A stretch of DNA of 64,000 nucleotides from a phage. Positions 1 through 64,000 of this stretch are shown in pieces; position 1 is the stretch's first letter; each line of letters begins with the position of its first letter. Position numbers and translations under genes: made by a program. The notes beneath the pieces were generated by a model that was given only the letters and a program-made list of their open reading frames with translations, was not told the origin of the DNA and did no database searches. The stretch is taken from the NCBI GenBank assembly GCA_010671865.1, contig GCA_010671865.1_4083.1; one strand, written 5' to 3'.

Positions 1-305
1 ACTGTCTGGTGGTGACCAACCCAAAAGATAGCTTTTGAGTTAATGTTATTACAACCCCATCCTTTCCCCATCTTTTGGTGAATAGCAAATACACAGGAAT
101 CATACAAATTAATGCTCAGACGTTCTTCGTCTGCATGGATAGTTACACCATCAATAGATAGTGTATATTTGAAATCCATAGCCCCCTCACTTCGTGCACG
201 AGAACTAAAGACCAGATATCGATGAATTATGGTATTGATTTTATCTGTCCATCCATCAACACATTTGGATGCACATAATGTAAAAAGATCATGATTGTAG
301 TTCAT
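1..305 (-). CDS. hypothetical protein (5' part only; gene runs off window start)
   Basis: minus-strand ATG near 305, frame open to position 1; co-directional with downstream array; hand-read, approximate. Confidence 0.4.
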   Translation of the reverse strand, partial: MNYNHDLFTLCASKCVDGWTDKINTIIHRYLVFSSRARSEGAMDFKYTLSIDGVTIHADEERLSINLYDSCVFAIHQKMGKGWGCNNINSKAIFWVGHHQT

Positions 306-366
306 AAAATTCTCCTTTAGGACAATGTATCATACAAAAATACCAGAGTCAACCCCTGGTACGAAT

Positions 367-948
367 TTAATCCATCATAAGTGGGATAATTGCCCATATC
401 TTTTTCATAATCATATCTTCAGTAAAAACAAATGTTTTAGGAGCAGTATATGATATTGACACACCAAATGGAAGTTTGATTGCATCATCAATTATATTAT
501 GAATATCAAACCATGTTTTAACATAATCATACGGTGGAAGTTCATGAATTGTACTTAACTGAAAGTAATTCTCTTCACCAAAATCACTATATTCAATTTC
601 ACAAATTTTAGTGAATTGATGATTCCATTTAGATATAATACTATTTTTATTATTGTACATAGTAGTTCTATGCATAAAACCATTTTTGCTAGTATGATTT
701 GATATTACGTTTTCTTCAATGTCAGTATCTATTTTAAAATTCATATCAAAGTTGTAGTACGGACTTGACGATTCTTTGAATTTTAAATGTAAATTGCGAT
801 TGTTATTAATTTCAATTTCAATACAAAACACATCTGAATCAAAACGATTAAACTTGTAATCGTTATCTTCCGGTAGATTCTGTATTTTTTTCATAATACT
901 AAGCATAGGGTGTACTACACTTTTAATAAAATCATTTGTTATTTTCAT
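367..948 (-). CDS. hypothetical protein, FQ-motif superfamily
   Basis: 193-aa ORF; motif ENYFQLSTIHE. Confidence 0.6.
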   Translation of the reverse strand: MKITNDFIKSVVHPMLSIMKKIQNLPEDNDYKFNRFDSDVFCIEIEINNNRNLHLKFKESSSPYYNFDMNFKIDTDIEENVISNHTSKNGFMHRTTMYNNKNSIISKWNHQFTKICEIEYSDFGEENYFQLSTIHELPPYDYVKTWFDIHNIIDDAIKLPFGVSISYTAPKTFVFTEDMIMKKIWAIIPLMMD

Positions 949-1441
949 AGTATTCCTTTAGAACTTTATATGATTCAACAATACTATCTTGTGTATAATT
1001 TGAACTATATACAACAGCACTTGTTTTAGTTGACCATAGATATGACATAAAGGTTATAACACTACTACATGGACTTAATGTATTGTTTTGAAATTCAATT
1101 TCTTCAATGTTATCAGTACTGGTATAGATGAATTGGAAAGTACCCATTGATTTATTGGACAGCGATACTATAGTAGAATCCGTACCAGGACTATACATGA
1201 ATGTCTCATTACTAATTGAACTATCATTAGTATATGATGGTTTGGGAATATAAATCAAACGCATGATATCGCGTTCAAGACCTGACTTATTACTTTCCAC
1301 CAAAGAAATCATATCTATATTTGATATATGTTCAACACTGACATGGAACTTTTTGTCGAGAATCACATCTCCATGAGAATTTTTATATGAAGACAAAATC
1401 TCATACATCTCAACTAATTCGCGTGCATTTAATAAACTCAT
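932..1441 (-). CDS. hypothetical protein (MSL-type N-terminus)
   Basis: 169-aa ORF; N-term MSLLNARELVEMYEIL resembles MSLQSALEKAK subfamily; motif degenerate. Confidence 0.55.
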   Translation of the reverse strand: MSLLNARELVEMYEILSSYKNSHGDVILDKKFHVSVEHISNIDMISLVESNKSGLERDIMRLIYIPKPSYTNDSSISNETFMYSPGTDSTIVSLSNKSMGTFQFIYTSTDNIEEIEFQNNTLSPCSSVITFMSYLWSTKTSAVVYSSNYTQDSIVESYKVLKEYYENNK

Positions 1442-1866
1442 GTTTTGTCTCTTAATGAAAGAATATCCTTAGTATAAACTGAAACAGAAATATGATTATA
1501 TTTCATCATTAATTTATACACATAAGAAGCTAGTACTAAATCGTAAATTAATTTAGTATTATACAGTACTTGGTATTGTAACGCAAGTGAATCAATATCA
1601 TCTTTACTTTCAATATCCAGAAATGTACCGAAAAATGTAGTACCGTAGAGATGAAAAGTGGAATTAATGCAATCAATGCATTCATTGTCCAATAGAGTAG
1701 ATGCTGATGCCCTCGGTGAATCCCAAATAGTCACTGCGTGTATGCCCTCAACGAACAAATCTATCCATATTTTGTGTCGTTGTCTTTTTTTTGTTTTATA
1801 ATTTTCTGGATTTGAAAGTGTAGTTTCAATTATATCCCATATGTACAAACAATCATCTCTTGTCAT
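1438..1866 (-). CDS. hypothetical protein
   Basis: 142-aa ORF, 4-nt overlap with neighbours; degenerate motif LALQYQVLYN. Confidence 0.5.
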   Translation of the reverse strand: MTRDDCLYIWDIIETTLSNPENYKTKKRQRHKIWIDLFVEGIHAVTIWDSPRASASTLLDNECIDCINSTFHLYGTTFFGTFLDIESKDDIDSLALQYQVLYNTKLIYDLVLASYVYKLMMKYNHISVSVYTKDILSLRDKT

Positions 1867-2444
1867 TGTAGCACCTTATCCATTGCTGCATTTAATGCGT
1901 TTAAACGATCAACATTCAAAGTATTGAAGATGTACGTTCCTAAAATGTGGAAATCGAATTGGTTCTTTTTGTATGTATGATAAATTAAACTACAAAAAAC
2001 AACAGTACTAAGAACCTCTTCAGGTATAACAGTGCTCATCTGGAACAGTTCTTCTTCAACTGTACTTGAATCTGGATTGATAGCTTTTAACACATACTCT
2101 TCATCACCGAATAGTACTTTAATATTATATAAAACACCAATAGTACTAATATGGAATGGGTGATGTGAAAAACTTCCATCATCCTTAATTTGTATATCGG
2201 TTCTAATCTCACACTCTTCATTACTTTTACTTTTATTTTTTACAATACAAATATTTCTGGCCCCAGAAATAGTAAGAATACCGTGGTCGTAATATTCATT
2301 TGACCAACATTTGGATGAAATTGATACATCACGGATGAGATATTGTTTTTCAATTTCTTTCGCACTACCAACAATTGATAGCATTTTTTTACTGATATCA
2401 TATAATAACTGATGGCGTTCTGTCATATAACTATAAGCGTTCAT
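1863..2444 (-). CDS. hypothetical protein, FQ-motif superfamily
   Basis: 193-aa ORF; motif EEELFQMSTVIP. Confidence 0.6.
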   Translation of the reverse strand: MNAYSYMTERHQLLYDISKKMLSIVGSAKEIEKQYLIRDVSISSKCWSNEYYDHGILTISGARNICIVKNKSKSNEECEIRTDIQIKDDGSFSHHPFHISTIGVLYNIKVLFGDEEYVLKAINPDSSTVEEELFQMSTVIPEEVLSTVVFCSLIYHTYKKNQFDFHILGTYIFNTLNVDRLNALNAAMDKVLQ

Positions 2445-3015
2445 ATTTTTCCTTAACAGATTCTATATTTTGAAGTAGTGTATTCAGAACATCAGTCTTG
2501 CAATTGATAAAATCATTGTACATAACTAGTTCACCACAATCAAGAATTTTTGCAGTATCGTAACAAAGCATTAAGTACTCGAATTCTTTGTAATTGTCCA
2601 ACAAGGATTTCTGGAAAATGAATGCATCTCGAATATCTTCACTTTGGTCTAATTCTGGTGGAACATCCAACCCAATAAAACCATCATCTTCACTGAAATT
2701 AGATTCTACAATTTTATTCATTTTTTCATGTAATGCATTCGCAAATACCATATTATAAGAAATAGAACCAATACGTTCACGATTTCTGGATGTGCGAATG
2801 TACATAGTAATCGTATCCCATGAACTTTTAATTTTTTTAGAAAATTCATAAGTTTTATATACATCCAACTGAACTGAACCAAAACGATGTTTGGATTTGT
2901 TTTCAATTTTCAGTCGATAATTATCAAATTCAACAATTTCTGTAATGTCATGAATCTCTGAAAGTTCTGCAATGTCATGCATGAGTCTCAAAATTTTAGT
3001 TCTGATATGGTTCAT
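2431..3015 (-). CDS. hypothetical protein, FQ-motif superfamily
   Basis: 194-aa ORF; motif DAFIFQKSLLD. Confidence 0.6.
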   Translation of the reverse strand: MNHIRTKILRLMHDIAELSEIHDITEIVEFDNYRLKIENKSKHRFGSVQLDVYKTYEFSKKIKSSWDTITMYIRTSRNRERIGSISYNMVFANALHEKMNKIVESNFSEDDGFIGLDVPPELDQSEDIRDAFIFQKSLLDNYKEFEYLMLCYDTAKILDCGELVMYNDFINCKTDVLNTLLQNIESVKEKYERL

Positions 3016-3590
3016 TGTGCATCCTCGAATTTAACAGGTACATGTTCATTAATGAAATTCTTAAGAGCCTGTACTAAATCCTCTAATTCTTTTGTACTGT
3101 ATTTTAAAATAGTTTTAAAGTGAATCAAATCTTTTCTTTCCATGATCTTTGGAATTTTATATGCTAACTCTAAACAGCGTACAGTACTGGCATCATACAA
3201 AAGGTTTGCGTTGAACATTAGAACATTGTATTCATCAGATGAAATTTTATAATTATATGTATCAATCACTTCATGTGTGTATAAATTCTTATACACAATT
3301 TTATTCTCACTGAAGTTTGAGCAAACACACAGATGATCGTTGTAAAATGAAGAACGATAATCTTGTTTACGTTGTACATCTGATATGATTTGTAATACTG
3401 TATATTTTTCTTCAGAATCCAACTCAATGTTAGCATAACTGCTTGCAGTTTCGGATGCAAGGATATTGATGTTATATTTCTCATTGACTTTAATGTACTG
3501 GCGGGAACCAGTATCAGGAATGAACTTAAAACAATGCTTCAGAAGTAATGTGACTTCTTTAATTAATTCAGTACTCATAGATTCCTCCAA
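3012..3590 (-). CDS. hypothetical protein
   Basis: 192-aa ORF in array; no clear family motif. Confidence 0.5.
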   Translation of the reverse strand: MEESMSTELIKEVTLLLKHCFKFIPDTGSRQYIKVNEKYNINILASETASSYANIELDSEEKYTVLQIISDVQRKQDYRSSFYNDHLCVCSNFSENKIVYKNLYTHEVIDTYNYKISSDEYNVLMFNANLLYDASTVRCLELAYKIPKIMERKDLIHFKTILKYSTKELEDLVQALKNFINEHVPVKFEDAQ

Positions 3591-3634
3591 CTCTATTTAA
3601 AATCAAGTATAACACACCTGAATGCTCTTGTAAA

Positions 3635-3667
3635 GCCATAAACACAAAAAGACCCATACGGGTCTTT
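3635..3667 (-). terminator. intrinsic terminator-like hairpin
   Basis: AAAGACCC-gtat-GGGTCTTT stem-loop overlapping stop of 3666..4232, followed on minus strand by U-rich run; approximate. Confidence 0.45.
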
Positions 3668-4232
3668 ATTTTGGTAAAACACTGTCAATGTACGCTAGAA
3701 CCTCATCTCGAAGGTACGTTCCATCTATAGTTAGGTAATAGTTCATGGGAATATCACTCCCAACCTTCTCATAAATTTTCATACATGATATCACATCTTC
3801 ATCACAAATGGTACTCAATTGAAAAAGAACTTCATCGGTTAACGGTACGATATCATGTTTAGATAGGGGATTTGTATTTTCATTCAACACAATATTAATC
3901 AAGTTAGGAGTATTCTTTGACGAAATATAACGATGCTTACTACGAATTACCATTCTCGATAGTGAAATACTGGAACTCCATCTTGGATCAACATCTTCAT
4001 ATGATAACGATATTAACATCTCGTGAAAATCTTGAAATTTCATTGACGCATAATATGTTTTATCCTCACCGTACATACCAAATGATTTAAATTCAATATC
4101 CCCTACTTTGTATGTATCGACATCATTATTTGAGAACTTTATTAAACTATTAATTAGTCTAATTAGAATATCATCTTTATCCATTCTTAAATAACTCCAA
4201 GTGCATGTCGTATAAATCTCTGAAGTCTTCAT
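3666..4232 (-). CDS. hypothetical protein, FQ-motif superfamily
   Basis: 188-aa ORF; motif EVLFQLSTICD; probable true start at internal Met near 4184 (GGAG RBS). Confidence 0.55.
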   Translation of the reverse strand: MKTSEIYTTCTWSYLRMDKDDILIRLINSLIKFSNNDVDTYKVGDIEFKSFGMYGEDKTYYASMKFQDFHEMLISLSYEDVDPRWSSSISLSRMVIRSKHRYISSKNTPNLINIVLNENTNPLSKHDIVPLTDEVLFQLSTICDEDVISCMKIYEKVGSDIPMNYYLTIDGTYLRDEVLAYIDSVLPK

Positions 4233-4740
4233 AGAAATCTTTTTCTTCCAGAATATCCTTTAAACTAGGAAACACTGCCATAATTTCTTCTATATCCGAT
4301 TCTATGAAAAACCCTGATGGATTATCGTAGTTTTGTAACAGATAACTGAAAGTAATAATGTAAAGAAGTTCATTAGGATTGTGAATTAAACTTAGCTGGA
4401 ACATAGCTGATTCTAAATCTGATTCAGTACTAAGATCAACCCAACGTGAATTTCTATAATCAATTCGCACTTGACTTGTATTTGGATTCCATGTGAAGCA
4501 ATGTGTACCAATATGACCTATACAACCAACCCTTGTACTGTCTCCGGTATCAACACTGATATCAACAAATAGTTCAATACCGATATCGGTTGATGTTACA
4601 CGACCTTTTTTCAGAAATAAATCATTATCCTTACGAAATTGTTTGGATGAAAGAGTGTCAATGATGCACATCAATGTTTTTGCAAATGCAACACAATGAC
4701 GAAATTCAAGCCTATGAAATTGGTAATCATTGATATTCAT
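4177..4740 (-). CDS. hypothetical protein, FQ-motif superfamily
   Basis: 187-aa ORF; motif ESAMFQLSLIHNP. Confidence 0.6.
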   Translation of the reverse strand: MNINDYQFHRLEFRHCVAFAKTLMCIIDTLSSKQFRKDNDLFLKKGRVTSTDIGIELFVDISVDTGDSTRVGCIGHIGTHCFTWNPNTSQVRIDYRNSRWVDLSTESDLESAMFQLSLIHNPNELLYIITFSYLLQNYDNPSGFFIESDIEEIMAVFPSLKDILEEKDFYEDFRDLYDMHLELFKNG

Positions 4741-5279
4741 AATTCAACCCTCAATATTTTATCAGCAATTGATATAACCTTATCATTGAATACATTACCA
4801 ATCTCAATCCTTATATACATAGCAGGTGGAATCTTTCCTTGTAGTGAATAATATGTTTGTATACCTAAGTACTCATTATCTGATAATGAAAATTTGATTC
4901 TCTCCATATCAATGTCTGTTACTGGTAAATCTATCATTTCATAATGGTAGTCAACGTTTTCAGTGTATATTTTATCGAAGTAATTTGAATAATCACTACT
5001 AATGTAGATGCTATCATCACGAATAATTACTTTATAATCAGAAGGTTCAAATTTATCTTTACAGGAAAAGAATGCATCATCTATTTTCTCTTCTCTTATA
5101 CCGAATAACATTTTACCATCATATTTTACATCAAGAATACTACCTAGTATATTAATGGTACAATGCTCATCAATATTATGATGTAATGAACGTTTTTTGT
5201 ATTTTGGGTTAATGAAAATTTTCATTAATTTTATACAAATGTCAGTAATGCATTTTACATTCTCATTTTCTATGTACAT
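4737..5279 (-). CDS. hypothetical protein
   Basis: 180-aa ORF, ATGA-type overlap with neighbours; no clear motif. Confidence 0.5.
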   Translation of the reverse strand: MYIENENVKCITDICIKLMKIFINPKYKKRSLHHNIDEHCTINILGSILDVKYDGKMLFGIREEKIDDAFFSCKDKFEPSDYKVIIRDDSIYISSDYSNYFDKIYTENVDYHYEMIDLPVTDIDMERIKFSLSDNEYLGIQTYYSLQGKIPPAMYIRIEIGNVFNDKVISIADKILRVEL

Positions 5280-5766
5280 TAAAAGCCCTCTTTAATTCTT
5301 TTACATTTTTAATGAATACTTTCATTGCAGAAATCTCAAAAGATAATGTATTAAATTTGCAGTACTTTTTAAAGTACGACATAATATATAACATTTTGAG
5401 TTCTTTTTCTGTATAAATTAAACTGTTTTGAAAGTAACTTTCTTCGGAAATGTCCGTAAGAAAAGAATAAAATGTATTTTGCTTGTGCACAATTTTAATA
5501 CTATCAGACCAAGATTTGTATGAAACGTAATCAGTACGTGCAAAATCATATAGTGAATTAGATGTATCTGTGTATGTTTCCGAGAACACAATCTTATATA
5601 TCTTATCTTGAATTCGAGAACATATGTACCTATGGTCATCTGTCTCACTGATTGCAATGTATCTATGGAGTAAATCTTTATGAGCATTGATGAACTCAAA
5701 CACTTCTAAACACTCCTTAGCGAACTTCATAGTTTCTCTGTACTTTCGGTTCATTAGTCTCTCCAA
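5263..5766 (-). CDS. hypothetical protein, FQ-motif superfamily
   Basis: 167-aa ORF; motif EESYFQNSLIYT. Confidence 0.6.
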   Translation of the reverse strand: MERLMNRKYRETMKFAKECLEVFEFINAHKDLLHRYIAISETDDHRYICSRIQDKIYKIVFSETYTDTSNSLYDFARTDYVSYKSWSDSIKIVHKQNTFYSFLTDISEESYFQNSLIYTEKELKMLYIMSYFKKYCKFNTLSFEISAMKVFIKNVKELKRAFNVHRK

Positions 5767-6167
5767 ACTTTACCAGGGAAGTGTTTCTCGTAGTACTCAT
5801 CATCACTTAACATATAATCAGGAGTTTCTACTTCTATGGTTTTGAAGATTGTTTCTGGAATGTGTGTGACTTTATTGGGTTGTACTTTATGTTCGCGTAA
5901 AACCTTCTGTATCGCTCCTAGACGTTGTAAATCGATACATGTAGGAAAGACTAAGCTGTACTGAAATAACTCATCAGGGGTCATTATAGACACATCTTTA
6001 GCTTGTTTGATTTGATAATTAGTACTAATGAATATATCAAATCCTTGTACAGCATTATAGCTTACATAGGTTGTTTTATTTTTGTCAATAGGAGCACTTA
6101 AACGATATCCATATATCCCGTGTTGGTCAACAAGACAGCGTTGCATAATTTTAATCATTTCTAACAT
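5754..6167 (-). CDS. hypothetical protein, FQ-motif superfamily
   Basis: 137-aa ORF; motif DELFQYSLVFP. Confidence 0.6.
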   Translation of the reverse strand: MLEMIKIMQRCLVDQHGIYGYRLSAPIDKNKTTYVSYNAVQGFDIFISTNYQIKQAKDVSIMTPDELFQYSLVFPTCIDLQRLGAIQKVLREHKVQPNKVTHIPETIFKTIEVETPDYMLSDDEYYEKHFPGKVWRD

Positions 6168-6513
6168 AATTTACCTCATATGTATTGTAACACCACGGTT
6201 TAACAATATCGATTTGTATATCATTTGCTTCATGAAAATGTTTAAGTACCTTCTGGTATTCCATTATTTCGTACACATCTTCAGTACTTATAGTGCTCTC
6301 CTGAAATAATTCCTCTTCTGATAAAGTACTATAATCAGGGATTTTTATTTCTGAATATATATCATTTATCTTTCCATTATATTGATAAATCTGGATATAA
6401 AATTGATTGTATTCTGGAATATAGGTTACATAATGGTTGTGGTTGATTACATATCTTGAAACAAAGTATTCAGTACCATCAGTCATGTACTGAATTGTTG
6501 TCGTATTTTGCAT
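6151..6513 (-). CDS. hypothetical protein, FQ-motif superfamily
   Basis: 120-aa ORF; motif EEELFQESTIST. Confidence 0.6.
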   Translation of the reverse strand: MQNTTTIQYMTDGTEYFVSRYVINHNHYVTYIPEYNQFYIQIYQYNGKINDIYSEIKIPDYSTLSEEELFQESTISTEDVYEIMEYQKVLKHFHEANDIQIDIVKPWCYNTYEVNYVRND

Positions 6514-6973
6514 TCAAATAATCCACGCATTTATAGTATACTGCTAAATCTAAAAAGAATCGTTGTTTGTATTTGTAATGATGAAGTAGTGCACCATAAA
6601 ATAACATAGCATTAAGTACTTTTGTATCATTAATCAATGATTTCTGAAAGTACATTTCCTCTGACATGAATACTAAATCATTATATGGAACTTGTACTGC
6701 TTCTCTAAATGTATCAATATTAATCTTCAAATCAGACCCAGGGCAATATGAAATGTATTCTGCTTTGTAATGAAAGTCATTATCATCAAAGTACTCCGCG
6801 TAGATTTGATTACCTCTACCATTAGTAAATGCTAGTCTTCCTTTAGATGAACTGAACTCATCGTATTGAAACATACCACCAAAAGGTTTAGGACTTCTGA
6901 ACTCCTTTGCAATGCGATAGATATTTTCTGCAAATTCTAAAACACCATCGTAATCATATTCTGTAGTAATCAT
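6479..6973 (-). CDS. hypothetical protein, FQ-motif superfamily
   Basis: 164-aa ORF; motif EEMYFQKSLIND. Confidence 0.6.
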   Translation of the reverse strand: MITTEYDYDGVLEFAENIYRIAKEFRSPKPFGGMFQYDEFSSSKGRLAFTNGRGNQIYAEYFDDNDFHYKAEYISYCPGSDLKINIDTFREAVQVPYNDLVFMSEEMYFQKSLINDTKVLNAMLFYGALLHHYKYKQRFFLDLAVYYKCVDYLNAKYDNNSVHD

Positions 6974-7446
6974 AAACCATTTTTCTCCAGGTACTCAATA
7001 ATACAATCGACATTGTTCAGGTCCAAGTAGAAATGATCACTATCGGAATTTAGTTCATTTTTAAGGGCTGTTAAAATCACTGAACTGAAAACAATCCTCT
7101 CTGGATACACAGTACTGTACTGGAAGAACTCTTCTTCAGTGTTAATTACAATCGTATCAAATGCTTCATTTATAAGAAGATGATTGTAGTATTTGAAATT
7201 ATCTGAACTTGGGAAATGGTATGAAATAAAATCACCACTTGGTACTTCATCAAGCACTCTAATACTACAAGTTGATTCATCTGAGCTATAGAGTAACCCA
7301 TCCATAAAGGAAAGATATCCATTTCGTTTAATAACTTTATTTTTATCAATTAAAAAATCTTCAGTAACATTCGCAAGGAATTTATAAACCCTGATAATGT
7401 CTTTTGCTATTTTTTGTGCATTGCTAAATGATAGGTCTTTGGACAT
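6970..7446 (-). CDS. hypothetical protein, FQ-motif superfamily
   Basis: 158-aa ORF; motif EEEFFQYSTVYP; N-term MSKDLSFSNAQKIAKDIIRVYKF. Confidence 0.6.
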   Translation of the reverse strand: MSKDLSFSNAQKIAKDIIRVYKFLANVTEDFLIDKNKVIKRNGYLSFMDGLLYSSDESTCSIRVLDEVPSGDFISYHFPSSDNFKYYNHLLINEAFDTIVINTEEEFFQYSTVYPERIVFSSVILTALKNELNSDSDHFYLDLNNVDCIIEYLEKNGL

Positions 7447-7505
7447 TGTGTTATAACCCTTTACAATTAATATAAAGGGATTATATCACAAAAAATCGGT
7501 GGGTG

Positions 7506-8090
7506 TCAAGAGTGGTTGCGAAGTTCTACCATTTCTTCCCAAACTAATTGGTAATCTTCTAAGTCCAGATAGAAGTCTTCATTCCAGTGCTCATGAAAGT
7601 ACTTATACATGAATAGAACTCCTAAATCGTATGCAGGAAACAATAATGATAGTTGAAAGTAGTATTCCTGATTTAAAACTATATCAATAAACTCTAATGT
7701 ACGTATGCCACCTTTCGATGAACGTATCTCAATGTGTGAGGTATCCTTCATACTGTAACACATGAAACCACCTCTAAATTCTGGATCATATTCACATTCG
7801 AACTGCTCACTGTTGTTATAGAAATCTCTCCCACTTTCTTGATCTTTCGGTCTACGTACTGATACATGAATATTTTTATCACGGTACATTGAACGATTTA
7901 GTATTTTCAAACATTTGAACTTATCTTCTTTAATGAACTTGATAATATCAATTATATCTTGTGCTGTACTGATAGCTGATTCGAATGTATCCAACTTAAG
8001 ATGATTATATTGGGTTCCAGAGTTCATTTTTTTATCTAACATATAAACCTCATAATTCATACATTTTTGATTTGAACTGCATATGACCAC
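7506..8090 (-). CDS. hypothetical protein, FQ-motif superfamily
   Basis: 194-aa ORF; motif QEYYFQLSLLFP; likely true start at internal Met near 8042. Confidence 0.55.
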   Translation of the reverse strand: MVICSSNQKCMNYEVYMLDKKMNSGTQYNHLKLDTFESAISTAQDIIDIIKFIKEDKFKCLKILNRSMYRDKNIHVSVRRPKDQESGRDFYNNSEQFECEYDPEFRGGFMCYSMKDTSHIEIRSSKGGIRTLEFIDIVLNQEYYFQLSLLFPAYDLGVLFMYKYFHEHWNEDFYLDLEDYQLVWEEMVELRNHS

Positions 8091-8391
8091 CTATTTCACA
8101 TGGATAACAATTCATAATTTTGTTCAATAGAATCTGGTATTTTTTAATAACTTCTATATCAATTTTTATATTACTATTAAAAACTAATGATTCTTGAAAT
8201 AATTCCCCCTCGTCAAGTGAAGTAAAATCATTTATCTTCAAGGGTATATTGTTGCATCGCAAGGAGAATGTATTTTCATCACGAATTAAAGTATAGAAAT
8301 CATTATGTTTTTTATTATAATCAAATTTAACAAGTAGTAGTTTAATATGAGTAGCGTACATTACTTTAACTAATTCAGATTCACGTCGCAT
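8050..8391 (-). CDS. hypothetical protein, FQ-motif superfamily
   Basis: 113-aa ORF; motif EGELFQESLVFN. Confidence 0.6.
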   Translation of the reverse strand: MRRESELVKVMYATHIKLLLVKFDYNKKHNDFYTLIRDENTFSLRCNNIPLKINDFTSLDEGELFQESLVFNSNIKIDIEVIKKYQILLNKIMNCYPCEIGGHMQFKSKMYEL

Positions 8392-8813
8392 ACAATACCT
8401 CTCTTATGATGCAAACATTCTTGCATAATGTGTTGTATTTTTCGTAACAGAAACACATCCAGTTCATTAAAAACAGTACTGTACTGGAACATCTCTTCTT
8501 CCCCGTACTCAGTTAAATCATCAATTTCATCTCTAGAAACAGCTACAATATTAAAACCACGTGTACTACAATAACCCTTAGTAAGATAATATATGTACTT
8601 GTACTCTCCGTTGATATCTAAGAGATCTTGTGTGATACAGAAGCTTTTGGGTGACAGTTTATCATCAGGAACCATATGCCTTGCTTGTACATAGCAACGG
8701 ATACCATCACCTATACTATATGTAATAACTTCAAATTCAATCTTCATAGGTGAATATAATCCTTTTATATTGCTCAGGTGCAGTACTGAAACGTTTGATT
8801 GGATAATTATCAA
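8370..8813 (-). CDS. hypothetical protein, FQ-motif superfamily
   Basis: 147-aa ORF; motif EEEMFQYSTVFN; likely true start near 8747. Confidence 0.55.
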   Translation of the reverse strand: MIIIQSNVSVLHLSNIKGLYSPMKIEFEVITYSIGDGIRCYVQARHMVPDDKLSPKSFCITQDLLDINGEYKYIYYLTKGYCSTRGFNIVAVSRDEIDDLTEYGEEEMFQYSTVFNELDVFLLRKIQHIMQECLHHKRGIVCDVNLN

Positions 8814-9099
8814 AGATTCTTTTCATTTCTTTCTGGATTAAACATAAGAAATCAAAGTTACAATCGTACTTATTATCCCATACTAAACTTTCTTGGAATA
8901 ACTCATCCTCTTGCATTAGTGTAGTGTCAATTACATCTTCACGGACATAGCTATATACTTCATAGCTCTTGAAGCCATCTTCTGATAATTCTAATTCATA
9001 TGCAGCCATATCAAACATATCATCATGGTTTGTCTTCAAAGATATTAAACAAGTAACTAATTTTTTAGTTGTATAGTATGTAATACTTAATGTGTTCAT
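8737..9099 (-). CDS. hypothetical protein, FQ-motif superfamily
   Basis: 120-aa ORF; motif EDELFQESLVWD. Confidence 0.6.
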   Translation of the reverse strand: MNTLSITYYTTKKLVTCLISLKTNHDDMFDMAAYELELSEDGFKSYEVYSYVREDVIDTTLMQEDELFQESLVWDNKYDCNFDFLCLIQKEMKRIFDNYPIKRFSTAPEQYKRIIFTYED

Positions 9100-9104
9100 T
9101 TGTT

Positions 9105-9641
9105 TTATACCTCAGTGTATAGCTTACAATAACTTTCATCGAAGTCACAAACACTTCTCAAGTACTGACACAGGTCATTGAAAATATTTACATTTGATAT
9201 ATATACATTATCAAATTCTGTTCGTTGAAAGAATGTATGCATAGAATTTGTAATATATCGCATTGCATCTTCACGTCCCATAGTTATATCATTTGTGAAC
9301 ATTGCATCTTCATCAGTACTGATGTGTTCTATTTTAAATGATTTCATAAATGGAATACTCTTTCCTAGGGCATAACCATCACCATATGATGCTTCTACTG
9401 CACCTTTGGAATAAAGGAATTGATATAAGTCCGAATCACGATTATAAAAAGTACGACATACGGAGGAACATAATTTATTATCTATATGAAATAAAAATCT
9501 TTTAGCATTTTTGTCTAATACTATTCGCAATGCATCACTCTCTAGAAATATATCACCATCAAGCATAAATGAGAACTGTACTAATGCTTTTTCTAAATCC
9601 GCTCGTTTGTGATAAATCATTTCCTGCATATATAATATCAT
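9105..9641 (-). CDS. hypothetical protein
   Basis: 178-aa ORF; degenerate motif DEDAMFTNDITM. Confidence 0.5.
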   Translation of the reverse strand: MILYMQEMIYHKRADLEKALVQFSFMLDGDIFLESDALRIVLDKNAKRFLFHIDNKLCSSVCRTFYNRDSDLYQFLYSKGAVEASYGDGYALGKSIPFMKSFKIEHISTDEDAMFTNDITMGREDAMRYITNSMHTFFQRTEFDNVYISNVNIFNDLCQYLRSVCDFDESYCKLYTEV

Positions 9642-9695
9642 TTGCTAATTTCTTAAAAAACAAATGCACATCTGCACTACAACATTTATTTGCAT

Positions 9696-10256
9696 TTATT
9701 GACATAATAGTTCCTTATACATATGATGTACTTTACAAATCTCATTATAGTATTTCATATCAATGTCATTTGTATTAAAAACGGAAACAGACAATACTGC
9801 TAACTTATCAATTAAGTAATTATTATCGGCGTACTGTTTTAACTTATTGAACATATAGATGCATTTTATGCTTAATTCATCATGCAACACACTGTTCTGA
9901 AAAATATTCTCTTCAGTATTAGGAGATAAGTAATCTTCAATTATATACGATAAACTACTATCGCAATCTTTATAGATTGAAATTGATGGATGTAATGTGT
10001 CATACATTACACTAAACAGAACACCGTCATATGTGGATATTAAACTATTATTGGAAACAGTAGGATGATAATATTTCAGTACTGAAAACTTTGAACAATC
10101 AGTGCAGTAAAAATGATCCATCCCTCGACGACTTTCGTATGAGAATAGTTTACTTGTATATTCAATCCCTTTGGTGCGACGGATTGTTTCATGCATTTCT
10201 GCACATTGCATTAAAATTACCATACGTTCAAACGCAATATCTAAATCATCGTACAT
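9696..10256 (-). CDS. hypothetical protein, FQ-motif superfamily
   Basis: 186-aa ORF; motif EENIFQNSVLHD. Confidence 0.6.
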   Translation of the reverse strand: MYDDLDIAFERMVILMQCAEMHETIRRTKGIEYTSKLFSYESRRGMDHFYCTDCSKFSVLKYYHPTVSNNSLISTYDGVLFSVMYDTLHPSISIYKDCDSSLSYIIEDYLSPNTEENIFQNSVLHDELSIKCIYMFNKLKQYADNNYLIDKLAVLSVSVFNTNDIDMKYYNEICKVHHMYKELLCQ

Positions 10257-10437
10257 AACGGATATCCTTCTTCAGCGAATTAATATATTCCAAAATAACT
10301 TGTTCCTGATATTGGGTTCCCAAGTACATCAGGACTTTCAACTCTTTGAATTCAGTACTATATGAGTCTGTTTGCATCATTCTAGTAGAATATATATTGA
10401 ATAGTTTAGCAATGTCATTTTGGTCTATTATTTTCAT
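10246..10437 (-). CDS. hypothetical small protein, family B (LGTNYQE-type)
   Basis: 63-aa ORF; motif LGTQYQEQV. Confidence 0.55.
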   Translation of the reverse strand: MKIIDQNDIAKLFNIYSTRMMQTDSYSTEFKELKVLMYLGTQYQEQVILEYINSLKKDIRYVR

Positions 10438-10636
10438 ATATTCTCTTCTGGATTAGTTCCTGTAAGTGCTGAATATAACCCTTCATTGCAACATCCTGTT
10501 TGTTAGAGCCAACGAAGAACAAGAGCTTAAAGTCATGGTAATCCATTTTTGGTTTAGTAGTGAACCATATGTCCCACACTGCACTCACAGTTCTCATGTA
10601 TTCAATTCGATTAAATGTTTTTGAATACTTCATCAA
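10415..10636 (-). CDS. hypothetical small protein, family B-like
   Basis: 73-aa ORF; motif VGSNKQDVA. Confidence 0.5.
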   Translation of the reverse strand: MMKYSKTFNRIEYMRTVSAVWDIWFTTKPKMDYHDFKLLFFVGSNKQDVAMKGYIQHLQELIQKRIYENNRPK

Positions 10637-11147
10637 TGTTAATCGCCAATAAGTTAATATACAAATTACTGTTAAATGCTATCTGCAATTCCATATAGAA
10701 CTGAATGATAGCATAGTCAGGGTCAGTACACGATAGTTGAAAACACTGTTCGTCAAATGCATTGTAATTGTACTTAGGGATGTGAATTTCACGCTTCAAA
10801 TCAGGTTGACCCCACTTCATCGCATACACACCAATGTTATTGTTCTTTTTCCTTTTCTTAAATGTTAATTGTTGAATATTTCCAGCGTTGTCTAGGAAAA
10901 TAGTATTATTCGACACAGGTGCACCAATAGAAAACAATGATGTATCAATTACGTGTGTCTCACGCACCTCACACTTCTGGAATGCCCCAGTACCCTGTAA
11001 TACATAATGAAAATTGTACTTCTCATTAACAACAGTACTAGGATCGATTAAACCAGTACTGCATTTTTTGAGTACTGGTACAATGGTGCGAATCTTTTTT
11101 GATAAATCTTGTAATGCATCAAAGTCATTGATGTTAACTTTCATCAC
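10611..11147 (-). CDS. hypothetical protein, FQ-motif superfamily
   Basis: 178-aa ORF; motif DEQCFQLSCTDP. Confidence 0.55.
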   Translation of the reverse strand: MMKVNINDFDALQDLSKKIRTIVPVLKKCSTGLIDPSTVVNEKYNFHYVLQGTGAFQKCEVRETHVIDTSLFSIGAPVSNNTIFLDNAGNIQQLTFKKRKKNNNIGVYAMKWGQPDLKREIHIPKYNYNAFDEQCFQLSCTDPDYAIIQFYMELQIAFNSNLYINLLAINIDEVFKNI

Positions 11148-11593
11148 TCGAATGTAGCCTCTTCAGTAGTAACAAAATTGGTTAGTGTATCCAGTTCAGC
11201 AGTGTCAAGATAAAATACATCTAGTACAGATTTCTGATATATTACACTGAATGTGCATAGATTGTCAAGTGTCCCTTGTTCATAAACAGTACTACCCTGG
11301 AAGTACCCTTCTTCAGTACTCAGGGATAAAATATCTGAAATTTTAAAAGATTCTTCAGTTGCATGTCTTTCTATATTAACTATATTGCCGTTTCGGTTCA
11401 ATGAAATATAATCGTATGCTAACTCAATTAGACTATAATTATCCGCATTAGTGTCAAATAAAGCGACAATTTTTCGTCTCAATCTCTCATCGTGATCATG
11501 GTTTTCATCAGCTAAGTATTCAGGATTTTCTTTGAAGAATTTAACGACGCGTAGAATATCATTTGCTTTCTTGATTGCACTTTCGTAACTCAT
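11144..11593 (-). CDS. hypothetical protein, FQ-motif superfamily
   Basis: 149-aa ORF; motif EEGYFQGSTVYE; MSxxSAIKKA N-terminus. Confidence 0.6.
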   Translation of the reverse strand: MSYESAIKKANDILRVVKFFKENPEYLADENHDHDERLRRKIVALFDTNADNYSLIELAYDYISLNRNGNIVNIERHATEESFKISDILSLSTEEGYFQGSTVYEQGTLDNLCTFSVIYQKSVLDVFYLDTAELDTLTNFVTTEEATFE

Positions 11594-11898
11594 AATAATT
11601 CAACCACTCCATCTCTAAAGTACATATAACTACCACCATTGGATACTGTGAATTCTATTGTCCCCAATAATATATTATATTTTTTTATTTCACATGTAGT
11701 ACTTGTAGTGTAAGGCTCACCATCTCCTAAGTACATTGACATATGACATAGAACTTTTCTACCAGCATATTTCTCTTCAAACGATTGTTCAAAACTATGC
11801 ATAATTTGATTTAAAGCTGAAATGTAATTAATAAAGTCAGGTATTTCTGTCAATGAATTATAAACCGTACAAAGTGAATCAAATTCATTTTTAGTCAT
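11590..11898 (-). CDS. hypothetical protein
   Basis: 102-aa ORF; 4-nt overlaps; no family motif. Confidence 0.5.
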   Translation of the reverse strand: MTKNEFDSLCTVYNSLTEIPDFINYISALNQIMHSFEQSFEEKYAGRKVLCHMSMYLGDGEPYTTSTTCEIKKYNILLGTIEFTVSNGGSYMYFRDGVVELL

Positions 11899-12212
11899 TA
11901 TATTTCTATCTCAATGTAATCCTGTGTGATTAAGTAATTCCAATGATACTTCACCTGCTTTTGTAATTCAATTAACGTAAAGAAGTTGATCGATTTATCC
12001 CACACGAGCGATTCCTGGAAAATAAATGATTCATGTTCATCGTAATAATCACACTCTAAAAAATCAGGTATATATTCACTATCGTGAATGTATTCAACAA
12101 ATGAACTAGCTTGGCATTTCTTTACTACTAGTAATAATGAATTATCATGATCAAACAGATACAATAAACTAATTTCACCAGGGACGTACTGAACACTGAA
12201 TAAGTTTTTCAT
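11898..12212 (-). CDS. hypothetical protein, FQ-motif superfamily
   Basis: 104-aa ORF; motif ESFIFQESLVWD. Confidence 0.6.
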   Translation of the reverse strand: MKNLFSVQYVPGEISLLYLFDHDNSLLLVVKKCQASSFVEYIHDSEYIPDFLECDYYDEHESFIFQESLVWDKSINFFTLIELQKQVKYHWNYLITQDYIEIEI

Positions 12213-12661
12213 TCTATACCTTCTGGATCTTTACGAAGTTCTTCGAAATCCAAATAAAATCGAGGACAGTTAACACTCTTTAAGTACCACATAATAACTA
12301 ATGCTTCAAGTACTTCATCATCGTAAACAGTACTGTTTTGGAAGTAATACTCTTCACTATCCCACGGACCTTCCAGTACTTCATAATTCAAAATTAATGG
12401 TTTTTTGCGATTAATAAAACGAATGCTACCATTTTCAACATAACTAATAAATTCTGCATCTCTATTGTATTCAGAAAACGATATAGGACTATTGGAATTC
12501 AACCCAAGAATAACCCTTACACCAACGGAGTTATTATACATTTCATCCTTGTAGTAGTTGCCGTTCTCGGCTTTGTACACTTCTTTGAACTTTCCTGCCT
12601 TTATATCGTCAAAGTATCCATGTAGTTCTTTTGCTTTTTCAAGAGCACTTTGTAATGACAT
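12209..12661 (-). CDS. hypothetical protein, FQ-motif superfamily, MSL subfamily
   Basis: 150-aa ORF; N-term MSLQSALEKAKELHGY; motif WDSEEYYFQNSTVYD...IMWYLK. Confidence 0.65.
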   Translation of the reverse strand: MSLQSALEKAKELHGYFDDIKAGKFKEVYKAENGNYYKDEMYNNSVGVRVILGLNSNSPISFSEYNRDAEFISYVENGSIRFINRKKPLILNYEVLEGPWDSEEYYFQNSTVYDDEVLEALVIMWYLKSVNCPRFYLDFEELRKDPEGIE

Positions 12662-13127
12662 TACCTTCTCCTACAGTATTCTCTACATATTCATAATCAA
12701 AATAGAAACTACTGGAGTCAATACTTTTGAAATACCACATAATTACAATAACATCTAATTCTTCTTCATTGTACAACGTACTATTCTGGAAGTAATATTC
12801 TTCACTATCCCACGGTCCTTCCAGTACTGAATAAGGAATGATAGTGTCATCAGCATCACTATCTGTGTTGTAGATGGTAATATCTTCATTACGACAATAA
12901 CTAATGTACTGATTGTACATATGATATTCACAGTTATCACTGTCACCAGTATCAGTGTGCAGTACTAATGTTTCTGCACATATCTCGGACTCGTCATAAT
13001 CGTCACGGTCTTTTACAAAAAATTCAGTATCAGATGTTTTATATACACCTGGTACTGAACCTTCCTGTACCATAATCATGTACTCATGAATCTTCTTTGC
13101 TTCTTTCAATGCACTTTGTAATGACAT
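12639..13127 (-). CDS. hypothetical protein, FQ-motif superfamily, MSL subfamily
   Basis: 162-aa ORF; N-term MSLQSALKEAKKIHEY; motif WDSEEYYFQNSTLYN. Confidence 0.65.
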   Translation of the reverse strand: MSLQSALKEAKKIHEYMIMVQEGSVPGVYKTSDTEFFVKDRDDYDESEICAETLVLHTDTGDSDNCEYHMYNQYISYCRNEDITIYNTDSDADDTIIPYSVLEGPWDSEEYYFQNSTLYNEEELDVIVIMWYFKSIDSSSFYFDYEYVENTVGEGNVITKCS

Positions 13128-13570
13128 TACAAATCCCCTGTACTTAAATATTCACATGCTCCCCAGTCAAGAAAGAATGGTTCAAAATTCAATTCCTTAA
13201 AGTACCACAACACAACCAAGGAATCAAGAATTTCTTGGTTAAAAATGAGACTCTGTTGGAAGTAATACTCTTCAGTACCCCACGGGCCATCAAGTACCCC
13301 GAAGTCAACAGGTGTATTTGTTGTGTCAAAAGTAATCTTAGTACCTGGAATATATACAAAAAAATTAGTATATTGACTACATGAAGAGTACTGTATAGTA
13401 TTGTCTTTATCCTGTCCCATAAGTAAAATATCATCAGAGTATGTCTTTATACCTGATAGATAATACTCATCACCAAATGCACTTACTTTATCACCATAGA
13501 ACCCACTTTTTATGTTATCGTGGAAGTGATGTATTCTGTGTGCTAGTTCAAGTGCACTTGCTAAACTCAT
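13127..13570 (-). CDS. hypothetical protein, FQ-motif superfamily, MSL subfamily
   Basis: 147-aa ORF; N-term MSLASALELAHRIHHF; motif WGTEEYYFQQSLIFN. Confidence 0.65.
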   Translation of the reverse strand: MSLASALELAHRIHHFHDNIKSGFYGDKVSAFGDEYYLSGIKTYSDDILLMGQDKDNTIQYSSCSQYTNFFVYIPGTKITFDTTNTPVDFGVLDGPWGTEEYYFQQSLIFNQEILDSLVVLWYFKELNFEPFFLDWGACEYLSTGDL

Positions 13571-14037
13571 ATATCCTCTTTAATAACTCGTAGTAGATCC
13601 AAGTCCAAATAGAAGCTAGGACAATCTGTATTATTAAAGTACCACAGAATGACAAGCTTGTCAAGTACATCTTCCTCGTAGATAGTATTCTGCTGGAAGT
13701 AGTACTCTTCACTTCCCCAGTCATTATCCAGTACTGAATACGGAAGATGTTTCTCTGCTGCACCAGATATAATGTCAGAATCTTGTATTAAAATATCAGC
13801 ATCACGACAGAAGTACATGTAATTATCTTCCAAATTAACATCACACCCATTGAGTGTTGTTTCAGAAGAATCTAAGTTTTCTTCATACATGTGAATGTAC
13901 TCACTACTGTCATCGTATCTCATTCGACAATATGATTTACCTTCCTTGAATAGATATCCATTAAGACAATTTGCTACAATTTCTTTGCTGCATAAATCAA
14001 TTAACTTCGCAATCTCTAATGCTCTTTCTAAACTCAT
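13567..14037 (-). CDS. hypothetical protein, FQ-motif superfamily, MSL subfamily
   Basis: 156-aa ORF; N-term MSLERALEIAKLIDLC; motif WGSEEYYFQQNTIYE. Confidence 0.65.
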   Translation of the reverse strand: MSLERALEIAKLIDLCSKEIVANCLNGYLFKEGKSYCRMRYDDSSEYIHMYEENLDSSETTLNGCDVNLEDNYMYFCRDADILIQDSDIISGAAEKHLPYSVLDNDWGSEEYYFQQNTIYEEDVLDKLVILWYFNNTDCPSFYLDLDLLRVIKEDI

Positions 14038-14038
14038 T

Positions 14039-14530
14039 TCAACCCCTGTTAATACCGTTATCTACAGTTTTCTTTACGTATTTGTAATCGAAATAGAAGT
14101 TCCCAGAACCAATACTTTTAAAGTACCACATAATTATAATAACATCAAGTACTTCATTATCATATACAGTACTTTGTTGGAAGTAATACTCTTCACTATC
14201 CCACGGACCTTCCAGTACTTCACTCGGAATTATAATGTCATTGGAATCGCTGTCAGTACTGTTGATGGTATCTGTATCATTAATATAGACCATGTACTCA
14301 TTATGCATATTAATGAAGCATTCATAATCATTAGGGTCGGTATCTAGTATGCACGTTTCTGTATCCAGTACACACGTTTCTGTATCTGAGTAGTCATTAT
14401 TAAGGAGGTTATCCGGCACATAATATTGAGTACTTGTGTCTTTGAAAACACCGTAAACTGAACCTTCTTTTACCATATTCATGTACTCATGAATCTTCTT
14501 TGCTTTTTCCAATGAACTCTGTAATGTCAT
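14039..14530 (-). CDS. hypothetical protein, FQ-motif superfamily, MSL subfamily
   Basis: 163-aa ORF; N-term MTLQSSLEKAKKIHEY; motif WDSEEYYFQQSTVYD; internal TETC[VI]LDT tandem repeat. Confidence 0.65.
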   Translation of the reverse strand: MTLQSSLEKAKKIHEYMNMVKEGSVYGVFKDTSTQYYVPDNLLNNDYSDTETCVLDTETCILDTDPNDYECFINMHNEYMVYINDTDTINSTDSDSNDIIIPSEVLEGPWDSEEYYFQQSTVYDNEVLDVIIIMWYFKSIGSGNFYFDYKYVKKTVDNGINRG

Positions 14531-14539
14531 TTTATAATC

Positions 14540-14899
14540 TCATATATTGAAATAATAATTATTCGTTCTTGATGGGGATGGATTAAATACGTTTTCTTTT
14601 TCAAATCTCTTCATTTCATTTTGCAAAGAAACCATTTCTTCAAATGTACAGGAGTACTTATTCTTATCAAACACTAATGCTTCCTGAAATAGTTCACCAT
14701 CGTCCAGTACTGTATAATCTATAAGACTCTCAGATTCATAGTCATAGTCGTCATGTGATACATGAATAAATTTAAAACAAGAATCTTTGTAATGCATATA
14801 TAAACTCAACTCATGTTCCGAGTCGCCCTTAATAAGATTACAGCACAAGTCCCATCCTTTAGGTAACTTATAATAGTACATAGAATAATCATATGTCAT
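14540..14899 (-). CDS. hypothetical protein, FQ-motif superfamily (LFQE-LVFDK subfamily)
   Basis: 119-aa ORF; motif DGELFQEALVFDKNKYSCTFEEMVSLQ. Confidence 0.65.
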   Translation of the reverse strand: MTYDYSMYYYKLPKGWDLCCNLIKGDSEHELSLYMHYKDSCFKFIHVSHDDYDYESESLIDYTVLDDGELFQEALVFDKNKYSCTFEEMVSLQNEMKRFEKENVFNPSPSRTNNYYFNI

Positions 14900-15252
14900 T
14901 CTTGAATTCCTAAATTGAATTTGTATTCTTGATTAATACTTGCATTGGGTTTATGCAAAGCAGCATACTCTTTCATTTCATTTTGTATTGCAATAACTTC
15001 TTCAAATGTACACAAGTACTTCTTATCAAATACTAATGATTCTTGGAATAGTTCTGCGGTATCCATTAATGTATAGTCCGGCATATCTTGGTGTGGATAC
15101 TGTAATGAACTGTAATCAATGAATGTAAATTTACCCTGAGTGTAATGAATATACTCATTTGCACTGTGCATTAAATCACCTTTGTTTAAATTACAAAAGT
15201 ACTGATAACTGTGCTTGAAAGTATGTACTGATATTAAAAAATCAAATTCCAT
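14896..15252 (-). CDS. hypothetical protein, FQ-motif superfamily (LFQE-LVFDK subfamily)
   Basis: 118-aa ORF; motif TAELFQESLVFDKKYLCTFEEVIAIQ. Confidence 0.65.
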   Translation of the reverse strand: MEFDFLISVHTFKHSYQYFCNLNKGDLMHSANEYIHYTQGKFTFIDYSSLQYPHQDMPDYTLMDTAELFQESLVFDKKYLCTFEEVIAIQNEMKEYAALHKPNASINQEYKFNLGIQE

Positions 15253-15623
15253 CAGTACTCAACCTCTACATAAATAGATTCAGGAAACTTAGTCATATAA
15301 TCTTCTGGATAGTTCTGCATTACTTTGATCATTTCTGCCTGTGTAGCACGGACGTATTCAATTGGTGCTCCTGGTAAATTCCAGACAGTACTTTCCTGAA
15401 AGAATTCCTCTTCTGACAGTACTGTCAGATTTACAAAATCATTACGGTAATTTTTTGAATCATCATATGTGAAGATTTTAAAAGACCCATTTTCATATAG
15501 TACAAGAACAAAATGGGAGAATTTTTGTAATGCACCACCAAGGCTTTCCACGACCGCATGATTCAGTGTACAGATGACCTCTCTTTTCCTCATACCGAAT
15601 TGAATTCTAATTTCTTTTTTCAT
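15252..15623 (-). CDS. hypothetical protein, FQ-motif superfamily
   Basis: 123-aa ORF; motif EEEFFQESTVWN. Confidence 0.6.
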   Translation of the reverse strand: MKKEIRIQFGMRKREVICTLNHAVVESLGGALQKFSHFVLVLYENGSFKIFTYDDSKNYRNDFVNLTVLSEEEFFQESTVWNLPGAPIEYVRATQAEMIKVMQNYPEDYMTKFPESIYVEVEY

Positions 15624-15781
15624 AAAATCTCCTTCAGATTAGTACTGAATTTGTACAGAATATTAGAACTGTATACAGCCTCTGTATCTGTATCCATAAT
15701 CAAATCACCTTTGTTTAAATTACAAAAGTACTGATAACTGTGCTTAAAAGAATGTACTGATATTAAAAAATCAAATTCCAT
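15620..15781 (-). pseudogene. truncated duplicate of the 5' end of gene 14896..15252
   Basis: ~85 bp at 15697-15781 nearly identical to 15170-15255, including start codon and ATGA junction; encodes MEFDFLISVHSFKHSYQYFCNLNKGDL then diverges to a stop. Confidence 0.55.
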
Positions 15782-16158
15782 CACACTTCCCCTAGATTGA
15801 AATGATTACAAAAATCATCTTCACCAGTACTGCACCAGATATCTATACATTCCCTGTGAATACATTTAATTCTACGCTGTAATTCAATCATCTCTTCTAA
15901 TGTACAGATGTACTTCTTATCAAATACTAATGCCGCCTGAAACAGTGCAGCATCATCAAGTACTGTATAGTCCAACATCTCGGTTGCTTTACCCCTAAAC
16001 CCAGTACTAAAATCCATCAAATAAAAGTCAGCATTCCAGTACTTTAAAATCTTGTCCCTAGCGTAGTTTAAATCACCCTTGTATAAGTTAGAGTGCGTAA
16101 CTAACTCACCAGTGTACATCCATGTCCTTGCACAAAATTCATTATATTTTATTTCCAT
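15781..16158 (-). CDS. hypothetical protein, FQ-motif superfamily (LFQE-LVFDK subfamily)
   Basis: track ORF 15781..16299 trimmed to internal Met (MEIKYNEF) matching paralog length; motif DAALFQAALVFDKKYICTLEEMIELQ. Confidence 0.5.
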   Translation of the reverse strand: MEIKYNEFCARTWMYTGELVTHSNLYKGDLNYARDKILKYWNADFYLMDFSTGFRGKATEMLDYTVLDDAALFQAALVFDKKYICTLEEMIELQRRIKCIHRECIDIWCSTGEDDFCNHFNLGEV

Positions 16159-16355
16159 CTTAATCTCTACTATAATTAATAAGGTAAACTCCAATATAAG
16201 GAGAACGTTCGGCGGCGGGGTATTTTTTGTTTCAAGAAACATGAACTGTACTCTGAAAAACACAATATAAAACTTTATATTAAACATATACCTTAGCATG
16301 TTTTTCAGCGGAAATTTTTTTGACCCCCCCTGCGGCCTGTCAAAATGAAACGTCT

Positions 16356-16580
16356 CTATTTATTCAGCCTAGAAACCTTGATTTCTTCAATCCTTTTCAT
16401 TGCACAAAGCCTTCGACTCGTCCTCTCGTATATATTCAATACTCGCTGTAATGCATTATCTGTATTATCTGCAACTGCAATCTGAACCAAATATGTATCC
16501 TTCAAAATAGAATCCATCATGAATTCAAAACCTTTCACACTAAAGCAATATGCCACTTCCGGCTCTTCAAACGTAATCAT
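16356..16580 (-). CDS. hypothetical protein
   Basis: 74-aa ORF; no family motif. Confidence 0.45.
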   Translation of the reverse strand: MITFEEPEVAYCFSVKGFEFMMDSILKDTYLVQIAVADNTDNALQRVLNIYERTSRRLCAMKRIEEIKVSRLNK

Positions 16581-16770
16581 AATTCCAATCCCCTATTCCC
16601 TCTAACCTTCTAAGATATCTTGCGTAAATTATTTCGAAATATCTGTGCAACGAAATTACGGATTGCTCATAATCATCATTCCTGTACATTGTGCATGTCA
16701 GAAAATCATTTAACCCAAAATCTAAACTGCACTTGAACTTCTCCTTAGCAACATCTCTAAAATTATTCAT
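16567..16770 (-). CDS. hypothetical protein
   Basis: 67-aa ORF overlapping 16356..16580 by 14 nt. Confidence 0.45.
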   Translation of the reverse strand: MNNFRDVAKEKFKCSLDFGLNDFLTCTMYRNDDYEQSVISLHRYFEIIYARYLRRLEGIGDWNYDYV

Positions 16771-16952
16771 AATATGTCCTCTGTACAGCGTAGGTGTACT
16801 GTGAACTCAGCACCACTAATAGGTAATCTATATTGTAAGCACGATTTCCTCGTTGACTAGCACGGCTGGAATAAAGAATATTATCCACATATGTATTGAA
16901 CTGATCTTCAAATAACTCTTTCATCAGCATTATACCATCACATAATCATACA

Positions 16953-17495
16953 TCATACATTAACAACTTTATCGATGTAATCTTCTAACATATCAATATA
17001 TCTGGTATTGGTTCTAACTAAAAGGTATGCAAATCCAGAAAACTCCTGTGTATAATGCTTTACAGCGTACATACAACGAAGCTTATCATTGTCATACATT
17101 GTACTGTACTGAAACAAACTCTCGTCTGATAGCTCTAATAACGCTTGGGCTTCACTTCTCGTGAACTTCATAGGGTCATGTACTGCATCACAAAAACAAA
17201 CCTGTGTCTCGCTATTGAAACCCTGTGATAGATATATACCTTCACACTCTGAACGCACCGATACTGCATTATAACTATGTGTTGCCCCCATCATATCTGA
17301 ACTCAAAACTAAAATCAACCCATTTTTATTTTTAATCAACAAATCTGACTTAAGGGATTTGATCTCCGTATGGGAAATATCACCAAATCTTCCTGGGACT
17401 TCAAACTTATCAACGTTGTATACAATCTTTTGTACTTGCTCTTTTAAACGCTTAATTGCACTTCTGTCTTTTTCTAATGTATCTAATAAACTCAT
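16953..17495 (-). CDS. hypothetical protein, FQ-motif superfamily
   Basis: track ORF 16953..17567 trimmed to Met with AAGGAAAG RBS (MSLLDTLEK); motif DESLFQYSTMYD. Confidence 0.55.
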   Translation of the reverse strand: MSLLDTLEKDRSAIKRLKEQVQKIVYNVDKFEVPGRFGDISHTEIKSLKSDLLIKNKNGLILVLSSDMMGATHSYNAVSVRSECEGIYLSQGFNSETQVCFCDAVHDPMKFTRSEAQALLELSDESLFQYSTMYDNDKLRCMYAVKHYTQEFSGFAYLLVRTNTRYIDMLEDYIDKVVNV

Positions 17496-17505
17496 TGTAC
17501 TTTCC

Positions 17506-17850
17506 TTACATATTTGTACCGAACAAAACGGAACTTTGAATGCCATTAATCGACACTTCATGTACATATATATTTTGTCTGAACAAAGGAACTAATTGAA
17601 CTAAACTCGTTTGCATAATAATATGCATATGTACATTGTCATATGCCGTTTCGTATTGGAATCGTGCAGCTTCATCTTCTATGAAATTCGGAACTTGGAC
17701 TGGATTCTCAAAATTTGTCCTTGTACTGAACTGTACATCATTGTCCTGTACCTTAATACCATATGAATTATCATTGTTATCAACTACATCAAATTCAATT
17801 AAACTACCATCTTTACTGACGTTTACTATATAAACCGAAAATCGACTCAT
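17506..17850 (-). CDS. hypothetical protein, FQ-motif superfamily (divergent)
   Basis: 114-aa ORF; motif DEAARFQYETAYD. Confidence 0.55.
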   Translation of the reverse strand: MSRFSVYIVNVSKDGSLIEFDVVDNNDNSYGIKVQDNDVQFSTRTNFENPVQVPNFIEDEAARFQYETAYDNVHMHIIMQTSLVQLVPLFRQNIYVHEVSINGIQSSVLFGTNM

Positions 17851-18362
17851 AAACCTATTTCCTCTAAATCTTTGACAAATGTATCATAATCCGATAATGA
17901 CAAAAATATGTCTGTACTGATGTTTTGACGTAATGTATTAAACAAATTATGTACCTGTAATAAATCAGGTGCATAAATCAGGGATTGCTGGAAATACGAT
18001 TCTTCTGTATCTAATATATCCCTGCACTCAATTTCACGAACTCGTTGGTATATTGAATTTAATAATACATTTTCATCTTTGAGCATTGGAAGGTATCGGA
18101 TGTACATGTTCTCCATCAACTCATCTTGGATTGAACCCCTGAACTGCAACACGTATTCAAAACACATCACTACATCTTGTAGGTAATTGGCACTGTACTG
18201 ATTACTATACACGATTTTATGACAACTGAACTCGGAATCATTTCTGAACCAATTGTTACCCTCTTTCCTGTACTTATGACTAAGCTTCCCATCCTCCAAC
18301 GCTCGAATGAACTTCATAATGTTAATTGCAAAATCATATGAATGATGCTTGTGTTGATGCAT
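17847..18362 (-). CDS. hypothetical protein, FQ-motif superfamily
   Basis: 171-aa ORF; motif EESYFQQSLIYA. Confidence 0.6.
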   Translation of the reverse strand: MHQHKHHSYDFAINIMKFIRALEDGKLSHKYRKEGNNWFRNDSEFSCHKIVYSNQYSANYLQDVVMCFEYVLQFRGSIQDELMENMYIRYLPMLKDENVLLNSIYQRVREIECRDILDTEESYFQQSLIYAPDLLQVHNLFNTLRQNISTDIFLSLSDYDTFVKDLEEIGL

Positions 18363-18370
18363 TTTTTACC

Positions 18371-18565
18371 TCAATTCTGTCCGAAAAAATAACCAAAATG
18401 TTTAAAGCAAGAAAGCATTACTATGTTCATCACTCTATCATCAAATTCATCTTGTGTTTCTGCACATAATGTTTCACAGATATTCAAATGTAATAATTCA
18501 AGCTGGAAACTGTCGGTGAACCAATCAAACTTACGGTATTTTTGTTTAACATCAACTGTAAGCAT
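18371..18565 (-). CDS. hypothetical protein
   Basis: 64-aa ORF; weak motif TDSFQLELLHL. Confidence 0.45.
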   Translation of the reverse strand: MLTVDVKQKYRKFDWFTDSFQLELLHLNICETLCAETQDEFDDRVMNIVMLSCFKHFGYFFGQN

Positions 18566-18566
18566 A

Positions 18567-19190
18567 CTATATATCCAACCCTTTTACAACATCTACGAAA
18601 TGTTCAAACACTTCTTTTGAAAAATAACCACCTTCACAAAAAAGCATACTAAACGGTGGCAGCATGTCCGATAACTCTTTAGCTAAATTGATTTCTGCTC
18701 TTAACTCTTGAACATCAATGATATCATGTACTAAAGATAATTGAAACATGAATGCATCTACATCTTCATTCATTTCTGAATTGTAATATAACTCTTCAGG
18801 GAATTTGTCGGTTTCGTAATAATAAAAAACTTTATTGTTGAACACACCACTAATAGGAACATCATTTTCATCTTTCTTTGAAATGTTTGTTTCCCATGAC
18901 TCTATATTATTAGGAACAAAAAAATCATAGGCTGATTTTGAACCCTGTACTGAATCCAACTTTATTCCATAATATTCCGTATCCATGTATTTCTGCTGTA
19001 ATGTAATACCACGTGTACTGACATTCACTTGGAATATATCATCTTTATCTGGAACACTAAATGGAATACATAACACTGAATTCTCAGGGTATTTGGCAAT
19101 GAATGCATCCAGCACTTTATTAAGCACTGGAATGGCAATTTTACTGTACTGCATCAAATCATACATTTTAATTCTGGTCATATCATTCAC
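18567..19190 (-). CDS. hypothetical protein, FQ-motif superfamily
   Basis: 207-aa ORF; motif DAFMFQLSLVHD. Confidence 0.6.
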   Translation of the reverse strand: MNDMTRIKMYDLMQYSKIAIPVLNKVLDAFIAKYPENSVLCIPFSVPDKDDIFQVNVSTRGITLQQKYMDTEYYGIKLDSVQGSKSAYDFFVPNNIESWETNISKKDENDVPISGVFNNKVFYYYETDKFPEELYYNSEMNEDVDAFMFQLSLVHDIIDVQELRAEINLAKELSDMLPPFSMLFCEGGYFSKEVFEHFVDVVKGLDI

Positions 19191-19710
19191 CTGTGTATGT
19201 TTTCACCCTTAGCGATTCAAAATCCCATACATCACTGATTGTACCATTGTGCCTGTAATCATAATATTCTACTAATACATTATACAATAACTTCAACGAT
19301 ACAAATTCATGATTCCACGGAGCTTTATTCTCATGAACACATTTGGTGATATAAGGTATAATATATAAACTAAACAACACTAATGGTGAATGTATACATT
19401 GCATTTGAAAATATTCTTCTTCTTGCATACAATGTTCAGGAATAATTAGATCATAATGTGTCTCAAATAAATGTAAACCTATTGTGGTTTTTTTCGTATC
19501 ACATGCGTACCATATTGTACTATCCGAAATAAATGGAATGATACCATTATTGTTTGCAATGTACATCATATGGTAAGAGCGATTTGTCTTGTTAAATATC
19601 TCGATACTTTCGATATTACTACAAATCATGTATTCAAGACAATCAATGATCTTATCTTTAAATGCACCAATTTCATTGAATGTCATTGATTTCTGCACGT
19701 CACTGCTCAT
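19183..19710 (-). CDS. hypothetical protein, FQ-motif superfamily
   Basis: 175-aa ORF; motif EEEYFQMQCIHS. Confidence 0.6.
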   Translation of the reverse strand: MSSDVQKSMTFNEIGAFKDKIIDCLEYMICSNIESIEIFNKTNRSYHMMYIANNNGIIPFISDSTIWYACDTKKTTIGLHLFETHYDLIIPEHCMQEEEYFQMQCIHSPLVLFSLYIIPYITKCVHENKAPWNHEFVSLKLLYNVLVEYYDYRHNGTISDVWDFESLRVKTYTGE

Positions 19711-20219
19711 ATGTTCTCCTTAAAAAAATTCAAATACTCTTCATTGAAAGCATATGTATCATCTTTTTTGTTATGCACCACATAATCATAAAGAGCTATG
19801 AATGCAGGGATTATGATCTTACATGATTTATTATTGTATTTGTACTGCTCCAAATCAACGGTATTCAATTTAGCAATAAGCATAGCAACAAAGATATCTT
19901 CATGGCGGTGTACTGTACTGTACTGAAAATATTCATCCTCTCCAATATCAGGATGATATAACGGTATATCCAAATTATTACGAATTGACATTTTATATTT
20001 TTGTAATGCAGCTAAATGCATGAACCACAATCTATCTTCATTGAAATATGGAAAAATAATTTGGTCTGTGCTAACAAAAATTTCCTCATTTTTATCGTAT
20101 TCCACAAGAGGTGCATACATTTTATTTTTTGCAGATCTAATAATTAAATTAAAAATATAATGAATCTTATGAACTGCACTTGATGCATCTTCGTATGTAC
20201 TTGGGATTATGAAACTCAC
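19707..20219 (-). CDS. hypothetical protein, FQ-motif superfamily
   Basis: track ORF 19707..20381 trimmed to in-frame GTG preceded by AAAGGAGAA RBS (alternative starts possible); motif EDEYFQYSTVHR. Confidence 0.45.
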   Translation of the reverse strand: MSFIIPSTYEDASSAVHKIHYIFNLIIRSAKNKMYAPLVEYDKNEEIFVSTDQIIFPYFNEDRLWFMHLAALQKYKMSIRNNLDIPLYHPDIGEDEYFQYSTVHRHEDIFVAMLIAKLNTVDLEQYKYNNKSCKIIIPAFIALYDYVVHNKKDDTYAFNEEYLNFFKENI

Positions 20220-20301
20220 TATATGTTCTCCTTTAAAATGATTACACATGATAACAGCTTTGCACTTCTTTGTCAATACCAAAACGAAAAAAGCCCATAT
20301 C

Positions 20302-20808
20302 TTACGATACAGGCGTGCTGGGCATGTTGATTTGAATTTCATTGTACAAATCATCAATATATAGACATGAAAAAAACACACTATCTTGTACTATATTGTT
20401 GTGATAAAGCATTTTAAATACTACATAAAAAAATAAATCAATATCATCGTGGACTAAATTCTGCTGGAACCACCACTCGTCTGTTAAATCTTGTGCATTA
20501 AAATCATCAGGAACTTCAATGAACGACATATCACAATCTTCTTTGTACTCAAACCACATGTCGTCATTCGGATAACGTTCATGCTTCTCTGGGTAACAAT
20601 TGCTGGGATTAAATGTTAAAATATTAAACCCCGTAGAGCAACGTTCTTTATTTAAAAATGTATTATTCCATACCTGATATTTTTCACCAACATCAAGCTC
20701 TTCTGTTACTGATTTTATTGCACATAATGTACTGTATATTGTTTCTATCTTGTGAACATATTTAAATGCAGCATCTAAGCTGAACTCTAAATCATACATG
20801 TACTGCAT
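20302..20808 (-). CDS. hypothetical protein, FQ-motif superfamily
   Basis: 168-aa ORF; motif DEWWFQQNLVHD. Confidence 0.6.
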   Translation of the reverse strand: MQYMYDLEFSLDAAFKYVHKIETIYSTLCAIKSVTEELDVGEKYQVWNNTFLNKERCSTGFNILTFNPSNCYPEKHERYPNDDMWFEYKEDCDMSFIEVPDDFNAQDLTDEWWFQQNLVHDDIDLFFYVVFKMLYHNNIVQDSVFFSCLYIDDLYNEIQINMPSTPVS

Positions 20809-21128
20809 AAAATTACCTCAACTAAAGCAAGAACTGTATTAAATTCAACTATACTTGTAATTCCTTGAAGGTACATGTACTTTGCTACTACATATTTCTG
20901 TACTAAATTATAATTATTAAATTCCTCAAAATTGTAATTTAGAACAAAATCTGTACTCAAAAATATCTTATGCATCTCTAATGCACTTTGATAATACGCG
21001 TACAACTCACGGATATCAATACTGGTTAAATTATATTGTTCATATCTATGATACGGGATGGCTTCAATTTCAATACTATAAAACCATTCTCTTAACTTAT
21101 TAATATCAAATGTATTATTCAGCTTCAT
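20787..21128 (-). CDS. hypothetical protein
   Basis: 113-aa ORF; no clear motif. Confidence 0.5.
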   Translation of the reverse strand: MKLNNTFDINKLREWFYSIEIEAIPYHRYEQYNLTSIDIRELYAYYQSALEMHKIFLSTDFVLNYNFEEFNNYNLVQKYVVAKYMYLQGITSIVEFNTVLALVEVILCSTCMI

Positions 21129-21681
21129 AACTCAATACCTCCATTAAACACTCATACACACCATCAATCGCATAAGCACAAAAATTGAAATTAATTTTGT
21201 GATTCTTGTGTAATGGACTATTGTGTACTGTACTCATTATGACATTATAAAATAACAAACGCACTGGTACAAGCATTGAACCTTGGAAAAATTCTTCCTC
21301 TGATTTATATGTATTGTACTCTATTGTTTTGTTCGTTTCTTTATCATATGTTACCATTACTAATGGGGAATTTTTATTATACCATGCGTACTCTAAATCA
21401 TTCTTTCCAATAACAGCACCAGGTGCGAAATCCAAAAGACCAATAACACTACGGGCATTTGGTATATCTGGTGTATTGAATCGTTTATCAAAATGACTCG
21501 TGCACGCAATATATGTATTGTACTTCGATGGAATAATACCAATACATTTGTGGAAATGACGCTTGTGATATTTCTGGGCATTATATAAGGATGCAACAAT
21601 ACAAGCTAACTTTTGTCCCATAAGGATTGCATTAGCGTAGGTGTACTGAATTTCATTGCTGGTACGGTACTTCGAGGTCAT
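21115..21681 (-). CDS. hypothetical protein, FQ-motif superfamily
   Basis: 188-aa ORF; motif EEEFFQGSMLVP. Confidence 0.6.
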   Translation of the reverse strand: MTSKYRTSNEIQYTYANAILMGQKLACIVASLYNAQKYHKRHFHKCIGIIPSKYNTYIACTSHFDKRFNTPDIPNARSVIGLLDFAPGAVIGKNDLEYAWYNKNSPLVMVTYDKETNKTIEYNTYKSEEEFFQGSMLVPVRLLFYNVIMSTVHNSPLHKNHKINFNFCAYAIDGVYECLMEVLSYEAE

Positions 21682-21964
21682 AATATTTCCTTTGCCATAT
21701 CATGGGCTTAAAATCAATAACAGCTTTCTGTATCTTTTTTAATAATAAGACATCATAACCACCCGTGTCAATCACTAATTGCTGTTGGAACAATTCTTCA
21801 TCGGATAATGTATTGAAATCTACAAAATAATCTGTAACTATCGAATCATTTAAATGTGCCATGTACCAACCTGAACTTCTTGAATAAATCAAATTCCACC
21901 CATCGTCATCATCTTCTAATTCAACATAAATCATATCTGGGGTATACATCATTTTATACTTCAT
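21653..21964 (-). CDS. hypothetical protein, FQ-motif superfamily
   Basis: 103-aa ORF; motif DEELFQQQLVID. Confidence 0.6.
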   Translation of the reverse strand: MKYKMMYTPDMIYVELEDDDDGWNLIYSRSSGWYMAHLNDSIVTDYFVDFNTLSDEELFQQQLVIDTGGYDVLLLKKIQKAVIDFKPMIWQRKYYDLEVPYQQ

Positions 21965-22460
21965 AACTATATCCTTGCATCAAAATATCATAAACGTTTG
22001 AAAGGTACGGAATTTTGATATAAAATTTAAAACCCTTAATTAAAGGATTCGCGTACAATGAACTGAATAACTTTAGATAATGTATTTGACGAGGACTGTA
22101 TAATAACGATTTCTGAAATAATTCAGAACTACAATCTGAACTAATATCAATTAAATCAATTCGTGCTTCTACTTCATCATTTTGTTTCAAATCATAAAAG
22201 AAATAATCGTTTGTGTTGACCCACAAATACCCTTCACTATTTTCGTATATAACAGGAGATGCTTGTTCTGGATTGCCTTGGGCAAATGCTGCAAAACAAA
22301 CTTTTGCATTACTTTCATCTTTAAACAAAAACGATAATTTATCATATCTATCTTCTATGCGTAAATCACCTATATAAATGTACTTATGCATAGAATGATT
22401 ATTCTTGAGCATAAGCATTACTGTACTAATCTTGTGTGCTAATAATTCTATCTCATTCAT
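21954..22460 (-). CDS. hypothetical protein, FQ-motif superfamily (tandem duplicate pair, copy 1)
   Basis: 168-aa ORF; N-term MNEIELLAHKIST, C-term PLIKGFKFYI...LMQGYSYEV; motif SSELFQKSLLYS. Confidence 0.65.
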   Translation of the reverse strand: MNEIELLAHKISTVMLMLKNNHSMHKYIYIGDLRIEDRYDKLSFLFKDESNAKVCFAAFAQGNPEQASPVIYENSEGYLWVNTNDYFFYDLKQNDEVEARIDLIDISSDCSSELFQKSLLYSPRQIHYLKLFSSLYANPLIKGFKFYIKIPYLSNVYDILMQGYSYEV

Positions 22461-22497
22461 ATATTATTACCTATTGATGGATGCATCATCTTCTAAT

Positions 22498-22542
22498 TCA
22501 ACATAAATCATATCTTGGGGTATACAACATTTTATACTTCAT
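22498..22542 (-). pseudogene. frameshifted duplicate of the 5' end of gene 21653..21964
   Basis: 22463-22542 duplicates 21895-21964 with a 1-nt insertion; reads MKYKMLYTPRYDLC-stop; approximate. Confidence 0.5.
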
Positions 22543-23080
22543 AACTATATCCTTGCATTAATAAATCATAAACTACATGGACTAAATTTAATTGAATATA
22601 AAATTTTAAACCTTTAATTAATGGATTCAAATGCATTGTACTGAATAACATTAGATACATCATCTCATGCGGTTTTGTGATTAATGATTTTTGAAATACT
22701 TCAGCTTCATCATAAGGGTCTATGAACTGAAATTTGTCTTCATCATAATTTGTATTGGAATGCTGATATATAAAATAATCATCATTGGTATTGTACCACA
22801 AATATCCTTCGAATCCTGTACTAACATCTTTGGTCAATGGGGATGCTGATACTGGATTTGAACTGATTAATGCACCTACATCAACAATCCCCGTTGTATC
22901 ATATTCGATTTCAACATCAATATCAATGTATTTCCTTGCGATATCTGCGTTTATGGACAAATATAAACTACCACCTGTCCTCTGACTCAGGATTCCATCT
23001 ATATGCGATATAGGATGGTTGTTATTGAGGATAAGCATTATTGTACTTATCTTGTGTGCTAATAACTCTATCTCATTCAT
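22532..23080 (-). CDS. hypothetical protein, FQ-motif superfamily (tandem duplicate pair, copy 2)
   Basis: 182-aa ORF; N-term MNEIELLAHKIST, C-term PLIKGLKFYI...LMQGYSYEV; motif EAEVFQKSLITK. Confidence 0.65.
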   Translation of the reverse strand: MNEIELLAHKISTIMLILNNNHPISHIDGILSQRTGGSLYLSINADIARKYIDIDVEIEYDTTGIVDVGALISSNPVSASPLTKDVSTGFEGYLWYNTNDDYFIYQHSNTNYDEDKFQFIDPYDEAEVFQKSLITKPHEMMYLMLFSTMHLNPLIKGLKFYIQLNLVHVVYDLLMQGYSYEV

Positions 23081-23280
23081 AATTTACCTATCGATGGATA
23101 CCTAGGATTTGTAGGATGTAAAATCCTGTCCTGTACTGAAAGGTGCTCAAATGTAATTAAACTCAAATAATAATCGTAATTATCAATACCACCCTTCAAA
23201 TGTATATTGTAATACATCTTAATACTATCTAATAATGAATCCTGTAATGCATTTAATGTTATCGTATTAATCTTTTGCAT
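23077..23280 (-). CDS. hypothetical protein
   Basis: 67-aa ORF with 4-nt overlap. Confidence 0.5.
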   Translation of the reverse strand: MQKINTITLNALQDSLLDSIKMYYNIHLKGGIDNYDYYLSLITFEHLSVQDRILHPTNPRYPSIGKL

Positions 23281-23441
23281 TAATGTTCTTCTCTTAAAAA
23301 TCGTTTGATAGCATAATCTAAATAAAATTCATAACACATGCTATCTCTGTTCTTTATCCATATTTTGTAATCGGATTTTATATTACGCAACAAATAATTT
23401 GTATTAATTGTGTAATAATCTAATCGCCCTAATCTTTCCAT
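23280..23441 (-). CDS. hypothetical small protein (53 aa)
   Basis: hand-translated MERLGRLDYYTINTNYLL...; 1-nt stop/start overlap with 23077..23280; below track cutoff; approximate. Confidence 0.35.
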   Translation of the reverse strand: MERLGRLDYYTINTNYLLRNIKSDYKIWIKNRDSMCYEFYLDYAIKRFLREEH

Positions 23442-23821
23442 TTAATAGGATACTCCTTTCCTTGTACTATATATGACAAAATCCATCCGTAATGAATAGG
23501 ATGATTTTTGTCTGAATCAGGAATAAAATATAAAGCTGTACTTGGATTATGACTGAATAAATCTTTATTGTCAAATGTAAAATGTGATAATATAATTTTC
23601 CTTGCACTTGGACGAATAACATTCTTAACACTGAACTCTGAACCTTTGTATTTCTCCGATAATTCAAATAATGCATCTGTAATTAAATCACTGATCTCTT
23701 GGATTACAAAATTCTGATAAAATGCATTAATCTCTTTTAACTCTGTATACAATTCACTTCTGGTATTCAAAAGAAATATTACTTTTTTAAGATCCTGAAC
23801 TATTTCTGGATTCATATTCAT
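23429..23821 (-). CDS. hypothetical protein
   Basis: 130-aa ORF. Confidence 0.5.
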   Translation of the reverse strand: MNMNPEIVQDLKKVIFLLNTRSELYTELKEINAFYQNFVIQEISDLITDALFELSEKYKGSEFSVKNVIRPSARKIILSHFTFDNKDLFSHNPSTALYFIPDSDKNHPIHYGWILSYIVQGKEYPIKWKD

Positions 23822-24053
23822 TTATCTCATTCTGTAACTTAAGCATCAAAATTTGCATATTAATTTTTTGTAAAAGGTGCTTGATAAATTTCTGTGCCAT
23901 TTCTTCTTGTTCTTTTGTACCAAGATAAAATAACAGATTAAATTCTGATAATCGCAAAGAAAAATCTTCATCACCACCCTTTAAACAAAAATCCCTGTAC
24001 TTTGTAGCGTACAAATATTGGTTTACCTTTTTATAATACCCTGTGTTTTGCAT
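23787..24053 (-). CDS. hypothetical small protein, family B
   Basis: 88-aa ORF; motif LGTKEQEEM. Confidence 0.55.
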   Translation of the reverse strand: MQNTGYYKKVNQYLYATKYRDFCLKGGDEDFSLRLSEFNLLFYLGTKEQEEMAQKFIKHLLQKINMQILMLKLQNEINEYESRNSSGS

Positions 24054-24241
24054 ACTATCTCCGTTCGCAACGAATTTATATAATAATGAACAAATTGTTC
24101 TTGTGAACGTGTTCCAAGAAAAATAAACATATCAAACTCTGTTGTTTTTAAATTCAATGCATCTTTTGTAAAACTCCTGTTGAATTCCCTGTACTTTTGG
24201 GTCTTCCATTCTTGATTAATTGTCTTGTATATCGATTTCAA
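24023..24241 (-). CDS. hypothetical small protein, family B
   Basis: 72-aa ORF; motif LGTRSQEQF. Confidence 0.55.
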   Translation of the reverse strand: MKSIYKTINQEWKTQKYREFNRSFTKDALNLKTTEFDMFIFLGTRSQEQFVHYYINSLRTEIVCKTQGIIKR

Positions 24242-24542
24242 TGATTCTCCCTGATGTACCTTGTATTAGCTTATCATACATATCGAGCATCACTTTTTGA
24301 ATACTAATTAGTACTGGCATCGTGCAAATATCAATGTCGTATATTAAGCTGTACTGGAATAATTCATCTTCCTGCATTTGTACTAAATTAGGTAAAGGAT
24401 AATTGTCTGCCTCTTCATCCTGGTACTTGAAATGCATAACACCATCCTTTTTGTACAAAAGAATGTCAATATCACCTAACTCTTCTGCATAACCAAAAAT
24501 ACATATACTCGATGTTTTTGCTATATTAAATTTCATCTCCAC
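24216..24542 (-). CDS. hypothetical protein, FQ-motif superfamily
   Basis: 108-aa ORF; motif EDELFQYSLIYD. Confidence 0.6.
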   Translation of the reverse strand: MEMKFNIAKTSSICIFGYAEELGDIDILLYKKDGVMHFKYQDEEADNYPLPNLVQMQEDELFQYSLIYDIDICTMPVLISIQKVMLDMYDKLIQGTSGRIIEIDIQDN

Positions 24543-24778
24543 CTCTCTCCGTCAGCACAAGAGTACTGGTACGTTGTCGTTAGGGTAGGGACCATGTTTG
24601 TAATGGGCATGTTGTTAACAATAACCGTAACAGGCATAAGAATCGTCTCTTCTCTACTCTGTCCTGTCCTTGTGCAATTCATCTTCTGCATTTCATCTGA
24701 ATCCATGAAATACAATACAAATGGTGCAATCCCAAGAACAATACACAAAACGATAAGGAAATTTAAAAAATTTAACAT
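24533..24778 (-). CDS. hypothetical small membrane protein
   Basis: 81-aa ORF; N-terminal hydrophobic helix FLNFLIVLCIVLGIAPFVLYF. Confidence 0.45.
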   Translation of the reverse strand: MLNFLNFLIVLCIVLGIAPFVLYFMDSDEMQKMNCTRTGQSREETILMPVTVIVNNMPITNMVPTLTTTYQYSCADGERWR

Positions 24779-24837
24779 AATTTTTACCCTATGATTAACG
24801 TTAGTGTACTATATCAGTAATGAAAAGTACTGTCAAG

Positions 24838-25242
24838 CTAGTATTGCACTGTTCTAATGAAAGTACCTGAACTCATGGATTTAAGCTTATGAACCTCTTC
24901 CTGCATACCCTTGATTAACCCTAAAGGTATAGGTACATCATGTACTAAGCTGTACTGAAAGTATTCTTCTTCAGATAAAGTACTAACATCTGGAACGCCA
25001 ATTTTAGTTATATAATCTTGATGTGTTGACCAATAAATTATATCTTCAGTAGAATTGTACTCCCCATATACTGAACAATATTGATGAATATCTTTCCTGT
25101 ACCCTTGAGCAATAAAGAACTTATCTACTGCATTACCAGCATTAATAGAATTCACTTCGATTGTCACAGTACTTGAGCTTGTATAACTCTTAGTATTATC
25201 AGTACTTTTAATACTCAACTGTGTGTTCTTCATAATCACCAT
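24838..25242 (-). CDS. hypothetical protein, FQ-motif superfamily
   Basis: 134-aa ORF; motif EEEYFQYSLVHD. Confidence 0.6.
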   Translation of the reverse strand: MVIMKNTQLSIKSTDNTKSYTSSSTVTIEVNSINAGNAVDKFFIAQGYRKDIHQYCSVYGEYNSTEDIIYWSTHQDYITKIGVPDVSTLSEEEYFQYSLVHDVPIPLGLIKGMQEEVHKLKSMSSGTFIRTVQY

Positions 25243-25552
25243 TAGGCTCCTGTTTAGATTCTTTCATTAGTACTATCATCTTATGTACTAATGGCATAGG
25301 AAACTCTAAATCCCATACTAATGATTCCTGAAAGTATTCCTCTGGTGATAAAGTACTTAAATCTTTAATATCAACGTGCTTGTATATTTTATTTTCGTAA
25401 TTAACAAATGATATATATAAATCACTAACATAAGAATCATAGGTAATTGTGAATGGCTTACCCTTGTAATCCATTACATCTCTACATAGACTACTTTTGA
25501 TATATGTATGTTCAAATGATTTATATACCTTGAGTTGTATATTAGTTTTCAT
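25208..25552 (-). CDS. hypothetical protein, FQ-motif superfamily
   Basis: 114-aa ORF; motif PEEYFQESLVWD. Confidence 0.6.
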   Translation of the reverse strand: MKTNIQLKVYKSFEHTYIKSSLCRDVMDYKGKPFTITYDSYVSDLYISFVNYENKIYKHVDIKDLSTLSPEEYFQESLVWDLEFPMPLVHKMIVLMKESKQEPNGDYEEHTVEY

Positions 25553-25817
25553 ATTTCTCTTTATTAGCTTGTTTGGTTTTATAGTGAATTAAATCTATTA
25601 ATGTAATCAAGTACAACGTCAAATAGTACTCTTGTTGATCTGTACCTAATGATACAAAGAACTTGTGCTCATAGATTAAAACCTGTTTCTCTTCAAATGG
25701 ACATTTAATCCTCTGTATAGGCTTAAGTAAATGATAGTACTTATTAAATCTATGATACATTTCTAGTTCTGTCAGTACTTTCATATTAAACACATACTCC
25801 ATTAGCAGTAGCATCAC
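25542..25817 (-). CDS. hypothetical small protein, family B
   Basis: 91-aa ORF; motif LGTDQQEYY. Confidence 0.55.
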   Translation of the reverse strand: MMLLLMEYVFNMKVLTELEMYHRFNKYYHLLKPIQRIKCPFEEKQVLIYEHKFFVSLGTDQQEYYLTLYLITLIDLIHYKTKQANKEKYEN

Positions 25818-26007
25818 GTAAAGCTGTCAAATACTTCTGTACGGCTTGCTCTTGCTTATTTGTACCTAAAAGTATATACATCCATAATTCACTGTAATGT
25901 ACATCTTGTGTATAAGGGTTGTTGTAACTTTTTGATAATATAGCATCAAATTCAGATGCATGAACCCTTGTGAACTTAAGAATATCTTGTTGTGTTATGA
26001 TTCTCAT
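25786..26007 (-). CDS. hypothetical small protein, family B
   Basis: 73-aa ORF; motif LGTNKQEQA. Confidence 0.6.
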   Translation of the reverse strand: MRIITQQDILKFTRVHASEFDAILSKSYNNPYTQDVHYSELWMYILLGTNKQEQAVQKYLTALRDATANGVCV

Positions 26008-26219
26008 ATCTTTTCCTGAACTATCTGCATAAGAATCCCTATGTGTGAATTAACAGTTCTCTCTTGATGCTGTGTTCCTAAGAGTGTCAGTACTATCATC
26101 TCTGAACGCAAAAGATTTTTTTCAAGTTCACTTATATCAGTTCTTGAATCAAGTGCCATATATTTGTGATTATTCTTCCTGAATAGTGCCAAGTACTCTT
26201 GGTTTGATATTATCTTCAT
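26004..26219 (-). CDS. hypothetical small protein, family B
   Basis: 71-aa ORF; motif LGTQHQERT. Confidence 0.6.
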   Translation of the reverse strand: MKIISNQEYLALFRKNNHKYMALDSRTDISELEKNLLRSEMIVLTLLGTQHQERTVNSHIGILMQIVQEKI

Positions 26220-26431
26220 AGTTTACTTTTAATTTCCATTAAAAGTGCTCTAATATGCTCATTGACAAATCTCTCTTGGGAATCTGTGTCTAGGGTGAGA
26301 AGCATTCTTAAATCGGAACCTCTGATGGTATATTCTAAATCATTCTTTGATTCTCGCATAAGTTTCTGAAAGGATGAGAAGTGTAATCCCATGAGTTCAA
26401 TGTATTCTGCTGTTCCTAGTGGTTTTGGCAT
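26216..26431 (-). CDS. hypothetical small protein, family B
   Basis: 71-aa ORF; motif LDTDSQERF. Confidence 0.6.
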   Translation of the reverse strand: MPKPLGTAEYIELMGLHFSSFQKLMRESKNDLEYTIRGSDLRMLLTLDTDSQERFVNEHIRALLMEIKSKL

Positions 26432-26649
26432 TTTAGTTCAATAGCTCGTTTAAGTGTATTAATATAATCTTTAATGTCGTGTTCTTGATAGTTCGTTCCA
26501 AGGGTAGCTAGAACATAGACTTCATTTCTCTTAATAATTTTATCCATATCTGGTATATCTGATGTGTTAATGACGAAGAGCTTCAAAAACAGTCCATTTA
26601 TGATTGTTAGGTATTCTACATCGGTAATGATTTTCATTTGCATTTGCAT
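26416..26649 (-). CDS. hypothetical small protein, family B
   Basis: 77-aa ORF; motif LGTNYQEHD. Confidence 0.6.
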   Translation of the reverse strand: MQMQMKIITDVEYLTIINGLFLKLFVINTSDIPDMDKIIKRNEVYVLATLGTNYQEHDIKDYINTLKRAIELKCQNH

Positions 26650-26855
26650 TTTCTCAGTACTGATTCTTTAAGTTCATTGATGTAGCACTCTACATATTCT
26701 TCTTGTAGGTTTGTTCCGATATGTAACAGTACTCTTAAATCTGCTCTCAGTACTTCTTTGTCATCTTCATCTATATCAGACAGTGTTATGTTTAAGAATT
26801 TACTTGAACTCTCTATAAGTAATATTACTGAATCACCTTTGCTTAAAATTTTCAT
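26634..26855 (-). CDS. hypothetical small protein, family B
   Basis: 73-aa ORF; motif IGTNLQEEY. Confidence 0.6.
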   Translation of the reverse strand: MKILSKGDSVILLIESSSKFLNITLSDIDEDDKEVLRADLRVLLHIGTNLQEEYVECYINELKESVLRKCKCK

Positions 26856-27063
26856 AATCTCTTTTTGCTTTCCTCGCCAAAAGGTACATATACGATTCTT
26901 CGTATTGTGCTTGGTAGTTTGTGTTTAAGAGTCGAAACAACTTCTGTTCTGCTAGAACGAGTTGCTTATCTTCATAACAACGATAGCGTATCAACTTTTT
27001 GTATTCGATGTTGATTACATCCATTACTATAAGCCCATGTTCATCATCTGTCAAGTGTTTCAT
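26833..27063 (-). CDS. hypothetical small protein, family B
   Basis: 76-aa ORF; motif LNTNYQAQY. Confidence 0.6.
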   Translation of the reverse strand: MKHLTDDEHGLIVMDVINIEYKKLIRYRCYEDKQLVLAEQKLFRLLNTNYQAQYEESYMYLLARKAKRDYENFKQR

Positions 27064-27302
27064 GCATTTTTTCTTTTTCTTATATGTTTAGTTAAAAGGT
27101 ATATTAGTTTTCTGATGTATTCTTCTTGATAGTTTGTTCCTAAGAGTGCAAGAAGTTTTGCTTCAACTAAAGCTAGTTGTCGTTCTTCGAATGTGTGTTC
27201 CAGTATGTACTTGGGGTTTGATTTTTTAGCGTAAGCACTATTAGTCTTCATTACAATCTTATGATATTCATTAGCTGTTAGGATTTTTAAATACTTGATC
27301 AT
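27060..27302 (-). CDS. hypothetical small protein, family B
   Basis: 80-aa ORF; motif LGTNYQEEY. Confidence 0.6.
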   Translation of the reverse strand: MIKYLKILTANEYHKIVMKTNSAYAKKSNPKYILEHTFEERQLALVEAKLLALLGTNYQEEYIRKLIYLLTKHIRKRKNA

Positions 27303-27522
27303 GTATCTTTTCCTTTATAGAGAATTTAAGATATCGAAGCATACTTTCAATGTAATACTCTTGTCTGTCAGTGCCAAGAAAGTACATGAGTTGAATGTAT
27401 AAAACTTCTGCACTCCTTTCCGCTGGAGACTTGTTTGTGTCGTTTGGAAGTTGATTTGTATGTTTTCTTGATTTAATTAGTCGTTCTTTTAACTCATCGT
27501 CTGTTAAGTATTTCATTTTCAT
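27271..27522 (-). CDS. hypothetical small protein, family B
   Basis: 83-aa ORF; motif LGTDRQEYY; close paralog of 27494..27748. Confidence 0.6.
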   Translation of the reverse strand: MKMKYLTDDELKERLIKSRKHTNQLPNDTNKSPAERSAEVLYIQLMYFLGTDRQEYYIESMLRYLKFSIKEKIHDQVFKNPNS

Positions 27523-27748
27523 TTACTTTTTCCTTAATAGTGATTTTAAGATATCTAATCATACGTGCAACATATTCCTCTTGTCTATCAGTTCCCAGAA
27601 GATATGGTAGTGATTGGAATAATACTTCTGCACTCCTTTCTGCTGGGGTTTGGTTTAGGTCAATTGGACGTTTATTGGTATATCTCTTGGCACGAACTAA
27701 TCTCTCGACGTATTCATTATAGGTTAAGTATATCATTTCATTTTGCAT
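27494..27748 (-). CDS. hypothetical small protein, family B
   Basis: 84-aa ORF; motif LGTDRQEEY. Confidence 0.6.
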   Translation of the reverse strand: MQNEMIYLTYNEYVERLVRAKRYTNKRPIDLNQTPAERSAEVLFQSLPYLLGTDRQEEYVARMIRYLKITIKEKVNENEILNRR

Positions 27749-27968
27749 TTACTTTTTCCTTAATACTCATTATAAGATGTTCAATCATATTTTGAACCAT
27801 AAATTCTTGTTTATCAGTTCCAAGAACGTATGGTAGCTTCTGAAACAATACATTTGCAGATACTTCAGATATTGATTGATTTGGAACGAACTTAAGAGTA
27901 ATGTTTTTGGTTTTTAACATCTTCTCTTGAAATTCTTCATTCGTTAAGTATATCATTTCATTTTGCAT
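27738..27968 (-). CDS. hypothetical small protein, family B
   Basis: 76-aa ORF; motif LGTDKQEFM. Confidence 0.6.
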   Translation of the reverse strand: MQNEMIYLTNEEFQEKMLKTKNITLKFVPNQSISEVSANVLFQKLPYVLGTDKQEFMVQNMIEHLIMSIKEKVNAK

Positions 27969-28184
27969 TTACATTCTCTCATATATATTTTGGGTTAAAA
28001 GGTCAATCCAGATTTCCACATATCGTTGTTGGTGTTGCGTCCCTAACAGTACACCCAACTTAGCTTCACACTCTAATAACAATCTGGTTTTGTATGGTAG
28101 ACTTTGGAATCCTATAGTAGCATCTAATTTGGTAATTGCATAGTTGATTCGGATGAATCTTTCTTGCAATGTGATGTTGATCAT
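27969..28184 (-). CDS. hypothetical small protein, family B
   Basis: 71-aa ORF; motif LGTQHQQRY. Confidence 0.6.
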   Translation of the reverse strand: MINITLQERFIRINYAITKLDATIGFQSLPYKTRLLLECEAKLGVLLGTQHQQRYVEIWIDLLTQNIYERM

Positions 28185-28471
28185 TTCTTAGTACACCTCA
28201 GTGGTTGGGTCATTTGATGAAAGTACAGCTTACCTCTGATTTCCAGTAGTAACTCCGCGATTAAGCGATTTACTTCTGTATCTTGATAGTTTGTTCCTAA
28301 GAATACACCCATCTTTAACTCACGCATCATAATCATTTTCTTACTGTGTTGAATTTCTGGGTTGTGATAGATTGTATTACGTTTGTGCGTAATTTTTGTC
28401 ATACGCTCGGTATATTCATCTTTACTTAAATTGATCATTTGCATGTTCATCAACCTCACATTTATTTTCAA
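28181..28471 (-). CDS. hypothetical small protein, family B
   Basis: 96-aa ORF; motif LGTNYQDTE. Confidence 0.6.
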   Translation of the reverse strand: MKINVRLMNMQMINLSKDEYTERMTKITHKRNTIYHNPEIQHSKKMIMMRELKMGVFLGTNYQDTEVNRLIAELLLEIRGKLYFHQMTQPLRCTKK

Positions 28472-28473
28472 TA

Positions 28474-28740
28474 CTATTCTTTAGTTTGTAGATATAGTTT
28501 TCTTCCAATATATCTCTTAAGTGCGATTATGTATTCATCTACATAATACTCCTGATAGTTTGTTCCTATGAATGCACCCACCTTTAACTCAAGTTTCATA
28601 ATCATCTTATTTCCGTGTTTAATGACTTCTCCGTGATGGATTTCATTAAGTCCAGGTGCAATTTTTACCAGGCGTTCTTTATATTTTGCTTGAGATAATT
28701 TAATCATTTTCATGTTAATTACCCTTACATTTATTTTCAA
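28474..28740 (-). CDS. hypothetical small protein, family B
   Basis: 88-aa ORF; motif IGTNYQEYY. Confidence 0.6.
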   Translation of the reverse strand: MKINVRVINMKMIKLSQAKYKERLVKIAPGLNEIHHGEVIKHGNKMIMKLELKVGAFIGTNYQEYYVDEYIIALKRYIGRKLYLQTKE

Positions 28741-28945
28741 TACTATTCATGAGTTCTATAAGATAGTTTTCTACCTTACCTTCCTGATAGTTAGTCCCTA
28801 GGAAGTTGCACAACACGGCTTCTATGATTTTGATTTTCCTGATATCAGGCTTCAATCTTTTGTTATTGAATATTTGAATCCTTATATCTCTGGATGCATT
28901 TAAACGTTTTTGATATTCATGGTAAGTTAAATGAATCATTTTCAT
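28715..28945 (-). CDS. hypothetical small protein, family B
   Basis: 76-aa ORF; motif LGTNYQEGK. Confidence 0.6.
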   Translation of the reverse strand: MKMIHLTYHEYQKRLNASRDIRIQIFNNKRLKPDIRKIKIIEAVLCNFLGTNYQEGKVENYLIELMNSIENKCKGN

Positions 28946-29160
28946 TTACGTTTAACCTCTCGCTGGAGGGCATCAATTAACATCAGTACAGCATTCTCTT
29001 GATAGTTTGTTCCTAAGACTGAAAGCATCTTTATCTCATTTACTAAAATCAACTTCTTTGAGGGTTCAATAATGTGACTATCATAAACGGCCTTACGTGC
29101 TGGATAAGTTTTCGCCAGTATAACATAAAATTCGTCTTTACTTAAATTAATCATTTGCAT
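28942..29160 (-). CDS. hypothetical small protein, family B
   Basis: 72-aa ORF; motif LGTNYQENA. Confidence 0.6.
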   Translation of the reverse strand: MQMINLSKDEFYVILAKTYPARKAVYDSHIIEPSKKLILVNEIKMLSVLGTNYQENAVLMLIDALQREVKRK

Positions 29161-29369
29161 TTACTTTTAACCTCTTTCTGTAGAGCGTCAATCCATAGAT
29201 CTACATACATTTGTTGATAGTTTGTGCCTAAGAGTGCACCTACATAGAGTTCAGTTACTAGTGCGTGCTTAAGGTTAGCTTGGATGCTCTTATCGCTTGA
29301 TATCATTCTCCTTCTGCTTCCACATGTTTTCAGGAGTCTGATGTATTCAAAGCCTTGTAAATTTCTCAT
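29151..29369 (-). CDS. hypothetical small protein, family B
   Basis: 72-aa ORF; motif LGTNYQQMY. Confidence 0.6.
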   Translation of the reverse strand: MRNLQGFEYIRLLKTCGSRRRMISSDKSIQANLKHALVTELYVGALLGTNYQQMYVDLWIDALQKEVKSKCK

Positions 29370-29581
29370 ATTTTGGATACCACCTTGTTACGTAAGGAAC
29401 TTAATAATACGTCAGTGTAGATGTTTTGATAGTTTGTCCCTACGAAAGCACCCAACTTCATTTCAGCTATTATAACACATTTGTCCTCTTGTGCAATAGA
29501 TTTGTTTAACACAATACTATACACTTTTGATTTGATAGTTTGTAACCTCCAATGATACTGATACTCATTAAGGATTATCAT
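29366..29581 (-). CDS. hypothetical small protein, family B
   Basis: 71-aa ORF; motif VGTNYQNIY. Confidence 0.6.
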   Translation of the reverse strand: MIILNEYQYHWRLQTIKSKVYSIVLNKSIAQEDKCVIIAEMKLGAFVGTNYQNIYTDVLLSSLRNKVVSKI

Positions 29582-29828
29582 TCTCTTTCCTCCAGATTTC
29601 GGTTCTCATGTGTTGGCAGTGTGCATCAATATATTGCTCTATCGATCTGGCGATTGCTGTTTTATCAGTGCCTGTCATCAGTACAAGCATCTCGGCCTCA
29701 CAGTGAAGTAAACGCATGATATCATAGGGTAATATTTCAGATACCGTGTCATAGTGTTTCTGTGCCAGTGTCTGCAATAGTTTACAATACATTTTGTGAT
29801 TTAGTCTTTGTCGCATTGTTTCTTCCAT
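29568..29828 (-). CDS. hypothetical small protein, family B (divergent)
   Basis: 86-aa ORF; degenerate motif TGTDKTAIA. Confidence 0.5.
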   Translation of the reverse strand: MEETMRQRLNHKMYCKLLQTLAQKHYDTVSEILPYDIMRLLHCEAEMLVLMTGTDKTAIARSIEQYIDAHCQHMRTEIWRKENDNP

Positions 29829-30073
29829 TCTCTTCTGGCTTGGCGGGTTTTATCTGATATTTCGTTTCTCAATGCAGAGATATATCGTAGAGTGAACAGT
29901 TCTTGATAGTTAGTCCCTATGAATTTATTAAGATATACATCAGCGTTGACGATATCAGCTTCACGGGAATTATAAAGTTTATTGTTAGTGCGAAGGGTGT
30001 TTAGAAGAGAGAAGAGGGCAGTCTGATACTCAGTGCTTGATAAAGTTTTCATATTTTTCCACAATTCGTTCAT
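29801..30073 (-). CDS. hypothetical small protein, family B
   Basis: 90-aa ORF; motif IGTNYQELF. Confidence 0.6.
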   Translation of the reverse strand: MNELWKNMKTLSSTEYQTALFSLLNTLRTNNKLYNSREADIVNADVYLNKFIGTNYQELFTLRYISALRNEISDKTRQARREWKKQCDKD

Positions 30074-30287
30074 TTAGTTTTATCTGTATAAGATCCATTA
30101 GTTGTTCAAGATAATCGGTACAATATTTCTCTTGATATTGGGTTCCCACAAAGTACAGCAACCATAGCTCATGAACTTTAACTTTCATCTCGTTCCATGA
30201 AAGTGCATCGTCATCGTAGATTACTCTTGCTTCTGGGGTGAGCTTTCGAATTCTAAGTGAATATTCATCGTCCGTCAAGTGTTTCAT
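30030..30287 (-). CDS. hypothetical small protein, family B
   Basis: 85-aa ORF; motif VGTQYQEKY. Confidence 0.6.
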   Translation of the reverse strand: MKHLTDDEYSLRIRKLTPEARVIYDDDALSWNEMKVKVHELWLLYFVGTQYQEKYCTDYLEQLMDLIQIKLNERIVEKYENFIKH

Positions 30288-30442
30288 TTACATTTATCCC
30301 TTATTAGATTTGTGAGTGCAACTATGTGTTCATGGATATAAAAATTTTGATGAGAAGTTCCAAGAAAGTACAGCATCCATCCCTCACTCTGCTCGACTTC
30401 TAGTTTAGTATCGAGTTGGTCAGATATGTTAATGAAAACCAT
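30284..30442 (-). CDS. hypothetical small protein, family B (52 aa)
   Basis: hand-translated ...LGTSHQNFYIHEHIVALTNLIRDKCK; ATGA overlaps with both neighbours; below track cutoff; approximate. Confidence 0.45.
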   Translation of the reverse strand: MVFINISDQLDTKLEVEQSEGWMLYFLGTSHQNFYIHEHIVALTNLIRDKCK

Positions 30443-30699
30443 TAGTTCTTTTCCTTTCTTTCTATTTGTTTCATAAGAACATCGATATACTCACCCGCAA
30501 ACCTATTCTGATACTGCGTCCCCATGAATTCCAACATCCATACTTCAGCAACCTTTTCTTCAATTTCAGTCCATTGTAAGTACATCATAGTGAAGTAAAT
30601 GGTGTTCTCTTTTTTTCTGGCACTCTTAGCACGGGCCTCGTATTCAAAGTTATTAATGATGTTCATTACATTTGTCCATAATGTAATTCTTGAGTGCAA
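30442..30699 (-). CDS. hypothetical small protein, family B
   Basis: 85-aa ORF; motif MGTQYQNRF. Confidence 0.6.
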   Translation of the reverse strand: MHSRITLWTNVMNIINNFEYEARAKSARKKENTIYFTMMYLQWTEIEEKVAEVWMLEFMGTQYQNRFAGEYIDVLMKQIERKEKN

Positions 30700-30880
30700 C
30701 TATGTGTGCAATAACATACTCTTCCTGGAAGTTCGTCCCCAGTACAGCCAACATGCGTACATCGGTGGTGTTTATCTTGTGTTCCAATCGAGTTAAACCT
30801 TTTATTTGTAAAAGGGTATCGTATTTGTTTAATGCATCAATGATAATTCTCATCTTCTCAATATTACTTAAATGTTTCAT
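30653..30880 (-). CDS. hypothetical small protein, family B
   Basis: 75-aa ORF; motif LGTNFQEEY. Confidence 0.6.
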   Translation of the reverse strand: MKHLSNIEKMRIIIDALNKYDTLLQIKGLTRLEHKINTTDVRMLAVLGTNFQEEYVIAHIVALKNYIMDKCNEHH

Positions 30881-31089
30881 AGTTTACTCTTAATGTAGTT
30901 CTGAAGTTCAATTAAGTATTTCCCTACATAATACTCCTGAAAGTCTGTATCCAAAAATGCACCCATAAGTAAATCCTTCTCCATTGCCCTTGATAAGTTA
31001 AGGTCTGCATTTGAAAGGTATATAAGTAATATTTCAGTCTGGACAGAATTAAAACGTTTCTTATATTCTTCAGGTGTTAATATAATCAT
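30877..31089 (-). CDS. hypothetical small protein, family B
   Basis: 70-aa ORF; motif LDTDFQEYY. Confidence 0.6.
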   Translation of the reverse strand: MIILTPEEYKKRFNSVQTEILLIYLSNADLNLSRAMEKDLLMGAFLDTDFQEYYVGKYLIELQNYIKSKL

Positions 31090-31301
31090 AATTTGCTCCT
31101 GATGTATTTCTCAAGAGATGACAAATACTTTTCCTCATAATACTCCTGATAGTCTGTTCCCAAGAATGCACCCAAAAGTATTTCATTTTCCAATACCTCG
31201 GCTAAGTTTAAATCAGACGTCTCTTCGTATATTATGAGGATTTCAAGTTGTCTGGCAGCGATGCGTTCAGTATATTGATATGAGTTTTCTATAATAATCA
31301 T
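31086..31301 (-). CDS. hypothetical small protein, family B
   Basis: 71-aa ORF; motif LGTDYQEYY. Confidence 0.6.
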   Translation of the reverse strand: MIIIENSYQYTERIAARQLEILIIYEETSDLNLAEVLENEILLGAFLGTDYQEYYEEKYLSSLEKYIRSKL

Positions 31302-31507
31302 ATTTTACTCTTAATATCTTCTATTAAAAATCGAATCCATTCTTCAACATAATCTTCCTGATGGTTTGTGTTCAGTACAGCCAACATGCGGATCTCTGCT
31401 CTTGCAACTTCAATTTCAGTTTTAGGCAGGTCTTTGCTGATATCCACCATTAAGTCCATGTATTTCAAGATAAGACCGTATGATTGGGTTCGTGTTATAG
31501 TTTTCAT
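31298..31507 (-). CDS. hypothetical small protein, family B
   Basis: 69-aa ORF; motif LNTNHQEDY. Confidence 0.6.
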   Translation of the reverse strand: MKTITRTQSYGLILKYMDLMVDISKDLPKTEIEVARAEIRMLAVLNTNHQEDYVEEWIRFLIEDIKSKI

Positions 31508-31704
31508 TGTTTCCTCGTGGACAATATTTTATTTTTCAATGTATCCATATATTGCCACACCCATCTACCCTGATAGTTTGTTCCCAATGTAATCAAAAGG
31601 TATAACTCCATTCGTTCTACGTGTGTGTCTGTGTTGTAAATCTTTACGTAGTTTTTACGTAACAGTGATTGATATTCTTCTTTATTTAAAATACGCATTT
31701 TCAT
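31504..31704 (-). CDS. hypothetical small protein, family B
   Basis: 66-aa ORF; motif LGTNYQGRW. Confidence 0.6.
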   Translation of the reverse strand: MKMRILNKEEYQSLLRKNYVKIYNTDTHVERMELYLLITLGTNYQGRWVWQYMDTLKNKILSTRKQ

Positions 31705-31898
31705 AGTTTACTCGTTATATCTTCAATTAAATACCAAATCCAATCGTTGACATACCTTTCCTGAAAGTTAGTTCCAATGAATAGTGCCATAATTAATTCA
31801 CGCTTATAGGCAATACCACGGTCATGGGACTTATACATTATCATAGCCATGTTATTGATAAGTCTTTCGTGGTGCTGTTCTTTAGTTAAAATACGCAT
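31701..31898 (-). CDS. hypothetical small protein, family B (first gene of array)
   Basis: track ORF 31701..31928 trimmed to Met preceded by AAGGGAG RBS (MRILTKEQ); motif IGTNFQERY. Confidence 0.55.
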   Translation of the reverse strand: MRILTKEQHHERLINNMAMIMYKSHDRGIAYKRELIMALFIGTNFQERYVNDWIWYLIEDITSKL

Positions 31899-31934
31899 AG
31901 GGACTCCCTTAAAATTAATATCAATCATATTTTA

Positions 31935-31965
31935 TACGATTCATATAAAAAGTCAATAACATTTT
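31935..31965 (-). promoter_or_regulatory. candidate sigma70-like promoter for the family B array
   Basis: minus strand reads TTGACT-16 nt-TAAAAT just upstream of RBS of 31701..31898; approximate. Confidence 0.35.
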
Positions 31966-32056
31966 ATTCGTAATACCCCTTTATCGAAGTCGCTAAGGTT
32001 ACCCGCCCTTTAGCCCCCTACGCATTTTGCCATAGTCCAATCCCTTTTATTTCAAA

Positions 32057-32125
32057 AAAGTCAAGGGATTACCTATGCATTTTTTTAACGCATAATTTTA
32101 AAAACGCCTTGACTTTTTTCTGAAT
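32057..32125. repeat. imperfect nested palindrome at module boundary
   Basis: GTCAAGG...TATGCAtttttttaacGCATA...CCTTGAC followed by T-run; lies between gene 32148..32357 and the family B array. Confidence 0.4.
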
Positions 32126-32147
32126 CAGTACTAGATCCCTTTACGCA

Positions 32148-32357
32148 TTAATCCTTCGTTACGCTAACGATTATCTGTGTATCCCCGTAGTCCTGCCATA
32201 CTTCCACGCCATCGGTCGCCCTGGTTAGTCGTGCTGTCATCTGCTTAATGGTCTTAGGCTTTAGTGGAACCTGTTGCAGTACTGTACGCATAGCATCATT
32301 GACGTTATCATGTACGCCTGCAATAGTACCTAGAACGCTGTATACTGTATAGAACAT
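32148..32357 (-). CDS. hypothetical protein
   Basis: 69-aa ORF; AGGAGGG RBS 7 nt upstream of ATG. Confidence 0.55.
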   Translation of the reverse strand: MFYTVYSVLGTIAGVHDNVNDAMRTVLQQVPLKPKTIKQMTARLTRATDGVEVWQDYGDTQIIVSVTKD

Positions 32358-32425
32358 ATGTATGCCCTCCTGATATAGTTAAGGCCGCTACAAGGCGGCC
32401 TATGATGTTTGGTGATGTGTAACGC

Positions 32426-32827
32426 TTACAGTCCTAAGATAGTGCGTGCTTCGTTACGTTCCGTACACAGCTGCATGATGTGAGCAAGTAAGTCCTTGCT
32501 AATGTATCCGGTGTTCATAGCTTCACGAATAGATACATCATAAGCACCGAACCCCGTGCGAACGATACGCACATCATTCAGGTTAGTATTATAGATACCG
32601 CCGAGATCAACGGCTTCGAATACTACATCAACAGAATATTCATTGTTGCCATCGTGGAAGTTTTCCAGTGCAATAGTATTGGATACCGCCCAACGTTTGC
32701 AGTTTCCAATGATGCGGCACTGTTCCGGTTGGATAGTACCATTACTTACAGCGTACTCCAGTGCATCTTTACCGAAAGTCCGAGCCAGTACTAAAACGTC
32801 AGCGAAGGAATTGATTGAGAAGGTCAT
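32426..32827 (-). CDS. hypothetical protein
   Basis: track ORF 32426..32860 trimmed to Met with AAGGAG RBS; upstream ATG lies inside the leader hairpin. Confidence 0.55.
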   Translation of the reverse strand: MTFSINSFADVLVLARTFGKDALEYAVSNGTIQPEQCRIIGNCKRWAVSNTIALENFHDGNNEYSVDVVFEAVDLGGIYNTNLNDVRIVRTGFGAYDVSIREAMNTGYISKDLLAHIMQLCTERNEARTILGL

Positions 32828-32839
32828 GATAAAACTCCT

Positions 32840-32912
32840 TAATTTAGGAGGGAGAACCATTTCCCCCTCTCTATGTAAAACATTATACTTGATTCTAAGT
32901 ACTATGCAAGTA
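32840..32912 (-). promoter_or_regulatory. promoter plus 5'-leader hairpin cassette
   Basis: minus strand: TTGCAT-16-TATAAT-GTTTTACAT then hairpin GAGGGGGAAATGGTTCTCCCTCC then AAGGAG RBS; approximate. Confidence 0.5.
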
Positions 32913-32916
32913 CTTT

Positions 32917-33249
32917 TTACATTTTAATACCTGGATTCAGGTAGCGGTGAGATCCATATTCTGGATCGGTTTCGGTCCAGTACTGTAAATCGATAGTACC
33001 TTTCGCGTTAATCTTGTCTACCAGCTTATTCATCTTAGTGTATACTACGTCAGCATCGATGCGTTTAAAGCCAGTAGCTTTAGTGAAGTAGTAGTGATTT
33101 GCTTCACTATCATTAAGGATATACCGAGCACCGTTTGCAGTCTGTGCGATAATGATTGAGTATTCTACTTCCCGATCCAGACCGTCGATGAATACAGATG
33201 AAACATTGGTACGGATGAAAGCTTTAACGATAGCGATTGAAGTACTCAT
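32917..33249 (-). CDS. hypothetical protein
   Basis: 110-aa ORF; AGGAG RBS. Confidence 0.55.
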   Translation of the reverse strand: MSTSIAIVKAFIRTNVSSVFIDGLDREVEYSIIIAQTANGARYILNDSEANHYYFTKATGFKRIDADVVYTKMNKLVDKINAKGTIDLQYWTETDPEYGSHRYLNPGIKM

Positions 33250-33332
33250 TTTGAATCTCCTAACTTTGTGGGCCGTCGCACCATTGCCGCCCTACGAGAT
33301 ACATTATTGCAGTACTGATATACTTTGTCAAT
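33250..33332 (-). promoter_or_regulatory. promoter plus leader hairpin cassette
   Basis: minus strand TTGACA-17-AATAAT then GC-rich hairpin before RBS of 32917..33249; approximate. Confidence 0.45.
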
Positions 33333-33453
33333 ACTTTTTTTATTAATAGTTTTCACCCCACCAGCAGATAGTTACTCACCGTTATTAACTATATATTTTA
33401 GATACACTCCTGCACCCAGTGGGCTAGTTTTTGTCTATGCGTATATAATAGCA

Positions 33454-33487
33454 AAGGGACTGACCGGAGTCAATCCCTTTTTTTATT
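33454..33487 (-). terminator. bidirectional intrinsic terminator (repeated element, copy 1)
   Basis: hairpin AAGGGACTGAC-CGGA-GTCAATCCCTT flanked by A-run and T-run; 17 nt downstream of stop of 33496..33696. Confidence 0.55.
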
Positions 33488-33495
33488 CTTTTTTG

Positions 33496-33696
33496 TTAGA
33501 TGATTCTCCAATCTTCTACGATCATGGTAAGATAACGGACCATCGATTCAAGTGATTCGAATTCCCGATAGTCTGCCGCTCCACCAGCGGTACAAGTACA
33601 GCCGATTAAACCATTTTGTAATTCCTTAATCTGTACATCGATAAGGTTGGCTTTAGCTTCTTTCAGTACTTCAACCAGGGCGAGAGCGATAGACAT
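33496..33696 (-). CDS. hypothetical protein
   Basis: 66-aa ORF; GGAG RBS; own promoter cassette. Confidence 0.55.
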   Translation of the reverse strand: MSIALALVEVLKEAKANLIDVQIKELQNGLIGCTCTAGGAADYREFESLESMVRYLTMIVEDWRII

Positions 33697-33699
33697 AAT

Positions 33700-33780
33700 G
33701 TTTTACTCCAAACTATTGGCGGGAGAACTATTCCCCCGCTCTATGTAAAACATTATACATTACTGGTTAGTACTGTCAAA
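33700..33780 (-). promoter_or_regulatory. promoter plus leader hairpin cassette
   Basis: minus strand TTGACA-16-TATAAT-GTTTTACAT, hairpin GAGCGGGGGAATAGTTCTCCCGCC; approximate. Confidence 0.5.
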
Positions 33781-33786
33781 TAGTTT

Positions 33787-34044
33787 TTATGAAATATCTT
33801 CGATGTAGTCGGCCCATTTCATTTTTTCAGTACTGTCAATGGCTACCGGATTATTTGGATCAAACCATTCACCATTACCGCAATACATACCAACGGCTAC
33901 GGTTTTATAGCCATCCTGGGCAGTACACCACGACATTGCACGATAGATATGGCCTTTAACTGGTTGCAGTACTGGTAACGTTTTATGGTCTTCTACGTAG
34001 GCCATAGCTTGAGGATTTACCCGATATTGTGTGAACTGTTCCAT
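33787..34044 (-). CDS. hypothetical protein
   Basis: 85-aa ORF; AAGGGG RBS. Confidence 0.55.
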   Translation of the reverse strand: MEQFTQYRVNPQAMAYVEDHKTLPVLQPVKGHIYRAMSWCTAQDGYKTVAVGMYCGNGEWFDPNNPVAIDSTEKMKWADYIEDIS

Positions 34045-34120
34045 TATGTTTCCCCTTGTAGTTAGTAAAGTTATTACATCAGTACTATCAAGCTATGTCA
34101 ATAGTACTGAAATAAAACTT

Positions 34121-34345
34121 TTAGATTAGATTATTGAGGCCGTCAATGGTAGACTCACTTTCTTCTTTCTCCCATTGTCGGTAGTACTTCCATGCTTCAT
34201 GATAGGTGGCGATTAGTTCATCTTTTTGATCCTGGTTACATGCCAGTACTGAATCACGGTGAGCGGTGTTATAGATAGAATCGAATGATTTCTTCTCTTC
34301 TGCCAGGTTAGCTACTTCCCGCATCAGTTCATCAAAGTTAGCCAT
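34121..34345 (-). CDS. hypothetical protein
   Basis: 74-aa ORF; AAGGAG RBS. Confidence 0.55.
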   Translation of the reverse strand: MANFDELMREVANLAEEKKSFDSIYNTAHRDSVLACNQDQKDELIATYHEAWKYYRQWEKEESESTIDGLNNLI

Positions 34346-34422
34346 TTTATTACTCCTTTTAGTGGGGGAGGATATATCCCCCTATGCAAAACATTATACT
34401 TTGTTTTAGTTATTATGCAAGT
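34346..34422 (-). promoter_or_regulatory. promoter plus leader hairpin cassette
   Basis: minus strand TTGCAT-16-TATAAT-GTTTTGCAT, hairpin GGGGGATATATCCTCCCCC; approximate. Confidence 0.5.
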
Positions 34423-34676
34423 ACTTTTTTCATATAAACATTATATTCTACACCGCCGTAACCTTCCACGATGATATGTTTTGCGTTATCACGTTTGCAC
34501 ATAGTGAAACCATCGTTTACGTGTTTTGCATTTTCCAGGGCGACATCACCGATAGCGGCACATACTGAACTAATAACGATATTCCGCAAAGTACTGGTAT
34601 CATTAGCGGTCATAGTAGTTTGCAGTACTACGTTGTCGTATACGTGTGCATTGATAGTGATTTCGATAGTGTTCAT
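34413..34676 (-). CDS. hypothetical protein
   Basis: track ORF 34413..34730 trimmed to MNTIEIT; the upstream MFYIERGKWFPL is a translation of the promoter/hairpin cassette. Confidence 0.55.
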   Translation of the reverse strand: MNTIEITINAHVYDNVVLQTTMTANDTSTLRNIVISSVCAAIGDVALENAKHVNDGFTMCKRDNAKHIIVEGYGGVEYNVYMKKVLA

Positions 34677-34758
34677 GGTGTATCTCCTGGACTTGAGGGG
34701 AAACCATTTCCCCCTCTCGATATAAAACATTATACGTTAATCTAACTACAATGCAAGT
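34677..34758 (-). promoter_or_regulatory. promoter plus leader hairpin cassette
   Basis: TTGCAT-16-TATAAT-GTTTTATATC, hairpin GGGGAAATGGTTTCCCC; approximate. Confidence 0.5.
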
Positions 34759-34763
34759 ACTTT

Positions 34764-34955
34764 TTAAATTTTATTTCCGATATAGTCCGGCCTATTCTTT
34801 TCGGTCATACGCTTTGCTAATGTTTGCATATAGCTTATCGCGTTTAAGGTGTCTTCCTCCAGGGATGAATCAACATAATCAGGATCATTCTTCACCTTGC
34901 AATGATTATGATAGCGTAGTACTGCCAGTACTTTTTTAACTTCTTCAACTGTCAT
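34764..34955 (-). CDS. hypothetical protein
   Basis: 63-aa ORF; ATGA overlap with upstream gene. Confidence 0.5.
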   Translation of the reverse strand: MTVEEVKKVLAVLRYHNHCKVKNDPDYVDSSLEEDTLNAISYMQTLAKRMTEKNRPDYIGNKI

Positions 34956-35224
34956 AATAAGTATTCCACTTCGTTAGCTTTCAGGTTAGTATCAATCATC
35001 AGTGGTTTTTTGTAGTCCACAAAACGATTAGTTTTCTCGATAGCGAAGCCCATATAATCCAGCTTGCTTACAGTACATTCATTCTTAAAAACTTCTTTCG
35101 CGGCATTGATGGCTGATTCAATTGATAACCGACCATCTAAGTTAATGTTACCAAATGATCCACCAGCAGAAGTAGGATTACCGTTCATATCTTTAATAAT
35201 CATAGTAGCGGAGTAGCTGGACAT
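34952..35224 (-). CDS. hypothetical protein
   Basis: 90-aa ORF; AAGGAAAC RBS. Confidence 0.55.
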   Translation of the reverse strand: MSSYSATMIIKDMNGNPTSAGGSFGNINLDGRLSIESAINAAKEVFKNECTVSKLDYMGFAIEKTNRFVDYKKPLMIDTNLKANEVEYLL

Positions 35225-35308
35225 AATTTTGTTTCCTTTTATTGGTGGGGAGAACTATTCTCCCCCTTGATGTAAACTATTATACAGTACTGATATACTT
35301 TGTCAATA
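35225..35308 (-). promoter_or_regulatory. promoter plus leader hairpin cassette
   Basis: TTGACA-16-TATAAT, hairpin GGGGGAGAATAGTTCTCCCCACC; approximate. Confidence 0.5.
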
Positions 35309-35309
35309 C

Positions 35310-35531
35310 TTAATTACGGATAAAGTGATAAAGACCATTATCATCATTAACGCCCCATACTGATTTACCATTTAAACCAGTGAAGCCGGATTGCAATTCA
35401 ATATGGAAACCGTTAGCATCAACGACGAAAACTTTTTTATTTTCATCCCGATAGCATTGATATTCTTCACCTGCTTTAAATGCTGCATCATTCAGAAGAT
35501 TTGAAGCGTGAACGCAGGTCATAGTAGCCAT
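35310..35531 (-). CDS. hypothetical protein
   Basis: track ORF 35310..35588 trimmed to MATMTCVHAS (AAGGAA RBS); upstream part is cassette read-through. Confidence 0.55.
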   Translation of the reverse strand: MATMTCVHASNLLNDAAFKAGEEYQCYRDENKKVFVVDANGFHIELQSGFTGLNGKSVWGVNDDNGLYHFIRN

Positions 35532-35616
35532 CGTCTTGATTCCTTTTAGTACCAGGGGGAACCATTTCCCCCTCTCGATATAAAACATTATACGCTCATT
35601 GAGATAGTTTGCAAGT
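35532..35616 (-). promoter_or_regulatory. promoter plus leader hairpin cassette
   Basis: TTGCAA-17-TATAAT-GTTTTATATC, hairpin GGGGGAAATGGTTCCCCC; approximate. Confidence 0.5.
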
Positions 35617-35717
35617 ACTTTTTATCAAATAGTTTTCAGTACTGAATACTTATATAATAGATACACTTCCGCACCCTATGGGTCAGTGAGTTATCTCTCA
35701 ATGAATATATAATAGCA

Positions 35718-35748
35718 AAGGGACTGACTGGAGTCAATCCCTTTTTTA
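35718..35748 (-). terminator. bidirectional intrinsic terminator (repeated element, copy 2)
   Basis: hairpin AAGGGACTGACTGGAGTCAATCCCTT plus T-run; just downstream of stop of 35756..36340. Confidence 0.55.
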
Positions 35749-35755
35749 ATCTTTT

Positions 35756-36340
35756 TTATCGTGTTATAGTTATCGCGTTAACATCACGTTTTTTATAGTA
35801 CTGATTCCAGATATTGCGGGTTAAACCGTAATCAAGTACTTTAATCAAGCCGTTGCGATCCTGGCCGATATTCTGTTTTCTGATATCTCTTATCGTTAGT
35901 GTGGATAATGTATCATCAACGTGATTGAGAGCATCAGCGAAATGGTGTTGGCGTTCTACCGTATTACGTTTAATATTGTACTTTAACTCATTGCACGCGT
36001 TTACATGCTTTACACTGCCTTTGCTTGCAGTACTCAAACGATCCATAACAATAAACAGATTATCAGGATCGCATAAATGCATATGCACCTTGGCAAAGAA
36101 CTGTTTAAGGTGCGGACGGTCATAATCTAAAAAATTCCATACCTTACATTCAGTTTCATTTTGTTCTACACCCGCATCACAATTCGCGACCTTAATCACT
36201 AACCGATCATTTAAAGCGAATACAATACGGGAAGAACCCGCACCGACGATCTCCAGTCCAGCTAACCGACAAGCTGAAAGGATCTCTTTGTTGGTTTCCA
36301 TTGCATGAAGTGAACGGATGAATTTAGTATAGTTACGCAT
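35756..36340 (-). CDS. putative protein kinase-like protein
   Basis: trimmed to MRNYTKF (AAGGAG RBS); motifs in canonical order: Gly-rich GAGSSRIVF, VIKV, catalytic-loop-like IRDIRKQN, DFG-like LDYG. Confidence 0.4.
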   Translation of the reverse strand: MRNYTKFIRSLHAMETNKEILSACRLAGLEIVGAGSSRIVFALNDRLVIKVANCDAGVEQNETECKVWNFLDYDRPHLKQFFAKVHMHLCDPDNLFIVMDRLSTASKGSVKHVNACNELKYNIKRNTVERQHHFADALNHVDDTLSTLTIRDIRKQNIGQDRNGLIKVLDYGLTRNIWNQYYKKRDVNAITITR

Positions 36341-36371
36341 TGTGTTGACTCCTTGAGTTAATGAAACTATA

Positions 36372-36614
36372 TTACAGTACTTTACTATCAATGGCAACTA
36401 CTTTTTTTACTTGAACTGCGTGGAATACTTCACGCGTATTTTTAGTACTGAATACTTTTGCCGTACCTTGTTCGACCGCAATACGATATCGACCGTTAAC
36501 GTCCACCATGTTGATAAAGTCCGGTGTACTGAATGGAGTTACCCGGCATTTAAGAACGGTTAACAGTTCCACCAGCGTTGTAGTCTCTTTGATACGTTTT
36601 TCTAAAGTAATCAT
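36372..36614 (-). CDS. hypothetical protein
   Basis: track ORF 36372..36671 trimmed to MITLEKR; upstream MTVLKCFSTMYAYQ is promoter read-through. Confidence 0.5.
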   Translation of the reverse strand: MITLEKRIKETTTLVELLTVLKCRVTPFSTPDFINMVDVNGRYRIAVEQGTAKVFSTKNTREVFHAVQVKKVVAIDSKVL

Positions 36615-36671
36615 TTTGTTTTCCCCGTGTTGGTATGCGTACATAGTACTAAAACATTTGAGTACTGTCAA

Positions 36672-36890
36672 TTAGATAATAGAATATTTCTTTAGTGATA
36701 ATGCGTCTTCTGTCGGTTGATATTCTACACCGTTCCCGTTATCAACCTTAGTGAGTAAACCTTTATCAATGAGTTTTTTGATGGTACGGTTTCCCTGTTG
36801 AAAACTGGTGAAGTGTGAATCATTACGAAAGGTATAACCGTGCTTCACTGCTTCATCAATAGTTTTCTTTTCGATTTTAGATAATTTCAT
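36672..36890 (-). CDS. hypothetical protein
   Basis: track ORF 36672..36950 trimmed to MKLSKIEK; same promoter type as 36372..36614. Confidence 0.5.
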   Translation of the reverse strand: MKLSKIEKKTIDEAVKHGYTFRNDSHFTSFQQGNRTIKKLIDKGLLTKVDNGNGVEYQPTEDALSLKKYSII

Positions 36891-36946
36891 TTTGTTTCTC
36901 TCTCTGTGTTGGTATAGATACATAATACTAAAACAATTGAGTACTG

Positions 36947-37201
36947 TCAACGTGATATTAGTTTTATTTTTTTATTGTATTGTTGGTGTTCATATAGATT
37001 AATTTTTCCAGTACTCTCAATTACTATTCTATTGTTAGTGTCTACATCGATAACACGTAGTTTCCCGTTGCTTAACTTCCTGGGTAATAGACTACCATTA
37101 ATAAACTCATTAGCAAGCTGTACGGCCTTTGTGATGATTCTCTGTGGTGCTTTATAGTGTACCCGCAAGATATTATCTTTAGATAGTTGTACCTTCATCA
37201 T
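36947..37201 (-). CDS. hypothetical protein
   Basis: 84-aa ORF. Confidence 0.5.
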   Translation of the reverse strand: MMKVQLSKDNILRVHYKAPQRIITKAVQLANEFINGSLLPRKLSNGKLRVIDVDTNNRIVIESTGKINLYEHQQYNKKIKLISR

Positions 37202-37214
37202 TTTAGTTTATCCT

Positions 37215-37243
37215 ATAAAAAAAGGCGGGAACTGAACCCGCCG
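37215..37243 (-). terminator. intrinsic terminator
   Basis: minus strand GGCGGGTTCAGTTCCCGCC hairpin followed by TTTTTTT; downstream of 37266..37661. Confidence 0.6.
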
Positions 37244-37265
37244 TGTTGTTAGTACTGCAAAGTTT

Positions 37266-37661
37266 TTAGATAACCTGGCGGCGTTTACTGTATACTGTTA
37301 CACGGTTTCCTTTACGGTCATGACGGATCTCTTTCTGGTTACGAATCAGTTCACTTGGACGCTTAAGGTTTGCCAGGTGATCCGCGTGAGTCCATGCATT
37401 TGCGTTAACTGTAACTTCAATATCAGAACCTTTCAAAAAGTCATCTTGAGCGTTCAGTACTTCAGCCAGTTCTTGAGCTTGCTTTAGTTCTGCTTCAGTA
37501 AGTACAGGCTCAGGTGAATTCACAATATCAGAGATCTCTTTGAACTGTACCGCCCAGCGTTGTCCTTTCGGTGCATCTTTGCCCATGTCTTTAAATGTTT
37601 CACCTTCTTCACGAGCAACGATGCGAGCTTGTTCACGGGTAGCGAAGAATTTAGTAATCAT
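37266..37661 (-). CDS. hypothetical protein (paralog of 49170..49436)
   Basis: track ORF trimmed to MITKFFATREQ; shares FATREQARI...FKDMG...DRKGNRVTVY with 49170..49436. Confidence 0.55.
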   Translation of the reverse strand: MITKFFATREQARIVAREEGETFKDMGKDAPKGQRWAVQFKEISDIVNSPEPVLTEAELKQAQELAEVLNAQDDFLKGSDIEVTVNANAWTHADHLANLKRPSELIRNQKEIRHDRKGNRVTVYSKRRQVI

Positions 37662-37760
37662 GGTGTACATCCTATTAGTTAAGTTAATTAGTACTACAAG
37701 TTAGAGTCTATTATAAAGTACTATCTGGGCAATGTCAAATAGTACTTTAAATGGATTCTA

Positions 37761-38084
37761 TTACATGTCTTTTTTACGTTTTACATCGTAGTAACGAACT
37801 GTAATTTCTTTGTTGATCTCATCCTCAATTCTGTGTAGTACTTTCTCTTTCGGGTTGAAACCTATTACAGTTTCTTTAATGATCTCCAAGCCCGTGTATT
37901 CGCCTTGTGTACCGTAACCGTAAGTAAAGGTTTCATGTCCCAGGTCTTCCCAGCGGTCACCAATCAATGCAGACACGTAGCATGAGTGGTAAGTATTGCC
38001 GTGGCTATCAGTCCACCGATTAACTTTAATGTCAAAGGAAGTTACAATTTTCATTTCTACTTTCTGGGCAAGGATCATAGTCAT
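37761..38084 (-). CDS. hypothetical protein (paralog of 43890..44213)
   Basis: 107-aa ORF; shares RWTDSHGNTYHSC...FTYGY...RKKD with 43890..44213. Confidence 0.6.
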   Translation of the reverse strand: MTMILAQKVEMKIVTSFDIKVNRWTDSHGNTYHSCYVSALIGDRWEDLGHETFTYGYGTQGEYTGLEIIKETVIGFNPKEKVLHRIEDEINKEITVRYYDVKRKKDM

Positions 38085-38170
38085 TTTAATTTCTCTCTTT
38101 TTGTTAGGAAGGGAACCATTCCCCTCACTTGATGTAAACTATTATACAGTACTAAGATACTTTGTCAATA
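38085..38170 (-). promoter_or_regulatory. promoter plus leader hairpin cassette
   Basis: TTGACA-16-TATAAT, hairpin GGGGAATGGTTCCC; approximate. Confidence 0.5.
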
Positions 38171-38171
38171 C

Positions 38172-38447
38172 TTAAGTATTGTAAATGTCGTGAATAGTGA
38201 TAAAGTTTTTACGACCGTAAACATGTAAATCAGTATCAATGTAGTGCTTATCAAGTACATCCTCGACGCTTAAAGCCGTGTCGTGAATATCTTCATAGAA
38301 TTGTGGATCTACAATCTTACTTAAATCATCCGGCGTTAACTTATCATTGAGCCATTGCACCGCCTGGATATCTGCATCACGTTTCCAGTCTTCCAGGTTA
38401 GTAGTCAGTACTTGCTCGATTTCGTTAGCTGTCAGTAGAATCCGCAT
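38172..38447 (-). CDS. hypothetical protein
   Basis: 91-aa ORF. Confidence 0.55.
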   Translation of the reverse strand: MRILLTANEIEQVLTTNLEDWKRDADIQAVQWLNDKLTPDDLSKIVDPQFYEDIHDTALSVEDVLDKHYIDTDLHVYGRKNFITIHDIYNT

Positions 38448-38528
38448 TTTAATTTCTCTCTTTGTTAGGTGGGGAACTATTCCCCACTTGATGTAAAATA
38501 TTATACAGTACTAAAAACTATTGTCAAA
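38448..38528 (-). promoter_or_regulatory. promoter plus leader hairpin cassette
   Basis: TTGACA-16-TATAAT, hairpin GTGGGGAATAGTTCCCCAC; approximate. Confidence 0.5.
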
Positions 38529-38536
38529 CTATTTTA

Positions 38537-38737
38537 TCAAATTGTTTCCCATTTCATGTTACCCGCTTTACGCTGTGAAACAGGAATAAACATGTTATTA
38601 ATGTTACTAATATAACCGACCTGTAAGTCACGCTGTGAACCATACGCCCGACTTGCTGCATTTTTAGCACCGCGTTCTGATTTATAAACGCCGCTGGATA
38701 CTGTAAAGCCTACTACACCGAAAGTAAAATGTTTCAT
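38537..38737 (-). CDS. hypothetical protein
   Basis: 66-aa ORF; long leader with tandem promoters. Confidence 0.5.
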   Translation of the reverse strand: MKHFTFGVVGFTVSSGVYKSERGAKNAASRAYGSQRDLQVGYISNINNMFIPVSQRKAGNMKWETI

Positions 38738-39020
38738 TTTGTATTCCTCTTTGTGGTTGATGTAAGTATTATACTCGTTTAATTTCTATTGTCAAACTAT
38801 TTTATCAGGGGAGGTTTTCGTATGTCTTACTCCTGGACTACTTAACGGGGTTACTTATTTCGTTCCCCGTCCTGATGTAAAACATTATACTTGATTCTAA
38901 GTACAATGCAAGTACTTTTTAAAAATAGTTTTCAGTACTTGATAGTACTAGCCACCAGCAAACAATAGATACATTTATGCACCCTGTGGGCTGATTTGTT
39001 TCTATGCGTATATAATAGCA

Positions 39021-39049
39021 AAGGGACTGACCGGAGTCAATCCCTTTTT
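39021..39049 (-). terminator. bidirectional intrinsic terminator (repeated element, copy 3)
   Basis: hairpin AAGGGACTGACCGGAGTCAATCCCTT plus T-run. Confidence 0.55.
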
Positions 39050-39058
39050 CAATTATTT

Positions 39059-39208
39059 TTAAACTTGTTTCGGGTTGCGATAGGTGATAGCGTTCGGGTA
39101 CATTTGTTTAATGTTATTCCATGCCTGGTTAACATTGTAACCACTTGAGCGAATCAGTTGGTTACTACCGACACCTTGAAACACTACTTCGAATAAGAAT
39201 TCTTTCAT
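39059..39208 (-). CDS. hypothetical small protein (49 aa)
   Basis: hand-translated MKEFLFEVVFQGVGSNQLIRSSGYNVNQAWNNIKQMYPNAITYRNPKQV; GAGGTG RBS; approximate. Confidence 0.4.
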   Translation of the reverse strand: MKEFLFEVVFQGVGSNQLIRSSGYNVNQAWNNIKQMYPNAITYRNPKQV

Positions 39209-39378
39209 GCTTTCACCTCGCTATCTGCTTTACCTTTACGCCAGGACATTACTAATTGTTCGCGTTGCCATAAGTCGAGTGATACAAAAAGTTTTGCGGT
39301 ATCACTTTTAGGATACTCGCCAGTAGTACCTAACCGATAAAACAGATCTTTCAGTACTGATAATTCTACTTGAATCAT
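39205..39378 (-). CDS. hypothetical small protein (57 aa)
   Basis: hand-translated MIQVELSVLKDLFYRLGTTGEYPKSDTAKLFVSLDLWQREQLVMSWRKGKADSEVKA; AGGAG RBS; ATGA overlap downstream; approximate. Confidence 0.4.
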   Translation of the reverse strand: MIQVELSVLKDLFYRLGTTGEYPKSDTAKLFVSLDLWQREQLVMSWRKGKADSEVKA

Positions 39379-39467
39379 TTTATTACTCCTGATTGCGTTA
39401 ATACTTCTACTATTGCATGAATGATCATAAGTACAGCTAAAACAATAATCATCGGATTCATTTGCAT
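39375..39467 (-). CDS. hypothetical small hydrophobic peptide (~30 aa)
   Basis: rough hand translation MQMNPMIIVLAVLMIIHAIVEVLTQSGVIK; AGGAG RBS; coordinates and sequence approximate. Confidence 0.3.
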   Translation of the reverse strand: MQMNPMIIVLAVLMIIHAIVEVLTQSGVIK

Positions 39468-39484
39468 AAGCTGTACTCCTTATA

Positions 39485-39697
39485 TTAATCTTTCAGCCAA
39501 TGATCCTGAATGAATTTTTCGCCGGAACCTTGCTGCATTGATTGTAACAGACGTTCACGATGAGCGGCGGCGAATTGCTCAGTACTATGCGTTACGCCAG
39601 GCTGATAACGTGATACCCCATCCGGTCCGATGTATTGTACATCCCACGGTTTTTCGTTAGTATCAGACCATTTACGAACGATTAGTTGACCTTGCAT
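39485..39697 (-). CDS. hypothetical protein
   Basis: 70-aa ORF; GAGGAAAG RBS. Confidence 0.55.
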   Translation of the reverse strand: MQGQLIVRKWSDTNEKPWDVQYIGPDGVSRYQPGVTHSTEQFAAAHRERLLQSMQQGSGEKFIQDHWLKD

Positions 39698-39775
39698 TTT
39701 TCTTTCCTCTCAGTGGGGAGAATCATTTCTCCCCTTCATGTAACTTATTATACAGTACTAGATTATCTTGTCAAT
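39698..39775 (-). promoter_or_regulatory. promoter plus leader hairpin cassette
   Basis: TTGACA-16-TATAAT, hairpin GGGGAGAAATGATTCTCCCC; approximate. Confidence 0.5.
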
Positions 39776-39780
39776 AGTTT

Positions 39781-40104
39781 TTATTCACCTTGTTTGAATT
39801 TAGTTTTCTCCATTGATTCCATGATTGCAACCAATACGCTGTGGATCTCGCTTAACGCGGAATCACTGAAAGCATTAATGAATAGTCGATCATTCTCGCG
39901 AATATTTTTAATGTACTTTTCAGCAGTAGTTGCGAATTCATTCAACGGTAGATCAAATGCTTTATCCCATGATGGATGGCGTAATTGTAACAGTACTGGA
40001 TTATCACGATCACCAGGGGAAAACGTACCAGTGATGAAACATACGCCCGGAATACTTTCGAACTGGCAACGGACTTCCTTTGTGATAGTAGTATGAATGT
40101 ACAT
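39781..40104 (-). CDS. hypothetical protein
   Basis: 107-aa ORF; GAGGA RBS. Confidence 0.55.
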   Translation of the reverse strand: MYIHTTITKEVRCQFESIPGVCFITGTFSPGDRDNPVLLQLRHPSWDKAFDLPLNEFATTAEKYIKNIRENDRLFINAFSDSALSEIHSVLVAIMESMEKTKFKQGE

Positions 40105-40131
40105 TTATTGTTATCCTCTATTAAATTAATA

Positions 40132-40326
40132 TTACAGTTTATGAATCAATTCTTTATCTAAGCGATAGCGTACATTATTAATAGTAACGGCATTGTTTTT
40201 AATGCTACGCTGTACAGGTCCACCAGCAATAACAAATGTTGCTTTATTACCCCGAACAATGATAGCACTTCCAGGATTACCGAAATCATCTTGTACTAAA
40301 ATACTTGATAAGTTTTCCATTTTCAT
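40132..40326 (-). CDS. hypothetical protein
   Basis: 64-aa ORF; true start may be the second Met (MENLSS) by RBS spacing. Confidence 0.5.
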   Translation of the reverse strand: MKMENLSSILVQDDFGNPGSAIIVRGNKATFVIAGGPVQRSIKNNAVTINNVRYRLDKELIHKL

Positions 40327-40401
40327 TTCCTCTTAGTAGGGGAAGATGTTTCCCCTTGATGTAAGTACTATAACACTACTGGATAGTACTGTCAATACTT
40401 T

Positions 40402-40659
40402 TTATCTCATAGATCTATGCCAACAATTACGCGGGGGACGTTTAAAAGTACTATCATGATCCTCCTGGCAAGTTATGCAGTACTTACATCCCTTAACAGC
40501 CCGGCGGCGATTCTCAGGGATTTTATCGCCACAGTCGAGGCAATGTATCAGTGATTCTATTTGTGCGTTAATTTGCTTTCTAGCGTGGTTTACGGCGGCC
40601 TGAATCACTGCGTTAATCTCGTCTTGTTCGGCCCCGTCTTTCGCGAATCCTACAGCCAT
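40402..40659 (-). CDS. DksA/TraR-family C4 zinc-finger protein
   Basis: 85-aa ORF with C-x2-C-x17-C-x2-C and hallmark CLDCGDKIPENRRRAVKG...CITCQ. Confidence 0.6.
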   Translation of the reverse strand: MAVGFAKDGAEQDEINAVIQAAVNHARKQINAQIESLIHCLDCGDKIPENRRRAVKGCKYCITCQEDHDSTFKRPPRNCWHRSMR

Positions 40660-40856
40660 TATTTTAACCTTTTTCTATCATTAATTAATGCTTTCAGTAC
40701 TATACTAATAACTTGCAATGATTCATCAATGACTATAAAATTATTTTCTTTCATTAGATGATAGTTACCATTGATATTATATTCTAACGAGTACTGTTTA
40801 CGTTTAATTTTTGATAATGTTTCTATTTGTTTTTGTACTGATTTCATGCTAATCAT
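40659..40856 (-). CDS. hypothetical protein
   Basis: 65-aa ORF; 1-nt stop/start overlap with 40402..40659. Confidence 0.5.
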   Translation of the reverse strand: MISMKSVQKQIETLSKIKRKQYSLEYNINGNYHLMKENNFIVIDESLQVISIVLKALINDRKRLK

Positions 40857-40961
40857 TGTTAAACGTCCTGTAACGCATTCTAACGAGATAAACGGTTTAG
40901 TACTGGCATTGTATAGGGTAATGAATTAAAGCCCACCAGCGTTAACCAGTGGGCTATAATC

Positions 40962-41105
40962 TTACATCTTGCGGATAATCTTAACAGTATCTTTCACCGA
41001 TTTACCGTTTTGCTGACATTGTTCGATCATCGCGTATTGTTCTGCGGTCAGATCCTCGCCAGTTTTTGCCAGTACTGCATCGATGAATGAATCTAGTGCG
41101 ATCAT
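40962..41105 (-). CDS. hypothetical small protein (~47 aa)
   Basis: rough hand translation MIALDSFIDAVLAKTGEDLTAEQYAMIEQCQQNGKSVKDTVKIIRKM; approximate. Confidence 0.3.
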   Translation of the reverse strand: MIALDSFIDAVLAKTGEDLTAEQYAMIEQCQQNGKSVKDTVKIIRKM

Positions 41106-41204
41106 TTTGTTTCTCTCTTAGGTTAAGTTAACTACTGTTTATAAAACTTATTATACAGTACTATCAAACTATGTCAATATCTTTAATAGTACTGGTAATA
41201 TATT

Positions 41205-41447
41205 TTAGCGGTAGTCGTCGTATGCTTTATTCACCTGTCGAATGTAACTTTCAAAGGCTTCGTCTACCGTTTCATACTCCCGAACATAATCACCATAGGA
41301 AACTACATACATCCCTTTTTGATCTTCAAACGTCATGATGATAGAATCCAGGCCGATGATTTCAGTTTTTGCGATGATAGCCATTTTTAATTCCTTAGTA
41401 GTGTAGTTGATAAAACTTATTATGCCAGTACTATCAATCTTTGTCAA
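41205..41447 (-). CDS. hypothetical protein
   Basis: 80-aa ORF; promoter TTGACA-17-CATAAT without hairpin. Confidence 0.55.
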   Translation of the reverse strand: MTKIDSTGIISFINYTTKELKMAIIAKTEIIGLDSIIMTFEDQKGMYVVSYGDYVREYETVDEAFESYIRQVNKAYDDYR

Positions 41448-41466
41448 TAGTACTGTGATAATATTT

Positions 41467-41679
41467 TTAGTTAATGATAGTCAGTGTAAAATTGTAATCC
41501 CCTGCCTGGTATAGTACTTTGTCGCCGAACGTACCAACACGTTTCATATTGCAATAGATACCCATAACACTTTTTACATCTTTGATATTCCGAACGCCAG
41601 TGATATCCTTGTTGAAATTTTCATGATCAGAAAATAAAACTTGTTTTGCATTTTTCAGTACAGTGCAGATATTAGCCAT
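41467..41679 (-). CDS. hypothetical protein
   Basis: 70-aa ORF. Confidence 0.55.
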   Translation of the reverse strand: MANICTVLKNAKQVLFSDHENFNKDITGVRNIKDVKSVMGIYCNMKRVGTFGDKVLYQAGDYNFTLTIIN

Positions 41680-41762
41680 TTTGTTTTCTCTTTGTTAGTG
41701 GGGAGAATCATTTCTCCCCTTCATGTAACTTATTATACAGTACTATAATCTATTGTCAAACT
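41680..41762 (-). promoter_or_regulatory. promoter plus leader hairpin cassette
   Basis: TTGACA-16-TATAAT, hairpin GGGGAGAAATGATTCTCCCC; approximate. Confidence 0.5.
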
Positions 41763-41773
41763 ATTTTTTAATA

Positions 41774-42115
41774 TTATTCAAAATCTTCTGGACCGGACTG
41801 ATAATCATCTTCACCGTATGCACTTTCTAACTTCTCGCCAGTGTGATCATCAGTTAGTGAGTCATCCTCATAGTTCACGTCTACGCCTACAATGTAAAAC
41901 TGGCTATCGTCTGGATCATTGAAATTAATTTTCTGAATGTTTACAATAACGGTATTGATGCCCAGGACACCGCCATCAGCAGTTACAAAGTACTGATAGT
42001 TTTCACAACCGCCTGAATTGAAACCGTAATTAATTTCGGCCCGACCATCATTTAAACGCAGTACCTGGGCGATGATTTCGTTTTCAAAGTTAGATTGAGC
42101 AATTGAGATAGTCAT
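41774..42115 (-). CDS. hypothetical protein (acidic C-terminus)
   Basis: 113-aa ORF; C-terminal DDHTGEKLESAYGEDDYQSGPEDFE. Confidence 0.55.
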   Translation of the reverse strand: MTISIAQSNFENEIIAQVLRLNDGRAEINYGFNSGGCENYQYFVTADGGVLGINTVIVNIQKINFNDPDDSQFYIVGVDVNYEDDSLTDDHTGEKLESAYGEDDYQSGPEDFE

Positions 42116-42200
42116 GATTCGTTTCCTTATTACCAGGGGAAACCATTTCCCCTTGCGATGTAAAACATTATACGCTTATTGAGATAGTTTGCAAGTACTT
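42116..42200 (-). promoter_or_regulatory. promoter plus leader hairpin cassette
   Basis: TTGCAA-16-TATAAT-GTTTTACATC, hairpin GGGGAAATGGTTTCCCC, then TGGTAATAAGGAAAC RBS; approximate. Confidence 0.5.
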
Positions 42201-42296
42201 TTTAAAAATAGTTTTCAGTACTCAATACTTATATAATAGATACACTTATGCACCCTGTGGGCTAGTGAGCTATCTCTCAATGAATATATAATAGCA

Positions 42297-42327
42297 AAAT
42301 GGCTGACCGGAGTCAACCACTTTTTTT
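42297..42327 (-). terminator. bidirectional intrinsic terminator (repeated element, copy 4, with compensatory stem changes)
   Basis: hairpin TGGCTGAC-CGGA-GTCAACCA plus T-run; stem differs from copies 1-3 by paired substitutions. Confidence 0.55.
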
Positions 42328-42464
42328 CATTTATTTTTAGCTTTTAGAATCGCCGCCTTTCGTGTCATTCCTTGTTTGATGTACTCCTTTACTTTCGCTT
42401 TACGTGCTTTCGCTTTATCTGCTTTCGTTTTAGGAGTACTGTAAATTATACCGTTAGGATTCAT
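42327..42464 (-). CDS. hypothetical small lysine-rich basic protein (45 aa)
   Basis: hand-translated codon by codon: MNPNGIIYSTPKTKADKAKARKAKVKEYIKQGMTRKAAILKAKNK; approximate coordinates. Confidence 0.4.
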   Translation of the reverse strand: MNPNGIIYSTPKTKADKAKARKAKVKEYIKQGMTRKAAILKAKNK

Positions 42465-42554
42465 TTAAATCACCATAAAGAATAGATAGGTTACTAACAA
42501 TGCCGCGATCAATGCACCGACCAGGGCCGAACTGTAATAAGCCAATGATTTCAT
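42465..42554 (-). CDS. hypothetical small hydrophobic peptide (~29 aa)
   Basis: rough hand translation MKSLAYYSSALVGALIAALLVTYLFFMVI; ATGA overlap with upstream ORF; approximate. Confidence 0.3.
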   Translation of the reverse strand: MKSLAYYSSALVGALIAALLVTYLFFMVI

Positions 42555-42703
42555 TTTTTAGCCTGAAAATAGTGTTTAATTTGAGCGGCGGTCAGTGCAC
42601 AATTACGCAGGAAGTTTTCTGTATAACTGCGTCGAGTACTGAAAGAAAATTGACCTTTGCCGTTACCGATAGTAACATCAAACCGAGCATTATATTGTTT
42701 CAT
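42551..42703 (-). CDS. hypothetical small protein (~50 aa)
   Basis: rough hand translation MKQYNARFDVTIGNGKGQFSF...; AGGAG RBS; approximate. Confidence 0.35.
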   Translation of the reverse strand: MKQYNARFDVTIGNGKGQFSFSTRRSYTENFLRNCALTAAQIKHYFQAKK

Positions 42704-42817
42704 TTTGTTTCTCCTGATAGTGGGGAGTACTATTTCTCCCCTTCATGTAAAACATTATACAGTACTGAAAACTAATTGCAAGTATTATTTTTTAGATTTA
42801 CGCAAACTTTCTACCAT

Positions 42818-42931
42818 CTCAGGAGTAAGGCCCGGCGGGTAGGAAACCACTTCATCAACGAAACGTAAAGGGAATACCCCAGCGAAAGGTGAACATGCTT
42901 TCTTAGTATTACTCTTTTTTGATGCTTTCAT
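42818..42931 (-). CDS. hypothetical small protein (~37 aa)
   Basis: hand-translated MKASKKSNTKKACSPFAGVFPLRFVDEVVSLPAGPYS; AAGGAA RBS; own promoter/hairpin; approximate. Confidence 0.3.
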
Positions 42932-43000
42932 TTCATATTCCTTAATTAGTGGGGAGTACTATTTCTCCCCTTCATGTAAAACATTATACAGTACTGAAAA

Positions 43001-43210
43001 CTAATTGCAAGTACTATTTGAAAGTAAATGCTCATACGCTGCATTAACTACATTTTCAATAACCGACTGTACAGAAAGATCCCCCACGTCCTGGCTATAG
43101 TAGAAATTGCTTACAGTGGTGTCATCGTATGCAAATACTTTACCAGGTACGGCATCAATCACATACATATTAACCTTTAAGATGTCGATCTTATCCTGTA
43201 CAGTAAGCAT
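43001..43210 (-). CDS. hypothetical protein
   Basis: 69-aa ORF. Confidence 0.55.
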   Translation of the reverse strand: MLTVQDKIDILKVNMYVIDAVPGKVFAYDDTTVSNFYYSQDVGDLSVQSVIENVVNAAYEHLLSNSTCN

Positions 43211-43215
43211 ATTAA

Positions 43216-43488
43216 TTAACCTTTTAAGTACTGGCTTAAGTAGTCTTTTTGTTCTTCGGTGATTGCAGTCATCTTCCCTAGTACTGGATTGATGATATAA
43301 TCCCCTGTAACGTCCTGTACTGCGTTTTCAGGCTGTTTAACGGCAGGGGTAGCCATAGCCATAGCCTGGACTTGTTCCACACTGTAACGCTCATAAAGGC
43401 GGCATTCTTCCGGTGTTAACATAGCATCAGTACGCTTCATCGGTTTAATGATGCTTTCGATCTCATTCAGTACTTGATTAACGTTCAT
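43216..43488 (-). CDS. hypothetical protein
   Basis: 90-aa ORF. Confidence 0.55.
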   Translation of the reverse strand: MNVNQVLNEIESIIKPMKRTDAMLTPEECRLYERYSVEQVQAMAMATPAVKQPENAVQDVTGDYIINPVLGKMTAITEEQKDYLSQYLKG

Positions 43489-43539
43489 GGTATAATCCCC
43501 AATATAAGCGGCCTAAATCGACCGCTAACGATGTTTTGA

Positions 43540-43809
43540 TTAATAGGTGTATGGTTGACGCTCAAACAATGATTGTACGCTGTACGCCCCGCTAATGGGC
43601 TTCGCTGGTAAATCAATTTTATATTGCTCACGCTTAAAGATAATAAAACGGCAATTGTTTTTAACATCAAAATTGATTGAACGTTCCAGGAGTTTACCAT
43701 CGTGAACAAATACAAGATAACCACTTGGTACTTGTTTTGTAGTACTGGTTGCAACCATAGACCGACGAACATGTGTACCTGCATCGATTAAAGTACTGAT
43801 ATTTTTCAT
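43540..43809 (-). CDS. hypothetical protein
   Basis: 89-aa ORF; preferred over overlapping alternative frame 43485..43784. Confidence 0.5.
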   Translation of the reverse strand: MKNISTLIDAGTHVRRSMVATSTTKQVPSGYLVFVHDGKLLERSINFDVKNNCRFIIFKREQYKIDLPAKPISGAYSVQSLFERQPYTY

Positions 43810-43889
43810 TTTACTTTCCTCTTAAGTTGATTTAATTTCTTTCCCCTATGCAGACACTATATCAAAGTATCTGCATAAAGTAAAGCTAA

Positions 43890-44213
43890 TTAAAGATCTT
43901 TTTTGCGTTTAACATTCTGTACAGTACAATGCAACGGGATATTAAGATCATTGCACAAACGATAGAGGGAGGTTTCAACAGTATCAAGCCCGTCTACTGA
44001 TTCCTTTAAGAGTGATACCGCCGTTTGTTGATATGCATCCTCATAGCCATAAGTAAATGATTCAACCGCCAGATCATTCAAGCCGTTATCCAGTTCAACG
44101 CTTACATGACAAGAATGATAAGTATTGCCATATGAATCAGTCCAACGTTTACCGTCAACATTGATTGCATGGATTGCAGCCAGGGAAACGGTGTTGATGA
44201 TAGTTTTAGCCAT
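43890..44213 (-). CDS. hypothetical protein (paralog of 37761..38084)
   Basis: 107-aa ORF; shares RWTDSYGNTYHSC...FTYGY...KRKKDL. Confidence 0.6.
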   Translation of the reverse strand: MAKTIINTVSLAAIHAINVDGKRWTDSYGNTYHSCHVSVELDNGLNDLAVESFTYGYEDAYQQTAVSLLKESVDGLDTVETSLYRLCNDLNIPLHCTVQNVKRKKDL

Positions 44214-44299
44214 TTTAGTATTCCTTAAATTAATATGTGTCGTCTTGATAAAATCTATTATGCCAGTACTATCAAACTATGTCAATAGTACTGTGATAA

Positions 44300-44448
44300 T
44301 ATTTTTTACTTACTTTTTGCTTTCTTTGCTGCTTCCACCTGGTCGGCCCATTCTTTACCCCATACTTGTAAATTATAATGGTACTGGCAAAGTGCAACGC
44401 CCCGCTTTAAACCCGTAATAGATTTCTGACCACATTGACAAGTTTTCA
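44300..44448 (-). CDS. hypothetical small Cys-containing protein (~47 aa)
   Basis: rough hand translation MKTCQCGQKSITGLKRGVALCQYHYNLQVWGKEWADQVEAAKKAKSK; approximate. Confidence 0.3.
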
Positions 44449-44534
44449 TATTAGTTTCCTTGTAGTGGGGAGAATCATTTCTCCCCTTGATGTAATGTAT
44501 TATACTTTATTCGATTTACTTTGCAAGTACTTTT

Positions 44535-44762
44535 TTAATTTAATTCATCCAGGCAAAGGATACGTTCCACACCAAGATCCGTTAAACTAATGGTCGGTAC
44601 TTGATAGGTTTCAATGTATGCTACACTTGCCCACTGACCGAACTCATTAACGGCCCAGGTATTCATTGCATTTTGCAATTCCACACCTTCCTTGTTGGTA
44701 ATGACTGCAACTACTTGTTCGTTGCCAGTAGTACCAGATACGCGAGTAATGATAATAGCCAT
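44535..44762 (-). CDS. hypothetical protein
   Basis: 75-aa ORF; promoter TTGACA-17-CATAAT. Confidence 0.55.
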   Translation of the reverse strand: MAIIITRVSGTTGNEQVVAVITNKEGVELQNAMNTWAVNEFGQWASVAYIETYQVPTISLTDLGVERILCLDELN

Positions 44763-44837
44763 TTTTTAATTCCTATTCAGTAGTTGATGTATGTATTATG
44801 TCAGTACTTAAAACTATTGTCAAACTATTTTTTAAAG

Positions 44838-44985
44838 TTTATCAATGATTGATGCCGTTTCATTGATAGTCTTGCCGTGTTTTGCACACGCGATAACTGC
44901 TTTAAATTCCTTTGATGACCAATCTTTCTTGCTGCATACTGACATTACTTGTAAAGTAAAACAATCCAGTTCATAAGTATTCATC
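44838..44985 (-). CDS. hypothetical small protein (~49 aa)
   Basis: rough hand translation MNTYELDCFTLQVMSVCSKKDWSSKEFKAVIACAKHGKTINETASIIDKL; approximate. Confidence 0.3.
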
Positions 44986-45209
44986 TTTAAATCCTCAGTT
45001 AGTTAAGGTGTCTCGCCTTGATGTAATTAATTATACGCTAATCTCTTAATCGTGCAAGTACTTTTTATTACTTTTTGCAAAATACTTTAAACGCTCTCAA
45101 TCGCATTCTAACGGCCTTCACGCCACCAGCTAGGGCAATGCATCAGATAATCAGTTTAATGCGTTAGAATCGATTCTATCGGGTGCTAGTGGACTGGTAA
45201 ACGATAGAT

Positions 45210-45238
45210 ACAAAAAAGCCCACTGTTTAAGGTGGGCT
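45210..45238 (-). terminator. intrinsic terminator
   Basis: minus strand AGCCCACCTTAAACAGTGGGCT hairpin followed by TTTTTTG; downstream of 45260..45742. Confidence 0.6.
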
Positions 45239-45259
45239 AGTGATTCAGTACTTTAATTG

Positions 45260-45742
45260 TTATGCTTCAACTTTGCGATGAGCTTCGATCCATTCCTCGC
45301 GAGTCATACCGCTTTCTTTGATAGCGTCCAGTACTACCGCAATGCAGTTACCGCGTACAGGAATCATATGTTCTTCCCCGTTATCAAGTACTACAGTAAC
45401 ACGTTCTTGAATCCATTTTTTAGGTTTAGATTCTGGCTTATCTTCACCATACTTAACCGCCAGGGCTTTATGTGCCATTTCTACAACTACTTCCAGATCC
45501 AATCCAGACACCGCCGCCTGGATACTTTCGATTGTTGCTTGTAGTTCTGCTTCACGGGCTTTTTTCTGTTCTTCCAGTTCTGCTACCTTTTTGGCTTGCA
45601 GTTCTTTAGCTTCACTGTACGCAATGTTAAAATTGTTGCGTACTGCTTTCATGGTATCGTTATCCAGGTCAGCCAACAATTCAGCAGCAATAACAGTATC
45701 GTTTGAAATCAGTGCTTTCAGGAATGATTTTACATTAGCCAT
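45260..45742 (-). CDS. hypothetical protein with predicted coiled-coil segment
   Basis: track ORF trimmed to MANVKSF (GAGGA RBS); heptad-like KELQAKKVAELEEQKKAREAELQATIESIQAA. Confidence 0.55.
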   Translation of the reverse strand: MANVKSFLKALISNDTVIAAELLADLDNDTMKAVRNNFNIAYSEAKELQAKKVAELEEQKKAREAELQATIESIQAAVSGLDLEVVVEMAHKALAVKYGEDKPESKPKKWIQERVTVVLDNGEEHMIPVRGNCIAVVLDAIKESGMTREEWIEAHRKVEA

Positions 45743-45939
45743 TTTATAAATCCTCAATTAAAGTTTAGTTTACGTTTATTAGTGTATCAAAGTTTTATCG
45801 ACGTGTCCAGTTTTTCGTTCGACTTACTGGCGGTCTACTTAGTGCTCCCCGTCTTGATGTAATACATTCTACGCCTTTTTGTGGTAATGTCAACTACTAT
45901 TTTAAAACTATTTTTAAAGTATGCAGTACTACGATACTA

Positions 45940-45973
45940 CAAAAACAAAAAAGCCCACTGTTTAAGGTGGGCT
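45940..45973 (-). terminator. intrinsic terminator (same hairpin sequence as 45210..45238)
   Basis: identical AGCCCACtgtttaaGGTGGGCT hairpin with A/T runs; downstream of 45991..46290. Confidence 0.6.
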
Positions 45974-45990
45974 AGTGATTCAGTACTATA

Positions 45991-46290
45991 TTATAAACAG
46001 TTAATTACTCCGGTGTGCGTTACTTTCTCAGTATCCATAACAGTGACCGAACCGCGTTTAGTACTTGCATCGTAATAAATTGTCGTGCTACCTTTTTCGT
46101 CTTCTTCATGGAACGGCCCGTTTTTAAATGCTTCTGGCTGGATCTCTAAATCCTTTAAAACAATCTCGCCAGTACTTTCATTGGTCATCGCTACAGTGCA
46201 CTGAATGAATTTTTCACTACTTACATCTAACGACGCATTAACAGCGAAAGAGGAAACAGATAAAGCCAGGGCGATGATTGCAACTTTCAT
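45991..46290 (-). CDS. hypothetical secreted/periplasmic protein
   Basis: 99-aa ORF; N-terminal signal-peptide-like MKVAIIALALSVSSFAVNA with A-x-A cleavage context. Confidence 0.5.
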   Translation of the reverse strand: MKVAIIALALSVSSFAVNASLDVSSEKFIQCTVAMTNESTGEIVLKDLEIQPEAFKNGPFHEEDEKGSTTIYYDASTKRGSVTVMDTEKVTHTGVINCL

Positions 46291-46375
46291 TAGTATATCC
46301 TTAGTTACCAGGGGGGAACCGCTCCCCCTTGCGATGTAAAATATTGTACAGTACTAAAAACTAATTGCAAGTACT
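46291..46375 (-). promoter_or_regulatory. promoter plus leader hairpin cassette
   Basis: TTGCAA-16-TGTACAATAT, hairpin GGGGGAGCGGTTCCCCCC then TGGTAACTAAGGA RBS; approximate. Confidence 0.45.
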
Positions 46376-46612
46376 TTATGATTTTTTATAAAACATTTCG
46401 GCAGTGATATTTTTACCCGTTGGTTGTACTTTATCCAGAATTTTTTGATGCCCTGGCCGTCCAAATGAATATGATCCGTAAACCGTAAACCAGTAGTTAC
46501 CCTCAGTGTTTACATGTACAGCACAATAGGGAACGCCCCGCGATTCATCACTAGTAAAGTGTGCTACCGTTCCCGTTACATTCGAAGACGTTGATTTGAT
46601 TTGTTCGACCAT
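46376..46612 (-). CDS. hypothetical protein
   Basis: 78-aa ORF. Confidence 0.55.
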   Translation of the reverse strand: MVEQIKSTSSNVTGTVAHFTSDESRGVPYCAVHVNTEGNYWFTVYGSYSFGRPGHQKILDKVQPTGKNITAEMFYKKS

Positions 46613-46720
46613 TTTCTTATTCCTTAGTTACCAGGGGAACCGCTCCCCCTATGCAAAACATTATACGCGTTTAAAAACTAATTGCAAGTATTTTAATAAA
46701 AAGTATTTGAAAAATAATTG

Positions 46721-46749
46721 TTGACAAGTGCATCCAGTACTGGCATAAT
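46721..46749 (+). promoter_or_regulatory. candidate plus-strand promoter (antisense or small-RNA transcript)
   Basis: TTGACA-17 nt-CATAAT on plus strand in a minus-strand gene region; a palindromic hairpin lies ~80 nt downstream. Confidence 0.4.
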
Positions 46750-46819
46750 TACTACATCAAGACGAAACAGTCACTAACCCACCGGGTGCCGAGATCCGTC
46801 TATTAAATGATTCAGTACT

Positions 46820-46848
46820 GAAAAAAGAAAGGGGATCAATTGATCCCC
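46820..46848. terminator. bidirectional terminator (perfect palindrome)
   Basis: GGGGATCAATTGATCCCC flanked by A-run and T-rich run; downstream of minus gene 46855..47076. Confidence 0.55.
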
Positions 46849-46854
46849 TCGTTG

Positions 46855-47076
46855 TTATTTTGTAAGGTATAAACAGAAGTCACCTTTATTTGCTACGCCG
46901 CCAGTGTAACGCGAGGAATAGTTAGAAACGTCCTGGACTTCTGCTATTACCAGGGTATCATCATTCAATTCGTCGCAGAAGCAAACGGCTGGATCTTGTA
47001 CGCCGATTTTGTCGGCATGTTCCCGCATAGATTTAACCAGTGCTTCCAGTTGGGAAAGAGTAGTGATATTAGCCAT
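46855..47076 (-). CDS. hypothetical protein
   Basis: track ORF trimmed to MANITTL (GAGGAAA RBS). Confidence 0.55.
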   Translation of the reverse strand: MANITTLSQLEALVKSMREHADKIGVQDPAVCFCDELNDDTLVIAEVQDVSNYSSRYTGGVANKGDFCLYLTK

Positions 47077-47160
47077 TTTATTTTCCTCATTACCAGGGAG
47101 AACCATTTCTCCCTTGATGTAAACTATTATACAGTACTGAAAACTAATTGCAAGTACTTT
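47077..47160 (-). promoter_or_regulatory. promoter plus leader hairpin cassette
   Basis: TTGCAA-16-TATAAT, hairpin GGGAGAAATGGTTCTCCC then TGGTAATGAGGAAA RBS; approximate. Confidence 0.5.
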
Positions 47161-47161
47161 T

Positions 47162-47422
47162 TCAATATTGTTTGTCGTCGTCTTCCTCGATGAATTGACC
47201 GACGAAATGATCTACTTTCGCTTTGAGGCTTTTATAATCTTCTTCTACTTCCGTTAAACGTTCCTGGTAGTATTCCAGTGCCTCAAGATACGCCGCCTCA
47301 GCAGTTTTTGCACGCATAGCTAAATTCATTCCACGCGTTTCATCAAATAGCCAATAACCATCGGTGCAATGACTGATAGATAATGACTTGCTTAGTACTG
47401 TATAGTTAATTACTTTACTCAT
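47162..47422 (-). CDS. hypothetical protein
   Basis: track ORF trimmed to MSKVINY; upstream part reads through the leader hairpin. Confidence 0.5.
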   Translation of the reverse strand: MSKVINYTVLSKSLSISHCTDGYWLFDETRGMNLAMRAKTAEAAYLEALEYYQERLTEVEEDYKSLKAKVDHFVGQFIEEDDDKQY

Positions 47423-47480
47423 TAGATAAACCCTCAATAAAGGCGGGAACCATTCCCCGCCATTGTTACAGTACTGAATA

Positions 47481-47720
47481 TTACATTCCAACCATTGCAG
47501 CACGGATCGCAGTAGTGCTATACTTAAAGCCGTCCGGCGTTGTAGTAGTACCGTTGGCTTTTAATCTGCGGTACATGCATTCCGCTGCAATATCTTTAGT
47601 TCTACTTTGTGCGATACAACTTTGTGCAAGCCGATACAATGACTCACCGTTATTAATCCATAAGGAAACATTCCAATGAGTTTTGTTTTTGTGCCCGTTG
47701 TAAGTTTTAGTACTAGCCAT
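47481..47720 (-). CDS. hypothetical protein (mosaic paralog of 49523..49762)
   Basis: 79-aa ORF; conserved GHKNKTHWNVSLWINN and TPDGFKYSTTAIRAAMVGM termini, divergent centre. Confidence 0.6.
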   Translation of the reverse strand: MASTKTYNGHKNKTHWNVSLWINNGESLYRLAQSCIAQSRTKDIAAECMYRRLKANGTTTTPDGFKYSTTAIRAAMVGM

Positions 47721-47812
47721 TTTTTTTAATCCTCGTTTGAGCGGGGAACCATTCCCCGCCTCGATATAAAGTATTATACGCTTTTAAACTTAGTTTGCAA
47801 GTACTTTTTAAA

Positions 47813-48424
47813 TTAATATTCGATTGATTCTACTACACCATCAATGACATTGAATTGATATTCGTTACCCTCAATCAGTGCCGTAATGTTTTCAGTAGTG
47901 AATTGATCCTCATATGCATTCTCTAAATCACGGTACAACTTGCGGGATAATTCACGAATAGTTTCAGTGAGTAGTTCCTCAAGCTCATTAACTAACGTTT
48001 CTTGTTTTGCGGTTAAATCAGTGTAAGCCGATTCAATGTACCCGCTTACAGTATTCTCATGCGAGTAGTGGGAGTGAGAACGCTTTACACTCATCGGCAA
48101 ATCATCTTCATTCAGCAGGTGACGGATTGAGCGATACTTAGTTAATGCTCTTACCTTGCGTAAAAACTTCACTGCGTCAACGTGGTCAGTACTGATTGAT
48201 GCACCGTCACCCTGGGACCAAAAACCACTGAATTGTATTTCAGCGTCATTAATGCCATATTCCGGCAATACTGTTTCTTTATAGTGTTCAATTTCACTTT
48301 CAGAAAAATAATCGTCGTTTGAGTTTTTTTCACGTTCCCGAACTAGTTCGATAGCTGACGTTTTTTGTTCTGCGTTCAATTCAGAAAAAGCCATAACATA
48401 AGTAGTAGTAGTGATAGTTTTCAT
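47813..48424 (-). CDS. hypothetical protein
   Basis: 203-aa ORF; GAGGG RBS; long leader with tandem promoters. Confidence 0.55.
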   Translation of the reverse strand: MKTITTTTYVMAFSELNAEQKTSAIELVREREKNSNDDYFSESEIEHYKETVLPEYGINDAEIQFSGFWSQGDGASISTDHVDAVKFLRKVRALTKYRSIRHLLNEDDLPMSVKRSHSHYSHENTVSGYIESAYTDLTAKQETLVNELEELLTETIRELSRKLYRDLENAYEDQFTTENITALIEGNEYQFNVIDGVVESIEY

Positions 48425-48647
48425 TTTGTAACCCTCATTCAGTAGTTTATGTAAGTATTATACGCTTTTAAAAACAATTGTCAAACTATTTTATCAGGGG
48501 AGTTTTTCGTGTGCCTTACTCCTGGGCTACTTAACGGGAAGTTACTTATTTCGTTCCCCGTCCTGATGTAAAACATTATACGCCTTTAAACATAGTTTGC
48601 AAGTACTTTTTAAAAATAGTTTTCAGTACTGAATAGTAAAAAAAAGT

Positions 48648-48676
48648 ATTGACAGCATTATCAAGTACTGGCATAA
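48648..48676 (+). promoter_or_regulatory. candidate plus-strand promoter
   Basis: TTGACA-17 nt-CATAAT on plus strand; same AGTACTGGCATAAT core as 46721..46749. Confidence 0.4.
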
Positions 48677-48851
48677 TATACCCCATGACAACAGCTAACC
48701 CACCGGGTGCACAATTGTAACTATACTAAACTACTTTTTCTATAGATACACTCCCGCACCCTATGGGCTACGGCTTATCTGCCAATGAATACATTATGCC
48801 AGTACTGACAAAATAAGTCAATACCGGCAATTGTAAAGATTTGTAAACTGC

Positions 48852-49082
48852 TTATACTGCAATCGCGTCCAGGCTATAATAATAATAAGTGCCGTATTGG
48901 TGTACTTTATTACCTTTTATTTCAGTACTGAATGAATCCGAACGGTTTGCATATGATGTTAATTTAAAGTACTTTGATTTGCTGATACGTTGCCATACAC
49001 CGCAGATCCGCTGTAAGTAAGTAGTTTTATTCGTGGTAGTATCTTTTACGGTTTTAACTTCAGTCATATACATATTAGTCAT
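48852..49082 (-). CDS. hypothetical protein
   Basis: 76-aa ORF. Confidence 0.5.
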   Translation of the reverse strand: MTNMYMTEVKTVKDTTTNKTTYLQRICGVWQRISKSKYFKLTSYANRSDSFSTEIKGNKVHQYGTYYYYSLDAIAV

Positions 49083-49169
49083 TTTTATTACTCCAGGTTA
49101 TAGGCGGGAAGTGTTCCCGCTCTCGATGTAAAACATTATACGCCATTAAACATAGTTTGCAAGTACTTT

Positions 49170-49436
49170 TTATTCAAGTACTGCAATCTTTTTAGTACGG
49201 TACACGGTCACGCGGTTGCCCTTTCGGTCGAGCTTTATTTCTACCACTCGACGCGATACACTATCGGGACTTTTTAACGCCGCTAACCAGTACTGTAATG
49301 ATCTGGCGGTACTACGCTTTACAATGGCCCAACGTTCACCACTTGCCGATCCCGCTCCCATATCTTTAAACGTTGCCCCGTCCTGGCGTGCGGCGATCCG
49401 AGCTTGTTCACGCGTCGCAAAATACTTAATATTCAT
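49170..49436 (-). CDS. hypothetical protein (paralog of 37266..37661)
   Basis: track ORF trimmed to MNIKYFATREQ; shares FATREQARI...FKDMG...DRKGNRVTVY. Confidence 0.55.
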   Translation of the reverse strand: MNIKYFATREQARIAARQDGATFKDMGAGSASGERWAIVKRSTARSLQYWLAALKSPDSVSRRVVEIKLDRKGNRVTVYRTKKIAVLE

Positions 49437-49522
49437 GCTGTTACCCTTATCGTTGGTGTATGAATAAAACACTATTATAAAGTACTATCGCAAAAAAATG
49501 ATAGTACTTTAAATAAATTCTA

Positions 49523-49762
49523 TTACATTCCAACCATCGCCGCACGGATCGCAGTAGTGCTATATTTGAATCCGTCCGGTGTTTTATCTTGTCCAGTCTG
49601 TTCTAAAAATAGCATCATATGACGGGCCGCATCATTGCGATTTGTGCTATCGTTAATAAAGTCCTGGGCCAACCGGTATAATGATTCATCGTTATTAATC
49701 CAAAGGCTTACATTCCAATGAGTTTTGTTTTTGTGACCTAAGAACATTTTTGATTTAGCCAT
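49523..49762 (-). CDS. hypothetical protein (mosaic paralog of 47481..47720)
   Basis: 79-aa ORF; identical C-terminal 19 aa and conserved N-terminal block. Confidence 0.6.
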   Translation of the reverse strand: MAKSKMFLGHKNKTHWNVSLWINNDESLYRLAQDFINDSTNRNDAARHMMLFLEQTGQDKTPDGFKYSTTAIRAAMVGM

Positions 49763-49857
49763 TTTTTTTTAATCCTCTTATATAGTGGGGAACTATTCCC
49801 CACCTGATAGAAAGTATTATACGCCTTTAAACTTACTTTGCAAGTACTTTATTAAAC

Positions 49858-50220
49858 TTATTCGTAAATCTTGCCACTGTCAGCCCATACCAGGAAACGA
49901 GGCATATTATCCCATGCATCTTGTTTTAAGTTTAAGCCGTGCAATACTTCTGTACTTTCCATTCCTGGTACTGGCTTGCTATACACTGCAAACATTTCGC
50001 CCATGTACTGATAAGCCATCGTTAAATCAGTCTGGATCATCTTATGGATCATTGCATCCAGCATTGCAGTAGCGGCGTACTGTTCACGCTTAAGCGGCAA
50101 CATTGCAATAAGTTCCCGATAAGCTGAAATGTGAATTTTTACCGTTTCTGCCGGAAGATCTTTCATCTCGTCGCGGAAGTTAACCAGGTTAGCAATAATT
50201 TTATTGATTTGAGTCGCCAT
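49858..50220 (-). CDS. hypothetical protein
   Basis: track ORF trimmed to MATQINK; upstream MFYIESG is promoter/hairpin read-through. Confidence 0.55.
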   Translation of the reverse strand: MATQINKIIANLVNFRDEMKDLPAETVKIHISAYRELIAMLPLKREQYAATAMLDAMIHKMIQTDLTMAYQYMGEMFAVYSKPVPGMESTEVLHGLNLKQDAWDNMPRFLVWADSGKIYE

Positions 50221-50300
50221 CGTTTTAATCTCTCTTAATGTGTAGCGGGAAGTGTTCCCGCTCTCGATGTAAAACATTATACGCTTTTAAACATAGTTTG
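50221..50300 (-). promoter_or_regulatory. promoter plus leader hairpin cassette
   Basis: TTGCAA-16-TATAAT-GTTTTACATC, hairpin GAGCGGGAACACTTCCCGC; approximate. Confidence 0.5.
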
Positions 50301-50557
50301 CAAGTACTTTCTACATGTACTTTTAAAATAGTTTTCTTTCTATATAGGAGTACTATTATTCAGTACTACCAACAACCAGGGGAACTATCTTTCAGTACTG
50401 AATCAACCAAATCACTACTACACCCCATAAAACGGCCTCAGACGCATTCTAACGCATTAATACACCTAAGCTATACATTTGCACCGCCACCAGCTAACCA
50501 GGGCTTTACAGACCGTTTAAACGCGTTAAATTATTTTCAATTATTTTGTTTTTAGCT

Positions 50558-50586
50558 ATTGACTCAGTACTAAAAAAGCGTATAAT
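50558..50586 (+). promoter_or_regulatory. candidate plus-strand promoter
   Basis: TTGACT-17 nt-TATAAT; downstream transcript start resembles that after 46721..46749 (TACTACAT-GACG-GA-AG...CCGAGATCCGTC). Confidence 0.4.
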
Positions 50587-51022
50587 TACTACATAGACGC
50601 GAGAAAGCGGATACCCCAGGGGGTGCCGAGATCCGTCCAAAATTCATAAAATTTAAAAAGAATACACTCCCGCACCCTAGCAGGTCAACGCACTTTCTCA
50701 GTACTGAATTATAGTACCATAGTACGGCCCAGGATAGCAAGCAAATTAATTAAAACTTTTTTCATCCAGGGTATTGCTTTATTTTTCCAGTACTGTATAA
50801 TAGTTCCATCAAGTCGAGAAAGACTCCAGCCCACCGGGTGCATAGTTACGCCCAAAATTCAGTACTGAAAAAATTTTTAAAAATATCCGTCCAGGCCGTT
50901 GACATTGCCCCCAGTTTATAAGATAATGATTCCAGATTCAGAAAAATCTAACTCCAGATACTGCGGGGAAACTATCCCCACGCGGTAGGGGAACTATTGG
51001 AAAAAACAAAATAAAATTTTGA

Positions 51023-51097
51023 TTTAGCCGTTTAGCCGTCCAAACGTCTAGCCATCCAGAAATCTAGCCGTTTAGCCGTCTAGATGGATAGCCATCT
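51023..51097. repeat. tandem octamer direct repeats (iteron-like), unit yTAGCCrT
   Basis: TTAGCCGT TTAGCCGT CCAAACGT CTAGCCAT CCAGAAAT CTAGCCGT TTAGCCGT CTAGATGG ATAGCCAT in strict 8-bp register. Confidence 0.6.
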
Positions 51098-51722
51098 TTA
51101 CTTCCAGACTTCTGGAGGGCTAGACATATCTACGTCCAAAATCCATCCAGGGTAACTACGCCCAAAATCCGTCAGTACTATACCATAGATCTATCTTTTG
51201 AAAGGGAGTATTCAGTACTGCCATCATAGCCCTCACTATGTTACCCTAGGAGGATGAAGACTATCATGTAGTACTGAATACTGTTAGAGGGAACCCACCA
51301 GCACAAGCTGGTGGCATAATGATTTAGATTAAAATCAGTACTGACACCATTCTGTTAATATCAGTACTGTTATTACGATTTTCATATGAGGTTCAAAAAG
51401 ATGTACCACCACAGGAGGAACTATCTTTTCTGTACTGTCTCACGACAGGAGGTAGAGTAAATGAATTGTTCGCAGCAACTCATCACCCTATGTAGAACAT
51501 TATACAGTACTGAATCATAATGTCAATAGCTTTCTTTCATTATTCAGTACTGATATTCTTGAGAACTACCCGACTACAAACATCATTATATCCCACAAAT
51601 CATAAACGTCCCAACGTAAATTTCAACTTTCGAAGATCCAACTTTTATTTCATAGGTACTCCAAAATTTTTAGGATCGAGATTTAGGATGGAGTACTAAC
51701 CAACTTTTTGCTGGAGCCTCAA

Positions 51723-51743
51723 GGGGTAATGGAATTTTACCCC
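51723..51743. repeat. hairpin GGGGTAA-tggaatt-TTACCCC followed by GGGTAA repeats
   Basis: 7-bp perfect inverted repeat; GGGTAAAGGGGTAATTGAAATT downstream. Confidence 0.45.
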
Positions 51744-51949
51744 GAAGGGTAAAGGGGTAATTGAAATTAAGGTGAAAGTAATAATTCAGTACTAATCATT
51801 GCGTGATTACTTTTGATTACATTTGATGTAATTTGCAAAATGGAAAAGGAGCTTGGAAACTACAAAGTACGGCAGACTTCCTCTGCCTACTTAGTGGCAT
51901 ATCAGTACTGCTACGTTCTTGATTAAACGTGAACATTCCTGTACTCTAG

Positions 51950-52040
51950 TACTCACTACTGTTCACTACTGATCACTACAGTGATTATAAATGATTACTT
52001 AAATGTTTATATATGATTACTTATGACTACCTATGATTAC
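51950..52040. repeat. tandem short direct repeats (CACTACTG x3 and ATGATTAC x4)
   Basis: cACTACTGttCACTACTGatCACTACagtg then ATGATTACttaaatgtttatatATGATTACttATGAcTACctATGATTAC. Confidence 0.55.
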
Positions 52041-52154
52041 GGGGTTTAGCCTGGGGAGAATCCTAGTGATCGCATTTGTCCAGGCTGAATTTTAACAATT
52101 CGCCTGTACATAAAGGTTGTTCACTAGGAGCTTCCCCTGTCTCTATGTGTTTAA

Positions 52155-52346
52155 TTACTTTCTATATATAAGCATTAAGATATAGTAGTACTGATTATAC
52201 TGTACATTCTCTTTAATATTATAAGGGTCTATAGCAATCTCGGTACATCTGTTAAATGCATATCTATTAAATGCCAGTGGAATTATAGATCTAATCCATA
52301 CTTGTTCATTTTCTTTTAGTTTACTTATATAGAAGTTTTTATACAT
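52155..52346 (-). CDS. hypothetical small protein, family C
   Basis: 63-aa ORF; C-term YYYILMLIYRK. Confidence 0.55.
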   Translation of the reverse strand: MYKNFYISKLKENEQVWIRSIIPLAFNRYAFNRCTEIAIDPYNIKENVQYNQYYYILMLIYRK

Positions 52347-52361
52347 AGTATTCTCTATTAA

Positions 52362-52544
52362 TTAATATGATAGTACTAGTGTTAGTACTGAGCACAATTG
52401 TTCTTTATAGTTCTTAGGGTATATAGAATCTTTTATGCACTCATTGAAGTGCCATAGGTATAATCTTGGGTCGCATTCTTTATATATTCTTACGGGGACG
52501 AATGTTAGTTTTCGTATATAGAATTCTTTATGTTCTTTATTCAT
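52362..52544 (-). CDS. hypothetical small protein, family C
   Basis: 60-aa ORF; N-term MNKEHKEFYIRKL, C-term VLTLVLSY. Confidence 0.55.
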   Translation of the reverse strand: MNKEHKEFYIRKLTFVPVRIYKECDPRLYLWHFNECIKDSIYPKNYKEQLCSVLTLVLSY

Positions 52545-52549
52545 ATTAG

Positions 52550-52735
52550 TTAGTGTCTGTATATAAGTAATAGTAAGAATACGTATTGCACATCTTCATC
52601 TTTAGTATTGAGTACTGTACGTATTGCGTCATTAAACAAGAATATAGTACTTGGGTCATGAGAATTTAAAGGGGTTCTGGGTACGGCATGTTTGTAGTTC
52701 CCTTTAACAAATTGTGTGTAGTATTCTCTATGCAT
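52550..52735 (-). CDS. hypothetical small protein, family C
   Basis: 61-aa ORF; N-term MHREYYTQF, C-term FLLLLIYRH. Confidence 0.6.
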   Translation of the reverse strand: MHREYYTQFVKGNYKHAVPRTPLNSHDPSTIFLFNDAIRTVLNTKDEDVQYVFLLLLIYRH

Positions 52736-52736
52736 A

Positions 52737-52922
52737 TTAGTACCTATATATTAGGGCGAGAATGTAGTACAATTCATATGGAATGTAATTTGGGGTGATC
52801 GCACACTGTGTATGGTAAATGAATTGTTCGGTATTTTTCTTATCCTTGATATCTATTGGGATTTGTGGTATAAGCATTTGGGAGTTTAGATCGAGATGGC
52901 TTAAGTAGAATTCTTTATGCAT
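52737..52922 (-). CDS. hypothetical small protein, family C
   Basis: 61-aa ORF; N-term MHKEFYLSHL, C-term YILALIYRY. Confidence 0.6.
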   Translation of the reverse strand: MHKEFYLSHLDLNSQMLIPQIPIDIKDKKNTEQFIYHTQCAITPNYIPYELYYILALIYRY

Positions 52923-52931
52923 ATTGTTCTT

Positions 52932-61508: not shown

Positions 61509-62657
61509 ATGTTACCTTTTGTAAGAATGATGAATTATGGGAATATTGCCCCTGGTAAGGATAGGCGTTTTAAAATATATTCAAGTGATTCTATGTATCT
61601 TCATGATACTTATACTAATAAGTTGTATGCATCTTCTTCGACGAATTGGGGTACTGGTACAGGTGTAGCATCGAGTAAATTTATTCTTTGTGCGGAGAAT
61701 GTTAAACGAGTTCTATTGGAAGATAACAGTAGTAGGTGTCAATTGTATGAAGAGAAAGGTACTGGAAAAGTTTTTATCACTGGTAACACGAAGGCATTCA
61801 CTGGTGTAACTGATACAAAAACTTTGTGGACGGACTGTACTACGTGGATAACATCAGGTGGTATTAATGTTTCTGATATAAAATACATGAGTAGTTTTAA
61901 TGATATGAAGGTGAATTTGATAACAAACGATGGTACGTTGTATTGTTGTGGAGTTAACAATAACTCGAACCTATCATCATTTGGTGATGGTACAAACATT
62001 AATTCTTTTAACACATTCAAAAGGGTAGATACTATAACTTCGGTTAAAAAGGCAGTTGGTAACATATACCTAAAAGAAGATAATACTTTATGGGGTTGTG
62101 GTTTTAACTATTACTATCAGTTAGGTACAGGTAATCAAACTTCTATTACTGGGGTGACGATGATTGCTTCGGATGTTATAGATTTTGATGTAAGTTATCA
62201 AAGTACATTTTTTATTAAATCGGATAATAATTTGTACGCTTGTGGTAAACAGTTCGGTGCACAATACGGGAACGAATTTGGCACAGGTGGTACTTCTTCA
62301 TCTACCGATATACAATACAAAACTCCGACATTATTGAGTTCAGGAGTTTATACTCTATATACGTGTGTTAGTAACATGGCATCACATATAGCTAAAGGTG
62401 ATGAAGTTCTATACGCATCTGGGTCGAATGGATTTGGTCAATTAGGTGTTGGTAATAATATTAATCAGTACTCATATACTCCTTCGTATACTTCGTTTAA
62501 TAGTTCGTGTAATTTGGTACGCACTCCATCTGGTTCACTTATACTTACGGACACTGAGCAATTATATTATTGTGGGTATGCTATGGTAGTAATGGGGGGA
62601 ATTGCTGGACAAAACATTCTTAGTTATACAGAAGTTGATATGTCATTTATACAATGA
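61509..62657 (+). CDS. RCC1-like repeat (beta-propeller) protein, paralog 5
   Basis: 382-aa ORF; N-term MLPFVRMMNYGNIAPG. Confidence 0.65.
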   Translation: MLPFVRMMNYGNIAPGKDRRFKIYSSDSMYLHDTYTNKLYASSSTNWGTGTGVASSKFILCAENVKRVLLEDNSSRCQLYEEKGTGKVFITGNTKAFTGVTDTKTLWTDCTTWITSGGINVSDIKYMSSFNDMKVNLITNDGTLYCCGVNNNSNLSSFGDGTNINSFNTFKRVDTITSVKKAVGNIYLKEDNTLWGCGFNYYYQLGTGNQTSITGVTMIASDVIDFDVSYQSTFFIKSDNNLYACGKQFGAQYGNEFGTGGTSSSTDIQYKTPTLLSSGVYTLYTCVSNMASHIAKGDEVLYASGSNGFGQLGVGNNINQYSYTPSYTSFNSSCNLVRTPSGSLILTDTEQLYYCGYAMVVMGGIAGQNILSYTEVDMSFIQ

Positions 62658-62663
62658 TTTAAT

Positions 62664-62693
62664 GCCAGTACTTGATACTGGCTTTCTTATTTG
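62664..62693 (+). terminator. intrinsic terminator between RCC1-like paralogs
   Basis: GCCAGTActtgaTACTGGC hairpin then TTTCTTATTTG. Confidence 0.6.
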
Positions 62694-62728
62694 TATTAAA
62701 TATAGTATAATGAATAAAGGAGGAATTT

Positions 62729-63916
62729 ATGTTACCTTTTGCAAGAATGATGAATTATGGGAATATTGCCCCAGTACCACTTCAAATTAAGAAAATAATC
62801 CCAACTGATTTAGATGTTGTGGTTCTGTATACGGATGGTCAACTATATGCACGTGGGAATAATAGTTTTGGGAAATTCGGTAGAGGAAACAACACTGCAT
62901 TAAAATCATGGACATTAATTAGAGAAAACGTTAACGATTGCTGGCTTACACAAGGAACTTTATTAGTAAAAGACAATGACTCAAATTATTATTACTGTGG
63001 ATATGGTAGTCATATTGGTTTATCAACTAGTACTACTACGTTTTTAAGTTATAACCAATATATTCAAAATTTGTACACACAAAGTTCAAGTACTTCAATT
63101 AAACAGATGTATGGAGGTACTACGTGGTTTACTTTCTTAATGGACAATAATACAATATGGAGTACAGGGTGGAACAGTGCTAGACAATTCGCCGATGGAA
63201 CGGGAACTACTTATGAAATAACCGATGGTTCATTTGTAAAAGCGGTCACACCTAATGTTGATATTGCACAAATACAGTCAACAAATAACTGTGTATTGTT
63301 GTTTGATAAACAAAATAATTTATATATTGGTGGTGTTACATCCGGTATAAGTTCCGCGACTACATGGACTTCATATAATCAATATACTTTATATCAACCA
63401 AATACAACATACACAAAAACGTTACAATACACAGGATGCTCAACTGGTGCAGTAAGTGCTTTAGTTGAAAATCCAAATACAGGAGCACGTCAGTTCCTTG
63501 TCGGTGGGTTAGCTAATAATGGGGCATGGGGAAATAACACTACATCTAGCTCTGTTAATGGAGTTTTAGGAAATAACAGTACGACGTTACCACCCGGTAC
63601 TTTGTATTCAATTCATACTGGATACCCACCACAATCTAGTATACTAATTACGAGTACTGGTGTATATGCAACTGGTTTAAATGCCAGTAGTTATGCTGGT
63701 TCATTGGGTATTGGTACTAGTGCAACTGTTGGTAAGTTTACTGCATGTCCAATGCCTACACAAATAACATATTCTATGTATGATAAAATAAAAATATATA
63801 GAGGTTCATATCGTACATTTCTAACTGATATGAAAAATATATATTCAACCGGAACTTATGATGATGGTGGTCCTAGTACAACTAGATATGTACTAGATAC
63901 ACCCCGACAATTATAA
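62729..63916 (+). CDS. RCC1-like repeat (beta-propeller) protein, paralog 6
   Basis: 395-aa ORF; N-term MLPFARMMNYGNIAPV. Confidence 0.65.
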   Translation: MLPFARMMNYGNIAPVPLQIKKIIPTDLDVVVLYTDGQLYARGNNSFGKFGRGNNTALKSWTLIRENVNDCWLTQGTLLVKDNDSNYYYCGYGSHIGLSTSTTTFLSYNQYIQNLYTQSSSTSIKQMYGGTTWFTFLMDNNTIWSTGWNSARQFADGTGTTYEITDGSFVKAVTPNVDIAQIQSTNNCVLLFDKQNNLYIGGVTSGISSATTWTSYNQYTLYQPNTTYTKTLQYTGCSTGAVSALVENPNTGARQFLVGGLANNGAWGNNTTSSSVNGVLGNNSTTLPPGTLYSIHTGYPPQSSILITSTGVYATGLNASSYAGSLGIGTSATVGKFTACPMPTQITYSMYDKIKIYRGSYRTFLTDMKNIYSTGTYDDGGPSTTRYVLDTPRQL

Positions 63917-63923
63917 TATAATA

Positions 63924-63953
63924 GCCAGTACTTTGTACTGGCTTTCTTATTTG
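63924..63953 (+). terminator. intrinsic terminator between RCC1-like paralogs
   Basis: GCCAGTACtttGTACTGGC hairpin then TTTCTTATTTG; approximate. Confidence 0.55.
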
Positions 63954-63987
63954 TATTAAATATAGTATAATGAATAAAGGAGGAATT

Positions 63988-64000
63988 ATGTTACCTTTTG
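63988..64000 (+). CDS. RCC1-like paralog 7 (first 4 codons only; runs off window end)
   Basis: identical cassette then ATGTTACCTTTTG (MLPF...). Confidence 0.5.

Follow-up and report, generated by a model that had tools for sequence, protein, structure and literature searches.

Intragenic cassette-style mosaicism in a pair of small DUF7249 paralogs from an Asteriusvirus jumbo phage

Concerted evolution of paralogs by gene conversion is a general phenomenon. In the T-even phage adhesins gp37 and gp38, recombination between conserved glycine-rich motifs that flank hypervariable segments swaps specificity (Trojet et al. 2011, PMC3157838, in which Tetart et al. 1998 is cited as a source for T-even adhesin recombination). 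Modular shuffling mediated by PeSL (promoter-early stem-loop) elements has been described in T4-type phages (Arbiol et al. 2010, PMC2839356; Comeau et al. 2014, PMC4122927). Here we report a pair of small paralogous phage genes (pair 1) with conserved termini and a replaced centre, a mosaic for which no earlier description was found in the literature, together with two further paralog pairs for which the same pattern had been suggested.

The DNA analysed (hereafter the window) is a stretch of 64 kb; all coordinates refer to it and all features located below lie on its minus strand. The region matches Asteriusvirus phages at 95-97% identity, and the source is a PBECO4/121Q/phAPEC6-like member of this genus, an E. 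coli jumbo phage. Pair 1 is made up of two open reading frames, paralog B (47481..47720, type-B centre) and paralog A (49523..49762, type-A centre), each encoding a 79-aa DUF7249 protein. Their protein alignment is gapless, with 53/79 identical residues (E 3e-38). Both match Pfam PF23907 (B 50.7 bits over residues 4-75, A 45 bits over residues 5-75, for a curated gathering threshold of 27 bits) and phrog_871 (E 6e-29 for B, 1e-29 for A), and both carry the complete DUF7249 signature (G9, W16-N-V-S-L-W21, N24, T61-P-D-G and A75), whose invariant columns were taken from alignments of 72 and 68 sequences. The AF2 models predict one shared four-helix fold, with helices at 10-24, 26-38, 42-56 and 69-77 in B (pLDDT 83.5) and at 13-24, 26-38, 42-56 and 69-76 in A (pLDDT 89.9).

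The DUF7249 family comprises about 3000 clusters at 50% identity and is found in jumbo, rV5-like, phi92-like and T7-like (Autographiviridae) phages. NCBIfam gave no match, a profile search of PDB sequences gave none at E up to 1, and no plasmid homologues and no papers on DUF7249 were found; in the 10 longer DUF7249 proteins checked for domain fusions, DUF7249 was the only domain found. The type-A centre is the consensus type, with the family majority residue at 23/27 positions, and also occurs in rV5-like and phi92-like phages. Paralog A is intact in all 10 complete Asteriusvirus regions examined (in CMSTMSU, an unverified record, it was found only as a truncated fragment). Paralog B is syntenic in 9/10 of these regions; since it has been replaced in G17 and is missing from UB, B appears to be an accessory, dispensable gene.

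Pair 1 lies within a minus-strand array of small ORFs, each preceded by its own promoter-plus-hairpin cassette, of which 18 copies are repeated between 32.8 and 51.5 kb of the window. As in PeSLs, a sigma70-like promoter and a stable stem-loop are thus repeated intergenically, upstream of ORFans, in a hyperplastic region. The element upstream of B (47740..47800) contains a promoter-like site, TTGCAA-16-TATAAT (47800-47773), and a 5' GC hairpin (47760-47740; dG -16.1, z -2.5); that upstream of A (49784..49843) likewise contains a promoter-like site (49843-49816) and a 5' GC hairpin (49804-49784; dG -17.2, z -3.1). Since a second hairpin copy followed by a T-run, a terminator-like arrangement, sits just downstream of B (47442..47461), hairpin copies are present on both sides of this gene. 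Both paralogs are probably early genes. Neither promoters nor paralogs are mentioned in the phAPEC6 paper. DUF7249 genes of other phages likewise lie in small-ORF arrays or in left-end early regions. An RNA gene or tRNA was ruled out as an explanation by the absence of any Rfam or ARAGORN match in the window, and neighbouring genes gave no Pfam match.

Considering both alignment and structure prediction, each gene of pair 1 can be divided into an N-terminal tag (codons 1-8, predicted to be disordered) and three blocks. The N block (codons 9-33; 47622..47696 in B, 49664..49738 in A) covers helix 1 and most of helix 2 of the B model, the centre cassette (codons 34-60; 47541..47621 in B, 49583..49663 in A) covers the end of helix 2, a loop, helix 3 and a further loop, and the C block (codons 61-79; 47484..47540 in B, 49526..49582 in A) covers a beta-bridge and helix 4. 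The variable segment is thereby placed on helix 3, the loops beside it and the last part of helix 2. An earlier note had described a common N-terminal motif, GHKNKTHWNVSLWINN[G/D]ESLYRLAQ, and the same 19-aa C-terminus, TPDGFKYSTTAIRAAMVGM, on either side of a completely different centre. Both shared ends are present as claimed (19/19 residues in the C block); the centre is indeed divergent, yet not completely so, as 7/27 residues (aa 34-60) are identical. These residues (I36, S39, A45, A46, M49, L53 and G57) are helix-core positions conserved throughout the family.

At the nucleotide level, A and B have an identity of 0.81-0.89 over the N block and 0.89-0.96 over the C block, as against 0.41 over the centre, and BLASTN recovers just two blocks, one of 56 nt (87.5%) and one of 57 nt (91.2%), with no match across the centre. 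The 81-nt centres, which share 41% nucleotide and 26% amino acid identity, are as divergent as those of the most distant family members. Divergence is therefore not uniform but concentrated in the centre, which holds 70-81% of all nucleotide differences between A and B, whereas the within-class share has a mean of 44% and a maximum of 58% (binomial P = 1e-5 relative to the mean and 0.024 relative to the maximum). Same-class relatives diverge evenly over N block, centre and C block (0.91/0.90/0.82 for L002, 0.85/0.79/0.84 for L012).

Comparison of 11 related genomes revealed gene conversion between the paralogs, with short terminal patches exchanged between A and B in both directions. Indeed, 22 of the 26 variable terminus sites carry an allele common to both paralogs (the other 4 are fixed differences), and linked multi-nucleotide patches take the state of the other paralog in subsets of genomes. 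Codons 18-20 of B, for example, read GTTTCCTTA in the window and the A-type GTAAGCCTT in 5 other genomes; conversely, the C block of A contains a B-type GGC TTT AAG in PBECO4 and a B-type GCT GCA in Turkey3, phAPEC6 and G17. Synonymous variants of the C block are also common to both paralogs. Synonymous divergence between A and B in UE-S1 is 7/28 in the termini and 12/16 in the centre (P = 0.002). The window A gene and an rV5-like allele (L094) show 0/10.3 synonymous differences in the N block (codons 9-29) and 9.5/13 in the C block (pS 0.73; Fisher P = 0.0004). Within the A centre itself, an internal NDS/AAN block is polymorphic among genomes.

Reassortment extends to the tag and to the centre. 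The four-gamete test is violated by tag and centre, MAKSKMFL and MASTKTYN each occurring with A and with B centres, and in one sequence (L096) the 5'UTR and codons 1-8 are of B type (100% identical) but are joined to an A-type N block and centre. Natural chimeras have breakpoints in or near the conserved motifs. Two further contigs (L095 and L097), which show an A/B hybrid with a 2-kb deletion, are short, L097 has low coverage, and they may be assembly chimeras across the repeated block. Where the termini of two sequences are at least 93% identical, the distribution of centre identity has two modes, with 214 pairs at 0.1-0.4, 554 at 0.6-1.0 and none at 0.4-0.6, and the centres fall into six classes. 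In E. coli large myoviruses, at least 6 distinct types of centre, together with several N-terminal tags, are reassorted on near-identical blocks, and in rV5-like phages other centre classes occupy the same syntenic slot between well-conserved flanks. The DNA of a donor of the B centre was not recovered. In Asteriusvirus, each of the two centres is a stable orthologous allele, with no sign of active swapping; centre swapping is visible in the wider E. coli myovirus gene pool and not within the genus. The proposal of conserved termini around a replaced centre is consequently upheld for pair 1 in the nucleotide alignment, in the family and across genomes.

The two other pairs put forward as mosaics are real paralogs that depart from this pattern. 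In pair 2 (37266..37670, 134 aa, and 49170..49436, 88 aa; both phrog_8127; E 1e-20), a common N-terminal domain (about 40 aa) and, towards the C-terminus, a short motif, DRKGNRVTVY, flank a 46-aa indel, which resembles the pattern loosely; third positions differ at most codons of the conserved blocks, and the two genes are old paralogs with a variable linker, not products of a recent cassette swap. In pair 3 (37761..38084 and 43890..44213; 107 aa each, both phrog_6246; E 2e-27, 36% identity), conserved motifs lie at aa 23-37, around 51-57 and at 100-106 and synonymous sites have diverged; there is no replaced centre, and the two genes are old paralogs and not a mosaic. Neither pair has a Pfam match. 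A single segmental duplication behind all three pairs was ruled out because gene orders differ among them.

Three other explanations of pair 1 were weighed. Under plain differential constraint, A and B would be old paralogs that mirror the conservation profile of their family without any recombination. Across the family, positions 9-29 and 61-79 indeed have low entropy and positions 33-60 high entropy, pairs 2 and 3 conform to such a model, and in the window pair the synonymous divergence of the termini (pS 0.45-0.55) is not significantly below that of the centre (pS 0.74; Fisher P = 0.21, from short segments with 10-16 synonymous sites each), so that the window alone is no proof of recombination. 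However, purifying selection alone leaves 55-71% nucleotide identity in the termini of relatives (those distant relatives with centre identities of 0.28-0.57), against 81-96% between A and B, and among members of one class the rates of DNA change in centre and termini are about equal (a share of 0.44 for 38% of the length). Taken together with the linked patches common to both paralogs, the significant synonymous heterogeneity in UE-S1 and between A and L094, and the violated four-gamete test, this leaves differential constraint largely refuted, and we regard it as improbable. If the centre had been the target of hypermutation, through a diversity-generating retroelement or a similar system, a variable stretch of about 81 nt with sharp borders in an otherwise conserved gene would be accounted for; but no template-repeat copy of either centre is present within the 64-kb window, 59% of the centre positions differ and involve all four bases, far beyond adenine-only mutagenesis, and the centres are stable among the 11 genomes, which makes this origin extremely improbable.

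In-situ neofunctionalisation supposes instead that an A-type gene was duplicated moderately long ago, after which helix 3 of B diverged adaptively (omega >=1) with no foreign centre involved; it includes strong purifying selection on the termini, occasionally accompanied by gene conversion. The pS of the A-B termini (0.25-0.54) resembles that of A versus its rV5-like orthologues (0.46-0.54), and one divergence time could therefore fit the termini; in addition, the centre is the fastest-evolving part throughout the family, the same core residues are kept in both centres, and both are stable within the genus. On the other hand, pN of the A-B centre is 0.56, compared with 0.17-0.23 in A-class pairs of similar or greater synonymous divergence, and the bimodal centre identities leave no intermediates. 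Other lineages moreover have B-like centres: P0007 (67% identity), P0008 (56%) and P0112, whose centre is 48% identical to that of B with termini at just 67%; distant relatives are slightly closer to the B centre (101) than to the A centre (56), and the other centre classes at the rV5-like slot have well-conserved flanks. We therefore consider neofunctionalisation in place unlikely.

The explanation that we favour, and hold to be probable, is that A and B are modular DUF7249 early paralogs whose ends have recombined and whose centre cassettes have been reassorted, the centre perhaps acting as a recognition surface. The N and C blocks encode an invariant scaffold; being 55-75 nt of near-identical DNA, they are also substrates for homologous recombination. 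Bidirectional short-tract gene conversion holds the termini of A and B alike, and at the level of the family, tags and centre cassettes are reassorted among E. coli large myoviruses that infect together (Asteriusvirus, rV5-like and phi92-like). The phage may carry an early host-takeover or anti-defence factor in two specificities. Net charge of the centre is -2.1 in A and +2.4 in B, and the AF2 models and the family profile indicate that core-facing residues are kept and surface residues replaced; this predicted inversion of surface charge with retention of the core fits a recognition surface. The specificity swapping suggested in the earlier note is a plausible hypothesis. Nevertheless, the invariant polar residues N17, S19, N24, T61 and D63 all lie within the termini, and the functional site could just as well be there.

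A broader reading, to which we give a small chance, would make DUF7249 proteins widespread early effectors with an exchangeable helix-3 specificity cassette and built-in recombination arms. The helix-3 surface would be aimed at variable host or defence targets, the flanks would be conserved at the nucleotide level beyond the need of the protein and hence serve as arms, and the acidic and basic specificities carried by the jumbo phage would be drawn from a pool that it shares with rV5-like and phi92-like phages, as an intracellular counterpart of the swapping of adhesin hypervariable segments. Should the centre prove to be a recognition surface, DUF7249 would offer a compact natural scaffold whose exchangeable specificity is carried on one helix; early or host-takeover phage genes would then use the "conserved arms, swappable cassette" design of tail-fibre adhesins, and a handle on a large uncharacterised family would be gained. 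Pair 1 itself is a tidy, though not unprecedented, case of cassette-style gene mosaicism: clean intragenic mosaicism combined with inter-paralog gene conversion in a phage hyperplastic region, useful and unsurprising to specialists.

Compared with the known systems, pair 1 has in common with diversity-generating retroelements a bounded variable region in a small conserved gene, but it has no template repeat in the window and no adenine-specific pattern, and its alleles are stable. With PeSL shuffling it shares an array of small ORFans, each ORF following a repeated sigma70-like promoter and GC stem-loop, and the gain, loss or replacement of whole cassettes between strains (the B slot in G17 and UB). 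In PeSL shuffling, however, whole genes are exchanged between intergenic repeats, whereas the pair-1 breakpoints lie inside the coding sequence; PeSLs are also known from T4-type phages, with demonstrated promoter/terminator activity and mini-circles, whereas the present sites are predicted from sequence in an Asteriusvirus. As in concerted evolution, short tracts are copied both ways between paralogs about 2 kb apart, polymorphisms are common to both, and conversion ends where homology ends; unlike the general case, it is confined to two flanking blocks while the centre stays distinct, and other phage genera take part. Finally, gp37 and gp38 are virion adhesins with four hypervariable segments that set recognition specificity, whereas DUF7249 is a 79-aa helical, probably intracellular early protein with one variable cassette and an N-terminal tag, for which only a change in surface charge was observed; the two copies present in one genome also undergo gene conversion with each other. 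As in these adhesins, the AF2 models and the family profile place the conserved motifs in the structural core with the variable segment between them, and exchanges in or near these motifs give chimeras drawn from the gene pool of related phages.

The paralogs at 49523-49762 (A) and 47481-47720 (B), both on the minus strand, encode proteins of 79 aa that align without gaps, share 53/79 residues, match phrog_871 and pass the Pfam DUF7249 threshold. Conserved termini around a replaced centre, as described in the earlier note, were confirmed for this pair: identity reaches 96% over residues 9-33 and 61-79 (N and C blocks) and only 7/27 over residues 34-60 (centre; 49583-49663 in A, 47541-47621 in B), and BLASTN returns two blocks only, of 56 nt (87.5%) and 57 nt (91.2%), the 81 nt of the centre being 41% identical. 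The central residues had been called completely different; they are indeed strongly diverged, but seven of the 27 are common to A and B. Both centres keep I36, A45, A46, M49, L53 and G57, which across the family are the conserved residues of the helix core; the two centres are therefore homologous rather than unrelated insertions. AF2 predicts one and the same fold for A (pLDDT 89.9) and B (pLDDT 83.5), with helices at approximately 10/13-24, 26-38, 42-56 and 69-77 and a small beta-bridge (60/66), in which the variable cassette spans the last third of helix 2, a loop, the whole of helix 3 and the next loop. The family-conserved centre positions match one-helix-face spacing, which we interpret as a buried core; the non-conserved positions are replaced, and the net charge of the centre is -2.1 in A and +2.4 in B.

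Considered alone, this pair would also fit an old duplication in which motifs are conserved, i.e. differential constraint. Across 120 homologues of the family, the N and C motifs are near-invariant and the centre variable, and the termini of the pair already hold many synonymous changes (pS 0.45-0.62 vs 0.74 in the centre, a difference that is not significant by itself; Fisher P = 0.21). However, in distant relatives that keep the motifs the terminus DNA is 55-71% identical to that of A, against 81-89% (N block) and 89-96% (C block) for B, whose centre (identity to A 0.41) is no closer than those of distant relatives (0.28-0.57). Relatives of the same centre class diverge uniformly from A (0.91/0.90/0.82 for L002, 0.85/0.79/0.84 for L012); among class A members, the centre makes up 38% of the length and accounts for a mean of 44% (maximum 58%) of nucleotide differences. 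Divergence between A and B is not uniform, the centre holding 70-81% of the differences (P = 1e-5 relative to the class-A mean and 0.024 relative to its maximum, the centre being saturated). When all homologue pairs with a terminus identity of 93% or more are compared, the distribution of their centre identities is bimodal (214 pairs at 0.1-0.4, 554 at 0.6-1.0 and 0 at 0.4-0.6), with at least six discrete centre classes on near-identical termini. Replacement of the centre in A and B is a well-supported new case of already known phage gene mosaicism. A diversity-generating retroelement (DGR) was excluded as the source of the centre variation (no second copy of either centre within the window).

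Both genes are intact and syntenic in nine further Asteriusvirus genomes; G17 has A and lacks B, and the unverified record CMSTMSU yielded only a truncated fragment. In the nucleotide alignment, linked terminus patches flip to the state of the other paralog in some genomes: at codons 18-20 of B the window shares GTTTCCTTA with Turkey3 and phAPEC6, whereas Ecwhy_1, WPEC5, BF17, WPEC3 and UE-S1 have A-type GTAAGCCTT there; B of UE-S1 also has A-type codons in its C block, and B-type codons occur in A of PBECO4 (GGC TTT AAG) and of Turkey3, phAPEC6 and G17 (GCT GCA). Of 26 variable sites in the termini, 22 have an allele common to both paralogs and only four are fixed differences; for UE-S1, the synonymous divergence between A and B is 7/28 across the termini vs 12/16 across the centre (P = 0.002). 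The patch switching between A and B is bidirectional short-tract gene conversion. Within the A centre (L081-L091), residues 37-39 flip as a block between NDS and AAN from one Asteriusvirus genome to another (six linked nucleotide changes), both variants being present in the wider homologue set, which suggests micro-mosaicism inside this cassette.

Exchange extends across phage genera as well. Window A and the rV5-like allele L094, whose centre is of another class, have 0/10.3 synonymous differences over the N block compared with 9.5/13 over the C block (P = 0.0004). In L096, from the rV5-like slot, the 5'UTR and first eight codons of B (100% identical) precede an A-type N block and centre, and all four combinations of N-tag (codons 1-8) and centre class were found. 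The rV5-like syntenic gene has a local identity hole over the centre, with flanks 73-94% identical. Two short metagenomic contigs, L095 and L097, contain A-tag/B-centre hybrid genes. In L097 (ERZ1755837 NODE_3680) the upstream neighbour of A is fused directly to the downstream neighbour of B, implying a 2-kb deletion via A/B recombination; because its coverage is low (1.46), hybrid contigs may be assembly chimeras, and the junction is either a natural deletion by paralog recombination or such a chimera.

The earlier note had extended the mosaic claim to two further minus-strand pairs, which fared differently. The genes at 37266-37670 and 49170-49436 (134 and 88 aa, phrog_8127) do share blocks around a variable linker, namely an N-domain of ~40 aa, also present in RaK2-like jumbo phages, and a DRKGNRVTVY motif, with a 46-aa indel between them; a recent swap is not upheld, as third positions differ at most codons of these blocks, and the two genes are old paralogs with a variable linker. 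Their upstream regions (49437-49495 and 37671-37730) have a different common motif, GATAGTACTTTATAATAG, and no hairpin (fold z ~0), and may represent promoters of a second class; the ORF array also contains scattered repeats of the related form CAGTACT...TTGTCAATA. For 37761-38084 and 43890-44213 (107 aa each, phrog_6246, with matches almost confined to Asteriusvirus records), the claim was abandoned: they are 36% identical with conserved motifs and their alignment has no replaced centre. A single segmental duplication behind all three pairs was rejected (gene orders differ).

Over 47000-50300 the sequence matches the E. coli jumbo phages Turkey3, Ecwhy_1, SHEFM2K and phAPEC6 (Asteriusvirus) at 95-97% identity; this stretch belongs to a minus-strand small-ORF array (~32.8-51.5 kb). 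Upstream of most small ORFs lies a 70-100-nt cassette (at least 18 copies in 32846-51535, minus strand), in which a promoter-like site (TTGCAA/TTGACA-16/17-TATAAT) is followed by a GGGGAA...TTCCCC hairpin and then a ribosome-binding site; rV5-like and phi92-like phages have it upstream of their own DUF7249 gene. Two copies of one ~20-nt GC hairpin bracket B (47442-47461 and 47740-47760), the downstream one having a T-run and being terminator-like. No tRNA or Rfam family was found in the window. A 95-nt repeat in three copies (33399-33493, 35663-35757, 38966-39060) has GCAAAGGGACTGACCGGAGTCAATCCCTTTTTT at its end, which reads as a terminator-like hairpin on the plus strand, within the minus-strand array, and an associated motif, TAGATACACTCCTGCACCCTATGGG, occurs six times. 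At 51022-51109, an 8-bp periodic repeat (GTTTAGCC / GTCTAGCC / ATCTAGCC) adjoins a flip of gene orientation and GC skew at ~51-52 kb; it resembles iterons and may serve as an origin or a binding array. GC content is 29-34% in the first 26 kb vs 36-42% in the early-gene array (32000-51000), and the AT skew takes strongly negative values between 26 and 30 kb. The nearest relative changes from phAPEC6 (100% protein identity at 37.3-38.1 kb, 94.8% DNA identity at 47-50.3 kb) to Turkey3 (97% at 47-50.3 kb), so that the source genome is mosaic relative to sequenced Asteriusviruses.

DUF7249 comprises 2988 clusters at 50% identity (E up to 1e-3) and 237 phage records. Searches of solved and viral structures, of PDB sequences, of plasmids and of the literature returned no relative, match, homologue or paper, respectively, and ten longer DUF7249-containing proteins showed no informative domain fusion. 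In unrelated phages the genes lie within small-ORF arrays or left-end early regions; among the matches listed, Asteriusvirus-sized genomes have at least two copies (phage UB one) and nearly all smaller phages one. B is dispensable, since an unrelated 88-aa gene fills its slot in G17, behind the same promoter cassette and hairpin, and promoter and gene are cleanly absent in UB, with AGTACT motifs at both edges. We infer that the paralogs are early host-takeover or anti-defence accessory proteins. Their helix-3 surface may set partner specificity, and the "specificity swapping" proposed earlier is a reasonable hypothesis. Alternatively, because the invariant polar residues are located in the termini, these may form the functional site, the centre being a tolerant or secondary surface.

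The array cassettes are like those known as PeSL from the hyperplastic regions of T4-type phages (PMC2839356; PMC4122927), and PeSL-type cassette shuffling (PMC2839356) matches at the level of whole genes; the array has a PeSL-like layout, here in a jumbo phage of the genus Asteriusvirus. The mechanism in A and B matches that of T-even adhesins, in which recombination takes place between conserved motifs flanking hypervariable segments (PMC3157838); DUF7249 differs from these adhesins in that the specificity role of its centre is putative.

Follow-up and report, generated by a model that had tools for sequence, protein, structure and literature searches.

A probable cis-acting end module at the untranslated tip of a jumbo coliphage terminal repeat, with a predicted MetJ operator array

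Introduction

The ends of phage T7 DNA, in work going back to Dunn and Studier in 1983 and continued later, are said to combine a terminal repeat, adjacent arrays of short repeats and the early promoters A1–A3, and end-proximal promoters are reportedly used in T7 replication and packaging. Transcription towards the concatemer junction and hairpin intermediates have been implicated in the formation of T7 ends. Tandem short direct repeats in non-coding DNA with nearby promoters, an arrangement also seen at the locus described here, are features of iteron-type origins such as lambda ori, the P4 ori and crr octamers and plasmid iterons. Natural operators of the methionine repressor MetJ generally contain two to five metboxes.

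The left terminal repeat of phage T5 includes an untranslated 'Repeat Region 3' that holds the injection stop signal (Davison, bioRxiv 10.1101/866236; AY587007), spans 9,194–10,409 and overruns the repeat by 270 bp into unique DNA. Phage PA5oct, a Rak2-related phage that uses host RNA polymerase, strongly transcribes ORF-free parts of its terminal repeat, yielding abundant non-coding RNAs (PMC7318152). Long terminal repeats are already known in the jumbo coliphages related to the present DNA: repeats of ~20 kb have been published for G17 (from coverage) and for BF17 and Sharanji (both by PhageTerm), and the ends of fEgEco12 were determined by PhageTerm and confirmed with restriction digests (PMC13070987). 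Published descriptions assign these repeats no function, and our literature search found no published account of their gene-free tip. Here we analyze a 64,000-nucleotide stretch of phage DNA, hereafter the window, in which an earlier note had singled out 50,278–52,154 as a repeat-rich, ORF-free candidate origin or regulatory hub.

Results

We compared the window with deposited phage genomes and found that Asteriusvirus genomes match it at 88–92% identity, which identifies its source by sequence as an Asteriusvirus, a PBECO4/121Q/G17-like jumbo coliphage. The ends of G17 are 20,668-bp copies with 0 mismatches, and alignment places G17 position 1 at window position 31,996 and the last base of the direct terminal repeat (DTR) at 51,891 (Table 1). 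Position 51,891 is the last nucleotide of seven deposited linear records (G17, BF17, fEgEco12, E9.1, Ec-M-J, CRJP21 and WPEC3; shared final sequence ...GGCAGACTTCCTCTGCCTACT), some of which may have been re-oriented by homology and not independently measured. Three records (G17, fEgEco12 and Ec-M-J) agree on the left DTR end, and the Ec-M-J record annotates 'Direct Terminal Repeats' at 1–21,525. An exact search of IMG/VR with the terminal sequence matched 121Q only, and relatives were therefore drawn from GenBank records. Judged from these shared ends, the packaged DNA of the window phage ends between 51,891 and 51,892, and the region thus consists of the untranslated terminal 1,614 bp of the DTR and 263 bp of unique flank. 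On the same alignment, 50,278–51,891 is the final 1.6 kb of the chromosome, present both at the tip of the right-hand copy and along the inner edge of the left-hand copy, and 51,892–52,154 is the unique DNA adjoining the DTR. The genome terminus that the earlier note had suggested looking for accordingly lies inside the region, and the divide it had drawn between a block of singleton or small genes and the family C and RCC1-like genes is correct, the boundary being the junction of DTR and unique DNA.

Table 1. Positions of the DTR and of features in and beside its untranslated tip
Feature	Position in window	Strand	Remarks
Whole DTR	31,996–51,891		Single collapsed copy in the window; ~20 kb
Sigma-70 promoter TTGCAA-16-TATAAT	50,276–50,303	-	Predicted to drive the first DTR gene (139 aa, 49,858–50,277)
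Outward promoter P_A, TTGACT-16-TATAAT	50,559–50,586	+	11/12
Block A, candidate structured small RNA	50,593–50,684	+	Consensus fold, compensatory changes
P_A' (TTGCTT-N8-CAGTACTG-TATAAT) and Block A-like paralogue ending CGCCCAAAATTC	50,774–50,866	+	Sequence
Outward promoter P_B, TTGACA-17-GATAAT	50,899–50,927	+	11/12
Block B, two stem-loops, then conserved unpaired CGCGG(T/A)AGGGGA(A/G)CTA(T/A)TGGAAAA	50,933–51,004	+	Covariation
Tandem octamer array, nine contiguous MetJ-type metboxes (predicted)	51,026–51,097		Two more in phase at 51,106 and 51,122 (to 51,129)
Two ACG(T/C)CCAAAATCC repeats	51,127–51,173	+	Repeat family D4; extra copies at 50,628 and 50,843
Hairpin CCACCAGC-acaa-GCTGGTGG	51,295–51,314		-9.7 kcal/mol, z = -4.2
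Paired CAGTACTG sites, 14-pair terminator-like hairpin	51,336–51,369	-	Both sites kept in 14/14 relatives
Outermost early promoter, perfect TTGACA-16-TATAAT with CAGTACTG in spacer	51,499–51,526	-	365 bp from the DNA end
Block F, GGTACTCCAAAATTT and (A)GATTTAGGAT(C/G)GAG repeats	51,650–51,716		Cross-genus identity
GGGGTAA/TTACCCC hairpin	51,723–51,743		-5.6 kcal/mol, z = -2.4
TGATTAC repeats inside the DTR	51,804–51,830	+	60–90 bp before the end
Terminal inverted repeat AAGTAcGGCAGA-cttcc-TCTGCCTACT/T (slash, cut)	51,865–51,892		-8.1 kcal/mol, z = -4.0
Hypervariable short-repeat segment just outside the DTR	51,911–51,985		Holds CACTAC(T/A)G x3
Conserved unique flank	51,991–52,099	+	ATGA(T/C)TAC x4 (51,991–52,040), then AGCCTGG...CCAGGCT (from 52,048)

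An ORF scan confirmed that no frame of 60 aa or more lies within 50,556–52,154. Among the largest ORFs touching the region, those of 105 aa (50,238–50,555, plus strand) and 59 aa (51,520–51,699, plus strand) are disrupted in relatives by frameshifts, stops or loss of the start codon. A 56-aa minus-strand frame (50,570–50,740) is intact in 13 of 14 relatives, begins with TTG and is unannotated in curated records, and the curated G17 and phAPEC6 records leave the entire stretch without annotation. We rejected a protein-coding reading on these grounds, and likewise a mini-ORF after Block B (ATG GAA AAA TGA in XbC2), because its start codon is ATT in the window. Scanning the window for tRNA and tmRNA genes returned none, Rfam 15 gave nothing at gathering score across the window, and relaxing the threshold to E up to 1 within the region gave only two chance-level matches (E ≥ 0.07). 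A Pfam scan of 10 neighboring proteins matched only DUF7249, twice, and no MetJ, ribbon-helix-helix, Rep or terminase domain. By comparison with its relatives, the region has no conserved ORF and is non-coding, as the earlier note had proposed.

Nucleotide identity across 15 relatives is 0.89–0.99 at 50,700–51,899, equal to or above that of the neighboring gene (0.81–0.94), and falls to 0.64–0.69 directly outside the DTR, such that conservation stops exactly at the DNA end. The low-identity segment at 51,911–51,985 has indels and a different set of repeats in each phage, and the unique flank beyond it returns to 0.94–0.97. The order of Blocks A and B, the array and Blocks D, E and F, and roughly their distance to the end, are preserved across XbC2, Kaldavass, CBB, GAP32, pEa12 and fENko-Kae01, and in these sequences the block order relative to the terminus is fixed in at least four jumbo-phage genera. 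The conserved order begins with outward sigma-70 promoters and two structured plus-strand elements, continues through the octamer array and the GATTTAGGATGGAG repeats and ends with the inverted repeat at the cut, which is itself flanked by TGATTAC repeats in conserved order. Block F has an intra-genus identity of 0.98–0.99 and is 82–93% identical in XbC2, fENko-Kae01 and pEa12, where it lies 50–200 bp from the termini.

The cut position coincides with the base of the terminal inverted repeat, which is also present in divergent relatives. Five TGATTAC sites, all on the plus strand, lie at 51,804–52,040 on both sides of the DNA end. We found no significant hairpin at the left DTR end and no cut-site motif common to both DTR ends; with no comparable hairpin on the left, a cutting rule based on this inverted repeat is incomplete.

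The region contains all the repeats listed in the earlier note. The three-copy repeat is CACTAC(T/A)G at 51,954, 51,964 and 51,974 (period 10), the four-copy repeat is ATGA(T/C)TAC at 51,991, 52,013, 52,023 and 52,033, and CCAAAAT(T/C)C recurs four times (50,637, 50,852, 51,136 and 51,162); the GGGGTAA/TTACCCC hairpin is present, with modest support. The most over-represented motif, absent from the earlier note, is the palindrome CAGTACTG, with 10 copies in the region and 55 across the window versus 0.75 expected, and its AGTACT core occurs 19 times in 1.9 kb versus ~0.6 expected. The ACG(T/C)CCAAAATCC repeats are also kept in fENko-Kae01 and pEa12. The hairpin at 51,295–51,314 is a minus-strand terminator in the G17 annotation and is also found in fENko-Kae01. 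We considered whether the conserved hairpins are intrinsic terminators and rejected this assignment, as they have no clear U-run on either strand except for a weak site at 51,369–51,336.

The octamer array, originally described as about nine units of yTAGCCrT at 51,023–51,097, was confirmed by Tandem Repeats Finder (51,025–51,083; period 8 with 7.4 copies and period 16 with 3.4 copies) and by a repeat search that placed six in-register copies at 51,022–51,109. Shifted by three bases, the octamers read as tandem metboxes. The published MetJ matrix and operator definition (Augustus & Spicer 2011, PMC3228920; consensus AGACGTCT) call for at least two adjacent 8-bp boxes, each with at least one quarter of the consensus score, and a total of at least the consensus score (12.6); the nine adjacent boxes score 5.5–10.7 bits each and 69.4 bits together, and the array passes as an operator under this definition. 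The same scan recovered the E. coli metJ/B operator (31.2 bits) and metF operator (24.9 bits) as controls, and the control locus shows that the E. coli host encodes metJ. Elsewhere in the 64 kb there is one qualifying site, at 14.3 bits, and the maximum over 200 simulations was 21.8 bits. A BLAST search of the array against 5,426 E. coli genomes found no match, which carries no information: in 28 Gb of sequence, genuine operators are not long enough to give a significant hit.

Equivalent arrays lie near DNA ends or within annotated terminal repeats in three unrelated phage families: the T7-like Autographiviridae (PGT2, PSK2, KPV811 and NNA-G4), the T5-like Demerecviridae and the Rak2-like jumbo myoviruses. 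Hosts of these phages belong to the Enterobacterales, Vibrionales, Aeromonadales and Alteromonadales, four of the five MetJ-encoding orders; the sole exception among carriers is a phage whose record bears the label Xanthomonas, a genus that lacks MetJ. As in the MetJ operators of E. coli and other Gammaproteobacteria, the boxes run strictly head to tail in 8-bp phase, and base frequencies across 91 phage boxes follow the MetJ matrix at seven of eight positions, secondary preferences and minor alternatives included. At position 3, in contrast, C replaces A in about half of the phage boxes versus 10% in real operators. The phage arrays further differ in having 9–15 boxes, versus four in each of the two control operators, and the array here lies near a phage chromosome end and not upstream of a methionine gene; none of the 10 proteins neighboring the array matches a methionine or S-adenosylmethionine family. 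Distance from array to end is 0.65–0.9 kb in jumbo phages and 12–130 bp in podoviruses, and the array is reversed relative to the end in the T5-like phage PR1, differences that weaken the case for a single mechanical role. The array is absent from fENko-Kae01, which keeps the other blocks, and is thus dispensable for the module. On the matrix scores and host range we slightly favor binding by MetJ, and given the position-3 C the protein that actually binds could be another of the ribbon-helix-helix class or one encoded by the phage.

Promoter-like sites reported in the region include one perfect 12/12 and two 11/12 matches, although their total is not enriched (12 found versus 8.6 expected). 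The promoter of the first DTR gene, which has a leader hairpin at 50,244–50,262, shares its architecture with ~30 further early promoters on the minus strand of the DTR. Perfect sigma-70 promoters number 11 across the DTR, every one of them minus-strand; the outermost lies within the region and has no conserved ORF downstream. On the plus strand, the −10 element of P_A and the sequence downstream of it are 87–89% identical in XbC2, fENko-Kae01 and pEa12, and a promoter stands at the position of P_B in XbC2, Kaldavass, CBB, GAP32, pEa12 and fENko-Kae01. Block A contains a CGC-GAGAAA-GCG hairpin and the long-range arms GGGTGC (50,621–50,626) and GCACCC (50,672–50,677); its consensus fold from eight sequences has 16 pairs, six with compensatory changes that include a C-G to G-C exchange in XbC2 and Kaldavass, and paralogues follow plus-strand promoters at 46,721, 48,649 and 50,774. 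Block B has 19 pairs, with 94% of cells paired and nine pairs with compensatory changes; 0 of 500 shuffles match this value and slid controls are 40–54% paired. Invariant U-G pairs in Block B favor the plus strand as the folded strand. Like PA5oct, the phage has ORF-free segments within a long terminal repeat; transcription was measured in PA5oct, whereas transcription of Blocks A and B is a prediction.

We compared this layout with the T5 and T7 ends. T5 Repeat Region 3 and the present region are both gene-free stretches of 1.2–1.9 kb at the inner edge of a long terminal repeat bearing early genes, both are dense in direct repeats, inverted repeats and palindromes, both are conserved better than neighboring ORFs, and in both, sites for a host DNA-binding protein (predicted here) cluster ~0.7–0.85 kb from the repeat edge. 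The distances are ~680–810 bp for the T5 DnaA-box cluster, 773–842 bp for the PR1 metbox array and 794–865 bp for the array here, and by analogy the putative MetJ array corresponds in position to the DnaA-box cluster of T5. DnaA boxes and GTGCAAATCCGACA repeats occur in T5 Repeat Region 3, which has no run of more than two metboxes and no AGTACT, whereas the present region lacks the paired DnaA boxes that form inverted repeats IRD'/IRC' in T5. Early genes are oriented towards the region in T5 and PR1 but away from it in the present phage. We rejected homology between the two regions, as their sequences are unrelated and no Tequintavirus is among the BLAST matches, and rejected equating the octamer array with the nine 'DRD' repeats (GTGCAAATCCGACA) of T5, which are dispersed and distinct. 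With the T7 end described above, the region has in common a gene-free chromosome tip, short-repeat arrays by the terminal repeat and strong host promoters that would launch early transcription. T7 differs in its 160-bp repeat, in the sequence and spacing of its short repeats and in the use of its own RNA polymerase at end-proximal promoters.

Discussion

We consider it likely that the region is the untranslated terminal module of the ~20-kb DTR and acts in cis as an organizer of the chromosome end; it is not a gene and probably not an iteron origin. In the mechanism we propose, the promoter of the first early gene would fire inward, and three host-type promoters would fire outward to yield the short structured plus-strand transcripts of Blocks A and B. 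A co-operative filament of MetJ with its cofactor S-adenosylmethionine would coat the 9–11 metboxes that lie in 8-bp phase ~0.8 kb from the end, and from 365 bp the perfect outermost early promoter would fire inward. The GATTTAGGATGGAG and TGATTAC repeats would flank the conserved inverted repeat, and the packaging nuclease would cut at its base to define both the DNA end and the edge of the repeat. We prefer to read the array as the seat of a host-protein filament that, while DNA enters the cell or is packaged, would mark the chromosome end, hold it or protect it.

A replication origin, with the repeats as initiator iterons or the outward promoters making primer RNAs near the chromosome end, is very unlikely. 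Tandem short repeats do exist, and the combination of three strong outward promoters with structured transcripts downstream, in which an unpaired G-rich stretch is conserved, resembles the transcription-primed origins of T4, T7 and ColE1; total GC skew also changes sign at ~52,000, within a few hundred bases of the region. Codon-position analysis within the 64-kb window nevertheless attributes the flip to the atypical composition of the neighboring family C genes, and plus-strand third-position skew is positive already inside the DTR; on this basis we did not take the sign change, although real, as evidence of an origin. Unlike iteron-type origins, the region has no DnaA boxes (0 matches to TTWTNCACA in 50,278–52,154; 13 in the whole window, a chance level), no Rep or initiator family among the 10 flanking proteins in Pfam and no AT-rich unwinding element, its GC of 0.36–0.42 being no AT-richer than the surroundings. 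The octamers themselves match the binding site of a host repressor and recur near the ends of unrelated terminal-repeat phages, and the CACTACTG array is hypervariable and lies just outside the DTR. The iteron origin of the earlier note is thus unsupported by these tests, an origin primed by transcription from the outward promoters keeps a small probability, and the alternative of a regulatory hub in the note survives in the sense that the region is a dense cis-acting or regulatory stretch. That it is solely such a hub, producing small RNAs and early transcripts at a chromosome end by coincidence, is distinctly unlikely: five near-consensus promoters, covariation in the structured elements, the paralogous plus-strand units elsewhere in the repeat at 46,721 and 48,649 and the PA5oct precedent all fit, but block order and distance to the end are kept across genera, the cut site, terminal inverted repeat and flanking TGATTAC repeats belong to the same conserved unit, and conservation ends exactly where the DNA does.

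Other explanations concern what the array does and what binds it. In a T5-type injection hold, the repeat would enter first and transfer would pause at the protein-bound metbox array while early genes are expressed before the rest enters. The layout resembles T5 Repeat Region 3, with an overrun into unique DNA of 263 bp versus 270 bp and similar edge distances for the PR1 array, the T5 DnaA-box cluster and the array here, and the repeat is dense in consensus host promoters, as expected of a first-entering segment. We nonetheless regard a hold as somewhat unlikely: two-step transfer is not known from Rak2-like jumbo phages, the DnaA model in T5 is itself a proposal in a preprint, and podovirus arrays lie no more than 130 bp from the end, so close that hardly any DNA would be exposed by a pause there. 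It is similarly doubtful that the ligand is a phage protein, for example a ring of small terminase or an omega- or ParG-like ribbon-helix-helix protein, acting at a packaging or positioning site. The systematic C at position 3 departs from real MetJ operators, a location near the end suits packaging, and 8-bp-phase arrays fit both co-operative ribbon-helix-helix binding and wrapping around oligomeric rings, as known for omega, ParG and small terminases; yet Autographiviridae, Demerecviridae and jumbo myoviruses share the array but no specific DNA-binding protein, the hosts of the carriers and MetJ have matching taxonomic distributions, and the Pfam scan gave no DNA-binding domain in the 10 neighboring proteins. 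Scarcely probable at all is a decoy, in which the hundreds of arrays on replicating genomes would titrate MetJ and relieve the repression of methionine and S-adenosylmethionine synthesis in the host, to the advantage of the phage. Predicted affinity is very high, each genome carries two copies and MetJ represses metK and the met genes, but a decoy has no need of an end location, which the arrays share in three families, and de-repressed host genes would be of little use to T5- and T7-type phages, which destroy or silence the DNA of the host early.

Returning to the host-protein filament, we tentatively extend it, at less than even confidence, to a general proposal. A 'super-operator' of 6–15 metboxes near the ends of T7-like, T5-like and Rak2-like phages that infect MetJ-encoding Gammaproteobacteria may recruit a filament of S-adenosylmethionine-loaded MetJ as the counterpart of the T5 DnaA cluster, which would couple genome entry, protection of the ends or packaging to a metabolic sensor of the host, and in jumbo phages this super-operator may sit within a cross-genus module that also contains two new structured RNAs.

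The analysis turns a repeat-rich gap into a defined object, a probable cis-acting end module of a 350-kb phage chromosome whose parts can be mutated individually. In practical terms, it supplies correct start and end coordinates for annotating the genus and points to candidate small RNAs and to the strongest early promoters as material for the engineering of therapeutic jumbo phages. If MetJ binds the array, a host metabolic repressor would be a structural component at DNA ends in three phage families. The array, if this reading is true, would provide a handle on an old question, of which the T5 injection stop signal is one case: how the leading end of phage DNA is halted, held in place or marked.

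The gene-free region is the tip of a direct terminal repeat

We examined the region at 50,278-52,154, which the earlier note had described as an ORF gap filled with short repeats, and found no ORF of at least 60 aa from 50,556 to 52,154. A 105-aa plus-strand ORF at 50,238-50,555 and a 59-aa ORF at 51,520-51,699 are broken by frameshifts, stops or lost starts in most or several relatives; a 56-aa minus-strand ORF at 50,570-50,740 has an intact frame in 13 of 14 relatives, starts with TTG and is annotated in no curated record. The homologous 1.9 kb is gene-free in the curated records of phages G17 and phAPEC6, and a tRNA scan and Rfam search of the region returned no tRNA and no Rfam match. Tandem Repeats Finder recovered an octamer array (period 8, 7.4 copies, with an additional period-16 reading), a period-10 CACTACTG array and arrays of (A)TGATTAC, and a repeat tool and direct search agreed on their positions. 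The features described for the region are real.

Identity to Asteriusvirus jumbo coliphages (PBECO4, 121Q, phAPEC6, G17 and others) is 88-92%, and 35 records span nearly the whole region. Direct terminal repeats of ~20 kb have been published for Asteriusvirus, including 20,668 bp in Sharanji determined with PhageTerm, a G17 repeat inferred from sequence coverage, ~20 kb reported in BF17, and 20,993 bp in fEgEco12 determined with PhageTerm and restriction digests (PMC13070987). The 370,817-bp G17 record begins and ends with the same 20,668 bp (0 mismatches), and its position 1 and the final repeat base correspond to window positions 31,996 and 51,891. Six more linear records (BF17, fEgEco12, E9.1, Ec-M-J, CRJP21 and WPEC3), deposited by different groups, terminate like G17 at ...GTACGGCAGACTTCCTCTGCCTACT, window position 51,891; some of these may have been oriented by homology to earlier records, but independent analyses lie behind at least four. 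At the opposite end G17, fEgEco12 and Ec-M-J all read AGGTTACCCGCCC..., which corresponds to 31,996. The window therefore carries one collapsed copy of the repeat at 31,996-51,891, and the region consists of the untranslated final 1,614 bp of this repeat and 263 bp of unique DNA. At the other physical chromosome end (AGGTTACCCGCCCTTTAGCCCCC... at 31,996), GC content rises from ~0.33 to 0.43, and 31,996-32,150 contains neither a significant hairpin nor a metbox array, so the two chromosome ends are asymmetrical.

A conserved order of blocks leads to the DNA end

Alignment of 15 relatives revealed identity to the window of 0.89-0.99 across 50,700-51,899, and the adjacent 139-aa gene (0.81-0.94) is no better conserved. 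Identity falls abruptly to 0.64-0.69 at 51,900-51,999, directly outside the repeat, and returns to 0.94-0.97 at 52,000-52,099. The CACTACTG array sits in this variable segment, where the set of short repeats differs phage by phage. Among close relatives the first ~75 bp outside the repeat (51,911-51,985) are hypervariable, with differences in repeat number and kind and insertions of 10-45 bp between flanks that are each 94-99% conserved; error-prone processing of the DNA end, or recombination where the repeat stops, might account for this pattern.

Sensitive nucleotide comparison further identified collinear blocks in otherwise very divergent genomes of other genera, including Mimasvirus (XbC2, CBB and GAP32), Erwinia phage Kaldavass, Eneladusvirus (pEa_SNUABM_12) and Klebsiella phage fENko-Kae01. 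In phages whose records begin at the mapped end, block-to-end distances are similar across genera: the octamer array is 644-822 bp away in XbC2, CBB and Eneladusvirus, compared with 780-913 bp in Asteriusvirus. The conserved segments Block A and Block F share 87-89% identity over 54-70 nt and 82-93% identity across genera, respectively, with Block F located 50-200 bp from each respective end.

Features of the region in the window, and metbox arrays in other phages
Genome	Feature	Position	Strand	Details
Window	Inward promoter, first repeat gene	50,303 to 50,276	minus	design common to ~30 other minus-strand early promoters
Window	Outward promoter	50,559	plus	11/12
Window	Block A	~50,593-50,684	plus	downstream of first outward promoter
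Window	Outward promoter	50,774	plus	weaker, with CAGTACTG
Window	Outward promoter	50,899	plus	11/12
Window	Block B	50,933-51,004	plus	downstream of third outward promoter
Window	Octamer array	51,026-51,129		
Window	Strong hairpin	51,295-51,314		z = -4.2
Window	Perfect inward promoter	51,526 to 51,499	minus	365 bp from end
Window	Block F	51,650-51,716		GATTTAGGATGGAG-type repeats
Window	TGATTAC repeats inside the repeat	51,804-51,830		
XbC2	Metbox runs			8+4+2 boxes
CBB and GAP32	Metbox runs			7+4+2 boxes
CBB	Array	685-822		within 'redundant repeat'
pEa12	Metbox runs			5+4+3+2 boxes
Pontus (T5-like, Vibrio)	Array			15 boxes, 111.7 bits
PR1 (T5-like, Providencia)	Array	773-842 bp from inner edge		9 boxes, 88.5 bits, nearly consensus; gene-free stretch in repeat 1-10,461
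VF16	Array			in 'Left terminal repeat'
NNA-G4	Array			in 'right long terminal repeat'
PGT2 (T7 family)	Array	40-113		9 boxes
PSK2	Array	12-60		
KPV811 (T7 family)	Array	70-130 bp from end		4+2 boxes

Three outward plus-strand promoters oppose the direction of all genes, and the first and third precede predicted RNA structures. Predicted transcripts would begin near 50,593, 50,808 and 50,934 on the plus strand and, from the inward promoters, near 51,492 and 50,269 on the minus strand. The Block A consensus fold of eight sequences comprises a small hairpin capped by a GAGAAA loop, together with the long-range helix GGGTGC/GCACCC, with compensatory changes in 6 of 16 pairs. In Block B, 94% of cells are paired across 19 predicted pairs and nine pairs exhibit compensatory changes, exemplified by an inner stem that reads GGGGA/TCCCC in the window, CTGGT/ACCAG in XbC2, CTAGT/ACTAG in pEa12 and CGGAATAT/ATATTCCG in fENko-Kae01. 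None of 500 shuffles equalled the observed covariation, and slid controls reached 40-54% paired. U-G pairs that never vary mark the plus strand as the folded one, and an invariant unpaired CGCGG(A/T)AGGGGA(G/A)CTAATGGAAAA directly follows the structure. With only seven sequences, the evidence for the predicted Block B structure is good and falls short of proof. Amid the minus-strand early genes, near-consensus plus-strand promoters (TTGACA-17-CATAAT with TG) also occur at 46,721-46,860 and 48,649-48,790, each preceding a Block A paralogue (ACATCAAGACGAAACAG...CCCACCGGGTGC...); the unit starting at 46,721 stops at a two-way terminator hairpin (46,830-46,849), and both units are candidate antisense or small RNAs.

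Between the octamer array and the DNA end lie two ACGYCCAAAATCC repeats, the strong hairpin, a pair of CAGTACTG sites that together form a terminator-like hairpin, Block F and TGATTAC repeats. The end itself falls at the stem base of a terminal inverted repeat, AAGTAcGGCAGA-cttcc-TCTGCCTACT with T as the next base (-8.1 kcal/mol, z = -4.0). Outside the repeat, the variable segment is accompanied by four further ATGA(T/C)TAC copies and a conserved inverted repeat. Exact TGATTAC occurs in five plus-strand copies within 237 bp straddling the end and is barely enriched across the window.

The octamer array matches MetJ metboxes

Read three bases later than in the earlier note, the array becomes AGCCGTTT AGCCGTCC AAACGTCT AGCCATCC AGAAATCT AGCCGTTT AGCCGTCT AGATGGAT AGCCATCT, a head-to-tail series of variants on the 8-bp MetJ (methionine repressor) box AGACGTCT, and is a predicted MetJ-binding site. 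A scan of the window that used the half-box matrix of Augustus & Spicer and their criteria (PMC3228920) gave nine adjacent boxes, all above the per-box threshold and totalling 69.4 bits, with two extra strong in-phase boxes at 51,106 and 51,122. The sole other qualifying site in 64 kb scores 14.3 bits, and the maximum in 200 first-order Markov simulations of the window was 21.8 bits. As a positive control, 5.2 kb of E. coli K-12 returned exactly the metJ/metB operator (4 boxes, 31.2 bits) and metF (4 boxes, 24.9 bits). Base frequencies of 91 phage boxes track the MetJ matrix at seven of eight positions, minor alternatives included; the exception is position 3, where C occurs in 53% compared with 10% in real operators.

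BLAST searches found such arrays only in terminal-repeat phages, and where ends are annotated the arrays lie near them or within the repeat. MetJ is confined to five orders, and four of them are represented among the hosts (Escherichia, Salmonella, Klebsiella, Erwinia, Pectobacterium, Cronobacter, Serratia, Yersinia, Providencia, Vibrio, Aliivibrio, Aeromonas and Pseudoalteromonas). The single outlier is XbC2, recorded for Xanthomonas vesicatoria, and Xanthomonas lacks MetJ; its array is 96.6% identical to that of Erwinia phage Kaldavass and XbC2 belongs to the enterobacterial Mimasvirus group, and either its host label or an unusually broad range of hosts merits scrutiny. The three phage families share no specific DNA-binding protein, making a host factor a more economical ligand than a phage protein, an argument biased by database composition and by the use of enteric phages as search seeds. 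Within its terminal 2.1 kb, fENko-Kae01 lacks a metbox array yet retains Blocks A, B and F and AGTACT enrichment, which makes the array optional for the module.

Early promoters and an abundant palindrome

The strongest signal in the region, absent from the earlier note, is the palindrome CAGTACTG, with 10 copies in the region and 55 in the window compared to 0.75 expected; nearly every relative retains each of the ten. The AGTACT core is found 19 times in the region and 258 times in the window (~21 expected from base composition), most densely at 31,996-56,600, and its density reaches 6.2 copies per kb across the repeat and 10.5 within the region. AGTACT belongs in part to early promoters (AAGTAC joined to TTGCAA and AGTACTG joined to TATAAT). 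Within long ORFs it is ~8-fold enriched in all three reading frames (29/14/19), so selection works at the DNA level. Terminal regions of XbC2, fENko-Kae01 and pEa12 carry the motif at equal density, and it is absent from T5-like ends.

A stereotyped promoter and leader are common to ~30 minus-strand early genes at 32,900-50,300. The promoter combines AAAAAGTAC-TTGCAA or TTGACA, a 16-17-nt spacer often ending in AGTACTG, and TATAAT, and the leader runs through GTTTTACATCGAG, a GGGGAA...TTCCCC hairpin and the ribosome-binding site to ATG. All 11 perfect TTGACA-16/17-TATAAT matches in the repeat are on the minus strand, which fits the view, drawn from CBB and PA5oct (PMC7318152), of the repeat as an early region read by the host polymerase. 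Behind the perfect inward promoter nearest the end we found no conserved ORF. The region is also rich in half-copies of the early unit, such as GGGGAACTAT with CAGTACTG at 50,376-50,403 and 51,412-51,438, and some stretches of it may derive from promoter units that have decayed or been re-used. Elsewhere in the repeat, promoter-plus-leader units at 42,760 and 42,989 (window 42,720-43,010) have identical 40-nt upstream sequences, indicating recent tandem duplication of an early gene cassette. Among ten neighbouring proteins searched for families, DUF7249 was the sole match, found in the paralogous 79-aa early proteins at 47,481-47,720 and 49,523-49,762 (E = 4e-13 and 2e-11).

A terminal module built like that of T5

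The untranslated 1.2-kb 'Repeat Region 3' of T5 lies mainly inside the left terminal repeat, with a 270-bp extension into unique DNA (Davison, bioRxiv 10.1101/866236; T5 record AY587007). It contains dense direct and inverted repeats and palindromes, is conserved above nearby ORFs, and carries paired DnaA boxes proposed to stop DNA injection (bioRxiv 10.1101/866236). The layout of the jumbo phage region is equal, with 1,614 bp inside the repeat and 263 bp beyond it, and in T5-like PR1 the metbox array takes the position held in T5 by the DnaA-box cluster. Unlike T5, the region has no T5 sequence similarity and no DnaA boxes, and its early genes point away from the region whereas those of T5 point towards it. 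By analogy, the region appears to work or be built like Repeat Region 3 while standing outside that sequence family.

The iteron origin proposed in the earlier note found no positive evidence here, as the region has no AT-rich dip, DnaA box or initiator-like neighbour. Cumulative GC skew, a check proposed in that note, does reach an origin-like minimum at ~52,000, but codon-position analysis of the window attributes it to gene composition, and we did not take skew as a sign of an origin. Genes on both sides of the minimum are on the minus strand, and third-position skew on the plus strand is positive already within the repeat. Family C, a set of tandem minus-strand 60-aa genes (52,155-56,125), has atypical composition, with coding-strand skew of -0.03 at codon position 1, where other genes have +0.35 to +0.45, and of -0.34 at position 3, and this composition probably causes the skew flip at the repeat boundary. 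An origin primed by transcription would suit the outward promoters and their structured, G-rich predicted transcripts, and we consider it improbable.

The sequence analysis establishes a gene-free, conserved stretch at the chromosome end with a conserved order of blocks, promoter matches, covariation and the metbox match; the mechanism that follows is inferred. With the flanking TGATTAC and GATTTAGGATGGAG repeats as guides, the packaging nuclease would cut at the stem base of the terminal inverted repeat, and the outward promoters would make short structured RNAs. An S-adenosylmethionine-dependent MetJ filament could form 0.8 kb from the end, where it may pause or anchor entering DNA as proposed for T5, protect or mark the end, block end-ward transcription or aid packaging as a host accessory factor, a role that IHF has at lambda cos. 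None of the papers searched connects MetJ with phage ends.

A known terminal repeat accounts for most of the finding: the region is its untranslated terminal module, with a build like that of the T5 injection-stop region. The papers searched describe neither of two aspects: an end architecture, including structured elements, that several genera conserve, and a very long array of MetJ-type boxes common to terminal-repeat phages of three families, for which fENko-Kae01 represents a natural array 'deletion' that can be used for comparison.
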